From: Amoebophrya sp. A120
Taxonomy: Eukaryota; Protista; Dinoflagellata
Length of the DNA stretch: 64,000 nucleotides
NCBI GenBank assembly: GCA_905178155.1
Contig: CAJINV010000001.1
Coordinates: forward strand, 12,759,136 to 12,823,135
Reading direction: 5' to 3'
The position numbers and the translations under genes are program-made. This document shows, piece by piece, positions 1 through 64,000 of this stretch; the first letter of the stretch is position 1; each line of letters begins with the position of its first letter. Below the pieces are notes generated by a model. It was not told the origin of the DNA and made no database searches. It saw nothing but the letters and a program-made list of their open reading frames with translations.

Positions 1-565
1 AATTGTATTTCGGTTTACTCTTAACAGCTTTGAAAAGGAACAAGAAACGCCTGAGAGGTATCATTTTCTATGGATTTAGTGGCAACTGAATGCATTGGAA
101 TTTCAATGGATTTTGTTCTGCTACAAGTCGCAGTTGCAACTTTGATTTCCGAAAGCACCAGAGTTTAGTGCACCTTCTGTTCAGAGTTCTAGGTAATGGC
201 ACTTATTCAAATACCGCTTAGCTTCCTTTTGCAAAAAAAGACAGGCTGCAAAAAATCTTCACAAGATCGCGAAAGAGCGCAGACAATAGAAGATAGAACT
301 GCACCTGAAAAAGCATAATGGTCGTCATACAGATCGCTCTTACTTCGGCAAAACTTTTAGAGGCGACACGATAGTTGTAGATGGAACGCATCTTTCTATG
401 CAGGCGACCTCGCAAAAACTCCAACATCTGAGGCTGTCCTTCTCCTTTCTCGGTCCAAATTAGATCTGCTATCGTACATTATGATGATTGGCCCAAAAAA
501 AGTGAGCTTTTCTAGTTGTATCTTTTCCCTTCCACACACTGTGGTTCTTTTCGCCTGTCCTTTGC

Positions 566-1447
566 TCACGCAAATCCCGCCCGCCTTCGGAGGCCGTTGA
601 GTCGCTGCTCTTGCGCTTCTGCTTCCGCCAACGCCGTTTCGAGTTCGCGGTACTGTTGTTTCAACGTGGTTTTCCGGAGGGACGTTTGCGACAGGGAATC
701 GTCACCGACTTCCGCCGCAAGGCGCTCGCTTAGAATTCGGACTCGATTGTTCAGCGCCGCAAGGGTTGCTGTTGAAGTTGACACAAGCATTTGCATTTCT
801 TGCAATTTCAGACGGACGAGCACGACATCGACATGAAAAAGGAACTTATACATAGCATTTTTCTTTTTCATTCTCGAACTGTAAACCATATTAACCACAA
901 CTCGAACTGCATTACACCATCTAGTCTTTTTCTTGCAATTACCGATCTCCTCCTCCGCGGTCGTGGGCATCCGTAGCGCCGAGCTTTCCTCTACTTCTGG
1001 AAGGAGGACCTCCACTTCTCCCCGAGTTTGCTCTACCCGATTCACCGTCGAAGCAAACTCGCTGTAGTCTGCTTCCTCAGAACCTGCAGGAATAAATCCA
1101 GTAGTGCTGGACATTGAGGCAGACGCCCGCTCATTTTCGACATCTCGGTCGACCTCCCCTGCATTCACAACGTCCAGATCCTCCAGAATCTCATCCGCAT
1201 CGGAGTCCTCCCCCGTGCCTGCGCTCTGCTTACTGGTTGTCGCAGATTCCTTGGACAACTGCTCTTGCCGGCGGCGAACCAAGCGGCGCGACCGCACAGT
1301 GCTACCGCGGCCTCCTTGGTCGGGGTCGATCTTGACCCAATAGCCAATACAAACCAGCGCTAACCCGATCAAGAGCAGTGCCTGCACGGCATAGGCCGCA
1401 AAGAGCGTGATCTGTTTTATTGTTTTATTGCGAGAATAAGAAGTCAA
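566..1447 (-). CDS. Hypothetical protein with N-terminal TM helix and C-terminal coiled coil; probably spliced and continuing toward the window start
   Basis: 293-aa ORF with hydrophobic stretch LFAAYAVQALLLIGLALVCIGYWV, acidic linker and heptad-like end. A possible further exon lies at about 340-470. Confidence 0.55.
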   Translation of the reverse strand: MTSYSRNKTIKQITLFAAYAVQALLLIGLALVCIGYWVKIDPDQGGRGSTVRSRRLVRRRQEQLSKESATTSKQSAGTGEDSDADEILEDLDVVNAGEVDRDVENERASASMSSTTGFIPAGSEEADYSEFASTVNRVEQTRGEVEVLLPEVEESSALRMPTTAEEEIGNCKKKTRWCNAVRVVVNMVYSSRMKKKNAMYKFLFHVDVVLVRLKLQEMQMLVSTSTATLAALNNRVRILSERLAAEVGDDSLSQTSLRKTTLKQQYRELETALAEAEAQEQRLNGLRRRAGFA

Positions 1448-1566
1448 GTGGATCGAAGTGCGAACAAACTATACGTATAGTTTTTGTACCAGCCGACAAC
1501 CACAAAGTGATCAACAATGAAAGCGCAATTTTAGCGGCCGGCCCCAGTCCGACTACAACTACATAT

Positions 1567-3405
1567 TTATGCGTAAATTATCCTGACGACCCCAGACGGC
1601 CGCGAAAAAACCAACCATACCAGAGTCCAGTGTTCCTCCTGCAGCACTTCCAAAAAGGACTTTTGTTCGGGCGGTGCGCCCATGTAGAGCGGGGGTGGTA
1701 GGTCGTGGCCGTGCGCGTTCCCTTTCCCGTGCGAACTGACCCCGATTGCGATGTGCGCGGAGGGCACGCCGGGCAGCGTTTGCGTGTGGTGCCACGTGTT
1801 TTTGGGCACGAAGAGGCCGTCTCCCGGGCCGAGGATCAGAGTTTCGTTGGTGTCGAGGAACCGCCACTTTTTGTAGCCAAACACCTGCACTACGAACTCG
1901 TCCATGTCGTCCGCGTGAGGGTCCAATGTTGTCTTTCCTCCTCCACCTACGGGATCACGAGATGGACCTGCTTTATTACCTGCTGTTGTCATCATGGCAC
2001 TCAAGTCAGCCTTGGACTCGATTTCGAGGTACGGTGGCGGCGCGGGACTGTAGTACAAGTTGATGCCAACATCGCGTTTCGGGAACAGGTTCGAGAAATC
2101 CGTGTGTAATGCACGCATCCGGCCACCAAATCGTTCGAGGCGCTGAACGCGCACGGAGCGCTGGTGTTCCTGCGAGAACGTCACCAGTTCGCGTAGTGAA
2201 GAAGAAGATTTAAGTTTCGTCGGACCTCCGTCACCAATGGACCTGGGGGCGTGGGGAAGCAGCATGTTGTCGCCGGCTGCTCCGGGGGCTCCTGCCGCGA
2301 CGGTTCCTTGTCTGTAAAAGGAAGGGTCCTGGTGGTTGTTTTCCTGGAAGTGCAGTCGCTGCTCCCTGTCGAACTCCTCGAGTTCGTGCTGTAGCGCCAT
2401 GCTGTAGCGACTAGACTTCCTTGGCTTGTTGCTGTTTGTCGGCGTTGCAGCTTTAGTACTTCCTCCTGAAACACCACCAGAGTTTGTTCCTTGCGTCGAT
2501 ATGCTCCCGCGATCGATTTCCTCTACAGGTCGGGGAAATTGGTGTGGTTGTACAACTTTTCCGCTGATGCCGCTCTTTGCGCCTTGTGGTGTGTGCGGCA
2601 GGGAAGCTTGGTACAGAATTTTCGAAAAACTTTCTTCCTGCGCCTGCCAGGGAATGTGCAGTAGGTGTCGCAAATTTCGAAAGGAAAACACCGTTTCGAA
2701 ACTGTGCTGCAGCGCCGCGAACCCGGTGCGCCGCAGTTTCGTGGTCGTTAATCTGCTTTTACTGTTGTGGATCAGAGGTTTTGTTGCACTTGCGCTCTTC
2801 GCTTTTGTTTCGTTTCTGGTTCTCGCTGCAGAGCTAGAACTCGAGACATTTTTGGCAGCTTCCAAATTGCTTTGCTGGTTGTCCTCTCCTCCGGGCAATT
2901 TCTGTTGTTCAGCAATATGTGCAGCTACTGCTTTCGGTGCCGAAAACTTCTTGCCCTCAGCTTCCACTTTGGCCGCAGGTGTTTCGAACGGCGGAATGAA
3001 GTCAACGCCCATTTTCCACCAGATGTTGCCGTCCATTCGCAGAGCGGATTCCAAAACACCCGCGTCGCTGTTTTGTCGCATCGTCTCTGCAAGAGAGCGA
3101 TGCAGCGCGGCCGCGCAGTCAGCAGAGCGTGGCGCATTCTGATGCTGTACTAGCGTTGATGGTGATCCGTCAGCAACTGGATGTGGAAGAAGTTCCTGTT
3201 CCTCAACTACAGCTGTATCGGTAAGGCATTTTTGGTCGGTATTCACAAGTGCGTGGTGCCGACGCTGGAACAGCACGGACGTAGTGTTGCGCTGTTGGAA
3301 CCATTCGAGGCTTCGCGGTTTGAAAAAGTCCTCGGCCCCGTCCAGGCGAGTTCCGCTCTGGGAACGGGCATCGTCGACAGTAATGACCATTTTTGAAAGT
3401 GGCAA
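1567..3405 (-). CDS. JmjC/cupin 2-oxoglutarate Fe(II) oxygenase, RIOX/NO66-like, with long low-complexity N-terminus
   Basis: GINLYYSP...LDPHADDMDEFVVQVFGYKKWRF...LGPGDGLFVPKNTWHHTQT...SAHIAIG, containing the HxD...H triad. The true start may be upstream. Confidence 0.85.
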   Translation of the reverse strand: MPLSKMVITVDDARSQSGTRLDGAEDFFKPRSLEWFQQRNTTSVLFQRRHHALVNTDQKCLTDTAVVEEQELLPHPVADGSPSTLVQHQNAPRSADCAAALHRSLAETMRQNSDAGVLESALRMDGNIWWKMGVDFIPPFETPAAKVEAEGKKFSAPKAVAAHIAEQQKLPGGEDNQQSNLEAAKNVSSSSSAARTRNETKAKSASATKPLIHNSKSRLTTTKLRRTGFAALQHSFETVFSFRNLRHLLHIPWQAQEESFSKILYQASLPHTPQGAKSGISGKVVQPHQFPRPVEEIDRGSISTQGTNSGGVSGGSTKAATPTNSNKPRKSSRYSMALQHELEEFDREQRLHFQENNHQDPSFYRQGTVAAGAPGAAGDNMLLPHAPRSIGDGGPTKLKSSSSLRELVTFSQEHQRSVRVQRLERFGGRMRALHTDFSNLFPKRDVGINLYYSPAPPPYLEIESKADLSAMMTTAGNKAGPSRDPVGGGGKTTLDPHADDMDEFVVQVFGYKKWRFLDTNETLILGPGDGLFVPKNTWHHTQTLPGVPSAHIAIGVSSHGKGNAHGHDLPPPLYMGAPPEQKSFLEVLQEEHWTLVWLVFSRPSGVVRIIYA

Positions 3406-4208
3406 AACAGAGCGCTAGTTGCAGAGTGGAATCTTACCAAAACCTCACACAAAAATTCATGTTTGGTCAAAAGTATAGCAATCACGTGCAGAAGCTGATT
3501 ATTTTCATATTAACGTCCTTCCAAGTCCTGATATCTACAACCAGCATCGACAAAACGGAACATACGGGGAACGATTTGGAAGAGCTGTGACAGGCTGCAA
3601 ATGCCCTCGCTCTGTTCCCTCCTTTTTTTCCGAGCACAACAGCTGCGTCCTTCCCGAGACTCTCCACATCGCTCTTGAACCAAAGCAGCGGTGTCCTCGA
3701 CAATGGCGACATCCGAAGTCAAACACTTCACTCAAAGAGAAAGATAGACTTTAGCACGTCCTGCGAACCACTTCTGCGAGAGCGACCATCTGGGCTTCAT
3801 CACGCGTCCACCCACTGACATTTTTCTTGTAGAAGCTTTCGTTGTTCGACATTGACGAATTAGTTCACGATGGGGCCATCCAAGGAAATTTGCGACTTAC
3901 AGGCTGCGATTCAACATTGGATTTTGAGTTCATCGATGGGACATTGTTATCTCATTGATTTACGAATCCGGTTCATTTTGCTCAGGTCAGAGCACGAAGT
4001 GAAGGATACAAAGTGAAAATGAGACATCATCATCATAGTCATAGCAAATTGATGGTCATTAATAAGTAGTCGTGAGCTAGAGTAAGCTTTGACTACCTTT
4101 CTTTTGTCTGTAGGTACGTGTTGTTTGTGGTTTCTTGAATTCTCGGACTGGTAGGTAGGGTATTGCAAAACACTTCCGCGTCTTCATCTCCTTGGCTCGC
4201 TTCTCTTC

Positions 4209-7085
4209 CTACACCTCGCGACTGAAGAGGATGTTGAACGACTTGCCTCCCCAGTCCACGTCGCGGCGGTAGGCACCGGGGCCGGGCCCCTGGCTTTTTC
4301 CCAGATTGGAAAACCGGTCTTGGCTGCAGGAGAAGGGGCACTTCAGCTCGTTCGGCGGGCGGTTATCCAGTGTGTAGGATCCCGGACCAGGCTTCTGGTC
4401 GCCCTTCAGCTGTTTGAAGCGATCCATGCTACCCAGAAAGCCCTCGCCGCGTGGCGGTACCCGAGCGACCCGCCCTATCTGACCGGGGAGCCGCGGGCTG
4501 TAGGCACCTGGGAGAATCCATTTTCATGTGTTCGGATGCGTCAGCTTAATCTTTATGTTCCAGCGTTGAAAACAACTACTAAACTACAAGCACAAAATTC
4601 ACTGCACAACCTGCGTGGTTGTAGCAGACACTTCTGCGGTGCCTTTTCGATGTAAATCGGTACACGTACACTGCCTCGAAAAACCTTAAAGAACAAATGT
4701 ACCTGGACTCGGCCGTGGTTCGTTGGAGCCGCCGAATTTTTCGCTTTTTCGAAGTGGCTTCTGGAAGGCGGCGGACGTCCTGCCTCCTCTCTTGAAGGAG
4801 GATGGCAGGTCGTACGCACCAGGACCCGGCTTTTGGTCGCTGTGGAGAAGTTAGTAGGTAGCGATTTTTGCGAGTCAGAGCCACTTTTTTACCTGGAAGC
4901 TACACTATGAACAATCATCGATCATCTTCTGCTCCTCCTCGACGTCTTGTATCTCATCTGCAAAGAATGGAAGTGATCTCCACCGCCCTATCTGGTAGAA
5001 CTGGTGTTCCATTAGCGAAATTTCTGGTTTATTCTTGTTTGATGCAGAAGCAGAAGCTCATAACTATGTATACCGCGAGTCCCCCGCGGGCTCCTCCGGC
5101 GGGAGTTCTCCGCGCGCCATCTGCTCCGCGCTGGGTTTTGGTTTTCCCTCCCCATAGCGAAATCTCCTAGAGGTGGCGCCGAACGCGAAGCTGCCCTGGT
5201 TGCTGAGGAGACTAAAGCTGCGACTCACGGTGGACATAGCATCGGGATTTTGCCACCCAAAAAACCCGTCCGTATTGGCTGCGTTGTAGGTGCCGGGGCC
5301 CGGTTTTCGCTCGAAACGCGACGTGTGCGACTTCCACCGCTCGCCGTCGCGGGCGAAGCAGGACGCAGATCCTGTTGATAGAGCATGTTGATAAATTGAT
5401 ATATTCTATTGCGTGGTCCTATTTTCTCTGACAAGTACTATAGCCAAAGCACGGCACTGTAAGTTTTCGACCAGCTGCGGAGCAATGACAAATTGCAATT
5501 GAACATGAACCTCAGGTAATTCCAAGTAAAGTACTTGTCGCTTCCTCGGAAATTGAGCCCGGAAAGCTGGAGTACGCGCCTGGGCCCGGTTTGGTTTCTT
5601 TTGCCGCTGGCTTGAAGCGGCGGGAAGTGCTGCCAAAAAACTGGTAGTCGCCTCGTTGGAAGGAGCTGGAACTGGAGGAGGACGAAGAGGCGACCGAATA
5701 CGCCCCAGGACCGGGCTCTTCCTCGTCCCCGGAGCGGAAACCTGGATGGAAAGGATTTTTTTTCTGGTTTTTCCGAAGCTGATGAACGAACCAGGCAGGA
5801 AACAAATGCTAATGCTACTGTTAGGACATATTCCAGGGATTACTACTTCGACAACTTTATTTGCTTAAACAATACCTCTTTGCGTCCCGGACTTGAAGGC
5901 CGCGCCCGGGGTCGTGTGGCGCTGCTTCAAATTGGTTGTCGCTTGATAGTGGCCGGGCCCTGGTACGTCTTGCAAATTTGACAAAGCCTTTCGGACGCCG
6001 CCCCCGAACTTTCCTCCCCGGATGCTGTTGAAAATATTGGGCAACTAGAAGTACTCACACAGGAACTACAAAGATCCAATGAAAAGACAGACATTGATGG
6101 GATAAACATAAACTTTCAGAACCAACAGAGACCAAATACTTTTTCGGGCCGGTTTTCGTGACGCCGTCAGACAGCGTGTAGTGGTTTGAGCCTATTCGGT
6201 CAGATCCGATGCCTGAAACTACCTGCTGCGGTGGCTCCTGCTTCACCAGTACGCCTCCTGCTGTCTCTCCGTACCCGTACCTGAGCGGCATTTTGATTTT
6301 GCTTTTTCGACGACATGTAGCCAGATACGACGAGACAACACGAATTTTGTCTTTCTTTGACCCTTTCTTTGTGCGAAGATGACTCACAAGCATAGGGAAG
6401 ATGACTCACAAGCATAGGGATAGGGGGACAAGCAACATACGATAAAGTACTCTGCCAAAAAAAAAATACGCTTGTGATGGCTTCGGTATAGAGGGCTTCG
6501 AGTAGCGCGCTTTTCGTATGAAGTCGGATCGCGGATCCTCCGGAGCCCGGCCCATTGTCCGATGGCCGTACTCCACATCTGGCTCAACGGGTGCCGCCAC
6601 GTTGTATCCCGCGGGCCCGGGTCCCGGCGGTCGTGGTCTCGTCCCGAGTCGTGCGCCCTAAGAATTAGTAGTTTTGATGAAACGGTCTAGGTATACGAAA
6701 TCTTGATCTTCTTACTTCTGTATCTCTTCGTTATAGAGAAATGGCGCCGTCGTACTGACAAAAACGGAGCGAAGTCGCAGGGAATTTTTCGCTTTTATGC
6801 GTATAATGCCAACAACAACAAAAACAGCAGTACGCTGACGCCAAAGGGGACTCCGAGGCCAGGAAATTGTTTTTGTTTCGGCGGCAGTTGCGGTGTATAG
6901 GTACCGGCGTCGGGACCCGCTGATATGCTGCGGTCGGGTATGCGGGCACTGGTGCTGGTAAACGGGGCGCAAGACGGATTGTGCTCGTAGACCTTGTGGC
7001 CCATGTAGCTACCGGGCCCGACACCCTCATCGCACCCGGTGACTGCGCTGTAAGACTTACGTTCCGCAAGGCTCGTGATCGCCAT
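4209..7085 (-). CDS. Sperm-tail PG-rich repeat (SHIPPO/STPG2-like) axonemal protein, multi-exon
   Basis: Many (P/V)GPG(S/A/T/H)Y repeats across several exons: VGPGSY, PGPGPAGY, PGPGHY, PGPGAY, KPGPGTY, KPGPGSY. The C-terminus reads KSFNILF. Most junctions checked by hand are GT-AG. Confidence 0.85.
6375..6418. repeat. Exact 22-bp tandem duplication inside an intron
   Basis: gaagatgactcacaagcatagg occurs twice head to tail. Confidence 0.9.
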
Positions 7086-8593
7086 CCTGCTGATTGGCGT
7101 GCCGTTGAGACCGCGAAAGAAGCTTGGCTTATCTTCTGTCTATCTCAGATGAAACTGCTGTATTTGGTTCTTCGGCCTTCTCAAGCTCGTCACTTCTGTT
7201 GGACCCGAACTACAGCTTATCTTTTACGAATCAGCGGGGTGCGATGTGCTGCACAACAAAAGCTGACAAGTGACCGCGAAGTTGATTCTAGTATATGTCG
7301 CGTCTGGGTCTGTGTTGTTTTCCTGGACGACGTCGCCGATTCACCGATTTTGAAAGCGACAAGGAGGTGCTATCCGCTTTCGTGCACGACGTGGGACAAG
7401 CTTTTGCTTGTCTCTATCTCGCAGGTGTCTCCCCTGGTGATCCGTTTTCTGCACCGGTGCGCTTTCGCCGAGGCTCCCACTTATTGCGGCGAAGGATGCC
7501 GAGGCTCCCACCTAGTACTGCTATCGGGCACGGACGCTCATCGGAGCAATCATCTACTTCGTTCAATTTTTCGACGTATAAACGGGCACGCGTCGAAGAT
7601 GCGAGGTGTCGCTTTTTCCTCCTTGTTCCTCTGAACGTGCCTTGGAACGGGAAGCTACAACAACTTCGCGGCAAGGTTTTGGAAGTCGTCGCTATTTTTT
7701 TGCCAGTCGGACCTATACCCAATTCTCCCAGGAAAGGGACACTGCGGAGTTGCTTGTCTAAGAGAACTGAACTTGTCGTCTTACAGAAAATGACTTTTCG
7801 ATTTGGAGTTCAGCAGAAAGTCACAATAATTTATCAAGACGATCATACGCAAACGAACGACGGTAGTAGAGTACTACACGACCGGAAAAGATGATCTCCT
7901 TGCGGTCCCTCTCATCGTCGAATGAAACGATTTCTAAACCAACGATCTCGCGTGATGAGAATCGAAAACGAATATGATTTCTGATGCATTCTGCGACCTG
8001 TGCTTGTGCGGCTGTGGCTGTGCTGTTGTTCACTGCGCAGACGCAGATTGCCGGCGCCAGATACGCCTAGAGGCGACGACGGTGGCATATATATTTATTT
8101 TTATCATTGCTCTCAGGCTGATGTCAAGTGCAGAAGTGACGACGACGCTCCTCGACATTGCATCTTCTGAAGCGACCCATGAGCACGAGCACAAACTCTC
8201 ACGACTCAACCAAATGCACGAGGAAAAATGACCACCTGAATGTGGCCACATGCGCGTGAAGATATTTCTTTCGTAGGAAATCTCGCACTAGATTCAGCCG
8301 CATTTCCTTTTTGTTCTTCTGTCGCTACATCGTGGTTTCGAAGTTGTAGGTTACTTTGAATGAGAACATGTGAGCCGTGCTATCTGTCTTCACAATTTTT
8401 GTCATGTTCGTGTTCTTCGGGAAAACGAAAAGTGTTGACTCAAATACACTACAAGATTCTGATTCTCTATCAGTGTGAATGTCTCCACAAATAATAAGAA
8501 CTGGTTTGTTTTTCACATAGTGCGTTCTATTTCTATGTATTACTTCTTCATCTTCTTCTTGACCTACCAGATTAATCGCTGCACAAACCGCCT

Positions 8594-11203
8594 CTACAAG
8601 TCGGTTGAAAACTTCATGCGTGCAATGATGCTATCCTCATCGTCGGCTTCGCTTTCGTTGTTCTTCGTCAGCTGGTTGGTGCTTGTGGTAGGGGCCCCAC
8701 TTATTGCGTCCTCGAAGGCCGCACTGAGTTTGATACCCTGCGCTTGGCGAACCCTGCGCCGACTCAAATCGCACCCACTGGTCCACTCAAAGCCAAGTGC
8801 CTCTGCCACTGCCAGGACTGTGCCGGAGCCGCAAAACGGGTCCACAACCCCATCGAAAGTGAAATTGTCTTTCACCCAAGAGAGCACTTGTTTCGTACAC
8901 TCCACACCCATGCACCGCGTGCGGTGCTTCAGCTGCGCGTCGGCCTTGCCTCCCTTGTGCAAAAACGCCGGCAGTACGTCGTGCGACCACGCCATTTGCT
9001 GTTCGTACACCTCGTTTGCGTTCTGGGCTTCTTTGGTTTTCTTGTTGCCTTTTTTATTGTTTTTCGTCTCCTCTTCACCACAACGAGCAGGTTTTGTCGT
9101 TGCATCCGCACTGCAAAGCGCACCAGTTCCAGAAGTAGATGTTGTGGAAACGTTTTTTCCGCTTCGATCAAAGAACTCAGCGATCAACAGGTCACTAGAT
9201 GCGGCACGTTTTAAGTCAAAGCAACTGCCCGATCCTCTTGTCCCAGTTCCAGAAGTGAAGGTGTCGTCGGGGCTATCTTCACTTTGAACAGCCGGAACTC
9301 GCCGGAACAGCATCTTTTTCACGTAGCCAGCTGGGTTCGACTTGTTCCCTAGTTTCGGAGAAGCGGTTGAAAATGCACAACTACTCGCCCCAATCGAAGA
9401 GTTCCCGGACCTCGGCTCCAGGACAACAGAGCCTGCAGCATTGCCCTCAACATCTTCGGACGAGGGAGAAGCGTAGCTTCTTGGGACAGCAGGAGCAGCT
9501 TCATCAAGAGTGTGTGCAGCTCCGTCTGCCGAACAGGATGATGAATCGTCGTGCCGCTCCGGTGTACTGTTTGGCGACGCAGTTGCAGCCACGGGAGAGG
9601 GCTGCAGGATGCTGTCACACGTTGAGTCCAAATCCTCCGCCGAGGTGAGTACCTCCTTCGGTGCAAGAATCTTTTTCGTAGGTGTGGTGCACGCGACAGC
9701 GATGGACTCTGCAGCATCGGTGGAGGATGAGGCGCCTTCAACATGATCTGAAGCCTCTTTTTTTTCATCCGTCATGCCTTTGTCTTCTAGTACTTCTTTT
9801 TTAACGTGATTGTTCATCTCTGTCTCCTTTTTATCGTTGTGATTTCCGGAAGCTGTCGTCGATGCCACACATGACGAGCTGTTTTGTTCCTCCTCTATTT
9901 TTGTCACTGGAGTGGGGCAGGATGCAGCTGCTTCCTTGCTGCATATTTCAGCCGTCTTCATCCCCTTTACAAAAACTTCATCCTCTCGACTATCGAGGCA
10001 GAAATCGCTTGCGGAGCAGCTGCTACTCGCCGAGCTTTTCGCATCGGAGTTGCGATCCGGATGGTGAAACAGTGTGACTTCGAGCAAGCAGTCGGCCGCG
10101 GCTGGAGAGGGCCTTTTTACGCTGTCCCGACTGCTTGGCTCCGCCAGCACGCGGCAGACCGCCGTTGGAGCCACGGGTTTCCCGTCAAATTGCCCGTGCG
10201 AGGCGAGCACCGACGAGCGAATGTGGATTTCCTGCTTCCGAGAGACGGTCGTGACCACCTTCAACACGTCCTTCCGGCGGATCTTGGCCCGGACGGAGTG
10301 CTGCAGCTTGCCGAGACCACAACCCAGTTTCTCCCAGGTGCCGCACAGCTCGTTCTTGAGCGACGGGCGCGGATTGCCCTTGCGCACGCACAGCAGGTGC
10401 GTGAACCCGGGCTTCTTCCCGTTACTATTGGGGACGTCGAACGCGTCCGCCGCAATCTTGTGCCACGCGAGCTTCAGGTGCAGCAGGTTCGCCTCCAGCC
10501 GCGTGTTGCCGACGGCCCGGTTCGCCTGGATTCGCTGCTCGTCGATGGCGACAAAGTCTTCCTCCAGCTCCCGCACTGCGTCCGTGACCAAACTCGCCTT
10601 GCTGACCTGCGTCTGAAAATCCGGCTTCACGTCCGTTTGGTAGAACACTGCCAGGGAGTCGGTGGGCAGAGCGCACAGGACCGCCTTCACCGCGTTTTTG
10701 AAGAAGAGCTTGTACACGAAAATCTTCAGCTCCTCGTCCTCCAACTGCAGGTCTTGGTCTTCCCCCACCATCTCGCAGATGTCCGGCAGGCTGGTAAAAA
10801 CGCACCAGCTGCCGCTCGGAAACGTTTGGGATACCCAGCTGTCCCGCGGCGTTAGTCCGGTCTGGCGCGAGGACCAGTCTGCGCTGGCAATGTGGTTGAG
10901 TTCCCGCCGGAACCCTTCCTTTACCATACTAGCCAGCCGCAGCTGCACTCGAACGCGTCTGACGGGGACACTACGGCTGGACGAAGCAGCTGCAGCGCAT
11001 GGCTGGTCGTTCTTCGTCTTGTTCCCACTGCTGCTGGTGGTGGTTGTCGTGGGCACATGCCATAAACTTTTTGCCTTTTCGGCAATCTTGGCCCACCGCC
11101 CGGCGAAAGACCCGATACCAAGCAATTCCAATGCGTCACCATGCTGCACAGTCCGGTACGGCCGCAGAGGGTCCTCCCCGGTGACGGAGGGCGATGAGGA
11201 CAT
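8594..11203 (-). CDS. SAM-dependent methyltransferase resembling the beta-class N4/N6 DNA methylase fold, split by a long low-complexity insert
   Basis: N-terminal VQHGDALELL, VFTSLPD (motif-IV position), FYQTDVK, LAWHKI, PGFTHLLC. C-terminal MGVE...VVDPFCGSGTVLAVAEALG...GCDLS (motif I). Confidence 0.75.
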   Translation of the reverse strand: MSSSPSVTGEDPLRPYRTVQHGDALELLGIGSFAGRWAKIAEKAKSLWHVPTTTTTSSSGNKTKNDQPCAAAASSSRSVPVRRVRVQLRLASMVKEGFRRELNHIASADWSSRQTGLTPRDSWVSQTFPSGSWCVFTSLPDICEMVGEDQDLQLEDEELKIFVYKLFFKNAVKAVLCALPTDSLAVFYQTDVKPDFQTQVSKASLVTDAVRELEEDFVAIDEQRIQANRAVGNTRLEANLLHLKLAWHKIAADAFDVPNSNGKKPGFTHLLCVRKGNPRPSLKNELCGTWEKLGCGLGKLQHSVRAKIRRKDVLKVVTTVSRKQEIHIRSSVLASHGQFDGKPVAPTAVCRVLAEPSSRDSVKRPSPAAADCLLEVTLFHHPDRNSDAKSSASSSCSASDFCLDSREDEVFVKGMKTAEICSKEAAASCPTPVTKIEEEQNSSSCVASTTASGNHNDKKETEMNNHVKKEVLEDKGMTDEKKEASDHVEGASSSTDAAESIAVACTTPTKKILAPKEVLTSAEDLDSTCDSILQPSPVAATASPNSTPERHDDSSSCSADGAAHTLDEAAPAVPRSYASPSSEDVEGNAAGSVVLEPRSGNSSIGASSCAFSTASPKLGNKSNPAGYVKKMLFRRVPAVQSEDSPDDTFTSGTGTRGSGSCFDLKRAASSDLLIAEFFDRSGKNVSTTSTSGTGALCSADATTKPARCGEEETKNNKKGNKKTKEAQNANEVYEQQMAWSHDVLPAFLHKGGKADAQLKHRTRCMGVECTKQVLSWVKDNFTFDGVVDPFCGSGTVLAVAEALGFEWTSGCDLSRRRVRQAQGIKLSAAFEDAISGAPTTSTNQLTKNNESEADDEDSIIARMKFSTDL

Positions 11204-12019
11204 TTGTCGTTCGAAAAAAATAGCGAAGTTGTAGCTGTAACTGTAAGGATTTTAGGTTCTAGCTGGCAGTACGTGTCGCAGTTCTTCCTCTCCTTGTGAC
11301 CTCAAGAGGCAGAAGAAGCGGAGGGCAGAAAAAAAGTTCAAACTCTTATGACTGATTTCAGACTCGGTCTTTCAATGTCGGTACTTGTACTCGAGTAGAA
11401 ACACAGCTCACAAAAAAAAAAACTTCGTCGATTTGGTGGAGCGCATCATACTCACTGTAAATTTCTAAGTCTTGATGACAGGTTGACTGTGGTCATTGTA
11501 TTCGTACGAAAAGAACATCGTCACTTCTTTACAAATGAAATCAGTCACTTCCTTCTCGCTGTGTGTCAATCATCTTGAGAAACATGCACTAAGAAAAGGC
11601 TGCTTAGAATGTCAACATGACGTGGCGCCGGAAGTTGAACATAATCATAAGGAAGCGGATGATCATGATCTTCATCTTTTTGAACTCGCTGCATCTATCT
11701 TGGATCGTTCGATCTTTCGACTAGTACCTTCATCTTTTTTCACTCATTGCCATGCGTACCTGCTGTTGATGTTGGCTTCTCCGTTTCAAAAAATGACGCG
11801 CGACTTCGAGCGCAAGTGTTGTTTCCAGAATCTGATTCTATATATGTGAAGTGATTCTTCTATCACTATCACTATCAAAAAAAGAAGAGACGAAACGAAG
11901 GGGGGGATCTTTCGGTTGAGCGGTTGAGAAGCTTCCTTCTTCTATTCCCATCACACATTTTATCTCAACATGTCTATCTGGCAGCGCGCTCTTCTCAACA
12001 TGACGTTCTGCATTTTCGT

Positions 12020-15000
12020 CTACACGAAAACTTCACGACCATCTCTTTCATTTAGCGTTTGTTTTTGTTTCTGACGACCTCTTGGAGTCACACTCGCGCC
12101 AGCCCTGTTGACCTCGGAAGTCACAGCTTGAGTTTTGATTCCTTCAAGTTCTCTTTTTTCCGTTATGATACCCATACCATCATGAGATGACAGAGACTCC
12201 TGCGAACGTCCAACGTCCGTAACAACAGCCTCGTCTGGAAGACCTACAGGCACAATGGCCTGTTCATACACGTAAACTGTTTCTCGCCACGATGGTCTTC
12301 GTCTTCTTTCTTGAAGAGTTTTACTTTTATTCCCAGCACTTGCACTGCTTTCCTTCTCCGCTCCTCCTAAGACTTGGCTCTCCCGTCTGATATGAATTGT
12401 GGGTGATTCTCCTCGTAGCTTGCTCGGCTTTGAAGGCACTTCGCCAGCGTTCATGATCTGCGCAACTGGAGCCCCCAACTTTTGACCCGCCGCGCCAGAA
12501 TGTACTGCATGAACCTCGACTTTCACCGTTATGCTGCGCTCGTGGTCTGGATCGTGATTCTGCAGCGTCAGCGTCCTATGTTGCGGCTGGATTTTGGTAC
12601 CAGCATGCCGGTGATCTTCACGACGCCCGTTCTTATGGGCGTGGTCGTCTTCGTCAATGCGCAGCCACGTGACTTCGATGACTTCCTTTGGCGCGAGAAC
12701 AGCGGTAAAACGAAGTCGCGGGCCGTCGTGGTGGATACTGGAAAATCGCTGGCGTGATCGTGGCACGTATTTCTTCCACTCACCCAGGAGAAGGAGACCA
12801 GGCGTGGTTTGTGTTGGTTTCCAGAAGCGATACATCCAAAAGAAATCGTACGGCACATACGCAGGAGAGTCATTTCGAGGAGCAGATGCTGTAACTGTCT
12901 TTATTTGATGGTCGTTATCTTGGGGTTGCTGTAGTTCTTCATCTTCTTGCAACACCGGTTGTTGCATAATTTCCTGAGCTGTCACTCCTGAGTTTGCCGC
13001 GGTCGCTCCTTCTTCTTTGCTCTCCCCTGGCGCGCGGCAAGAAAAAAGCTTTATTTCTGCAGTGTGAGGAGCATGCGCTGGTGCTAAGTCCTCTCCAGCA
13101 GCTTCGGCGTCAAGGCTCGTTTGCGGAGCAGGTGTTTGTTGTAGACTCGCACTTATGTAGTTGCCGCGACCTTGTTCATCTTCTTCATCCGTATCGGAAG
13201 CGGCCGACCAAACGATCCGGAGATCGGAGGAATCGGAAGAAGATGGACTTCCTTCTGAGTTACGCGATTTTCCAGGGGGTAAACTGGTGTCCCATGGAAT
13301 GTCTTTCCCCATCCCTTCGCTTGCGCGGTGAATTGCAAGCATCCACTTTTTCTTTTGGAGCGTATCAGTCTTCGCATCGGTAGTTTCGTCTTGGACGTCG
13401 ACATCTCCGCTGTCGTCTGCAAGAAAGCTTCCATCTGTGCAAGCGCGCTCTACTTCTGCCGATATGACATGTTCATCGGTACTCTGGGTTTGAAGTAGCG
13501 CGCGGCTCCTCGTCTCGATCTCTTCCAAGTTTTTGGTCGTGAAGTTCGCCCGCAAGACTGCGACCGTATCGTTGTCGATATGGGAGCTCGCCACGCGCCC
13601 CGTCCGGTGGTAACCCCTGAGAAACGACTCGTCCTGTACCACCAGGGGCGTCCGCGGCCGGAGCAAAAGGCCGTCGCGGCGCGCACAGCGCTGGAGCAGA
13701 GAAGCGTCCAGCACCATGTCGCTGACCCCCACCGGCCCCAGGGAGTAGGTCGCCGTCAGACTATGCACCAGCAGGTTCTCAGCCGGGTCGCCGTAACCAT
13801 CGAAGTTCGTGTCGCTGGGGTAGTCTGCGGAGCTCCAGAAGTTGTCTTTGCTCGGCCGGAGACTGCCCAGGGCGTCGAAGAGCAAACTACTGGCGAAGAT
13901 GTCCCACGTGTGAAGTGCCGCGTAGTCGTCGCTCGCGCGGCCATTCGTGGCGCGGTCCATGCCCAGGGCCACAAACACGTCGCTTGGGAGCATCATGCAG
14001 TACTGGACCCAGACGTCGGCTCGTCCCGCGGCCTCATCGAGACCGGCAAGCCAGGCCTCGTAGCTGCCCAGAACCTGTCGGTAGTGGGCCGAACGCAGAA
14101 ACAGCTCGTTCATGAAGTCAATCTCGAAATTGCGAAACACAGGAGTGGCCGGCGATGTAGAAAACCGCTTCGTCGGCTGTTTTTCTCCTGCCCGGTCCAG
14201 GTCGTGCTCAATCGTGGCAACATCGGAATCCACGCGAAACGCCTGCCGTGCGCGTCGGAACAGCTCCGCATAGACTTCCACCGCAGATCCGTCAAGTCCG
14301 TTCGGCGTCAATACGGGCATGGTCCCGCTCTCTGTCCAGGTCCAATGAGCGTCGTCGTGGCCAAGGCTGCTGGTGGTTGTATTTTGTTCTTCGCCTGGAA
14401 CAACGGCGTCCTCGCCGTGGTGCAACCGCATCAGCGTGTTGTTTGGACAAAAGAAAGGGCCGTAGAGCATCAGGGAGGCGTTTGGGATGCTAGTAGCGAA
14501 GTCAGAGAAATTTCGGCTTGCGGGAACGTCCGGAGCAAACCTCCAATCTTCAACGCATTTGACGCCCCAGTCTTGCGGACTCGGATAAACGCCGCGGTAC
14601 CACCAATCGTCGAGTTGGAGGTAGCGAAGCTTGGGAACTTCTATAGGAGCTGGCTCCTGTGTTGGCGGCAGTTGCGGCACTACACGGCCATGGCTACGGT
14701 CGGAATGATCGGCAGGATCAGCTGCTGCACTCTGACCTTGTCGGCCGCTTCTGTGTTCCATCGTTTCATTTCCTCCACCAGACTTCCGAAGCACGGGGTA
14801 GATTTTGTCGCTCGTGCAGCAAGTGACATTGATGTCGCGTCCGGTGCCACGCGGAACATTCCTGTTGTACGAGTCTCCGTAGAACTGTGCGCCGTTGTCG
14901 GTGAAAAATCCGAGATACGCGAGAACAGGATCCTCTGCGTCCGGCAACACCTTTTTTCTGTTTTCTCCACGTCGAACAAAGCTGTGCACAAACTTCCCCC

Positions 15001-16378
15001 AGGCGTAAAGCGTGTCGCGAATCAAAGACTTTTTGGTTTTGTTCGTCTGGAAAAATGGCACAGATTTTCGGTCTACCGCAGAAGATTTCATCTCTGGAAC
15101 CACGGTTGCTCCTGTTGGGGACGTGGTCGAATATAAAACCGCTGAGTAGACTGTTCCGCTTGGGATGCTCGTGATCTCCCCCGACAGGCCCAGAGCAAGT
15201 GCATCAGCTGACCGCATCACAGGAATGTCATCCGTGCTCGCAGTCGTGGCGTGCATTACTGCGTTTTTGAAATGCGATAGGTGGGAAAGAACAGTCACCC
15301 TCTGACCCTCAGCGTCGAACCAGGTCAGCGGCGCCGATTTGTAGCCCAGGTGGTTCTGCCGTGGCAGCACTCGACCGTATTCCGCATGCATTTCGGCTAT
15401 CTGACAGCCCGCGAAAAGAAAATAGTTCCAGTGTTTGTCGAAGTAGTCCATGCCGGCGAGATCAGCTGAAATTCGGATTTTTTGCAGTCTTTGATCCTGG
15501 TCGTCTTCGCCGGCACTTTCTTCACCCGGGCGAGGAGGCCCAGGCCTCGTTTCCGAAAGGAACACAGGAAACGCCGTCTGCGGTTCCGGGTGGCTGTCTT
15601 CCAAAAACGCTGAAGCGTTGCGATATGCCGTTCCAGGAAAAGAATCGCCTTCTGCCACTGATGAAACCGCGTAGTTGCTCTGAATGCTCTCGGAGTAGAC
15701 GAGCGTAGTTCCTTCCGTCGCGCTTCCGCCTTCTTTACCGCTAGAATTTCCAGTACTTCCAGTTCCAGCCGAGAACAGTTGCTGAAACAACAAAATATCC
15801 GCTCCTCTATGGTCTTTGGTTCTGATGATGCGCAGTCGCAGCACGTGGTTCGTCTGCGGGTCCAACGTGAAGCGTAGCGTTCTCGCTTGTCCGGGGGGGA
15901 AGGAATCGGTATTATAGGAAATGCGGGTGGTGGTTCCGTCATGGTCCTCGGTTGCATATCTTCCATTTTGCGCTTCTTTTTCTTTTTCATCTCCTACTTC
16001 CTCAAAACCCCCGTCGGCAAAGACTTCGCGCCACTGCCCGCGGAAAAAAGTTCGCACGGGGGACCAGAGCCCTATGAGACCAAGGTCGCGAAGCGCAGCG
16101 TTTGAAAACCCGATGATGGTCTTCCTGAGGCTCTTGCCATTTTTAGACGTGTGTTTGTCCTGTTGGTCCTGTTCTAAATGTTGTACTGGGCTTGCGGTTT
16201 CATCCCGCCCGATTGTGGTTTTCGCTGCTAGGGACGAGGCGATGTTGACTGTACCCACTTTCACCTCGTCACCGTGGGCGGTCGGAAAGAAGGCGACTGT
16301 GACGAGAAACAACGACCAGATCACAACGAGCACACCGGAAGACCTGCACGAGCAACGTGCAGGCAGTAGGCGACGCAT
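12020..16378 (-). CDS. Secreted glycoside hydrolase-like protein (clan GH-D, GH27/GH36-like barrel)
   Basis: Signal-peptide-like N-terminus, then YLGFFTDNGAQFY, YLQLDDWWY, FEIDFM, VQYCM, RASDDY, SKDNFWS, GPVGVSD, CARRDGLLLRP in a single 1452-aa ORF. Confidence 0.7.
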   Translation of the reverse strand: MRRLLPARCSCRSSGVLVVIWSLFLVTVAFFPTAHGDEVKVGTVNIASSLAAKTTIGRDETASPVQHLEQDQQDKHTSKNGKSLRKTIIGFSNAALRDLGLIGLWSPVRTFFRGQWREVFADGGFEEVGDEKEKEAQNGRYATEDHDGTTTRISYNTDSFPPGQARTLRFTLDPQTNHVLRLRIIRTKDHRGADILLFQQLFSAGTGSTGNSSGKEGGSATEGTTLVYSESIQSNYAVSSVAEGDSFPGTAYRNASAFLEDSHPEPQTAFPVFLSETRPGPPRPGEESAGEDDQDQRLQKIRISADLAGMDYFDKHWNYFLFAGCQIAEMHAEYGRVLPRQNHLGYKSAPLTWFDAEGQRVTVLSHLSHFKNAVMHATTASTDDIPVMRSADALALGLSGEITSIPSGTVYSAVLYSTTSPTGATVVPEMKSSAVDRKSVPFFQTNKTKKSLIRDTLYAWGKFVHSFVRRGENRKKVLPDAEDPVLAYLGFFTDNGAQFYGDSYNRNVPRGTGRDINVTCCTSDKIYPVLRKSGGGNETMEHRSGRQGQSAAADPADHSDRSHGRVVPQLPPTQEPAPIEVPKLRYLQLDDWWYRGVYPSPQDWGVKCVEDWRFAPDVPASRNFSDFATSIPNASLMLYGPFFCPNNTLMRLHHGEDAVVPGEEQNTTTSSLGHDDAHWTWTESGTMPVLTPNGLDGSAVEVYAELFRRARQAFRVDSDVATIEHDLDRAGEKQPTKRFSTSPATPVFRNFEIDFMNELFLRSAHYRQVLGSYEAWLAGLDEAAGRADVWVQYCMMLPSDVFVALGMDRATNGRASDDYAALHTWDIFASSLLFDALGSLRPSKDNFWSSADYPSDTNFDGYGDPAENLLVHSLTATYSLGPVGVSDMVLDASLLQRCARRDGLLLRPRTPLVVQDESFLRGYHRTGRVASSHIDNDTVAVLRANFTTKNLEEIETRSRALLQTQSTDEHVISAEVERACTDGSFLADDSGDVDVQDETTDAKTDTLQKKKWMLAIHRASEGMGKDIPWDTSLPPGKSRNSEGSPSSSDSSDLRIVWSAASDTDEEDEQGRGNYISASLQQTPAPQTSLDAEAAGEDLAPAHAPHTAEIKLFSCRAPGESKEEGATAANSGVTAQEIMQQPVLQEDEELQQPQDNDHQIKTVTASAPRNDSPAYVPYDFFWMYRFWKPTQTTPGLLLLGEWKKYVPRSRQRFSSIHHDGPRLRFTAVLAPKEVIEVTWLRIDEDDHAHKNGRREDHRHAGTKIQPQHRTLTLQNHDPDHERSITVKVEVHAVHSGAAGQKLGAPVAQIMNAGEVPSKPSKLRGESPTIHIRRESQVLGGAEKESSASAGNKSKTLQERRRRPSWRETVYVYEQAIVPVGLPDEAVVTDVGRSQESLSSHDGMGIITEKRELEGIKTQAVTSEVNRAGASVTPRGRQKQKQTLNERDGREVFV

Positions 16379-17125
16379 GCTCGCCTATCTGGAACGAATT
16401 TTTTTGCGGCAGATTCTTGAAGAGCGTCACTGTCTCTTTGCAATAGGCATGGGAGCTTCGAGAAGGAGGACAAAAATAAACGACCAAGATATAATTCTTA
16501 TGACTGCGTACGACTACGAATACGATTCTTTCAGCCCACCTAATCATAAGGCGATCGATTGTGTGTGCTACCAAGAACGAGCTTCATCGCCACGAAACAG
16601 ATGGGCAAGAGAAAACTTCCGTGCTTACGCGATGTACAAGCCGCTCTGAACTTTTGTTTTCCTCCGTGCTAGCGCGCCTTTTTGTATATACGCACACGCA
16701 GCATTGCGATTGCGTGATTTTTTATTTGGTCAGGAATTGATATGAGCGACAAAGTCGATTCTGAAAAAAATGAAAGGATATGTACCACTTCTCTGTCGTG
16801 TTTGTGTTTGTCCTTCTGATACTAGCCATAAACAGAAGGTAGCGTTTCAAGTGTGGCGAAAATTGGAAGCATTCTTCTCGCTTTCCTTGTGCTATTTGAT
16901 TGAAATTGTAGATCGATGGAAAAATAAGTCAAAAAGAGTGAGCCTCGATTTCGCGGTCAAAAGTCAAAACTTAGAACATACGATAGATACATTAAAAGAA
17001 GAAGATGAGCAATTGAAAAATCATACCAAAAAAAATGTCTTTATTCTCTAGATTGAATACTTTCGTACTCGAGAGCCGACCGAATCATGAAAAAAGTGAA
17101 AGCACCCGATGAAACTTCTTCAGCA

Positions 17126-19582
17126 TCAGTGCACCTCCACCTCCAGGTCTACTGGACCGTTGCAAATAACACCGCTTCCGGAATTGTAATCTTCCGCAAT
17201 TCTAGTCGATATTCGTTTCATGCCGGCAATCGAGGCGAAGACGAAAAGCATGCCGCCAAAGAGGAAGACCACGCTGTGGAAGACAGAACGAGAGCACGAA
17301 CGAAAGCAGGCCGAACAGGTAGTCTCCCTTCTGCGTTTTGTTCCTGCCCGCAGGTGCTTCCCTCTCCCTTCATGCGTTTTCGATTCCACTTTTTCGTGCA
17401 GCGGGGCATGCTCTGTCCTTGCTGCATAATCGTCCGCGTGGAGTAGGGGCCGACAGTCCTCTGCTAAAGGAGCGTTCGCAAACGATGATCCACTGTGGTT
17501 GGTGGTCTTCAGGCCGTCATCATTTCTACCTAGTCCTGTAGTGACCTTGAAATCCGGCAGAATAAGCCGCACTGTCGTATCTTCTCTTCTTTTTGCGTCG
17601 CTAGTATCGGCCACGAGATTTTTCGAACGGTCTCCACCAGAACGAGGCGAAGAGTCGGGATCATCATCATCGTCCTTTGCGCTTGGCCGCCGATCAAGTG
17701 TTTCCGCTTCATCATTCGCAGTGCCCGTTTTCTCAGTTGATTGCTCCCCACTGTCAGGAGCCTCACGGTCGTGTGCACCAGCACTGCGTAATTTGTAGTA
17801 GGCGTAGAGCGGGATGATGAGCTCCGTGAGCGCAAGCGAGAGGCTAGTGACCAAGCCGGCTATTTCTACGATGTAAGGGACCACGAGGGAACAGAGCACG
17901 CGGCCGCAAATAGTGCTGATGCGAAAGCCGGCGTTCGCCCAGCGACTCGTCCGCAGGCAGTGGCACTGCTCCTCCGAGGACGTGAAGAAGTTGGTGACGT
18001 ACAGCAAATCGCAGGTGCTCATGCAGAACAGCACGAGCAGGTTCAAGCCGCGGGACACCCAGGTGGGATCCCCCATGCTCCAGGGCGCGTAGTACTCCGG
18101 GCCCCCGCCCGGCGCGGCCTTGTTCTGCGGCCACGCGCCCCGGAAGAGCTGTAGGGGGGTCAGTTCCGTCCGCACCCCGAAGCACTGCGCCGGGTCGGTC
18201 GCAGCGGCCCGCTGTGCGGCGTCGGTGGAAAAACCGAACACCATCAACCACCACTTGTCCGGGCGGTCGCGGCGAAAGGCGTTAGACACCACGTCCGGAA
18301 TGCTGTTGCCGCAGACGCGGTAGGAATAAAGCAAAATGCAGGAGAACACCGTTGCGACGATCAGCATGGCGGAGTAGTACGCGGTGCTGATTTGCGCCCG
18401 CACGGCCGGGCGACAGCGGCCGCGCAGCGTGGGGATCAGGGAGGCCGCCATGAACGCGTAGCTCTGCACCGCGCCCACCCGCAGGAATGTCAGCACGCCG
18501 TCCACGTTGCCAAAGGGGTGAAACCTCCACGTGTGCCACGCGGCGGCGAAGGCAGCGGTCGGGGAAGGGGGCGAAATCCCCGACTGAATTTCTATCTCTG
18601 TCGGTGTAATTTCCGGGCTCGCTTCATGTTCTTGTCGGGTAGATGAAGTTTTGGGCGAAGACAGGAACAGCCGTTCTTTTGCTTTTGGTGGATTTTTACT
18701 GATGTCAGACTCGTTCCTTTGCTCATCAGCAGCATTGAGAGCAGCAGTTGATGATGGATTAGTTGTTGTACTCGTCGAGTAGAAGTCCAAAATGCGGCTG
18801 TGTTCGTTGACCTCTTGCGTGTGCAGCTCGACGAGGATAATCAGGGTAATCATACCGAAGGCGTAGGGCACGAGCCCGGCCAGTTGCTTCGTCGTGAATT
18901 CGCGCACGTCGGCGCTGCAGAAGGCCTGGAAGAAGTGCAACGGCAGCAGAAAGGCGACCGACCAAAACGCACGGGCAGCGAACTCCGACAGCCGCAACTC
19001 GCTCTGCAGCTGCGGCACCAGTTGCAGAAGCGCGTTGCCGAGCACAATGTCGCCACAGATTTGCATGGTGAAATACCCGAAGAACGTCGCTCCGGTGGCA
19101 ATGCCCCGGACCACGGGTTGGTCTCGGAAGCAGAAATTTACGAACGCCGCATAGTTCGAAACGAAAGCTGGTTGATGGTGAAGTTGACTCTTGCGTTCTC
19201 CCACTTCATTCCGTTCTTGCGCTACGGAGGTGGCGCTGTCTTCGCGGAGGTGGCCGTCCACACCTGCGCTCGCTGTTAAGGGTTCGGCACCACCGATCTG
19301 CGCGTCATCGTGGTCCTTCGTCCCGTGAATACTACTGGTCTCCATTTTCTCCAGCAAGCCGCAGGCTCCTGCAACGAGCCGGGCGGATTCGGAGTTCAAT
19401 ACTGCAGTAAAAAACAGCAGGAATACCGCAGGCCACGGGCCAACTTCGCGGGCGGTCGAAGGCAAGGTGAGCACCGGAGTACCCAGGGCCGTCACCATGA
19501 TCGCAAAGACCAATCCCCAGAAGGAAAGCCGGTTTTCCGAGGACCGGTCTTTTTGTTCATCACTTTCCGACGAGAGAACCAT
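17126..19582 (-). CDS. Amino acid/auxin permease (AAAP, Aa_trans) family transporter
   Basis: LSFWGLVFAIMVTALGTPVLTLPSTAREVGPWP; SYAFMAASLIPTL; VPYIVEIAGLVTSL...IIPL; many TM helices. Probable ATG at 19582 (MVLSSES). Confidence 0.85.
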   Translation of the reverse strand: MVLSSESDEQKDRSSENRLSFWGLVFAIMVTALGTPVLTLPSTAREVGPWPAVFLLFFTAVLNSESARLVAGACGLLEKMETSSIHGTKDHDDAQIGGAEPLTASAGVDGHLREDSATSVAQERNEVGERKSQLHHQPAFVSNYAAFVNFCFRDQPVVRGIATGATFFGYFTMQICGDIVLGNALLQLVPQLQSELRLSEFAARAFWSVAFLLPLHFFQAFCSADVREFTTKQLAGLVPYAFGMITLIILVELHTQEVNEHSRILDFYSTSTTTNPSSTAALNAADEQRNESDISKNPPKAKERLFLSSPKTSSTRQEHEASPEITPTEIEIQSGISPPSPTAAFAAAWHTWRFHPFGNVDGVLTFLRVGAVQSYAFMAASLIPTLRGRCRPAVRAQISTAYYSAMLIVATVFSCILLYSYRVCGNSIPDVVSNAFRRDRPDKWWLMVFGFSTDAAQRAAATDPAQCFGVRTELTPLQLFRGAWPQNKAAPGGGPEYYAPWSMGDPTWVSRGLNLLVLFCMSTCDLLYVTNFFTSSEEQCHCLRTSRWANAGFRISTICGRVLCSLVVPYIVEIAGLVTSLSLALTELIIPLYAYYKLRSAGAHDREAPDSGEQSTEKTGTANDEAETLDRRPSAKDDDDDPDSSPRSGGDRSKNLVADTSDAKRREDTTVRLILPDFKVTTGLGRNDDGLKTTNHSGSSFANAPLAEDCRPLLHADDYAARTEHAPLHEKVESKTHEGRGKHLRAGTKRRRETTCSACFRSCSRSVFHSVVFLFGGMLFVFASIAGMKRISTRIAEDYNSGSGVICNGPVDLEVEVH

Positions 19583-20343
19583 GGTGGAAATTGAGGCCTT
19601 TGCCTGAAAGTGATAAAAGTAAAGGCACGGAGAGGATGGACACAAAAAAAAACAGATAAAACCGAGCGCAACAAAAAAATTGGCTCCGCCACAAAACAAA
19701 GCTTTCACGGTACAAATAAGTACCCCGCTCTTATTGCAGTTGTGGCATTTGCAAATTGATGGTCAGGAAACAATCTTCACGATTGAGACCTACAACGGTA
19801 AAAACCGTAACCGAGTGCAAAAAACCGACTACAGCGAGTGGCGTTGATACAAAAAAGAACGACAATACCACAAAGAACCGAAACCGAAAGTAATGCGAAA
19901 CTTCAGGAAGATCAGTTCCTTTGTGAGATCGAGATGTACTAGAAGAGGGAAAACCAATGTGAACAACGAGATGAGCTTACTCCTCATTTTTCCTACAGGC
20001 GTGTTTTTGTTTTCCAAGGGGTGCTGGTGCTTCTTCACGTAGATGTTTGTTTGTTTTCGTACGAAGATTTCTTGTCCATTTTCTTTGGAGCTGAAAAGTT
20101 CATAAGTCCAGATCTGCTACTTGCACGTAGTGAATGATACTGACATTTACAAATACACAACAAGTATATGCCTTTTCAAAAGCGATAGTTAAATATCTAT
20201 ACTTCACTTCACGATGATTGCGCTATGGATAAACACATTTCTAAGAAACTATGTTTGCGAATCAATAATATCAAACAACTTTTGCATCCTCTAGATCTAC
20301 GATATCGTGCTGGTCTACGCCTCACAATTTCAGTTCTTGGTGG

Positions 20344-21970
20344 TATAGAGATGAAATAGGTGATCTTCAGCGCTGTTCTTATCCCTAAAGAAATTCGCAG
20401 CATACCGTCGGGATTTGCCCTTTTTTTTTGCGCCAACGCAGGCGCTGCAGTTTTTATGGTCGCGCCTGCGTAGGAGTGCTGTTGCCTCCCCTGGTGGGTT
20501 TTTGCACGCGGCCCAGGCGTCGCTCTAGAGGAACCAACAGGCACGCCAACACCCCGACGAGCCTAGACATAGACTAAAGTGGCCCCCCCACTGCGCAGAT
20601 CGACGCGACCCACGGACACTCACAACACGCCCAACAGGCGCAGGCGGGCATCTTTTTCGCGGCCCCGGGCCCTGCGTACTCGCGACCCAAAAAGGGCCGC
20701 AAGCCGGCTCGTGCGGGCTTGGTACGCAGGCCCCTCGAGACCCCTTGGAACTCTTCAAACGAGCCTCATTCTCTCACCCACCGCCCCAATCACTGACCGC
20801 TGGCACCGCTTCCGCGGTGATGGTGGACGCACTGGCAGAAGACCCTGAAAGCTTCCCGCCGGGTGCTCGAATAAACATTTCGGGAAGATAGATAAGAACA
20901 CCTACTGCAACGACCTGGAGTTGATGTTTTGGCATGCAGCAGAGTTGGATTTTCTGCGCCGAATGTCCCCGCTCGCGAAAACTGCTGTTCTTATCCTCCA
21001 CGCCGTGCATAGATAAGAACATGTTTGTAACGACCTGAAACTGGTGTTTGGCACGAAGCAGCATTGGAGCTTCTGCGCCAAATGTTCCCGTTCTGGAAAA
21101 ATGCTGTTCTTATCCTCCACACCGTGCACAGATAAGAACACGTTTGTAACGACCTGAAAATGGTGTTCTTATCTATGCACGGAAAGGAGGGATAAGAACA
21201 GCACTTTTCGAGAACGGGAACATCTGGAGGAGAAGCTCCAACTCTGATTCGTCCAATCATCCTGCTTCGCCTTCAGTTCAGGTCGTTACAAACATGCTCT
21301 TATCTATGCACGGCGTGGAGGATAAGAACAGCAGAAAACGAGAACGGGAACACTCGCAGTGAAGCGCCGCCTTTGCTTCATCCCAAAACGCCGCAGCAGG
21401 TCTCTGCAGTAGTGTTGTTATCTATGCACGAGCGGGAGCGTGCGGAAGCGGAGCTGAGGCGCCATCTTTGCTTCGTGGTCCCATATGCATATTATTTTAT
21501 AGAGCCAGCGTCCCACCGGTCCTAATTTAGGACCGACGGCACGGCGCAGGCACCAAAGACAACACCGGAGGGGTCACCATCTGCTGCCTGACACAAAGAG
21601 AGACGGATGGGCGCGCACACTGCCACGGCCCGGCGCGACCGCCGGCGTTGCCCCAGCTTGGGGGGGCTGTTTGGGTGGCGCATCAGCGCGCGCCTAGGCG
21701 CGCGAACTTGGATGTAGTGGCCGGCGGTTATTCTGTCAGTGTGCAGCGCTTTCCGGGCGCATGAGCTGGGGCTGCGCTAAGCACGAAAGCGCGACCCTCT
21801 GGAGGATGCGCGGCGAAGGCTTTGGGTAGCCCTGGGCGGCGGCGCTTTTGTTGGCCTCAGGCACGCCAGGCCTCGCCTAGAATGAAAAAAAGCACACGAA
21901 TCGCGACGGTATGGCGCGATTTTTCTTAGGGATAAGAACACACGGGAAGATCACCTTTTTCATCTCTATA
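20344..21970. mobile_element. Non-autonomous TIR DNA element, 1627 bp, TAT...ATA termini, perfect 5-bp target-site duplication (TSD) GGTGG
   Basis: Left end tatagagatgaaataggtgatcttc..tgttcttatccctaa..cataccgtcg matches the reverse complement of the right end over about 75 bp. ggtgg flanks at 20339-20343 and 21971-21975. No convincing ORF. Confidence 0.92.
20870..21440. repeat. Head-to-head fold-back array of ~120-bp units carrying TGTTCTTATC-N16/17-GATAAGAACA palindromes
   Basis: Units start at 20891, 21012 and 21131 (partial), then repeat inverted from about 21164 to 21430. The centre of symmetry is near 21155. Confidence 0.9.
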
Positions 21971-23146
21971 GGTGGCCCTTTTTTTTTCAACAATGACTGC
22001 GATCTCCGCCCGAGATCGTGTACCTTTTTCTTCGCCGTCCCTTTCCGACTCATACGGAAGAGGCAACGAAACTAGACTTGACTAGCCGGGAAGGGGGTCG
22101 GTGTGTTAGAGGGGAGATCGCAATTCCTGACGTACTAAGAGCCTATGCTGTCTTGATGAGTCGAAGTTCGGCATCAGGAGTTGCAACGCCACATAGTGCA
22201 GCCCGCTACTATTTTTTCTCCGACTATGTCTATCTCTATGAATTCCTTTTGCTTGTATTAGATACATACTTAGATTCTTGGCCACCATCGGTTCAGCGGA
22301 GTGAGGTAACCTTCACACCATGTTTCTGCAAGTACAGAACGCATAGATTTTTCAACGACTTGCATACATAAAAATTTCCTTTATATCAAAGCGGAGCTCC
22401 TTCTCGGGGGCTTACTTCAAATCCTGTTCTTACATCCTGATATTCAGTTGCTTTGGCGAATCCTATCGAAACTGAAGGTGTACAGGAAGAGAACAACGGA
22501 GTGTAGTGTTTGTAGTATGAGACACCAAAATCCGAAACTCACCAGAGCGATCATTGGTGGGTTTCGGAATAATTTGGAATTTATTGAGCAGCAAAACAGA
22601 CGAAATACATAAAGTATTAGCACGTATCAAAACCTGGTTTAGAAATTCGTCCTCCCAAGTTTGATGATAATAAGGATATCAAAAATGTTCAAATTTCATG
22701 TCCTGTAGATACGATACAACTTGGACGTTGACGCCCTATGCATCAAGCTTGGCTGACTTCTGTGCGCTACTCTTTATATTCTAGTAGAATATGGATAGAA
22801 AACGGGTGGCTGGAGGTCCAAAATACTCATCAGCACTACTGTATAATGGACATCCAAGTAGCAAGCTGGCGGGCTGAAAGTGAAAGCAATTCGTTGCGCA
22901 CAACGCTAGCATTGGGGATGTTGAGACAATGCCAAGAAGTACGTGAGCCATCATCGATGGTTTTTCGCGGAGCGAAACGAGGTTTCCCGTCGCGCCACAT
23001 TAGCTAAATTCCGGTGGCAGTGATCGGGACTGCGCCATGTGTGCGCGTCTGGTTGCAGCTCAATACGGCGCAGCTTCGAGGAATGTTGCGGAAGAGTGTA
23101 TCGCATGGGTTCCAGTGGAGTTCTCTGGTGCGGCCGCCGCACTGTC

Positions 23147-26100
23147 CTACAAAAGCTGACCTTGATGATGGTGCGAAGAGTTGTTTGCTGGATGCTCCAT
23201 GTTCATTGGCCAATGGCTTTGTGTTTGCTGAATGCCGCCCTCGGCAATAAGCTGCATCAGTGCACCAGTAGAGGGCGTTAAAGTGTTGATACCCTGGTGT
23301 GGCAACACAGTCGCTGCCTGCTGGTTGTAGCCACTAGTACCGGGCACGATGTTCCCAGAAACACCCCCAAATAACGCTGCTTCCATCGGGTTCGGGAGGA
23401 GCTCGGAATACGCGCTCGCCGTAGCAGCGAAATGATGATCGTAAGAAGCAGTAGAAGTTCCGCCCTTCCCGTCTCGGGGATGAAGAGGAGGCGGTGGAGC
23501 AGCGCCTGCCGCAGGCCGCATCATCTCAAGCCCCCAAACGTTGAGTTGGGAATAGAGCGGATCGTCAGGAACTTTATTTGCGGAGACAGGGGGCTGCGCC
23601 GGGATGTTCAAGTGCTGGTAGCTGCTGGCGTCGGTTTTTGTCCTCTGCGTTGGTACAACACCGTGGCTGTGCCAGGCACCATCGTCCTGCGCTCCTTCCA
23701 ACGCCGATGGCACGGCCCGAATGCTGCCCGGCGGTGCAGGTACGGCTGGTGCACTTGCGGTACGCAATCCATAGTAGCTGTCGAGAGCCAACGAATGCGG
23801 GCGATGCATGCTTTGCGCCACCTCGAACATGGAAAAAGCAGGATGGTCAGCCGGCTTTATTTCACTCGGGGCGTAACCACTACGTTCGTTCATCTGTTGA
23901 AGGTACGAAGCTGTGGCTGCCACGCCACCATCCGTCGCTCCTTTTCTTGCTGCTGCGGGGGCAGACGTGCTGCTACGAGGTTCTATGGCTGGCGCTAACG
24001 CGTACGGCGCCGGAGCGCCCGTGTTGTACTCCTGCGAGCTAGAGACCTGGCTTCTACTGTAGTACGCGGCATCGAACCCGTTCAAGTCTTGAACATGCTG
24101 CTGGTAGCCCCACAACTGGCCTTGAGGGTTGCTGTTGTGAAACTTGGCACCCTTAGAATGTTTCCGGGCCGCAATATCCATCAGGTTGTAGGCACCTTTG
24201 TGCATTTTCCCATTTTGCGTACCACCTCCTCCTGCGAGATACTTGCCCTTGGCCTTGGATGCAAAAGCTTTGCCCCGTTGCAACGAGGAGCACTGGTGCT
24301 CGCCGCCGCGCAGATGATGTTGATTGATGTGCGATTCTTGCTGGTGCCACGATGCGGTGTAGAAATCGTTGTGCGCGGCGTTATGGGCATTGTTCTTCGC
24401 GAAAGTATTACCTTTGTTCATCTTGCCATTCTGAAGATTTTTCTGATGCGGAGCGTAGGCGCTACTGTTTTTGCCGTGGCCTTTCCCCGATTTCCAGTGC
24501 TCTAGCGGCCCTTGCTGCGCCTGCATCGACGTCGTGGCATGATTTCTTTCCCGGCCTGACACTGCCGTAGCTAGTGCTTCGCTACTATCCTGCCCTTCGA
24601 CGACGGCAGGAGGTGGAGGCGTTGGGACGCGGGGGTTGGTCGGATCTGTCGCACCATCAAGCCGTGCAGCAGCAGCAGCAGTTTTCACGGCAGGACCGTC
24701 CCCTCGCTCGTCCTCTCGTTGCGCCCCCTCCGTTGTTGACCCCACGACATGAAGCGCGGCGTCCGCACTCCCTCCTGTGTGGCTGCAGAGGGAGCTTATC
24801 GTGCTACTGTCGTCTATGTCTTCTTGCTCCAACGCCGGGGCTGCAGGCAAGGCTGGACCACCGGAACCATCTCTGCGGCAGCCGGCAGCTGCGGAGGAGC
24901 TGGCGTCGACAAAGGAATTATCGGAGTCAACATTTTTCATCGCGGACAGCGAGTTCCTTCCAATAGTCGTGCTGCCACGAGAAAAGCTCGGTGGGAAAAG
25001 GTTCTGGTACAAGTGCGGGACAACGGGTAACTGGAAGGTATCAGACGGACGCGGCCCAATTCGCGAAGTCTTCGTCGCAGATGATGAAGATCGAGCCCCG
25101 CCGGCAGGGGAGCTGGAAGGCGTTCGTGGGTCGGAGTCGACAGCGTAGTTCCTGCCTCCCGTGTTCTTACCGTCTGCAACAGGAGTTGTGCTGGCCACTT
25201 CATCCTGAGTCCGATCTGCTGCTGGAGATGTTGGAGATCCTTCGGCTAGATGAACGCCAGCGCTGAATTCATGATCCTGCACCACAACGCCGCCCTCGGC
25301 ACGAGCAGCACTGGCCGCCACAAGTGGTCCAGAGCAGGCCGGCCCGCCGAACAGGGGCCACAACTTATCGCGCATCTGCAGAGCCGCGGTGCACTCCTCA
25401 GGGAGAGGCTCGACCTCCGCGACCACCACTTTCCGCGCGAGAGACTCAAGGACTTTGTGACCTGCACAGTGCGTAGCGATGAAGTGCGTGGCTCATAAAT
25501 TGTTTTTCGTTTGTATTTGTTTTCACTTCAGTTGCCCTTGCCCGAAACGGGAGCTTGGGTTGTTCAAGGCGGTTTCTTTTTTCATATTTGTTCCAGTTCC
25601 AAAGCAAAAAACGAGGGGAAATGTTCATCGTAAAGCTGCAACACAAAAGATTCTTTCTTCTACCCATAGCCCACTTGCGGTCGAGGAAATCCTGCAGGGC
25701 GCTGTTGTAGGTGTTCAAGGAGTCGTGTATGTTCAGGAAATCGACCGGCACGAGGTCGTGGTAGGCGACGTATCCCTTGTGCACATTTGAGCGGTAGCTG
25801 AGGGACCCGAACTGTTTGGTGCGTTGCTTCAGCAGCTTGCGAAAACCCGCCACGTTGATCTCGAGGTAGTCCGTGAGCAGGTTCACCGCAGTGGTCAAAC
25901 TACCCGCCTCCGCGACGGTCTGGCCCAGTAGCATATCGTGCTCCCGCTTTTCGTCCGCGCCGCATTTGTCGCTCTCTGCAGCTACACAGTCGATCTGGTA
26001 TGTTCGTTTAGTTGTTCTTTTATAGCAACAGAAGTCAACAGAAGTGCTCGGTCGTTTTGAAGCAATTTTTGCAAGAAGCGGCACGACCCGCTTGTTTTGA

Positions 26101-27148
26101 GATTCAGTGCGATTTCTCCCTCGTGTCGTTGACGAGCTGGCGCTTTCAATGCTTTTACTAAAATTGGAAACACCGATACTGATCACATCTAAATTTGCAC
26201 CATTTTGTCAATGTCGTCCCTTTTGCAGTTGAACTTCTCCGCCAAATCCACCATCTTTTCTTCCGTCGGTGTATGCAAGGAAACAAGACAAAAGAAACGC
26301 TTTTTGCTGCCGTGCTGTCACTTGCGTCGATAACGCGTGTGTATTTTGTCTACGTCTAGGTTTTTTCACACCGACACCAGTCTTTTCGATTAAGGTCGTC
26401 CAGGTCGATGCGCAATTCTTTTTACAGATTATATATACAACATCTACCTTTACATCTCCGAGGGAAGCGCGAGGACCGAGGTGCTCACACGTCGCATACA
26501 AAAGCGCTGGTCTTTTCATCATTTTCTTACAGTACGAACCCGATTTGCGTGCCGCTGTGCTGGAGGTGGGCCATCCGTGTGGCGAAGAGGTGCAGCCGTT
26601 GGTGCACGTACTCACACAACTTAACAACATCGGACTCGACCATCTGAAAGAAGAAATCATCCTGGCTCTGCACCAAGTCCCGGCGGCCACGCTTGACCTG
26701 CTGCACCATGCGCTCTATCGACGTCTTCAGAAATTTGTGGTTCACATACGGCTGCGTATCGTGGCAAAATATTAAAGGAGTAGTGCCAGAAGACTGTTGC
26801 AAAGCGGAAACTTTTTGTTTCGGACTCGGAGGTCGAGGCGAAGGTAGAGTTCTGTTTTTTGCAATTCTCGAAGCAGGCATGCAACAAAATGATCGAATAC
26901 TATTCTCAGACTTGACTCCAAAAACGTTCTCATTTCATCTTCGGCCACTGTTATTTGGCGACGAGCCACATCGGCTGGCACTGCCGTCTATGCCTAGTCT
27001 CGACGATGAAAATATGAGCAGATTGGCAACCAGAAATTTTATTTGTCCTGATTGTGGCTTGACACTGAGACTGACCCGACGTTATTTTGCGGTGATACGC
27101 TTCCGGATTCCGATTCCGGTGTAGGGCCAACTTCTTCCCATATCGCAT
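23147..27148 (-). CDS. SPX-domain protein with long disordered C-terminal tail, about 5 exons
   Basis: MRYGKKL (SPX start), PYVNHKFLK, FFFQMVESDVVKL, LLTDYLEINVAGFRKLLKQRTK (SPX lysine-cluster region). Spliced in frame by GT-AG to the 23147-25429 ORF. Confidence 0.85.
26757..27097. mobile_element. Degenerate TAT...ATA introner forming SPX intron 1
   Basis: Ends tatcgtggcaaaata and rc tatcaccgcaaaata (12/15), with a gacccgac remnant of the family TIR. Removing element+5 nt gives in-frame ...NPEA-PYVNHK. Confidence 0.7.
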
Positions 27149-28710
27149 TTTTGTGTAAGTATCTTCTTCTTCTTCTAATATACGTTGTCCAGGGCCCAGA
27201 AAGCAATACTACTGGATCGCATGATTCTTGTTTGCTTTCACTTTGCTTAAAGCTTATGCTTGTTTTCGCTTGAGCTTCTAATCATATGATCCGAGGGCGT
27301 TTTTCATAAACTCATAAAAAATGATGGGACGACCTCTTTCTGCTGGTAACGGCCGTACGTAGGTAAGTCTAAGGAAGTGGCTTCAAGCCACTTCTACTAC
27401 CATCAGCAAAAACAGAAAGTTTTCCTAGTTGTACGTAGCGTTACTACTTGTTTGTAAATCTTTAATAAGCACCTCATCCGTATCTCGCAAAATGAATGTG
27501 ACACTCTATCCAAAAAAAATTTTGTTTCTTTTTTCATATTCCGTAGTTATACGTAGACGACCGAAGTGTCGTGATCATCGAGGACGGAGCCAGCACTACT
27601 TCTTAATTAAAGGTTCTGGACAAAATGCTGCAGATAAAAGTGCGGCTCATCGCTCTGTGTCTGTAGTTATACTCAAAATGTTTCATCTGTAGGTAGGATT
27701 GAGAAAGAAAATGACAATCACGACGAAAATTTTAGGCTGGCGTAATTATGTATTTGCAAGGCTGCGTTTGTTGCGTGCATAGCAGAAAAGCCCCACGACA
27801 ACATTATGCCACGGAGATGCTTTGACAAAAGCAAAAGGCGCAGGGCCGAGAGTACTTGGTGTTCGAGAGTGTCTACATCTCTTTTTACATAAAAGCAAGC
27901 TAGCATGGCGACCAAGAAGGATCACGCAAAATCTGGGACCGGGAATACAGATAAAAGCGTTCTTCCACTTCTCAACGTCGAATACTTACTAACTTACCTG
28001 GTTGCGTGGACTCACATGAGATCAGACATGTTCGGTTTTCTCGGATCATCTCGAAAATCAATGCTATTGTTCGTCTTACGGGAAGGGGAACACCAACACA
28101 GTCACGCGTCACGGATTTTTTTCAGGAAACATCGCAAGTATCATCAGCACGCACTGCTGCGACCTCGGGGGACTGCTCTCTTTTTGTCTTTTTTGCCATA
28201 CAAACTTAAATCGCCGCAAGCAGACAACTGCGCTTTTTTCACGCACGGAGTATTCTCCAGACAGACACGATCGTGACCACACCTTTGACTTTGTGTTTAG
28301 TTTGCGATTCTTGCAACACAGCAGTCTATTTCTTTGCTAGTCAGAATCGCTCTCGAGTACTACTAACTTAATACAGCAAAATTGCAAATCAAGACAAGCA
28401 AGAACAAGCGGCAAAAAAAGTTCAGGATCTACTTCGATTCTTTCTCGGTTGCGACGAAGAAGATGACTGCAGCGAGCAAGAATCTGTCAATTACCCACAG
28501 GCGTTCGGACGTTCGGTGTCGTGCATCTCGGTGAGCCAACCCTTAACTTTCAGCAACAGGCGCTCCTTATGCTTGTCCACTTTCGATTCTTCGACACCCT
28601 GGCACCAAAGGGGCAGCAATCGACGAAGCAGGGCCCTCCTGTACCTGGGTTCGAGTTTGTTTCTACTTTTTTTCGAATGACATTACGTGTGGCAAGGACA
28701 TCGTTGTGTT

Positions 28711-31700
28711 TCAAAGCAAGGCTCTGTGAAAATATGTCTCTTTCTCTATCATGCTGAAGATGTAGATGCCCGAAAATGAGGACAGATCGCAGTAGTACTG
28801 CTCCTGTGCCCTGCCGCAGCGAACGTGAAAGCTGTGCCGCGCAAAAAGCCGGAGGCGCTGCAGAAACACGCGGAGAAGCTGCGCGTGGTACAATTTTTCT
28901 CCTTCCGCTTTGCTCTGCCGATAGAACTCAGCAAAGCCCTGCAGGCCGAGTTTGCACCTCTTCTTCCTCTGAAACCGCATCGCCTTCTGATGCAGCGCGT
29001 GTTCGGCGGCCAGTCGGGAGGTTCGCTGCGTCTTGCTGGTCTGGTGCCACAGCTCCAACACAGCAGCCAGCATGGTCTCCGTGTGGTAGCGGGCCGCAAT
29101 CTCCAGTGTTTCCACAGCTTGCTGGCGAGAGCGGTGCAGTGCGTCCAGAACTTTTCGCTTGAGACGGTAGTCGCGGTACTGTCTCGCCTCGACCGCCTGT
29201 TGCCGCCGTTTTTCTTGCATCTCCTGCACCTGCTGCTTCTGCGCCTCCTCTTTTTTTTTCCTTTCCTTGGCGTCGCGAACGCGCTGCCGTTTCTCCTCCA
29301 CCTCGCGCTCCGCCGCCAACCGCTCGCGCTCTTGCGAAAGCTCCCGTTTGCGGGCCTCCGCCTCCCGCCGCCGCTCGTCCAACTCCGCGTGCCGGGCCTT
29401 CCGCTCCGCGGCGCGCTGCTCCATTTGCAGGACGAGCTTTGACTTCTTCGGTGGCGCGAGTTGGGATTTCGTAGTTCCCGGACCGCTTTGGCTATGGCTT
29501 TGCTCAGCCTCATCTTGCTCGGCAGGTTCGTCGTTCTCATCTGTGGATCTCGGGCGGCGGGTATCATGGCGATTTTCGGCTCGCGTTCGGTTCGTTCCAG
29601 GAGTCGTGCCCATTTCCTGCATGACTACTGTAGATGAAACTCCCGCATCTCTGTTTCCGGTACTCGAAGAGGCAAATTCTGACGGAGATGTAGTTGTGCG
29701 GGGCGGAAAACCCCTGACTCTGCTGGTCGAAGAGGAAGACGTTGCACCGGCACGACTACGTGACGGATAGCGCACTGCATAGGGATTATTTATGTTTTTA
29801 CCAGATCCAGTCCCTCCTGCATCACCACAGGAAATAAGCGAGTCAAGGTCTTCCTCGTCTGCGTCTCTGTCTATCGTAACACGACTTGTGCCGTCGTGGT
29901 TTGCAGAAGCGGATACTGCTCCACCACTTCCTGCTCGGAGCTCCAAGAAGCGCTTGGTTTTCTGCTTGAGCGTTTCTAACGCCCTCAGGTGTCCGGCCTC
30001 GCGCGTGAAAAGCGTCCACGCCTGAAACGCCCGGCGCCACTTCTTAGTGGCCGCGAACTCGCGCGCGCGGGCTTCGTTTGCTTTCTCGCGGGCAAGGGCG
30101 CGAAACCACTGCTCTTCGGCGCGCTCCGCGAGCACGAGCTTGACGTACTGGTTCCAGCTTGCCCAAAGCGCTCGCTGCAATTGGAGTCCGACTTTGCGCT
30201 GCAGACGCCGCAGTTTATGCGTCACCTCTGTGTGGCGCTGCCGCCACGTCTGCCATGCGCCCTCACGGTTGCGTTTCGAAATCAGCTGAAGAGCAAACTG
30301 GACCTGGTTTCGGGTTTTAGTTGTCAAGCGAGAAATCTTGATCACGACTTCTGTACAGACCTTGCATCTTTTGTAGTGGGCACAACACACAGTTCTGCAG
30401 ATTTCAGTCTTATTTCATTTTACTCAACAGATCTAGAACGAGCAAGTGAACAGTTCGAGTAGCATGCTCAACATAGTACCGAGGAAACGATTCGCTTGCA
30501 TCCCAGGTCTTTTCGTTTTTGTTTTTCCTGTTGCTCTTTTGCGGCCTGCTTATTTTCCTCGAGTCGTTTCCTTTCGCGGACCCGAGCGGTTTCCTCCTCT
30601 ACTTCCGCTTTCTGGACGGCAAGCCGCGTCTCTTTTTCCCGAGCACAAAGAAGAGACTTGTACCTGTTTTGAGGTATGCAACAACGTCAGTCGAGGGGCG
30701 ATCGGCAGTACAGGCCAAATTACAGGGCAGCAGAAGCAAAGGCAAACACAACTAAACTGATAGAAACCTACACAATTTCTTACTTGCATGGATCTTGATA
30801 CGTACTACAAACTTGGTTCGGTTAGTCGCGCCCACGTGGACGTGCCGACGAAAAAATGCAATACGCGTTGGTTTCTTTCTTCAGCTCCGCTCTGGCGTTG
30901 CGCAGTTCGGTCTCCTGGTGAGCCACGCTGTCTTGCAGACTGGCCACGCTGCTGCCCTCCGGCTGAAAGATGCTTGATAGCCGACTGTCGTCGATAGTGC
31001 TGCAGCAGCTCGTGCCAGGCTCCACATAATCTGCCACACTACCGGTTGTGGGCGACGCGCAAAGCTTGTCGCCCGGCTTGTTCCCCACCGAGGACCTTGG
31101 ACTGGCGTCGGCTGCACATGACGTGCTTGTCATCGTGGGAGAGGAGGCTGCGCCGATTTTCGCAAACGCATTTGGTCCCGCAGGAAAAGAAGCTCTAGTA
31201 CTCGGTCCACCTGCTTTCGTACTGCCAGTGCAGCTGCTGGTGCTTGGTGTTGGCGGACGCCGCGTCGTGCGCCACAGAGGCAAAGAGCTTGAGGACGACG
31301 AGGTTCTTGACCCCCGACTACCCTGGCCGACCACCGGGTGTCCCTCAACATCACGATGCTCATCTTGACCGAACGAACTTCCTGTTGCCGCGAGGGACGC
31401 GCGCGAAGCTGCAACAGCTTCCTGCCGTCGCTGTTCCCGTTTTTCCGCGATGAGACGATGCCTTTCCTCCATCACAGCGCGGGGGTCCAGCTGCCGCTCC
31501 TCGTCTTCCATTTTATCTACGGCGGTCGGGAGCGCCTGCGAGCAAGCCTTGCTGCCGGGTCTCGATGTTGTTGAACCGTGATGGTCATTACCCCGTCCAT
31601 GTTTCTTCCCTGTAGTTGTAGGACAAGAAGGTTGCTCGCGTTGCGCCCGGCGCTCCTCCTGGACTCGCGAAATGGCTCCCATAGCGACCGCCAGATCTTC

Positions 31701-32682
31701 CTCAAACGAGGGGTCCAAACTCTTGCTCTCGTTCCGCAATACGGTATGAAGCACTTTATCTGTAGTTCGATTGTAAAAAGCATACTAGCGAGGCGGTCTT
31801 TCCGATGTCGAGTACTGCTCTAGTCTCTGCCGTGAGGACTCCTTCATCTTTTGCACCTCCACTGCAAAACAAATTCCGAGCCTCTGGCCCGGATAGCGAT
31901 ACGATAGGACACGGACAGATTTTCATTAACATCAAGGCAAATTGTGCTTCGGATTTGCAGGCACGCACATGAGCAAAACTTATAATACCGGTCAAAAGAG
32001 GCGGCGGCCGCGCACCTCCTGTTCGCGTAGGAGCGAATCCGCTTGTAGTTTGGCTCGGCATGCGGACAGGACCACGAGGCGGCCTTTGGGCAGCATCAGA
32101 GGTGCTAGTTGAAGAGGATGTTGCGCACTGTTCTCGGCCAACAAGATCGGGGATTCGGCGGGGCGGAAAGCTGCTGGATGTCGAAGTACAATCTAAATTT
32201 GGAACCTGCCGCGAAGTAGGGGCGTAGACCACGTCTTCGGAGTTCATTAGATCGATGGTGTCGACAACAACGTCTTCTGTGCCCCCGCCCGTAAGGTCGT
32301 GAACAGGGCCACGACCACCTCCCGAAGATGCTGTAGCGCTGCCACTGGCTAGCCACGATCGTTTGTTTTTGTTGGTCGTATGCGTTTTTGATGTTTCCCG
32401 AGACGGAAGCCGCACCGCCCCCGTTGGCCACTCAGTCTTCGCACCGACCTTGCGAGAGATGCTGGCCGCCTCCTCTTCGCACTGTAGCCAGTGCGACAAA
32501 AGTCGACGGGCTTCTTCGCGACAGGACGGCTCCTCCGCCGGTTTTTGGGCGCTGGTAGATTCACCTGCTCCAGTTTCTTGTGCCGTCGCCATTTCGACGT
32601 CGCCTGTGAAGGTGCTGTCGGGAAGCTCGGGCGGGTTTCGACCTCCGGCACCTGTCTCAAACATTCTGAAGGGCGTGTCCAT
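28711..32682 (-). CDS. CCDC191/Sfi1-like coiled-coil protein, multi-exon
   Basis: EARRLLSHWL, DPRAVMEERHRLIAEKRE, Trp-spaced repeats (RALWASW, RRAFQAW, AVLELWH) and LVLQMEQRAAERKAR. Exon limits and 3' end are approximate. Confidence 0.65.
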
Positions 32683-33589
32683 GTCAACGCGCTAGCAAGA
32701 AGATAGATATGAACCAATCCAGAAAACTTCCCAATAACAGAATCACTGTAGGGATTTCTCTCTGTATCTGTTAGATTCGATTACCCTCGAGAGAAATGAA
32801 ACAAGCACAAAAATGAAACTGTTCAGCAGGTCTGTACAGGTGTCAAGACACAAAGCTGCTTTACAGTAGCAACATCTCCTTCTCGTTGAGGGGAAAAATA
32901 CTGGAGCAGGCTAATTTGTTGCAGATTTTGATTTGCACACAGAGTCTCTCAGCATTCACACACCCCTTGTTCCATCTCTCCGAAGCCGCAACAGAAGTCC
33001 GGCGCAACAAAGCGGAAAACACGTATTGCTCTCGCGATCACAACACTCTATTTGCATTTTGTTCGTGCGTTCGTATCAAATAAAGCTAAGCAGAGGTGCC
33101 CAGCACCACGCACGACAACAGCCCTGCGTGCTTGAAGTAGAAGTCAGTCCTCCAAACGCGGTTCGACGTTAACAAAGAAATGTTGGACGCTGCTGGCATA
33201 GACACTGTTCTTGTCGAAATACGTCCAGCGATCATGGCTCGTGCGCGAAAGCCGCCAGACGCGGGACAGAGATTCAAATTCAGGTCTGCTTTCAAAGTAC
33301 ATTCATTACTTTCTTGTTGTGCTTCGTAGGTATTTTGACATTGAGTTGAGTTGCTGAAACGAAACAAAAGTTGTGAAAAGTAAGTTCATTGAAACAAAAA
33401 ACGTATTGGTTCTTTCGGTGCTCGTTCTTTGGCGATAGGTGTGAGTGTGTCCTTATCTACGTGTCCGCAGAATGTCGGAAAAAACCTAGACCGCATATGG
33501 GTCTAATTACAGTTGGAAGACAGCTTCGGTAGGCATTTATTCTCACTCGAGACCGTCACGGTCTGGAAGTGGTGCAGGTGCATTTTCTT

Positions 33590-35363
33590 TCATTGTTTCT
33601 TCGTCTGTTCCCGATCGGTGGCCTGGTTTGCTTGCAGCATGACGGCTGCGACTGAGGTCATGATGAGAAACAGGGATGAGGCGCTTATCAACCCCCAGGT
33701 TGCGGCGACCTGTGCAAATGCGTACTTTCGCACTAAACTTGTGGCGCAGGGTCCCAATTTCGACGACGCGAGCAAGGTGCTGCCGTACGTCAACCACAAG
33801 AAGGACCCGATACTGGCGGCTGTTTCCACCGCAAAAGCGTGACGAAAGTTGGCGGCACGCTGGCGGTTGAAGACAAAGTCCTCTGTGGTCACAGTCCTTC
33901 TCTTCGAAGCCTCGTATGGCAGTACCCCCGGCTGAGAAGTTGAAAGTTCCGCAAATTTTTCCCCTGCGTTTTGCTGCTCGTCAAGCAGCACCCACTGAGA
34001 AAAAGACGCTGCATTTCTGCTCGAAGTATTTGCTGTGGTCTGCTTCTTGGTACGACAACCTTCGAGACGCCACGAAATCGGAATGGCAGTTTGGTCGTGA
34101 CCTCGGTGGTCAACGTCGTCACTATGTCCCGCGTTCGCGGACGCTGGCGATCCGCTGCGGCGCCCGACGCACAGAAAATAGCGGTCAAACGGCAAGGGCC
34201 GGTCAAACGCGATTTCGTGCGTGCGACCCCGATCGCGCACGGCGGATGCGATTACGCGGTCACTATGCGTCCACCCGTGGGAATCGCGGAGAAAAAACTC
34301 GAAGTGGACCTGCAGAAGTTGTTCATATTAGCGCAATAAACGACAGGGGGATCATTACTCCATGTAACGAACCGAGAACGGTTCGTTTCTTTATTGATCA
34401 CGCACAGGCACCACGCATCACTCAGGAGCCTACGTCATTCTCTGTTCAGAATCATCTCTTTTTCATCTTTTGCATTTTCTCTCTTGAATTTAAGTAACAG
34501 CAACACAAGGAAGATGAATAGCAGAGCAGCAGCCTACGCATAGTGTATACTTTCTTGGAAGTATCGCCGCCCGCAACTCCGGTGATGCGAAGACGGAACC
34601 GCGTATAGCTCCACCCAGAGCGGCGGCTTCCTCCCGCGGGCGGGAGAAAATAATCCATTGGCGAGCCGGTCGCCACTTTTGCGACGATGTAGGAGACCGG
34701 GAAGCCACACAAAACGCTGCCGGCCAGCCAGGTTCGCAGCGCAGCGTCACAGGGGCGGGGAGCCGTCGTGCCAAGCAGTGCCAAACTCGCCGCATCGACC
34801 ACACCAAGACCAAACAACACAGTAGGCAGCCAGTCGCGCATTGTCGTTCGAGGTCTGTTCGATGGCGCGCCGTCGTTGTCGTCCTCGACTTCCTCATCAT
34901 CTTCCACTTCATTCTGGCTGCCTGTCGTCGCCCGAAGAAACGGAGGGGCTCGGTAGGCGTTGGTCAGTGCTAGGACCGACACGGAATTAGAGGTCCCTGT
35001 TGTTCCGGAGGTCGGAGAAAGACCACCGACGCCGGATAGCTTGATTCGCAGCTCTGCGTGTGGTTCTTCTCTACTGATGGTGTAATCTCTTTTGCAGCTG
35101 TTGAAATAATCACCGTGAGTGACATAGTGGCTGCTCTTGTCGTGTGCATTTCTGCTCGTGAAAAGGAAGCTGCTTGCAGCCCTGTTCTTGCCGGGCGCGG
35201 CTGGAACCTGCTCCGGGTTCACGCCGTAGAGAAAATCCAGCCACTCGGAATGGCGGTGGGCAAAAACCATTTTTCCTTTTTCTAATTCTATACCTTTTTC
35301 ATTACTTTGATCACATTCACATTCAGAGCTCCATAATTCAAACCGTACTGTTTTTTCCGGCAC
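33590..35363 (-). CDS. Multi-pass membrane protein with a discoidin/galactose-binding-like insert
   Basis: ORFs 34452-35363 and 33590-34240 join in frame through a GT-AG intron (SKK|VHFEFF). TM segments around PCDAALRTWL; PISWRLEG...WVLLDEQ motif. The 5' end is uncertain. Confidence 0.6.
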
Positions 35364-36360
35364 ACGACAGTTACAGTCATGATGTTATCCTTCTCACGAT
35401 AACTTCAACTCTCTCTCACTCTGACGCTGAAGTTCGATTTCCCCTTGCGTGTAAACAAGCAAACACGGCGAAATTATTCGGGCTTGCGTAAAGGAGCGAC
35501 GTACTAGGAAAACCTCTCAGCATACGACGAGTCGCGCCGGCGCCTTCTCTCCGGAAAAAACATAAGGGAAAAGTAAACTTTCATGGCCACGGAAACCAAT
35601 ACAGGGATGCGACAATCAGAGCTGCAATGCCCCTGATGTCAGTGAAATTTGCGTATCTATTTCCACTTACGTTAGCGTCGGTCTTCATGATATGATTATC
35701 CAGCTGGTATAAGAGGTTTGTCGCGATCTCGGTCATTTTACAAAGGTTTTTACATCATACACAATCGGGATAAAAATTATACTGACGGAAACATACTCGG
35801 ACTCAAGATGCGTAAAGTACTTGTACAATATGGAGAGACGAAGGAAAGGTGCTTCAAAGTTTGCGATGGTGGCGGCACAGAAACCCTGGAGACTTGTGAT
35901 GAAACCAGACAGCGCTGCTGGAAAATTCGGAATATTTGAGAAACAACCTCTTCTTCTTCTGCCCACATCATAAAGCCGTTTTTCTTTTTTCATAAACTTC
36001 TGTACAGTAGCATTAGGATTTGGGGACGCAAGGTTTTATTTGGTATACAATTTTCCTGCTCGTTGTCGTTCATTCGAGCCACCTTTTTGTGAAAGGTCTA
36101 TAGTGTCATATAAAGAGAGAGAGACTGCTTTTTTTGGAAACGTGAAATTTTTGCCAACATGATCATCAAGGATAAGGTTAAATGTTAACTTCAGGCTGCA
36201 AATTAAAATTTCCTTAGGTTCAGCATCATCACACACGACGACGAGTCCTTCCTTATAACTAGGGCACGGACGAGAACTTGTCATCCGCGCTCTCTTTGTG
36301 GTGCCTTCGCCGCGTATCTCTTCCCGTTCGCGTTCGAACTTCTGCCAACTACACGTCGAC

Positions 36361-39300
36361 TTACTTTCTCGGAACGGGTCCGAGGAAGTCCTTTGTCAGA
36401 ACAGCGTGGCAGGCGTCGACTTCCTGCTGCTTACGGCTCGAGTTCCACCCGAGCTCTTCACCCATGATGTCAACCACACGGCCCACCGCTAAATGCGCGG
36501 CGTTGGAATTCACAAAGGCCAGCCTGTTTTAGTTTTTTCCTCGTGACGAGTCAATCTATCACAATAGTGGATAAATCGTAAGTATCATGATTGATGAAAA
36601 CCAAAACTCTGTTGTCATACTGACAAATTCAAAATCTGACGGAGACGGTGGGCGTGCGGTGAATGATTTTCTCTCCGATACAAAATTAAGATACTCTTCG
36701 ACGATAGAAAAGGAGAAGCAACAAGCGAACCCACGACAGAAGGACGTACGTTCGAAATGTTCGCTCACTTCTTCTTTGTCGAGTAGGGTGGGATTCGAGG
36801 AGCGAGGGACTTCACTTCGACAAATGCAAAATGAAATGTCCTGGTACGTAGCTGCGAGGCAAGCTGTCGACAAATGCAATAAATGAATACCTGGTTCTTC
36901 GTGCGAGAATGTCGGCAGCGGTGCATGCGTGTTCGGTTTGGACGGCGTAGCGCACCTCGCACTCGAGGAAGGGACAGTTCGGGCTGCTCGTCAGGAGGGG
37001 ATAGGAAGCGTAGTTTCCGTCTTCCGTCTTCCCGATCTTTGCTTTCTCGAGCGCCAGCACGTCCGCGGCCCGCGTTCCGTACGTGTTAACCTGAGAGACC
37101 GTAGAGCTATGATACATTCATCCGTCAATGCGGCGGAGCTGTCCCAAAAAAAAAAATCAACGCGCTAGTAAAGCTAACTCCGTCTGCTCTGATCATTTAT
37201 TTTTGATGCACGATAGAAAACACCGACCAACAATGAGGCGTAACAAGTTCGTGCGTACTAAGACCAGATCTTCTCTCTTAGTACAACGACAAAAATCGCC
37301 AAAAGCACTACCACTAGTACAACAGCTGAAGAAGTAAAAGAGCTGTTGTGTTGTAACCAGAAAAACCAATTCGAACCAGATGGGCAGCTTGGTCCGGTGG
37401 CAGGCGGAATTGGCGAGCGAGCGCCGCGTATCCACTACAAATATGTCTGGGTCTGGAACCATGCAGGCGGTTGTCACGTTAAACAGAAGTTGTGTCAACC
37501 AGACACAGACTTAGCGTCACCGACTTGCAGTTTCCCAGACCCAGACACATAATTTGCAATGCATATCGCGGAGAGCGTGGGCGTCCACCCCTGCGGAGCG
37601 AAATCCCCGTTTCGTCCGGCACCGAGCAGGGGCGTGTCCAGGGTGACGCAAGGGCCGGCCTTGGCCTGGAGCGCCTCGTCGGAGCGGAGCAACACCTTGT
37701 CCAAGGCGTCCTCCGCCATCTCGCGCCAGGTCGTCCACTTCCCGCCACTCACGAAGGTCACGTCGTTCTGCGCGTTATAGCTAACAGTGTGGTCCCGGGA
37801 CGCGTTGGTGGTGCTGGTGTCGTATGCATGGCAAAAGCATTGCGTCGCACGTAGTCGTGATTGCATCACAAACCACATTTATCTATCACAAGAAGAATGA
37901 AATTGAAATTGGTCATGCATTTTTAGGTGATAGATAAGGCGGCTCTGTCATGCAGTATTGCAATCACTGCGAGTGCAACACTTTTGCAATTCATAAGTCG
38001 TTCGGGTCCTTGGCGAGCGGCCGGGTCCCGTACCACGCGGACAAGACGTCCTCGCGCCGGGGATGCATGCTCGGCGCCAGGTACTTGCAGCTCTCTTTCA
38101 GCTATGCACTGCAAATATTATTCTGGGTCTCAGAGGACGGAGCGTGTCATGCGAAGTGGTCCCGATCGATGTGTTGCATGCATTCTCATGCGGCGTAGGC
38201 AGCACGAGTTTGAAGGCCTCGCAAAGTCTGTGATGCGTCTGGGTGCATTTTTCCAGACAGCCATGTGTGATCATGTGGTCGGCGACTCGCACGACAAGGC
38301 TTGCATTCTTCCAGACCCAAACATATTTTCCCTGGATATCAACAAGTATTCCACGTCGTCCTCGGGGACTGCTGGGTGCAGCTCCGGGTTCGACGTCTTC
38401 ACGTCGGTTGTACCGACGAGCGTGTGGCCCTGCCACGGGAGGTAGAACATGAAGCTGCCCCGGGAGGTCTGCATGTCGCACATGCCGAGGTCCCGCGGAC
38501 AGAAGTTCTCGGGGAGCACGATGTGTGTGCCGCCCGCGCCGGTCACGCAGGGCTGGAACTTCTTCGCCTCCTCGGGCGTCAGGCCCTCGGACAACTTGCG
38601 CACGTCGTCCGTAAACGGCCCGGCACAGTAAATAATCTTTTTAGCGCGGATCTGCACTTTCTTACCGCTCAACGCGTCCCGGCAGACGGCACCGCGCGCG
38701 TGGCCGTTCTTGTCGAAGACGATCTTCTCTACGACTGTGTAGTTCGTGACCGCGGCGCCCTTCAGCATGGCGGTGCACGCAATCGCGAGGTTCGTGCGGG
38801 CGTCGTTGTGTGCCCCCTCGTAAAAGACGCTGGTTTTTATGAGGGATGAATAACTTCACATTTCTTGACAAACAGAAAACACGCGCGACACAAGTGAGCG
38901 TACAATGCGTCTCTATCGTGTTGTAAAAAATGTTGTCAATAACAATAGTCAGAAACAGTTCAGCTGTGTGGCTATTTTGTTCCAAAGACATTGCTCCAAC
39001 TACTTACGTCGGTGAGGTGTTCTTCTAACTATCGCTCCACAGGGAGATACTAAATCACGAACCGAAAAGCAAAAGTCTATTGAAGTAAAGGATCTCATCG
39101 TTACTTTGCGTATTTGAGTCTCGGTGCGTCCATTTGCGGGAAAGCCTCCTGCAGCTTTCGCGGGAAGATCGTGTAGCTGCTGGGAGCGGCGAAATACCCG
39201 AGCGCGTCGTAGCCCTTGAAGAAGAAGCTGTAGAGCCCGCAGGCCGGCCCGATCGCCGCGGGCGGGTAGCCGAAGGGGGGCGGCCAGATGACCCAGTGCT

Positions 39301-40514
39301 TGATCGGTACGGCAACCGGGACCCAATAGGTCAGGTGGCTGTTCAGCTGCAGCATGTAGGAGCGCTCGCGGAAGTATGAAATGCAAATGTGTCTGGGTCT
39401 GGAAGATTCTAAACTTGTAATGCTGTCTCTGGATCCTAAAAAAATTTTTGTTGCATGACCAGCAAGAGAACTCCAGTTCGTGCTACGCGGAGCGGGCGTT
39501 TCTCATGCGGTAGAGGCATCACAAAGTCCTCTGAAAATCTGTGATGCTAGGGCATGCATCACAGATATCATGGGTCATTCAAAATATGCATGACAAGCCT
39601 GGCAATCTTTCAGACCCAGACATTTTTGCATTTGATAGGAAGCAGCCCAGCACCATGTTGAAGGTCGACGTGAATTCCGACACTGCGTCCGCCGGCGCCA
39701 AAAGACTCCCGGGCTGGAAGAGGGACACCAGCGCCTTGACCAGGTACCGGGATCCGGCCCAGAGGAGCTTCGTGCTCTTGGAACTCGTTCCGCTGGCGAA
39801 ATCCTCTTGTTCGACACAGGCGGTCGTCAAGCCACGGGTGGTGGCGTCGAGCGCCAGTCCCGCACCGGTGGCACCCCCGCCGACTACCAAAACATCAAAC
39901 TCCTCCGCGTCCAGCCGCGCCAGCATCTGCATAGAGGAAAACGGCAATAAATACGTCCTTGTTGTAGGCCAGCATCATCATAAGTAGGAAATGCATACGA
40001 AAACAGCAATTCAAGAATGAAAGCTACGTACCGCAAGTAAAGCTACACCCAAACGAGTAATCCTTGTCAATACCTCGTCCCGGGACGGAATTCGCTCCTC
40101 GATTACGGTTTTTCGCAGCTCCGCTGATTTCGCCAGCGCCTCTTCATTCTTGTACTTGCAATACAGCACGCCCGCTCCGACGCCGGCACCGATTCCAAAA
40201 ACTCCTTTCATGAACCGCGATCCGCGTGGGCGTTGCGTCGCTTGCACCGCAGCGGCTTCCGAGCTAAAAGCACGGAAGGAGCCTGCATTATTTGCGCCGG
40301 CTGGGAAGAAACGTGGATTTGTTATTGCGTTTGGTTCATACGCACCACAGAAATCAAGGACTGCACCGCTGCGCCCATGCCTACACTGGTCCCACTGACG
40401 TAACAATGGCTGATTTCGCACTCTTATGCTTGACAATCTTGTAGCACCACGTACAGCGACGGACCCACCTTGTCTTCCGGAAATGCTGTGTCGAAAAAAG
40501 ACCACTCGCGCCAT
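36361..40514 (-). CDS. GPD2: Mitochondrial-type FAD-dependent glycerol-3-phosphate dehydrogenase (GPD2/GlpD family), 9 exons
   Basis: FDVLVVGGGATGAG, DFASGTSSKSTKL, EGAHNDARTN, GTHIVLP, FYLPWQGHTLVGTTD, VLSAWYGTRPL, SRDH, GGKWTTWREMAED, HLVNTYGTRA, DILARRTRLAF. Exons about 40074-40514, 39643-39926, 39105-39374, 38342-38829, 38002-38100, 37571-37823, 37377-37428, 36891-37090, 36361-36523. The R-rich N-terminus looks like a presequence. Confidence 0.95.
37429..37565. mobile_element. TIR introner (137 nt) forming a non-canonical intron in G3PDH
   Basis: Ends tatccactacaaatatgtctgggtctgg and rc tatgcattgcaaattatgtgtctgggtctgg; flanks ccgcg/tcgcg. Removal gives TLSA-ALARQF; no GT-AG register restores the frame at this junction. 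Confidence 0.9.
37823..37995. mobile_element. TIR introner (173 nt) forming a non-canonical intron in G3PDH
   Basis: Ends tatgcatggcaaaagcattgc and rc tatgaattgcaaaagtgttgc (17/21); flanks tgtcg/agtcg. Removal gives KDPND-TSTTNASRDH. Confidence 0.9.
38103..38338. mobile_element. TIR introner (236 nt) forming a non-canonical intron in G3PDH
   Basis: Ends tatgcactgcaaatattattctgggtct and rc tatccagggaaaatatgtttgggtct; flanks tcagc/tcaac. Removal gives DDVEYL-LKESCKYL. Confidence 0.9.
39375..39637. mobile_element. TIR introner (263 nt) with perfect 5-bp TSD GGAAG, forming a non-canonical intron in G3PDH
   Basis: Ends tatgaaatgcaaatgtgtctgggtctggaagatt and rc tatcaaatgcaaaaatgtctgggtctgaaagatt (30/34); ggaag at 39370-39374 and 39638-39642. 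Removal gives VLGCF-RERSYM. Confidence 0.95.
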
Positions 40515-41329
40515 TTTGATGAACGTCCACAAGGCTGTCTGAGCCTGATGATTTGAATCTGTTCAACTTAAAAAGCCTTAGATTGTCCCCGTGCGATTCA
40601 CTCGTTTTGTTTTAATAGAGAAAGAGACTCACTCAAGGCTGTCTGAGACTAAGTGCCGAAAGCCAATATGCTTCGTTTCGCACAGTGGAGAAGAACTGGC
40701 GCGGCCATCAACTTTATTGTCTTTTCCCACTCGCACTCGGCGTCGCGTCAACATATAAGGGATACTTAGCGGAGAACTAAGTAAATAGGTGCTGATCATT
40801 TTGAAAAGCTTCTCGATTCATCGGAATGATCATGCGGTGCCTGCTCTTACATCTGAGTTCATTGTTTCTCAGTTTTGTGCAGTTTTCTTTTTCCCGCGAA
40901 TCTTTTCTTATTCTTCACAGCGTGAACAACAAGGACGCTGCCCTCTTCTAGAGTGCGTTTTGAAACTTCGAGCACTGCTTCGCCTACTACCTACTCTCGT
41001 ATCTATAATTGGCTGCGCCTGTGAAAAAAATTGCAAGTGCAGAGCAACACATTGGCATGTCCGGCCTCAAGCGAATTCTCCTCGGTTATAAGTGTCCTGG
41101 CTGATGCTCTGTGTTTGTGCTATTTGTTTTAGCGCTTTGCGGGCATAAAGCGGCGGACTTTTTTTGCAATAAAACTAAAACTAGGTACGGACCACGCCTT
41201 CGCTTGTTGCGAAAAGACCTTGGGCGCCCTTCTTCTTGCCATGTAAGGGGACACATTCTTGGATTGCCTGCCCTTACTGGTTTCAGAAGACACGCGCTGG
41301 CCGTCCACTCTGTCACTTCTAACAAAATT

Positions 41330-41630
41330 GGCAAATGGCGAAAATTGAATAAAAATAAACCGAAAAACCGGAAAAGGAATAACCAAAAAGTGCAGTCGGA
41401 AGGACATAGAAAAGCGATAGAAGAAAGAAAAAATATAAAAAAGCTGAAAAAAAGGAGCAATGAAAAGAAAAAAAAAAAGCGAATGAGAAAAAAAAGGCCA
41501 TCCAATAGAAAAAAGAAAAGCTGCGCATACTTGAAAAAAGAAAACAAGGGAAAAAAAGAATCAAGAAAAAAGGGCGGGAGAAAAAAATAAAAAAGGCGAA
41601 AAAACAATAATAAAAAAAAAAAAGAAATCG
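41330..41630. repeat. A-rich low-complexity tract
   Basis: About 300 bp dominated by A runs interrupted mostly by G. Confidence 0.8.
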
Positions 41631-41905
41631 CGAGTAGATGCCCCCTCCGTGGCAAGCAAGCTATCGCATCCCGCGAGGCGAGGCTCCACCCGTTGTAGCG
41701 GAGAAGGCTACACAATTGGACTCGGTCAAAGCAGCCACCTCATCAGGAATGGCGTCCAGATCTGGCTAGAAATGGCCCCCAAGTCAGCCCAGAAAAAGAT
41801 ATCGCGAATGTGGCGAAAAACAAAACAAAAAACTGCAAAAAGCTACTTTGCGTCGACGTCGGGGTCGCCAGCGCTCTCTTCTACCTAGTCATTTTTTTTC
41901 TCATT

Positions 41906-44900
41906 TTACTTTTCGCGAAGACTTGTGCCGGTGACCGTCATTTTGCGAAGCTCTTCTGTGCGCTCTCGCACTCTCTCGCGCATTTTTGCGACGCGGGGGC
42001 CGGGGTTGTTCTCGCTCTCTTCCTTGTCACGTGCTGCAGCCTCACGCCACGCGGAATCTACGTCAACACGTGTTTCGCCAGGGCGTTCTGGCGGGGCCAG
42101 GAGCTGGCTCGGGATGATGCGCCGTTGTTTTTCCTTGCTCGGGGACTGGCTCAGAAGTAAATTTTCCCAACCGAACATGATTTTGTAATACACGTATCCG
42201 GAGAATTCTCGCGCCCCTTCATTTGCTTGCCAGCCTGAAGGCCTGAACTCCTGTGCCTGATTTTCCCCACCAAAAAAATTTTTAGGGGAGGCGAAACACA
42301 TGAGCGCGAAACACGGATAGCGGCGGAGCATCTTTGCGCCACCCGCGGCGTCCTTGGTGGAGTCCGACAAAGAACAGGAGTTGTCGGGCTTCGCTGCTGG
42401 GACGCAGGCAAATTCCTGCAGGCATTTCCGAAGGCCGTCGTGTAGATGTAAAAGTGGCGCATTTCTTTCCTGTGCGAGCGCACAGGCGAATTTTCGGTTT
42501 TTTTGCAACAAGATTCTTACGACTTTCTCGGAATTGTCGCTGGGCTCCAGAAGTGCACCGCGAAGCTCTTCGATGTCGTTTTTCTCGATTATCGCCCTGT
42601 CCGTTGCGTCAAACCATATTCGTCTTTCTGTTTGGCGAAGCCGCTCGCGGTCCTTTTCGTGAACATTAACTAGATGTTGATCATGCCCGGGATCACTACA
42701 AACAGGATTATTCGCGGGGAACAAGACGCACTGGTTCTCAAGGTCTTGCTCGATCGCTTTAAGCTGCCCGTGCGCACCGTCCAGCGATGATGTGCTCTGC
42801 CGAGTATACGTTGCAAATGATTTAGGACCTGTGTCCCGACCAAAAAAAGAATGACGCGCGCGCTTCTCAAGGTGAGCGGTAAAGCCTCTCACATACTGTA
42901 TTGTAATTCTCAGTGGTAAATTATTCTGTAGTAGTGGTAAAACCACTCCTACACCCCCAGTGACGTTTCGCCGCCCGCTTTAGCAGCGCCCGGCCACCAG
43001 GGGGGAGTTTGCCGTTGGCGTCGCCTCTTGCCGCTGGCATTCAAGATCAAGCGCCATTACCTCCTCATCCATGGCACTAGACCTAATCTCCGACCAAAAA
43101 AAGAAATGCTGTACAGCCTATCAAGAGTTCACCACCAAAAATAAAGTATCGCGAACATGCTTGGGCCCCAACATATCCCGCATCTCGATACCCCACGGCC
43201 ACTTGCTTTGACGTTGTTCCACGGCGTAGCAGAGCGCATTCAGCAGGTGCAGATATCACATATGTATGACAACATATAAACTTCCACCAGGCCGTTATTT
43301 CGCCACAGCCAATTGCCATTGCGCTAAAAGGATGCAGCGTGGTTTTTTGGCAAAAAAGGCGGGCCCTAGAGGTGGAGGCCGGTTTGGCAAACGACTTTGA
43401 TCACTGGGCGCTGGCGCAGGCGGGCTGGGGCCGTCTAGGCTTCTGCCGCAGCGATTTTGACCTCCGCCACCCCATCCGCTACCACGACGAGCAACTGACC
43501 CTTTCTGGCCGGAGCCGGGTGCCGTGCCAGACATGACCACCAAGGGCCAGCTCACTTGAAGTGAGCAGGGCCGTTGCGCATTATTTTGGGTGATGTACTC
43601 CATCGCCCAAAATGGCAAACCCCAACAACCAACCCGGCCCTCTCTGGGAAGTGCAAAGCGCGCGGCACTTCTGACGCGGAAGTGACGCGCGTGCGACGTA
43701 GGTAGGAGGCGTCACGGGGCACACTTCTTGCATGCCTGGCGGGTGCATGGTGTTTCTATTAATTTGGCACTTATCACCAGAGCCGGCAGTCTATAGCGTG
43801 GAACGGCATAAAGCAATGGCATGACACGCCTCCAAGAGAAGGCCATCGAACACAGGTCCAATCCCTGGCGCTCGCGTTTGATACGCTGCACTGATAGACG
43901 CCCGTGCATCTATGATCTGCGGCCCATGGGTAATTTTGTAGAAAAAGGACCCAAGGTCTGCACGAGGGCCAGACTTTGCGCCCCCCACATCGTCTTCACT
44001 CTTCGGGAAATCGAAGTTCGCAGCGGAAGATAGGCAGGACTGGGAATGGCGGCCGCGTCCTTCTCGCAGTTCTGTGCCGCCATTCAGTGCAGACGTCGAC
44101 TCTGCGGCTCCTGCGGCTACTTGGCCGCCATCTGTTGCCTGGGGGCAGCCTTCGGCGGCAAGGCATTTGCGAAGCCGGGGCTGGTCTTTCACAAGCCAAT
44201 CATGATCAAGCAAAAATCCGCAGCTCTCCGGGTCCTGAAAAAGCGACACCAGTTTCTCCGAAGAGTCTAGGATTGCTTTCAGATCCGAATTCACTCTAAC
44301 AAGAGATAGCAGCTGTGCGTTGGAAGCCTCCCGAAGAGCTTCGCGTCGCGTCTTGAACGCTTGTCGGGGCGCATCGATGTCCGCAAAAGCAGAAAACACG
44401 GCACCTGAGTAGAGCTCGAGGTTCAACTCCGTGCCTTGCGCGCTGAGGTACTTCAACGGTTGTTCGAACTTGCGAGTAAAGAACTTATCGGGCGTGAGGC
44501 ACTGCCTGACTCCTTCATCTCCATTACCAGTCTGGTCGGCTTTTGATGCTTCCAAGCAGCGGGTCACATCAGGGTGTTCTCGTAGGAGACTTGCTAGTAC
44601 AGTGTCGGCGTTATCCAAGGATTCCAACCAGAGATGTCTGAAAAGTGGGAGCCCGGAGCGTTTTGCCTTTGTGCGCGCAAGCGCTTCAATTTGTTTCCAT
44701 ACCGGATCAACGCTTGTCCTCATATGCTCAATCCTTGCGATACGGTTTTCTGCCTCCGCCTCGCGCTGCCACTCTGCGTCGCTGGTGGGCTGTGTCCCCA
44801 TGACGAGGAGGCTCATAGTCGCTTTGAGCCGCGTGGCCCTCTCGCTTTTGGCATCTTCTCGCTGAATTTCCAAGCCATCCGCGATTTTCAAGTACAGGTA

Positions 44901-47900
44901 CCCGGAGTAGTTGCGCTCTTGTTCTGCTGATGACCGCGAGCCTTCCCCTTTGTTGGTGCCGACATTAACATTTAGGGCGCCGTGGAGATCCGCATCAAAA
45001 TACAGCTGTGGAAGGGAAAAGCACTCGTCCATCACGTTGGACGAGACTGAGTGGAAGTGCTTGCCCTGTTGATCCACATCTTTAGGAGTCCGCTGCAGCT
45101 CACCGCAGGCGACACGCTTGAGGCACTTTCTCAGGGCAGCGTGTGCTTTCAAAAGTGGGGAGTTCCGATTCTGTGCAAGGGCACAGGCGAACTCCGGGCT
45201 TGATTCTTCCAAAAATTTGACAACGCGCAACCTCGAGACCTCGCTTATATCTGGCGCGCTGTCCAATAACAGATTTCGAAACTCGGCAATTTTCGATATC
45301 TCCTCCCTTGCTGCAGCAAGGGCCCGCGCGCCCGCTTCTCCCGATGGCGCCGGGTCCCACGCACAAAAATGAACGAGCTCGCGTGCGATTGCAAATTCAG
45401 ATTGTTTGTCCTCCTCGCTCCGCTTTTGTTTGCTGACCGGATCCGGCTGCCGAATATACACTGAAACACGACCAAAATCTGGGCAGGCTCTTTAGGTCTG
45501 ACCTTGCTGCAGTGCCGAGAATGGCAGAAAACATACGAGGCATTTGCCAATAACGATAGAGGGCTCTCGCAGAGCTGTTTGGGCTACGTCCTCGCCGCCA
45601 AGATGAGCCGGAAAGGGCAGGCACACATCCGCAAATCTTGCGGGCTACTAGACGAAACAAGCACATACAACAAGACCAAGAGATGAAAGTAAGTAAGCTG
45701 GCGCAACGCCACTCCCTCCTTCGCTTGTTTCAACACGTCCAGCCGTGGTGTCTGTGCCAATGCCAGTCGGCACACGAATGGAGGAGGCAAGGACGAAACC
45801 GAAACGCCGGCCCGTCGAATATCACAGATGCCTCAAGAACTAAGTACCCCTATCTCGTGGCAGAAGCAATGCAATTTCTTAAGGATAAGGAAGAGGCGCT
45901 CTCGCATTACAGAGCAATATATGCTCCAGCAACAGATAGGCAATATCATAAACCTGAGCCGCGACCCAGACCCCGAGCCGACGCACTTGCGTGTGATAAT
46001 GTGCTCGCCTGCGCACCGCTTGATCTTCAAGCTCCAGCAGTGCTGACCCACCAGTGATTTTGTAATAAATTACACCAAAAAGTGACTCAGTCAGATGGTA
46101 GTATGGAACTCCCGCAAGGTTCAAGGATTTCTGGTCAGTTTGTCTTGCACTTATTGATGCGTCGGCACTCGCCGGGCTTCCCATAGGGACAACGAAGTTC
46201 GCTGCGGAAGAAAGGCAGGGCGTGGAGTAGCCACTTAGTGCAGGCGGATGAACTGTGGCCACGGTGACTGCTTCGCCGTCTGCTGCCTGGGGGCAGACTT
46301 CGGCGCGAAGGCATTCGCGAAGCAGTGGCTGCACTTTCAAAAGTGGGTGATCAAGTAAAGCCTGGCAGCTCTCCGAGTCCAAAAAAAGCTGCGCAAGCTT
46401 TTTCGAAGAGTCCAATATTAATAGGGCGTCCGTCTCCGTCTGGGTCTGCGCCTGATTCAACCCCGAAGTGGTTCCGACAAAAGCATAAGCAGCTAACTGT
46501 GCCCAGGTTACCTCCTTAACTGCCTCTCTCCGTGTCTGTTGAGGTGGGGGAGGAATGGCCGCATACTGGGGCCTCTGCGCAAGGTTATAAAAAAGCTGAC
46601 CTGCAGGGTTATCACAAAACTGATCTGTAACCCCAACTCGTGCAGGCTCAAGTAAATATCGGGTGCCTGAGACACCCGGCGGCTTTGTTGCAGCCCCGTC
46701 CAGCTTGATGTTTTGGCGTCTTGCTATCTGAAATTTCTTCGTAAAGAAGCGCTCGCGGCCGAAACATTCCGGGGTGCCGAGACTGTGCTTCACCAAGCAG
46801 GATGTGACTTCCGGATGTTCGTCTACGAGCGGGAATAGGCTCCAGGCCGTCGCGGTTAGCCTCGCGTGGCCGAGCCAAAGTCTTCCGGCTTCATCTGCAT
46901 TTCCGACTGCGATTCTGGCCTTGCGAAGCTCGTCGAAGTCTGCCGCTGCCAGGTGTTTGCGAAAGTCGTCGAGCTCTAACAAGAGCGCTTCTTCAGTGTT
47001 GCTCGGTGCATAGGAAAAGACATGGCCTCGGTTTTGATGAGCCACTTCGAGAATCCGCCTCCGCTCGCCGACAGCATAACTTTTTGCCTTTTCCCAATAC
47101 TCGGCGAACATGTCGCTACTGAGCGTAACGCTCATGAGCGACCGGGTCTGGGGGCCACGAGGTGTTTTTTGCGCGGCTTCTTCTTCGCTTTTCGCCGGGG
47201 CATGCCAGTCGGGGAGGCCGTCAAGCAATCTCTCCGGAAGGGGGGCCGCAGTCTTCAAAAACAGAAAAAGTGCGCGCGTGTCCGCTTCCGTGTCCGCTTC
47301 CGTATCCGCTTCCGTATCCGCTTCCGTGTCCGCTTCCGTGTCCGCTTCCGTGATTGGCGTATTCCGCCGTCCCTCTTCCACTCCTGTCCCGCGCTCCCGC
47401 TCTGCGGTGTCATCGAAAGAAGAACCGAAAAACATCGACGGCGCAAAGCACTCCGCTCGGGGGAGATAACCATATGCACTGCAACCACATCAATGCCAGG
47501 GACAGCTTGAATTCAAGGCCTTTCTGTTTTTTTCAACGGGGGAGGCGGCAGACTACCATCTCCCTATGGCTCGGGATCGGCAACAACATGGCTGCATGAG
47601 CGAAAAAACGGGCCGTTGACTGCATGAGCGAAAAAACGAAACTGGCTGCAGTTTGTCTCAGCTCTGTCCCGGTATGCTCACGAAATACCCAATCAAGGGC
47701 GTGACGCTCACCACCCTAACGCGTGCGTCCCAGCGCGCGCTGGAAATGCAAATGGAGCTGCACACGAGAATAGGCCTGAAGCGAAGAGGCTTGAAGAGAA
47801 ATTGGGAAACTCTAAATGGAACATACGAGAACGTCTCAATTTCCGCCGTGCTGCTACACCACGGCGCAAATGCATACACTCTTCAAGCCTAATAGTGCAG

Positions 47901-58686: not shown

Positions 58687-61600
58687 CTGCATATGCAAGA
58701 GAAAGAATCAAGACAGAGGTCATCTATAATGTCCCTTTCTATGCCCTCAATATGGCAGTATTAGTTTCTTGCGGATCTGCACTCCTTATCACTGTTGCTG
58801 TTCTGTCGTTTGTTTCATAAAAATAAATTAAAATTTGCGGAACAGGAGTCAGGGTGTTTATATATTTTCTTAGTGTATCGCTTTGTGTTTGTAAAATCCC
58901 GCAGGAGAGCGAGAGCCACAGTTTCGTCTAGCACTACTCAGGCAATTGCGGAGTGCTAGCAACTAGAACATGCGTTGTAGTTCCGCTGATGATACTACTT
59001 ACATGCAAAACGAGGACCGTCAAACGCTGGAGAGAGATGAAACGCGAGAGAGTAGTACACAGCTATTAGCGCATCTACTATGCAAACGTGGTAACTAGAT
59101 GTGGATGTCACAATTGCCGCGGGTCCGGCGTGGATATTGTTTATGTACTAGAAGTGCCCAGGAAAAGAGTGTCGAAAGGGAGCCTATAGAAAACTTGAGC
59201 TTTTTTCTTTTTGTTTTCCGCTGCATAACAATTCCCCCGTCCTCAAAATCTTCATCGTAGTCGAAGTCTGAGGGTATGAAAGTGCAAAAGAGGCAGGCTC
59301 TAAATTGTGTTCCTCTTTGTTTTTACACGCAAAGTTATGTTTTTCTTGCAAAACGCCGCGAAAATATGGTCTGCCGTTTTAAGTGTACAAGTTGAATACT
59401 TTCTTACATATGATTTGAGCATCTGCGCATACCGCACCCGACGTTTACGAAAAGTCCAGACAGAAGTACGCTCCAGATCTTGAAGTTGAAATAACGCTTC
59501 AAAAATCGCTTGTTATCAAGAATTATACAAGCACAAAGATTCCAAACGACGTAGCTTGGAGCGTCCTAATCGTGAGTGCTTACATTGCCCAAGGATAACA
59601 TACATAAGACTTTTTTGGGGAAAAGAAAGACGAAGAGGTAAGAGCAACGTTTTTGCGCTTTCGTAACAAAATCTTGCTTCACTCCGTGGTAGGCACTGGC
59701 CACGGGTGGCCCGCATTCCCACAGGACCTCCGGCGACAACACCGACCAGTAGATCATGTGCATGACTTTCCGTCGCATCTTGGGTGCAAGAAGCGCCTCC
59801 AGACTCGACATCTTCAGGTCCAGACACGTGACGGTTGGTTCCGGTAGTGATGACCCACCTGAGGAGGAGAAACTTTTGATGCCTCGGCTCTGCCACAACC
59901 TGTCGAGATAGGTTGGAGTCGAAGTCGTGCGTAACGTGCACTTGTATTTTCTTTTTTTAAACACCCATACCTACAGCTGCTCCTAACAAACAGATGACTC
60001 GTCGTTGTCGGTACACGTAAGTACACGTACATATTAAGTTACTTAATTTTTTCTAAAAAGGGTCCTCATGCTGGACATCTACTTTTGCAGACACGCAAAA
60101 GATGTGCGTTTGTTCTTATTTGGTGCGTTCAAGGATGAATTAATCCAGGAGAGGCAGCTAGTCGAATGCAGAGGATGTTGTAGAAGTCGACGGTAGGGTG
60201 ATCGTGATGAAAAGGCTTTTAGATCATATAACTAAAGCTTGTTCTTTGCAAGAATATAAAGGTTTTCAGGAGATAGTCCAATATACCTGCCTTTCGCAAG
60301 AAATCCAGAAAAACCGGCGGCGCAATTAAATTTGAAAAAGGCCCTTCTCTTTATTTTACTGGTTGATAAAGCTGCCCGTGCTTGCTTCCTTCAAACTTAG
60401 TTCACTCTCTTCACCTGTCCTTGGATCTCAACACGGCCGTCGTGACAAGAATATCGCTCCGGAACGAGCTTGCGCGGCGCAGCCGAGCTTGATACCCAGA
60501 AATGTCGGTCGAGGGCGGGGGAGTGCTCGGTTTTACTGGAAGTCGTTCCGCACCAGAAATCGGTTTTCAATGAGATTGAAAACGAAGCCTTTTTGTGTTG
60601 ATTTAGCCAACTCACATGCGGGTCATAAAAGAGAAGGAAAGTAGAGCACCGTCGCATTTCTTTTTCTATGGTAGGTAGCGGTGAACGATAACCATAACTC
60701 ACCCAAAAAAAAAACTTGACAAAAGATACCTCCGCGCTCGGGTTCCTCGCCTCTTCGAAACACAGCACTCGGGAAAAGTGCCGCCGCGTCCACGGGTGCA
60801 AAGGAAACCTTCTTGAAGGGCACCAACGCTTGCGTTTAGCCCCGTTTAAATTGATTTCCGTACGCTCTTGTCGACGGGGAAACTTTTCCGGGACGACGCA
60901 ACCCTGGAGATGCGGTCGAAACTCGGTCCTGGATCAGGGGAAATCCGAACACGAGATGTCCGCTGCTGCTGGGGTGTTTGGCAAACAAAGTGAGGTGAGA
61001 CTGAGAGCAATTTTTTTTTTTGGTAAGTAAGAAAATTGTGGGTTTAGATTGGAAAGTCGTCGAGAATCTTGGAAAGAAATTGATGTGGTGGTAAACAAGT
61101 GCGCAGCACGATCTGCCCAGGTGGGAGGGCTTCACGTAAGCAATTGCTACCGATACAAACTATGCTTAAAGGGGGTGGCCTTGTAGCACCGTTGCATCAA
61201 CTGCGTTTTTTTCTTGTGAGTGTTCCCTTTAGGTTTCGCAAAGTAGATGCCAACGAAAAAAGAGCTCGAGCTATGTCTACTTTCTTTAGTACGTCGAAAT
61301 GCAGTTAGTATTGTCATGAGCTTCGTACTGCACCTGCAGCAAGAAACGAAAGTAGGGTGCGCAGTTCCTAGTCAACATACTGTATTGCACGAGGGAGGAC
61401 GACGAGACAGATGCCACAGGCTCAATGGACGAAAGGCAATTTGGACGACCGAAGACGTGATAGGGTCGTATGTACTACATGTCAATGTGAATGTATCACA
61501 GAGAGACACGCCATGAACGAGCGTTTGTGAATGTCTCACACAGAGACACGCCACAAACTCATACATCAGACTTCCACGTTTCCGATACCATCTGGAGCTC

Positions 61601-64000
61601 ATGAGCGACGATGTAATCTAATTGAACGGCGAGGACCACGACAGAGACAGACACACATCTTGTGCACAACAATTCAACCGAAAAGAGCAAGCAATAGCCA
61701 GCTAGTAGGCCAAGCAAACAGATTCATATGACACGCACCATTAAACGCTTTCGACTTACAACTCTCAAACCGAGCTTTTAACACGTTCCAAACGAAATTC
61801 AACACATCAAGATGGCGACTTTCACCAAAGACGACGAGGAGGGACCGACACAGAAGCGAGAATCTCAATCAGAAGACAACCGAACAAGAATGAACATACG
61901 GCCAGACACCGAAACAGTGGCACAGTTCTACGAGCGTAGAAAGAGAAACAAAACATGGCCACTGTAAGTTGCATTATCTTATGCAGTGGGTAGAACCTAA
62001 ATGAAAGAATTATGTGATGCTATGGCTTTCTTGTCTAGAATCTGATGCGAAAGCGTGAAACCAAAACAGTACATCCATCTACCGCCAAATTTTGTTCATC
62101 ACATGTCGTGTCGTGTGCAAATAACGCTTCACATATAAACGTTCTAACAACGAGAAGATGAACTGCCAACTGTCGACTCGCGGTCTTCCTCTCATTATGC
62201 AGGTCCCCATGTGAATGTTCAACTTCAAAATCCATATGTGTCAGCCGACTATGTTTTCTCGCTTTAGTTTTTTGATACCATCCTCGATTTCTGATTTTTC
62301 ACAAAATAGGTAATTGTCACAGATGCTGTTGGTGCTTCTTTTCGCAAGAACGTATACGTAATGTCTGTAATCTTCGGCAATAAAAATGTTGAACAAACGC
62401 AACAAATCGAAAAGACTAATTCAATACTCGTCGAGTAAATCATACATTTATTAACTTGTTTCATTGACCCTGAGTCTGAGATCCGTGTTCGGAGGGATGA
62501 GAATTTCATAGCATTTTTTAAGAAGTTTCAGGAAGTACTACGACGGTGTGGCTATTGTCGTAATCTTGTTGATTCAGATTCTACATTTATAAAGCTGAGA
62601 CGCAATGGCACCACCTCCACACATGGTAGACAAGCAAAGTGCCTTCGCTAAAAGTAAAAACACCTGTTCCTGTAGCAAATATAGTAAAATAAAAATATGT
62701 CATTGGTTTCACAACTTTTCGTAAATAGAGTTCAACACGCTTTGAGAGGCGACTTTCAGCATCCCCGCATGGTCCGACGATCCATCAGGCATTATGGAAG
62801 ACAAACCTCAAACTCTGTTCCATTATCACCATGCATATCGCGCAGTGTCGGGACGCCAGCCGGAGGGCTGCGCACACTTTTCGTCCGTGTTTGCTTTCAT
62901 GTCATCTTGCTCTCTTGATGAAATTGAATTCTAAACTCCAGTTTTTCTTGCTGCATTTACACGGTTCTCGATTACGAAGTTCACCAGGTAGATAGTGAAA
63001 GCTCCATCCCTGCATCGCGACGCAAATCCGACGCAACTCATAGGTTGCATCTATGAGCAATGAAGACTCGGACGAGCACGACCGTGCCTTTGCACCTTAT
63101 ACAGCGAAAAGAAGTTACATACCATTTGCATTTCTCCTTCTACTACATTAACATTGCTATCGGACGGAGTTTGTCATATTCGTCCCCAGGGATAACCGCT
63201 GTTCCAGCTTGATGGCTACCAGTCGCAACTACCGCTGAAGTAGCAGTCTTCTCCGACGTCGCGTGAAAATCGGCATTCGCTACTTTTCCTCCCGGCATTG
63301 TCATCGAAAAGCGCCACAATCGCGTGTCGTTTTGGGCGGTTTCAGCTCGGAGGTCTTCGACCGAATAGAAGCTGTCTATCGCGTTCTCAACTGTTACACT
63401 CTCAACTGTTGACGCAAGAATGGCAAAAGTGAAAGCGGGGACCTTATTGTGGCGCGTCTTGCATGGCAGATTTGGCACAGATTATCAGCCTGTTTGGCCC
63501 TTCGAGGATTTGTCATGCTTAACAGGCTGCGCGGCTGAAGCCCGGGGGGGGTGCGGGGTCCGCAGGCTTTGTCATGCAAAACAACTTGATCGCGTCGATT
63601 TTTGACGATAATTTCGCATGACAAATCACGTAACCATTGAAGATGTAACGTTTGAGATGAATCCCATACTGTCCGACTCCAGGAGCTCTTCGAAGAGGAA
63701 TTCCCCAGCAACCTTCATCGACACAAGTTGGTGCCCGTCGAACAGCATGGCCTGTCCGCATGTATGAAACTGAAATAACAGTCTTCTACTTCTTTTGAAA
63801 AACCAGAGCAGACGCGAATGAACTTGTTTGCTAAATGTCAAGGGAACAAGCACAAAAAAAGCTTGCTCTGGACGGCATCAACGGGGAGAAAAAGAAATCA
63901 ATCTGACTGGGTTTTTCATTCGACAGTCGTGTAGTAGTGAAGAACTATTTTCAAATTGATAGCTTTCGACGTAGCAAAGCTCCGATTTTCGCACGGCAAT

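What the first reader, a model, noticed from the sequence alone, without database searches (positions are those of the whole stretch)
20339..21975. Intact 1.6-kb TIR element with the same TAT...ATA plus 5-bp TSD signature, outside coding sequence: a link between introners and a transposon lineage
Seen: about 75-bp TIRs starting TATAGAGATGAAA, a perfect GGTGG TSD, GC-rich arms and no transposase ORF. Terminal trinucleotide and TSD length match the intronic elements, but the TIR differs beyond the first bases, so it is a sister family. Known: Transib has 5-bp TSDs but CAC termini; Polintons have AG termini; LTR elements end TG..CA. I do not recognise a eukaryotic superfamily with TAT termini and 5-bp TSDs. 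Inference: an uncharacterised transposase mobilises both this element and the introners.
Basis: partly seen in the sequence, partly recalled or inferred. Interest (0 to 1): 0.85.

Follow-up and report, generated by a model that had tools for sequence, protein, structure and literature searches.

The report
Long transposon spliced from 3' UTR
This 1.6-kb repeated mobile element of the marine parasite Amoebophrya sits behind a gene's stop codon and is missing to the exact base from transcript assemblies, so it is likely one of this parasite's already described transposon introns rather than a separate lineage, and the enzyme that moves it is still unidentified.

Summary
In detail: 20344-21970 (1,627 bp), 84-86-bp TIRs, perfect GGTGG duplication, no transposase. 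The window is Amoebophrya sp. A120. The element is multi-copy: element depth is 11-31 times the flanks, and other copies have other flanks at the exact ends. It is not just a sister of the introners. In four RNA-type runs (two samples) it is absent together with one TSD copy, while DNA runs keep it. It lies 1,171 nt after the stop of the upstream minus-strand gene, so likely in a 3' UTR, not the transporter's 5' UTR. Its ends fit the published A120 motif TAT-N7-AAA, like four short spliced introners nearby. Length, TIR size and a weak F-box hit match family fam86 of Gozashti 2025 (1,619 bp, TIR 84, superfamily unknown); not confirmed by sequence. 5-bp TSD with TA ends is also in print (fam38, 'Ginger'). 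Added here: exact removal where no reading frame is at stake, and candidate transposase-binding dyads. Earlier notes of this scan already reported the cut register, a longer spliced element and hAT-like candidate mobilisers on other DNA; the last I could not test.

The parts
20339..20343 (+). left copy of the 5-bp target site duplication GGTGG
20344..20429 (+). left TIR, TAT-N7-AAA-W start; GATAAGAACA half-site on the minus strand at 20374-20383
20430..20885 (.). left GC-rich arm (64% GC); not an inverted homologue of the right arm (z about 0)
20886..21430 (.). central palindromic array of about 119-bp units with four TGTTCTTATC-N16/17-GATAAGAACA dyads (20986-21021, 21105-21140, 21164-21200, 21295-21330); candidate transposase-binding sites (inferred)
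21431..21884 (.). right GC-rich arm (65% GC)
21885..21970 (-). right TIR; GATAAGAACA half-site at 21931-21940; end at 21970 confirmed by other copies with other flanks
21971..21975 (+). right copy of the target site duplication GGTGG
20340..21971 (-). inferred intron, 1,632 nt, ends CT..AC on the minus strand if the cut is 1 base before and 4 after the element; the length is shown, the register within the TSD is inferred
23147..27148 (-). coding region of the host gene (annotated A120 protein P0121, 994 aa, no Pfam family); stop codon 23147-23149
20018..23146 (-). likely 3' UTR of the host gene, about 1,497 nt after removal of the element; strand inferred, since contigs give none
17126..19762 (-). 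amino-acid transporter ORF; its RNA-type contigs reach only 19802 (X3) and 19726 (X6) and none of the listed pieces joins the element
37429..37565 (-). comparison introner I1 in the glycerol-3-phosphate dehydrogenase gene, 137 bp, skip 142
37823..37995 (-). comparison introner I2, 173 bp, skip 178
38103..38338 (-). comparison introner I3, 236 bp, skip 241
39375..39637 (-). comparison introner I4, 263 bp, skip 268

Best explanation
This is a multi-copy, non-coding TIR element with a 5-bp target duplication that is absent to the base from transcript assemblies, so it is likely a non-autonomous cut-and-paste transposon that also works as a long introner, here likely in the 3' UTR of the upstream gene. 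DNA step (inferred): a transposase made elsewhere binds the TAT-N7-AAA ends, and probably the GATAAGAACA sites, and inserts the element with a 5-bp staggered cut. RNA step: removal of the element plus one TSD copy is shown at contig level; predicted pairing of the TIRs brings the ends together across 1.6 kb; a relaxed spliceosome likely cuts one base before and four bases after the element, reading TAT as positions +2 to +4 of the donor (local canonical introns start GTAY) and the A of the terminal ATA as the A at -7. For the mobiliser I put a divergent hAT-like enzyme at about 0.5, an integrase-like (Ginger/IS3EU-like) enzyme at about 0.3 and something else at 0.2; none was tested here.
For: Repeat: in DNA-like run X1 the flanks lie on 38-kb and 15.5-kb contigs at depth 42.9 and 42.7 that stop 29-30 bases inside the element; element bins are at 490-1343; single 228-235-nt contigs have depth 437-449; contigs leave the stretch at 21970, 20340 and 20345 with other flanks. 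A contig of estuary metagenome X9 carries the left TIR with 52 letters of another flank. Removal: joint 20338 to 21971 (skip 1,632) in 4 of 4 RNA-type contig runs laid (X3, X6, X4, X5; two samples; X5 has only 25 letters on the short side), in 0 of 3 DNA-type runs (X1, X7, X9); X7 bridges the left junction (20056-20413). X4 and X5 are RNA: they skip 8 listed GT-AG introns of minus-strand genes. The joined contig of X4 runs without a difference from 20019 to 24278, into the coding region of P0121, whose stop is at 23147. Same class: 5 of 5 TAT-N7-AAA/TSD pairs of the window are skipped as element plus 5. Diverged TSD bases of three introners limit a shared cut to 1-3 bases before TAT; only the 1/4 register gives +2T, +3A, +4Y and -7A in 5 of 5, as in 8/8, 7/8, 7/8 and 6/8 local canonical introns. 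TIR pairing probability averages 0.92 over the first 25 pairs. Literature: TAT-N7-AAA motif (PMC7789003 section 11); fam86 row, 1,619 bp, TIR 84, 4 intronic copies, F-box hits (PMC12130899 supplement file 8), and I find a weak F-box hit too.
Against: All RNA evidence is from assembled contigs: no strand, no read-level splicing efficiency, rare forms dropped. The only raw-read RNA run laid (X10) did not map (1 read). RNA and DNA runs are from different samples, so an empty allele is not formally excluded. The skipped part can be read GT..AG on the plus strand. TIR folding is strong on both strands (0.92 and 0.94), so it does not tell the strand, and I3 is spliced although its predicted end pairing is weak (0.13). 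The fam86 match is by length, TIR size and a spurious domain hit, not by sequence, and its automated TSD call was 4. No transposase was found or tested. Summed contig depth is only a rough guide to copy number.
Confidence: 0.8

Rival explanations
1. The element is an insertion polymorphism: the cultures behind the RNA-type runs lack it in their DNA, so the join is an empty site, not a splice.
For: Element plus one TSD is exactly what an empty site looks like; RNA-type runs come from other samples and another study than the DNA-type runs; about ten copies look identical over 230 nt, so the family may have moved recently.
Against: No listed difference between the joined RNA contigs and the window over 2.3-2.6 kb; no empty form in X1 or X7; four other elements with the same ends are skipped in the same way in the same runs, inside a coding region whose annotated protein spans them.
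Confidence: 0.07
2. The join comes from ordinary GT-AG splicing of an antisense (plus-strand) RNA that happens to use the TSD and the element end.
For: At cut +1 the skipped part reads GT..AG on the plus strand, with a pyrimidine-rich stretch before the AG; such a reading on one given strand is expected by chance in only about 4% of sites (my arithmetic over the six registers).
Against: That reading fails +3A, +4Y, -3C and -7A, which hold in 7/8, 7/8, 8/8 and 6/8 local canonical introns; it lies outside the 1-3 register allowed by the other introners; the contig is continuous with a minus-strand coding region, and all 8 listed canonical joints in 20 kb belong to minus-strand genes.
Confidence: 0.08
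3. On the mobiliser: an integrase-like transposase (Ginger/IS3EU/GingerRoot-like), not a hAT-like one, moves this family.
For: Gozashti 2025 class A120 fam38 as 'Ginger', '5-bp TSD, TA/TA Termini', with ORFs similar to Copia/Gypsy; IS3EU always has TA..TA ends, TAYGG..CCRTA in fungi; TATAG does not fit the hAT terminal motif YARNG.
Against: IS3EU and GingerRoot usually make 6-bp TSDs; Ginger1/2 ends are TGTNR; the fam38 authors say it has no homology to known Gingers; this element has no integrase remnant; unreviewed notes of this scan report hAT-like ORFs in several long TAT/5-bp elements of this genome, not tested by me.
Confidence: 0.3

Closest known systems
Amoebophrya sp. A120 introner elements (Farhat et al. 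2021, PMC7789003; read sections 10, 11, 12 whole, passages of 16, 17, 32, 34, and one supplement search)
   Same: Same genome; TIR starting TAT, seven variable bases, then AAA; short direct repeat at the borders; hairpin; non-canonical removal; no transposase inside.
   Different: 1,627 bp against a mean of 240 nt; that study analysed only introns of 40-1000 bp; this copy lies outside coding sequence; TIR 84-86 bp against 8-20 nt motifs.
A120 introner family fam86 (Gozashti et al. 2025, PMC12130899, supplement file 8 row 598; all 58 A120 rows seen)
   Same: 1,619 bp, TIR 84, internal repeats, 'TIR DNA, Unknown', weak F-box hits, 4 copies as annotated introns; the only one of 58 rows with a TIR element of this length.
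   Different: Identity not checked by sequence (consensus is on GitHub, not in the supplements searched); automated TSD rather than 5; length differs by 8 bp. I put identity at about 0.8.
A120 family fam38, Ginger-like (same paper, section 6 and row 580)
   Same: 5-bp TSD, TA/TA termini, TIRs, intron-forming.
   Different: 808 bp, TIR 49-53, ORFs similar to Copia/Gypsy; none here.
hAT5 group of hAT transposons (as cited in PMC12730594, passages)
   Same: 5-bp TSD; ends begin with YA; repeated internal motifs recall hAT subterminal binding sites (recalled, not from a call).
   Different: TATAG fails the R of YARNG (PMC3014272 passage); no hAT ORF here; hAT5 lies in an animal lineage.
IS3EU/GingerRoot (PMC10045372, PMC12730594, passages)
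   Same: TA..TA or TAY..RTA ends, TIRs longer than 30 bp.
   Different: TSD usually 6 bp; TAYGG not met; no transposase here.

Membership tests
Amoebophrya A120 introner elements | Host genome is A120 | tested here: met
   two window proteins 100% identical to annotated A120 proteins
Amoebophrya A120 introner elements | Inverted repeat starting TAT-N7-AAA | tested here: met
   both ends; motif
Amoebophrya A120 introner elements | 3-5-nt direct repeat at the borders | tested here: met
   GGTGG twice
Amoebophrya A120 introner elements | Repeated in the genome | tested here: met
   depth 11-31 times the flanks, other flanks at the ends
Amoebophrya A120 introner elements | Removed from RNA | tested here: met
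   joint in 4 of 4 RNA-type contig runs, 0 of 3 DNA-type runs; contig level only
Amoebophrya A120 introner elements | Non-GT-AG splice sites | tested here: inconclusive
   no GT-AG register on the minus strand, one on the plus strand; strand inferred
A120 fam86 | Length about 1.62 kb, TIR 84, internal repeats | tested here: met
A120 fam86 | Sequence identity to the consensus | not testable with these tools
   TIR 13-mer not found in 14 supplement files; consensus held on GitHub
hAT5 | 5-bp TSD | tested here: met
hAT5 | hAT terminal motif YARNG | tested here: not met
   TATAG; motif (given there for 8-bp hAT families; hAT5 ends not looked up)
hAT5 | hAT transposase in an autonomous relative | not testable with these tools
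   no genome held
IS3EU/GingerRoot | TA..TA termini | tested here: met
IS3EU/GingerRoot | 6-bp TSD | tested here: not met
   5 bp; the sixth base differs (TGGTGG against GGTGGC)
Ginger1/Ginger2 | TGTNR termini | tested here: not met
Transib/CMCT | CA..TG termini | tested here: not met

The most novel reading that the evidence does not exclude
The TAT-N7-AAA ends are a portable, frame-independent, length-tolerant splice signal carried by a whole unnamed clade of cut-and-paste transposons: any member, even 1.6 kb long and in a UTR, is cut out exactly, so insertions into transcripts are nearly free for the host. This family, with about ten near-identical copies and a defined binding motif, is an active substrate of a divergent transposase that fits no named superfamily and drives intron gain in Amoebophrya.
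Probability: 0.3. Interest if true: 0.7.

Novelty: already known. Interest (0 to 1): 0.3.

Why it matters
The class is published and this family is probably catalogued, so the finding is not a discovery. It adds one clean data point to an open question: exact removal of a 1.6-kb introner from a likely 3' UTR cannot be explained by selection for an intact reading frame, so precision would be a property of the ends and the splicing machinery. The element is also a practical handle: a UTR junction assay for splicing, and a repeated 10-bp motif in dyads with which to look for and test the missing transposase.

Tried and rejected
No whole genome is held, so genome-wide BLAST, a TSD tally and a search for long relatives were not possible. 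Exact TIR pattern: 0 matches in JGI metagenome contigs and viral contigs; a short-introner TIR pattern: 0 in metagenome contigs. No Rfam match in 19900-23200 at E<=0.1. X9 did not cover the junction flanks, so an empty site in a wild strain is untested. The idea that the whole element is a decayed foldback was not supported: arms align no better than shuffles (z -0.08). The perfect 25-bp inverted pair 20982-21334 is part of the repeat array, not taken as a nested element. No long ORF crosses the joined site: longest open stretch 84 codons. A-richness after the contig end at 20018-20026 as a sign of a poly(A) site was inconclusive (11-12 A in 25; 4-14 at five control ends). No other copy in the window and no look-alike among earlier findings by sequence or nearby. 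Roy et al. 2023 (Curr Biol) is not held and may bear on novelty; figures of Farhat 2021 (S19-S25) were seen as legends only. A search for introner + UTR + spliced + MITE listed 2 papers; 'UTR' does not occur in the main text of PMC12130899. PMC3517528 and PMC11282704 (passages) added nothing decisive.

Full report
Observation. The element runs from 20344 to 21970 between two perfect GGTGG copies. Its TIRs are 84-86 nt and about 80% complementary. It is the strongest TIR-plus-5-bp-TSD pair in the window. Inside are two GC-rich arms of about 455 bp (64-65% GC) and a central 545-bp palindromic array of about 119-bp units. The motif GATAAGAACA occurs 12 times with at most one mismatch in the element, against 7 times in the other 62,373 bases; one copy lies in each TIR pointing outward and eight form four inverted dyads. 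No transposase domain was found in 23 of 32 frames scanned.

Organism. An exon of the glycerol-3-phosphate dehydrogenase gene and the ORF at 23147-25492 are 100% identical to proteins annotated in Amoebophrya sp. A120. No whole genome was available, so I used sequencing runs.

It is a repeat with these exact ends. In DNA-like run X1 the flanks lie on long contigs at depth 43 that stop just inside the element, and depth over the element is 490-1343. Single contigs of 228-235 nt have depth 437-449, about ten times the flanks, and differ from the window copy by 6-7%. Contigs leave the stretch at 21970 and near 20344 with other flanks. The tool warns that summed depth is no copy number; 10-25 related copies is a rough reading, and since contigs drop rare variants I draw no age from the differences. 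An estuary metagenome of another study holds the left TIR with another flank at low depth.

It is removed from RNA. Four RNA-type runs from two samples hold a contig that joins 20338 to 21971, skipping 1,632 nt, the element plus one TSD copy, with no listed difference on either side; three DNA-type runs do not, and X7 bridges the filled left junction. X4 and X5 are shown to be RNA by 8 listed skipped GT-AG introns of minus-strand genes (5 further joints were not shown). The joined contig reaches 24278, inside the coding region of P0121, whose stop codon is at 23147-23149, so the element is 1,171 nt behind the stop, likely in a 3' UTR of about 1.5 kb. The transporter's RNA contigs end at 19802 or before. 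The strand is inferred; contigs give none.

It is the same class as the short introners. A scan for TAT-N7-AAA ends with a TSD of at least 4/5 returns exactly five pairs (null mean 0.11, maximum 1 in 200 shuffles): the element and four 137-263-bp inserts in the dehydrogenase gene. All five are skipped as element plus 5. All ten ends read TAT-N7-AAA-W; beyond position 14 the element matches the introners at only 1-5 of 11 bases, so it is a separate family with a shared end code. Farhat et al. describe exactly this motif for A120 (PMC7789003 section 11).

How it likely works. Diverged TSD bases in three introners allow a common cut only 1-3 bases before TAT. Only the cut one base before and four after gives +2T, +3A, +4Y and -7A in 5 of 5 elements, the pattern of the local canonical introns (I looked at these positions after reading earlier notes). 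Published donor counts for large A120 families are also dominated by NT dinucleotides (fam2: GT 2611, CT 1800, AT 1526, TT 744 of 9716). The TIRs are predicted to pair (mean probability 0.92). I therefore infer a relaxed spliceosome guided by the ends. Against a strict hairpin requirement, introner I3 is skipped although its predicted end pairing is weak (0.13). The plus-strand GT..AG reading of the same joint is a real rival but fits the local consensus poorly. An empty allele in the RNA cultures is not formally excluded.

Comparison with what is known. Of the 58 A120 families in the supplement of Gozashti et al. 2025, fam86 is a 1,619-bp TIR element with an 84-bp TIR, internal repeats, weak F-box hits and four intronic copies, superfamily unknown. 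My scan also gives a weak F-box hit from the repeat array (E 0.041). I could not compare sequences and put identity at about 0.8. The same table lists fam38 as 'Ginger', '5-bp TSD, TA/TA Termini', which the text says lacks Ginger homology and termini. hAT5 makes 5-bp TSDs but TATAG fails YARNG; IS3EU has TA..TA ends but usually 6-bp TSDs; Ginger ends are TGTNR. So the element works like a non-autonomous cut-and-paste transposon and is a member of the A120 introner class, but I file it under no named superfamily. Farhat et al. found no transposase in A120. Unreviewed notes of this scan report long TAT/5-bp elements with divergent hAT-like ORFs elsewhere in this genome; they moved my odds from integrase-like toward hAT-like, but I could not test them and they are not evidence here.

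Verdict. Real, well supported, mostly known. What is added is exact removal of a long element where no reading frame needs saving, and a candidate binding motif. Interest 0.3.

Noticed in passing
window 20888-21425: The central palindrome is centred at element position 813.5 of 1,627, almost exactly the middle, and the two arms have equal length, yet the arms are not inverted homologues. Unexplained.
   Followed up: partly
window 21248-21257 (loose ends in X3 and X4): RNA-type contigs follow the repeat array and then run on for 255 or more unlike letters; the X4 loose end overlaps an X1 loose end that abuts a TIR at 20340. This hints at longer transcribed relatives or nested copies at another locus, a lead to an autonomous partner.
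   Followed up: no
window 21936-21970 (X3, X4, X5): An RNA-type contig carries the last 35 bases of the right TIR with overlapping loose letters on both sides, as if from a tandem or circular unit of about 76 nt; summed depth there reaches 189 in X5.
   Followed up: no
window 20682-21047 (X1): One contig at single-copy depth skips 364 nt: an internally deleted copy of the family elsewhere.
   Followed up: no
window 39375-39637: Introner I4 belongs to a very high-copy family (bin depth 18,375 in X7 against 0-4.5 in non-repeat bins; 230 in the estuary metagenome X9).
   Followed up: partly
window 41906-57908, minus strand: Tandem long ORFs with no Pfam family; some share repeated segments (44126-44274 with 46274-46419); likely a lineage-specific gene family.
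   Followed up: no
window 25446-27148, minus strand: The N-terminal exons of the host protein P0121 look SPX-like to my eye (recalled motif); Pfam found nothing at E<=0.1.
   Followed up: partly
window 53345-53576: Perfect 116-bp tandem duplication; recent duplication or assembly artefact.
   Followed up: no
window 8594-11251, minus strand: 885-aa ORF with a C-terminal N6/N4 DNA methylase domain just above the Pfam cut-off.
   Followed up: no

What the first reader, a model, noticed from the sequence alone, without database searches (positions are those of the whole stretch)
37429..39642. Four related TAT...ATA TIR introners act as non-GT-AG introns in one conserved housekeeping gene
Seen: 4 of the 8 G3PDH introns start TAT and end ATA, with 20-45 nt imperfect TIRs (consensus about TATSCAYTGCAAA, followed by TCTGGGTCTGGAA in three of them). 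Each sits between 5-bp direct repeats: GGAAG/GGAAG, TCAGC/TCAAC, TGTCG/AGTCG, CCGCG/TCGCG. Removing element plus one repeat copy restores conserved GlpD motifs exactly, and no register gives an in-frame GT-AG. The other 4 introns are ordinary GT-AG. Known: non-canonical introners with inverted and direct repeats are reported in Amoebophrya. Inference: these are DNA-transposon insertions whose TIR stem defines the splice sites, so structure-guided excision coexists with spliceosomal splicing in one transcript. The fixed TAT/ATA plus 5-nt geometry is a precise, testable rule.
Basis: partly seen in the sequence, partly recalled or inferred. Interest (0 to 1): 0.9.

Follow-up and report, generated by a model that had tools for sequence, protein, structure and literature searches.

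The report
Hairpin transposon introns of parasite Amoebophrya
Four small transposon-like inserts in a metabolic gene of the marine parasite Amoebophrya are removed exactly from its transcript without normal splice signals; this intron class is already published for this strain, but the data here suggest a likely fixed cut position that had been left open.

Summary
Real, spliced, and already known. The gene (minus strand, FAD glycerol-3-phosphate dehydrogenase) matches an annotated Amoebophrya sp. A120 protein (100% over the 162-aa exon searched; 9 exons). Contigs of probable RNA runs (one sample) skip exactly 142, 178, 241 and 268 nt; the DNA run does not. All 8 ends fit TAT-N7-AAA, the A120 introner motif of Farhat 2021, who also report short direct repeats and genes mixing both intron types. 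Correction: TAT...ATA bounds the element, not the intron. Repeat mismatches here plus two more introns in a neighbouring gene leave one shared register: cut 1 nt before TAT and 4 nt after ATA. That puts U at +2 as in GT donors; one intron passes over an AG 1 nt away. Support is thin (6 introns; chance 0.05-0.16). In 145 paired elements from one metagenome assembly the repeat is 5 bp; elements lie in both orientations, with no GT/AG enrichment. Likely mechanism: a modified spliceosome positioned by the terminal stem; untested. The scan noted similar introns on other DNA.

The parts
36361..40514 (-). Coding span of the FAD-dependent glycerol-3-phosphate dehydrogenase (GlpD/GPD2-type) gene, 9 exons, 749 aa
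   Evidence: P0001, named Amoebophrya sp. A120 by its source, 100% identical over the exon searched; exon map; PF01266 + PF16901
39375..39637 (.). Element E1 (263 nt), repeats GGAAG at 39370-39374 and 39638-39642; excised 268 nt; intron 39638-39371 in the inferred register (CT...CC-type ambiguity: registers 0-5 all allowed)
   Evidence: fold z -7.0
38103..38338 (.). Element E2 (236 nt), repeats TCAGC 38098-38102 / TCAAC 38339-38343; excised 241 nt; registers 2-5 allowed; inferred intron 38339-38099
37823..37995 (.). Element E3 (173 nt), repeats TGTCG 37818-37822 / AGTCG 37996-38000; excised 178 nt; registers up to 4 allowed; inferred intron 37996-37819
37429..37565 (.). Element E4 (137 nt), repeats CCGCG 37424-37428 / TCGCG 37566-37570; excised 142 nt; registers 0-4 allowed; inferred intron 37566-37425
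   Evidence: fold z -9.2
39927..40073 (-). GT-AG intron, 147 nt
   Evidence: joint in X3/X4, ends
38830..39104 (-). GT-AG intron, 275 nt
37091..37376 (-). GT-AG intron, 286 nt
36524..36890 (-). GT-AG intron, 367 nt
   Evidence: annotation map, loose end of the X3/X4 contigs at 36890, ends
26757..27097 (.). S1: TAT-N7-AAA element (341 nt) in a neighbouring gene, repeat decayed (1 of 5); excised 346 nt = element + 5; registers 4-5 only; a 347-nt GT...AG option is not the form seen
26272..26529 (.). S2: probable degenerate member (5' end TAA, 3' end ...GCATA; repeat 3 of 5); excised 263 nt = element + 5; registers 4-5 only
   Evidence: end duplex -17.3 kcal/mol but whole-intron fold z -1.1, so membership is uncertain

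Best explanation
These are Amoebophrya A120 introner elements: short inverted-repeat inserts flanked by 5-bp direct repeats, likely non-autonomous DNA transposons, that are removed from the transcript together with one repeat's worth of sequence, likely at a fixed position by a modified spliceosome positioned by the terminal stem. Shown: excision of element + 5 nt in 6 of 6 introns tested. Inferred: insertion duplicates 5 bp (n1-n5); the cut falls after n4 in both copies, so the intron reads n5-TAT...ATA-n1n2n3n4 and the message keeps one intact copy. The 5' end then reads N-U-A-U, matching positions +2 to +4 of this organism's ordinary donors, and the 3' end would be measured 4 nt beyond the stem instead of found by AG. 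Because both ends carry the same inverted repeat, an insertion in either orientation and at any site would be spliced without changing the protein, which would explain the family's spread.
For: RNA-type contigs give joints of 142, 178, 241, 268 nt and 346, 263 nt; DNA run X1 shows none of them and matches the window without differences over 22800-36300. Allowed registers: E4 0-4, E3 -1 to 4, E2 2-5, E1 0-5, S1 4-5, S2 4-5; only 4 is shared. Register 4 is the one that places T at +2 and A at +3; 9 of 11 GT-AG donors checked begin GTA and 5 of 11 GTAT. All nine 'predominant' A120 non-canonical motifs in Farhat Table S4 have T at +2. S1 is joined 1 nt off an available GT...AG pair. End duplexes -17 to -34 kcal/mol in the 6 elements against -4.5 to -13.5 in 11 GT-AG introns. 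5-bp repeat exact in 92 of 145 paired elements and at least 4 of 5 in 118; lengths 3, 4 and 6-10 exact in 0-2 of 145. Elements lie both ways relative to the inferred coding strand (23 same, 23 opposite, 10 unclear at margin 8). Farhat et al. found 83 of 89 spliceosomal proteins but no U1 snRNA (passages).
Against: Only 6 introns place the cut. If each were cut at a random register, some common register would remain with probability 0.16 and register 4 with 0.05. The four elements of the finding alone allow 2, 3 or 4; the lower bound of 4 comes from two old elements that both begin GT in that register and may have drifted to an ordinary donor; S2 is a doubtful member. No enrichment of G at n5 (25 of 110) or AG at n3n4 (11 of 110) among family copies, so no sign of selection towards spliceosomal signals. 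The stem would hide the U at +2 and any branch point near the end. The Table S4 motifs depend on an aligner that favours canonical-like ends, and CT-AC is GT-AG on the other strand. Farhat Fig. 3 legend calls the sites variable relative to the hairpin. All RNA-type contigs are from one sample, their RNA nature is a guess by the tool, they may not be independent of the annotation, and contigs drop minor or decayed isoforms. No lariat or circle data were seen.
Confidence: 0.5

Rival explanations
1. Same fixed geometry, but cut and joined by a non-spliceosomal structure-specific nuclease and ligase that recognise the terminal stem, as has been suggested for euglenid nonconventional introns (released as circles).
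For: Strong terminal stems; no G or AG preference at the ends; both orientations occur; U1 snRNA not found in A120; the review PMC11282704 section 6 describes circular excision products in euglenids.
Against: The shared register coincides with the one that mimics a GTA donor. Spacing differs from Euglena (1 and 4 nt here; N3 and N5-6 around a CDG/CHG pair there, abstract of PMC12501133). S2 is spliced in the same register with an unremarkable overall fold. No candidate enzyme was identified.
Confidence: 0.25
2. The cut position varies within the direct repeat from intron to intron or molecule to molecule; only the 5-nt difference is fixed, and the shared register 4 is a coincidence of six cases.
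For: Chance of a common register 0.16. Farhat Fig. 3 and S23 legends give variable positions of 1-5 nt. Automated calls in Gozashti 2025 Dataset S2 differ among A120 families (22 of 58 rows seen). About half of repeat mismatches are synonymous (20 of 39), a little above what free drift of one copy would give.
Against: None of 6 introns requires a register other than 4; the contigs show one form per intron; published variability can arise from alignment ambiguity inside the repeat.
Confidence: 0.22
3. The elements are not introns: the gene is a pseudogene, or the joined contigs come from an element-free allele or strain in DNA.
For: The tool only guesses that X3-X6 are RNA; raw-read run X9 did not cover the exons.
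Against: The same contigs also lack the GT-AG introns, have no letter differences in the listed exon pieces of this gene, and the DNA run holds the unspliced form; the joined frame gives a full-length 749-aa protein like its orthologues.
Confidence: 0.03

Closest known systems
Introner elements (IEs) among the non-canonical introns of Amoebophrya sp. A120 (Farhat et al. 2021, PMC7789003; read: sections 11, 12, 16, passages, supplement part 3 and figure legends; figures not held)
   Same: Same strain label on the identical protein; TAT + 7 nt + AAA inverted-repeat motif (8 of 8 ends); direct repeats of 3-5 nt with a 5-bp example; RNA-supported non-GT-AG introns of about 240 nt; genes with both intron types; MITE-like origin proposed.
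   Different: The paper leaves the border position unknown or variable and gives repeats of 3-5 nt. Here the repeat is strictly 5 bp abutting TAT/ATA, and one register (1 nt before TAT, 4 nt after ATA) fits all six introns tested.
A120 TIR-DNA introner families in Gozashti et al. 2025 (PMC12130899; read: passages, 22 of 58 A120 rows of supplement file 8; files 13-14 not searched)
   Same: Non-autonomous TIR elements of about 150-300 nt, superfamily unknown, with largely non-canonical ends; for example fam12 (331 copies, 252-260 bp).
   Different: Their automated TSD (2-5 bp or none) and splice-site origin calls disagree among families. I did not assign the window's elements to a numbered family.
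Nonconventional introns of euglenids (PMC12501133, abstract, introduction and one passage; review PMC11282704 section 6)
   Same: Terminal base pairing, slidable direct repeats, coexistence with GT-AG introns, fixed spacers between stem and cut.
   Different: Signature N3CDG...CHG-N5-6 followed by an exon purine; unrelated lineage; circles reported there, not tested here.
Non-canonical TIR/TSD introns of Fritillaria borealis (seen only through review PMC11282704 section 6)
   Same: Transposon-derived introns with TIR and TSD removed precisely; spliceosome adapted to non-canonical ends.
   Different: Preferred AG-AC/AG-AT ends; here the terminal dinucleotides are whatever the target site supplies, apart from T at +2.

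Membership tests
Amoebophrya A120 introner elements | Intron supported by RNA with ends other than GT-AG | tested here: met
   4 of 4 joints in X3/X4, no GT-AG in any allowed register
Amoebophrya A120 introner elements | 8-20 nt inverted repeat joining the two ends | tested here: met
   E2 is the weakest (-17.4 kcal/mol)
Amoebophrya A120 introner elements | Inverted repeat starts TAT, 7 variable nt, at least 3 A | tested here: met
   8 of 8 ends; both ends in 124 of 145 related elements
Amoebophrya A120 introner elements | 3-5 nt direct repeat at the exon/intron borders | tested here: met
   5/5, 4/5, 4/5, 4/5
Amoebophrya A120 introner elements | Repeated in the genome | tested here: met
   thousands of X1 contigs match the ends with many different flanks; E1 has 68-74% identical full-length relatives, E3 only 2 loci
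Amoebophrya A120 introner elements | Host is Amoebophrya sp. A120 | tested here: met
   two proteins 100% identical over the query, so named by their source
Non-autonomous TIR DNA transposon (MITE) | TIRs, constant target-site duplication, no coding capacity | tested here: met
   5-bp repeat only; elements 137-263 nt
Non-autonomous TIR DNA transposon (MITE) | Cognate transposase or empty-site allele | not testable with these tools
   no genome held; Farhat found no transposase in A120; Gozashti report a TIR family with LTR-element-like ORFs
U2-type spliceosomal intron | GT/GC-AG ends | tested here: not met
   only T at +2 is shared in the inferred register
U2-type spliceosomal intron | Lariat formation at a branch point, snRNA dependence | not testable with these tools
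   contigs only; no raw reads over the junctions
Euglenid nonconventional intron | 5'-N3CDG / CH'G-N5-6 | purine signature | tested here: not met
   ends read n5-TAT and ATA-n1..n4 against the signature in the abstract of PMC12501133

The most novel reading that the evidence does not exclude
A120 introners obey one exact splicing code, N|TAT...ATA|NNNN: the 5' cut lies 1 nt before the stem and the 3' cut 4 nt after it, with no G at +1, no AG, and no dependence on orientation. A U1-less spliceosome, or a separate enzyme, measures both sites from a hairpin, which makes any insertion of the transposon a perfect intron. This would settle the border position left unknown for tens of thousands of introns and define a splicing code distinct from those of Euglena and Fritillaria.
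Probability: 0.55. Interest if true: 0.65.

Novelty: already known. Interest (0 to 1): 0.38.

Why it matters
The elements, their motif and mixed genes are published for this strain, so the finding itself is a rediscovery. What remains open in the papers read is where these introns are cut and by what. The repeat-mismatch approach works on existing data and gives a sharp prediction (cut after the fourth repeat base, U at +2, 3' site measured from the stem). That can be tested genome-wide at once and tells where to look for lariats or circles. If it holds, it bears on how a spliceosome lacking U1 snRNA handles more than 60% non-canonical introns and on how transposons become harmless introns.

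Tried and rejected
No whole genome was held, so no genome-wide scan. No run on record as RNA was listed as a holder; the raw-read run X9 gave 90 reads, all on one TIR end and mostly from one other locus, none on the exons, so no read-level junction evidence. In-frame GT-AG pairs within about 40 nt of each end exist but change residues and are not the joints seen. A first scan for TAT...ATA pairs with a loose threshold was not above chance (9 against 3-13); the stricter motif was. A fifth element at 52717-53941 and a candidate end at 47473 could have narrowed the register, but no matching protein was found and no read-laying run was left. DNA-only attempts to place the cut in 126 family copies with repeats of at least 3 of 5 (19 of 145 dropped as probable mis-pairings) failed: mismatches cluster at n1 (14) and n5 (11), do not favour extending the stem (4 against 6 of 25), and at n5 the upstream copy was more often the G/C base (10 of 11), which does not fit simple AT drift of an intronic base. 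The coding-strand caller was right in 4 of 5 window checks, on exons it was trained on, so orientation counts are approximate. Whether the metagenome assembly is the same strain was not determined. Literature: six searches found no paper fixing the A120 cut position or reporting lariats; subscription papers such as Roy et al. 2023 and Henriet et al. 2019 were not readable, and Farhat's Figs 3, S19-S25 and Gozashti's files 13-14 were not seen and may already show this register.
Full report
Observation. The four elements lie where stated: 37429-37565, 37823-37995, 38103-38338 and 39375-39637, each starting TAT, ending ATA, with imperfect inverted ends and flanking 5-bp repeats. Four pairs with TAT-N7-AAA at both ends and a repeat matching at 4 or more of 5 bases occur in 37300-39700; none occurred there in 300 block shuffles. 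The host gene is on the minus strand. A search with the largest exon returned a 749-aa protein, 100% identical over the 162-aa query and named Amoebophrya sp. A120 by its source, followed by dinoflagellate and other glycerol-3-phosphate dehydrogenases; it carries PF01266 and PF16901. It maps to the window as nine exons: four introns are GT-AG (147, 275, 286, 367 nt) and four coincide with the elements.

Splicing. No genome was held, but the run search listed two near-complete holders and four runs of one sample holding about half of the words. The tool marks X3-X6 as RNA by guess; loss of the GT-AG introns in the same contigs argues that they are transcripts. They are one sample and may not be independent of the annotation. 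Raw-read run X9 covered only one TIR end, so there is no read-level evidence.

What it is. Farhat et al. 2021 (PMC7789003) describe, in this strain, introner elements with 8-20 nt inverted repeats and 3-5 nt direct repeats, whose motif starts with TAT, has seven variable bases and ends in at least three A (section 11). All 8 ends here fit that. The paper also describes genes with both intron types (section 12), shows a 5-bp repeat example (Fig. S19 legend), discusses a MITE-like origin and the missing U1 snRNA, and marks the border position as unknown (Fig. 3 legend). Gozashti et al. 2025 list 58 A120 introner families; in the 22 rows I saw most are classed TIR DNA of unknown superfamily, with inconsistent automated TSD and splice-site calls. 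The finding is therefore a known class in the known genome.

Family geometry. A 30-letter end motif found 126 loci; the 80 listed all come from one metagenome assembly. Pairing ends without using any repeat criterion gave 145 elements. The flanks match exactly at 5 bp in 92 and at 4 or more of 5 in 118, while lengths 3, 4 and 6-10 match exactly in 0-2. So the duplication is 5 bp and abuts TAT/ATA. Relative to the coding strand inferred from codon use, elements of E1 type lie both ways (36 same, 35 opposite, 11 unclear at margin 4; 23, 23, 10 at margin 8). The strand caller was right in 4 of 5 window checks on training exons, so this is approximate. G at repeat position 5 (25 of 110) and AG at positions 3-4 (11 of 110) are not enriched.

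Where the cut lies. Let k be the number of bases of the gene-upstream repeat copy kept in the exon. The joints allow k = 0-4 (E4), -1 to 4 (E3), 2-5 (E2) and 0-5 (E1), so the introns do not simply run TAT to ATA, and the four together allow 2, 3 or 4. A neighbouring gene (P0121, also labelled A120) has two more such introns with decayed repeats. Contigs of X3, X5 and X6 join them at 346 and 263 nt, again element + 5, and X1 matches the window without differences. Both allow only k = 4 or 5. The one register shared by all six is k = 4: intron = n5-TAT...ATA-n1n2n3n4. In it the 5' ends read ATAT, TTAT, ATAT, CTAT, GTAT and GTAA; 9 of 11 ordinary donors checked begin GTA and 5 of 11 GTAT. The nine leading non-canonical A120 motifs of Farhat's Table S4 all have T second, although aligner preference inflates this. 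In S1 a GT...AG pair 347 nt long is available, but the 346-nt form is the one seen. Against: with independent random registers a common one would survive with probability 0.16, and register 4 with 0.05; the lower bound rests on two old elements that begin GT, one of them (S2) with a degenerate 5' repeat and an unremarkable overall fold (z -1.1); DNA-only tests on family copies did not place the cut, and the direction of mismatches at position 5 did not fit simple drift of an intronic base.

Mechanism. Shown: precise removal of element + 5 nt in six of six introns; predicted strong end pairing (-17 to -34 kcal/mol against -4.5 to -13.5 for 11 GT-AG introns, one of them computed one base off; z -7.0 and -9.2 for E1 and E4). 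Inferred: staggered insertion by an unidentified transposase makes the 5-bp repeat; the terminal stem brings the ends together and sets both cuts; a modified major spliceosome uses N-U-A-U as donor and takes the acceptor 4 nt past the stem (confidence 0.5). A nuclease/ligase route as proposed for euglenid introns (0.25) and a variable register (0.22) remain open; lariats or circles would decide. Euglena's code has different motifs and spacers, so this works like, but is not, a euglenid nonconventional intron.

Novelty. Already known as a class, motif and genome. Six paper searches found no statement of the cut register or of lariats for Amoebophrya, but figures, two supplement files and subscription papers were not seen. 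Earlier notes of this scan record similar introns on other DNA (not checked here) and none for this genome. Interest 0.38: a rediscovery, with one sharp and cheaply testable refinement of an open question.

Noticed in passing
window 52717-53941: A 1225-nt element with strong TAT-N7-AAA ends (15 of 18 complementary), repeats matching 3 of 5, an internal tandem duplication of about 116 nt and no long ORF; removal plus 5 nt would join two open frames on the minus strand. Not tested with RNA; no protein found.
   Followed up: partly
window 20344-21970: A 1627-nt element with a different TIR (TATAGAGATGAAA..., 17 of 18) and a perfect 5-bp repeat GGTGG, apparently outside coding sequence, holding nested inverted repeats at about 21006-21333. 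Suggests the same transposition geometry outside exons.
   Followed up: no
window 23150-27148 (minus strand): Gene for P0121 (994 aa): start MRYGKKL resembles an SPX-domain start (recalled; Pfam found no family). It has two non-canonical and two GT-AG introns.
   Followed up: partly
window 25995-26200: A GT-AG intron that also ends ATA + 4 nt (…CATACCAG), the same spacing as the elements; may be chance or an old element that acquired canonical ends.
   Followed up: no
window 47473 and 48566; 50411-50652; 42805: Weaker TIR-like ends: a possible decayed 1094-nt element, a TAG...CTA variant pair, and an unpaired end.
   Followed up: partly
whole window: Nearly all ORFs over 300 codons are on the minus strand, in line with the unidirectional gene clusters reported for Amoebophrya; most of the long ORFs scanned have no Pfam match.
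   Followed up: no
window 8594-11251 (minus strand): An 885-codon ORF with a weak N6/N4 DNA methylase match (PF01555, E 4e-6, just over the cut-off), unusual for a eukaryote; a JmjC match lies in 1567-3414.
   Followed up: no
table 5c (run X1): Contigs running from one element end to the next with only 26-40 letters between, pointing to very short exons between adjacent introners elsewhere in the genome.
   Followed up: no
L001-L126: The same TIR family is abundant in one public metagenome assembly, often with two or three elements within 1.2 kb; repeat mismatches concentrate at the two positions that can touch the TIR, unexplained.
   Followed up: partly
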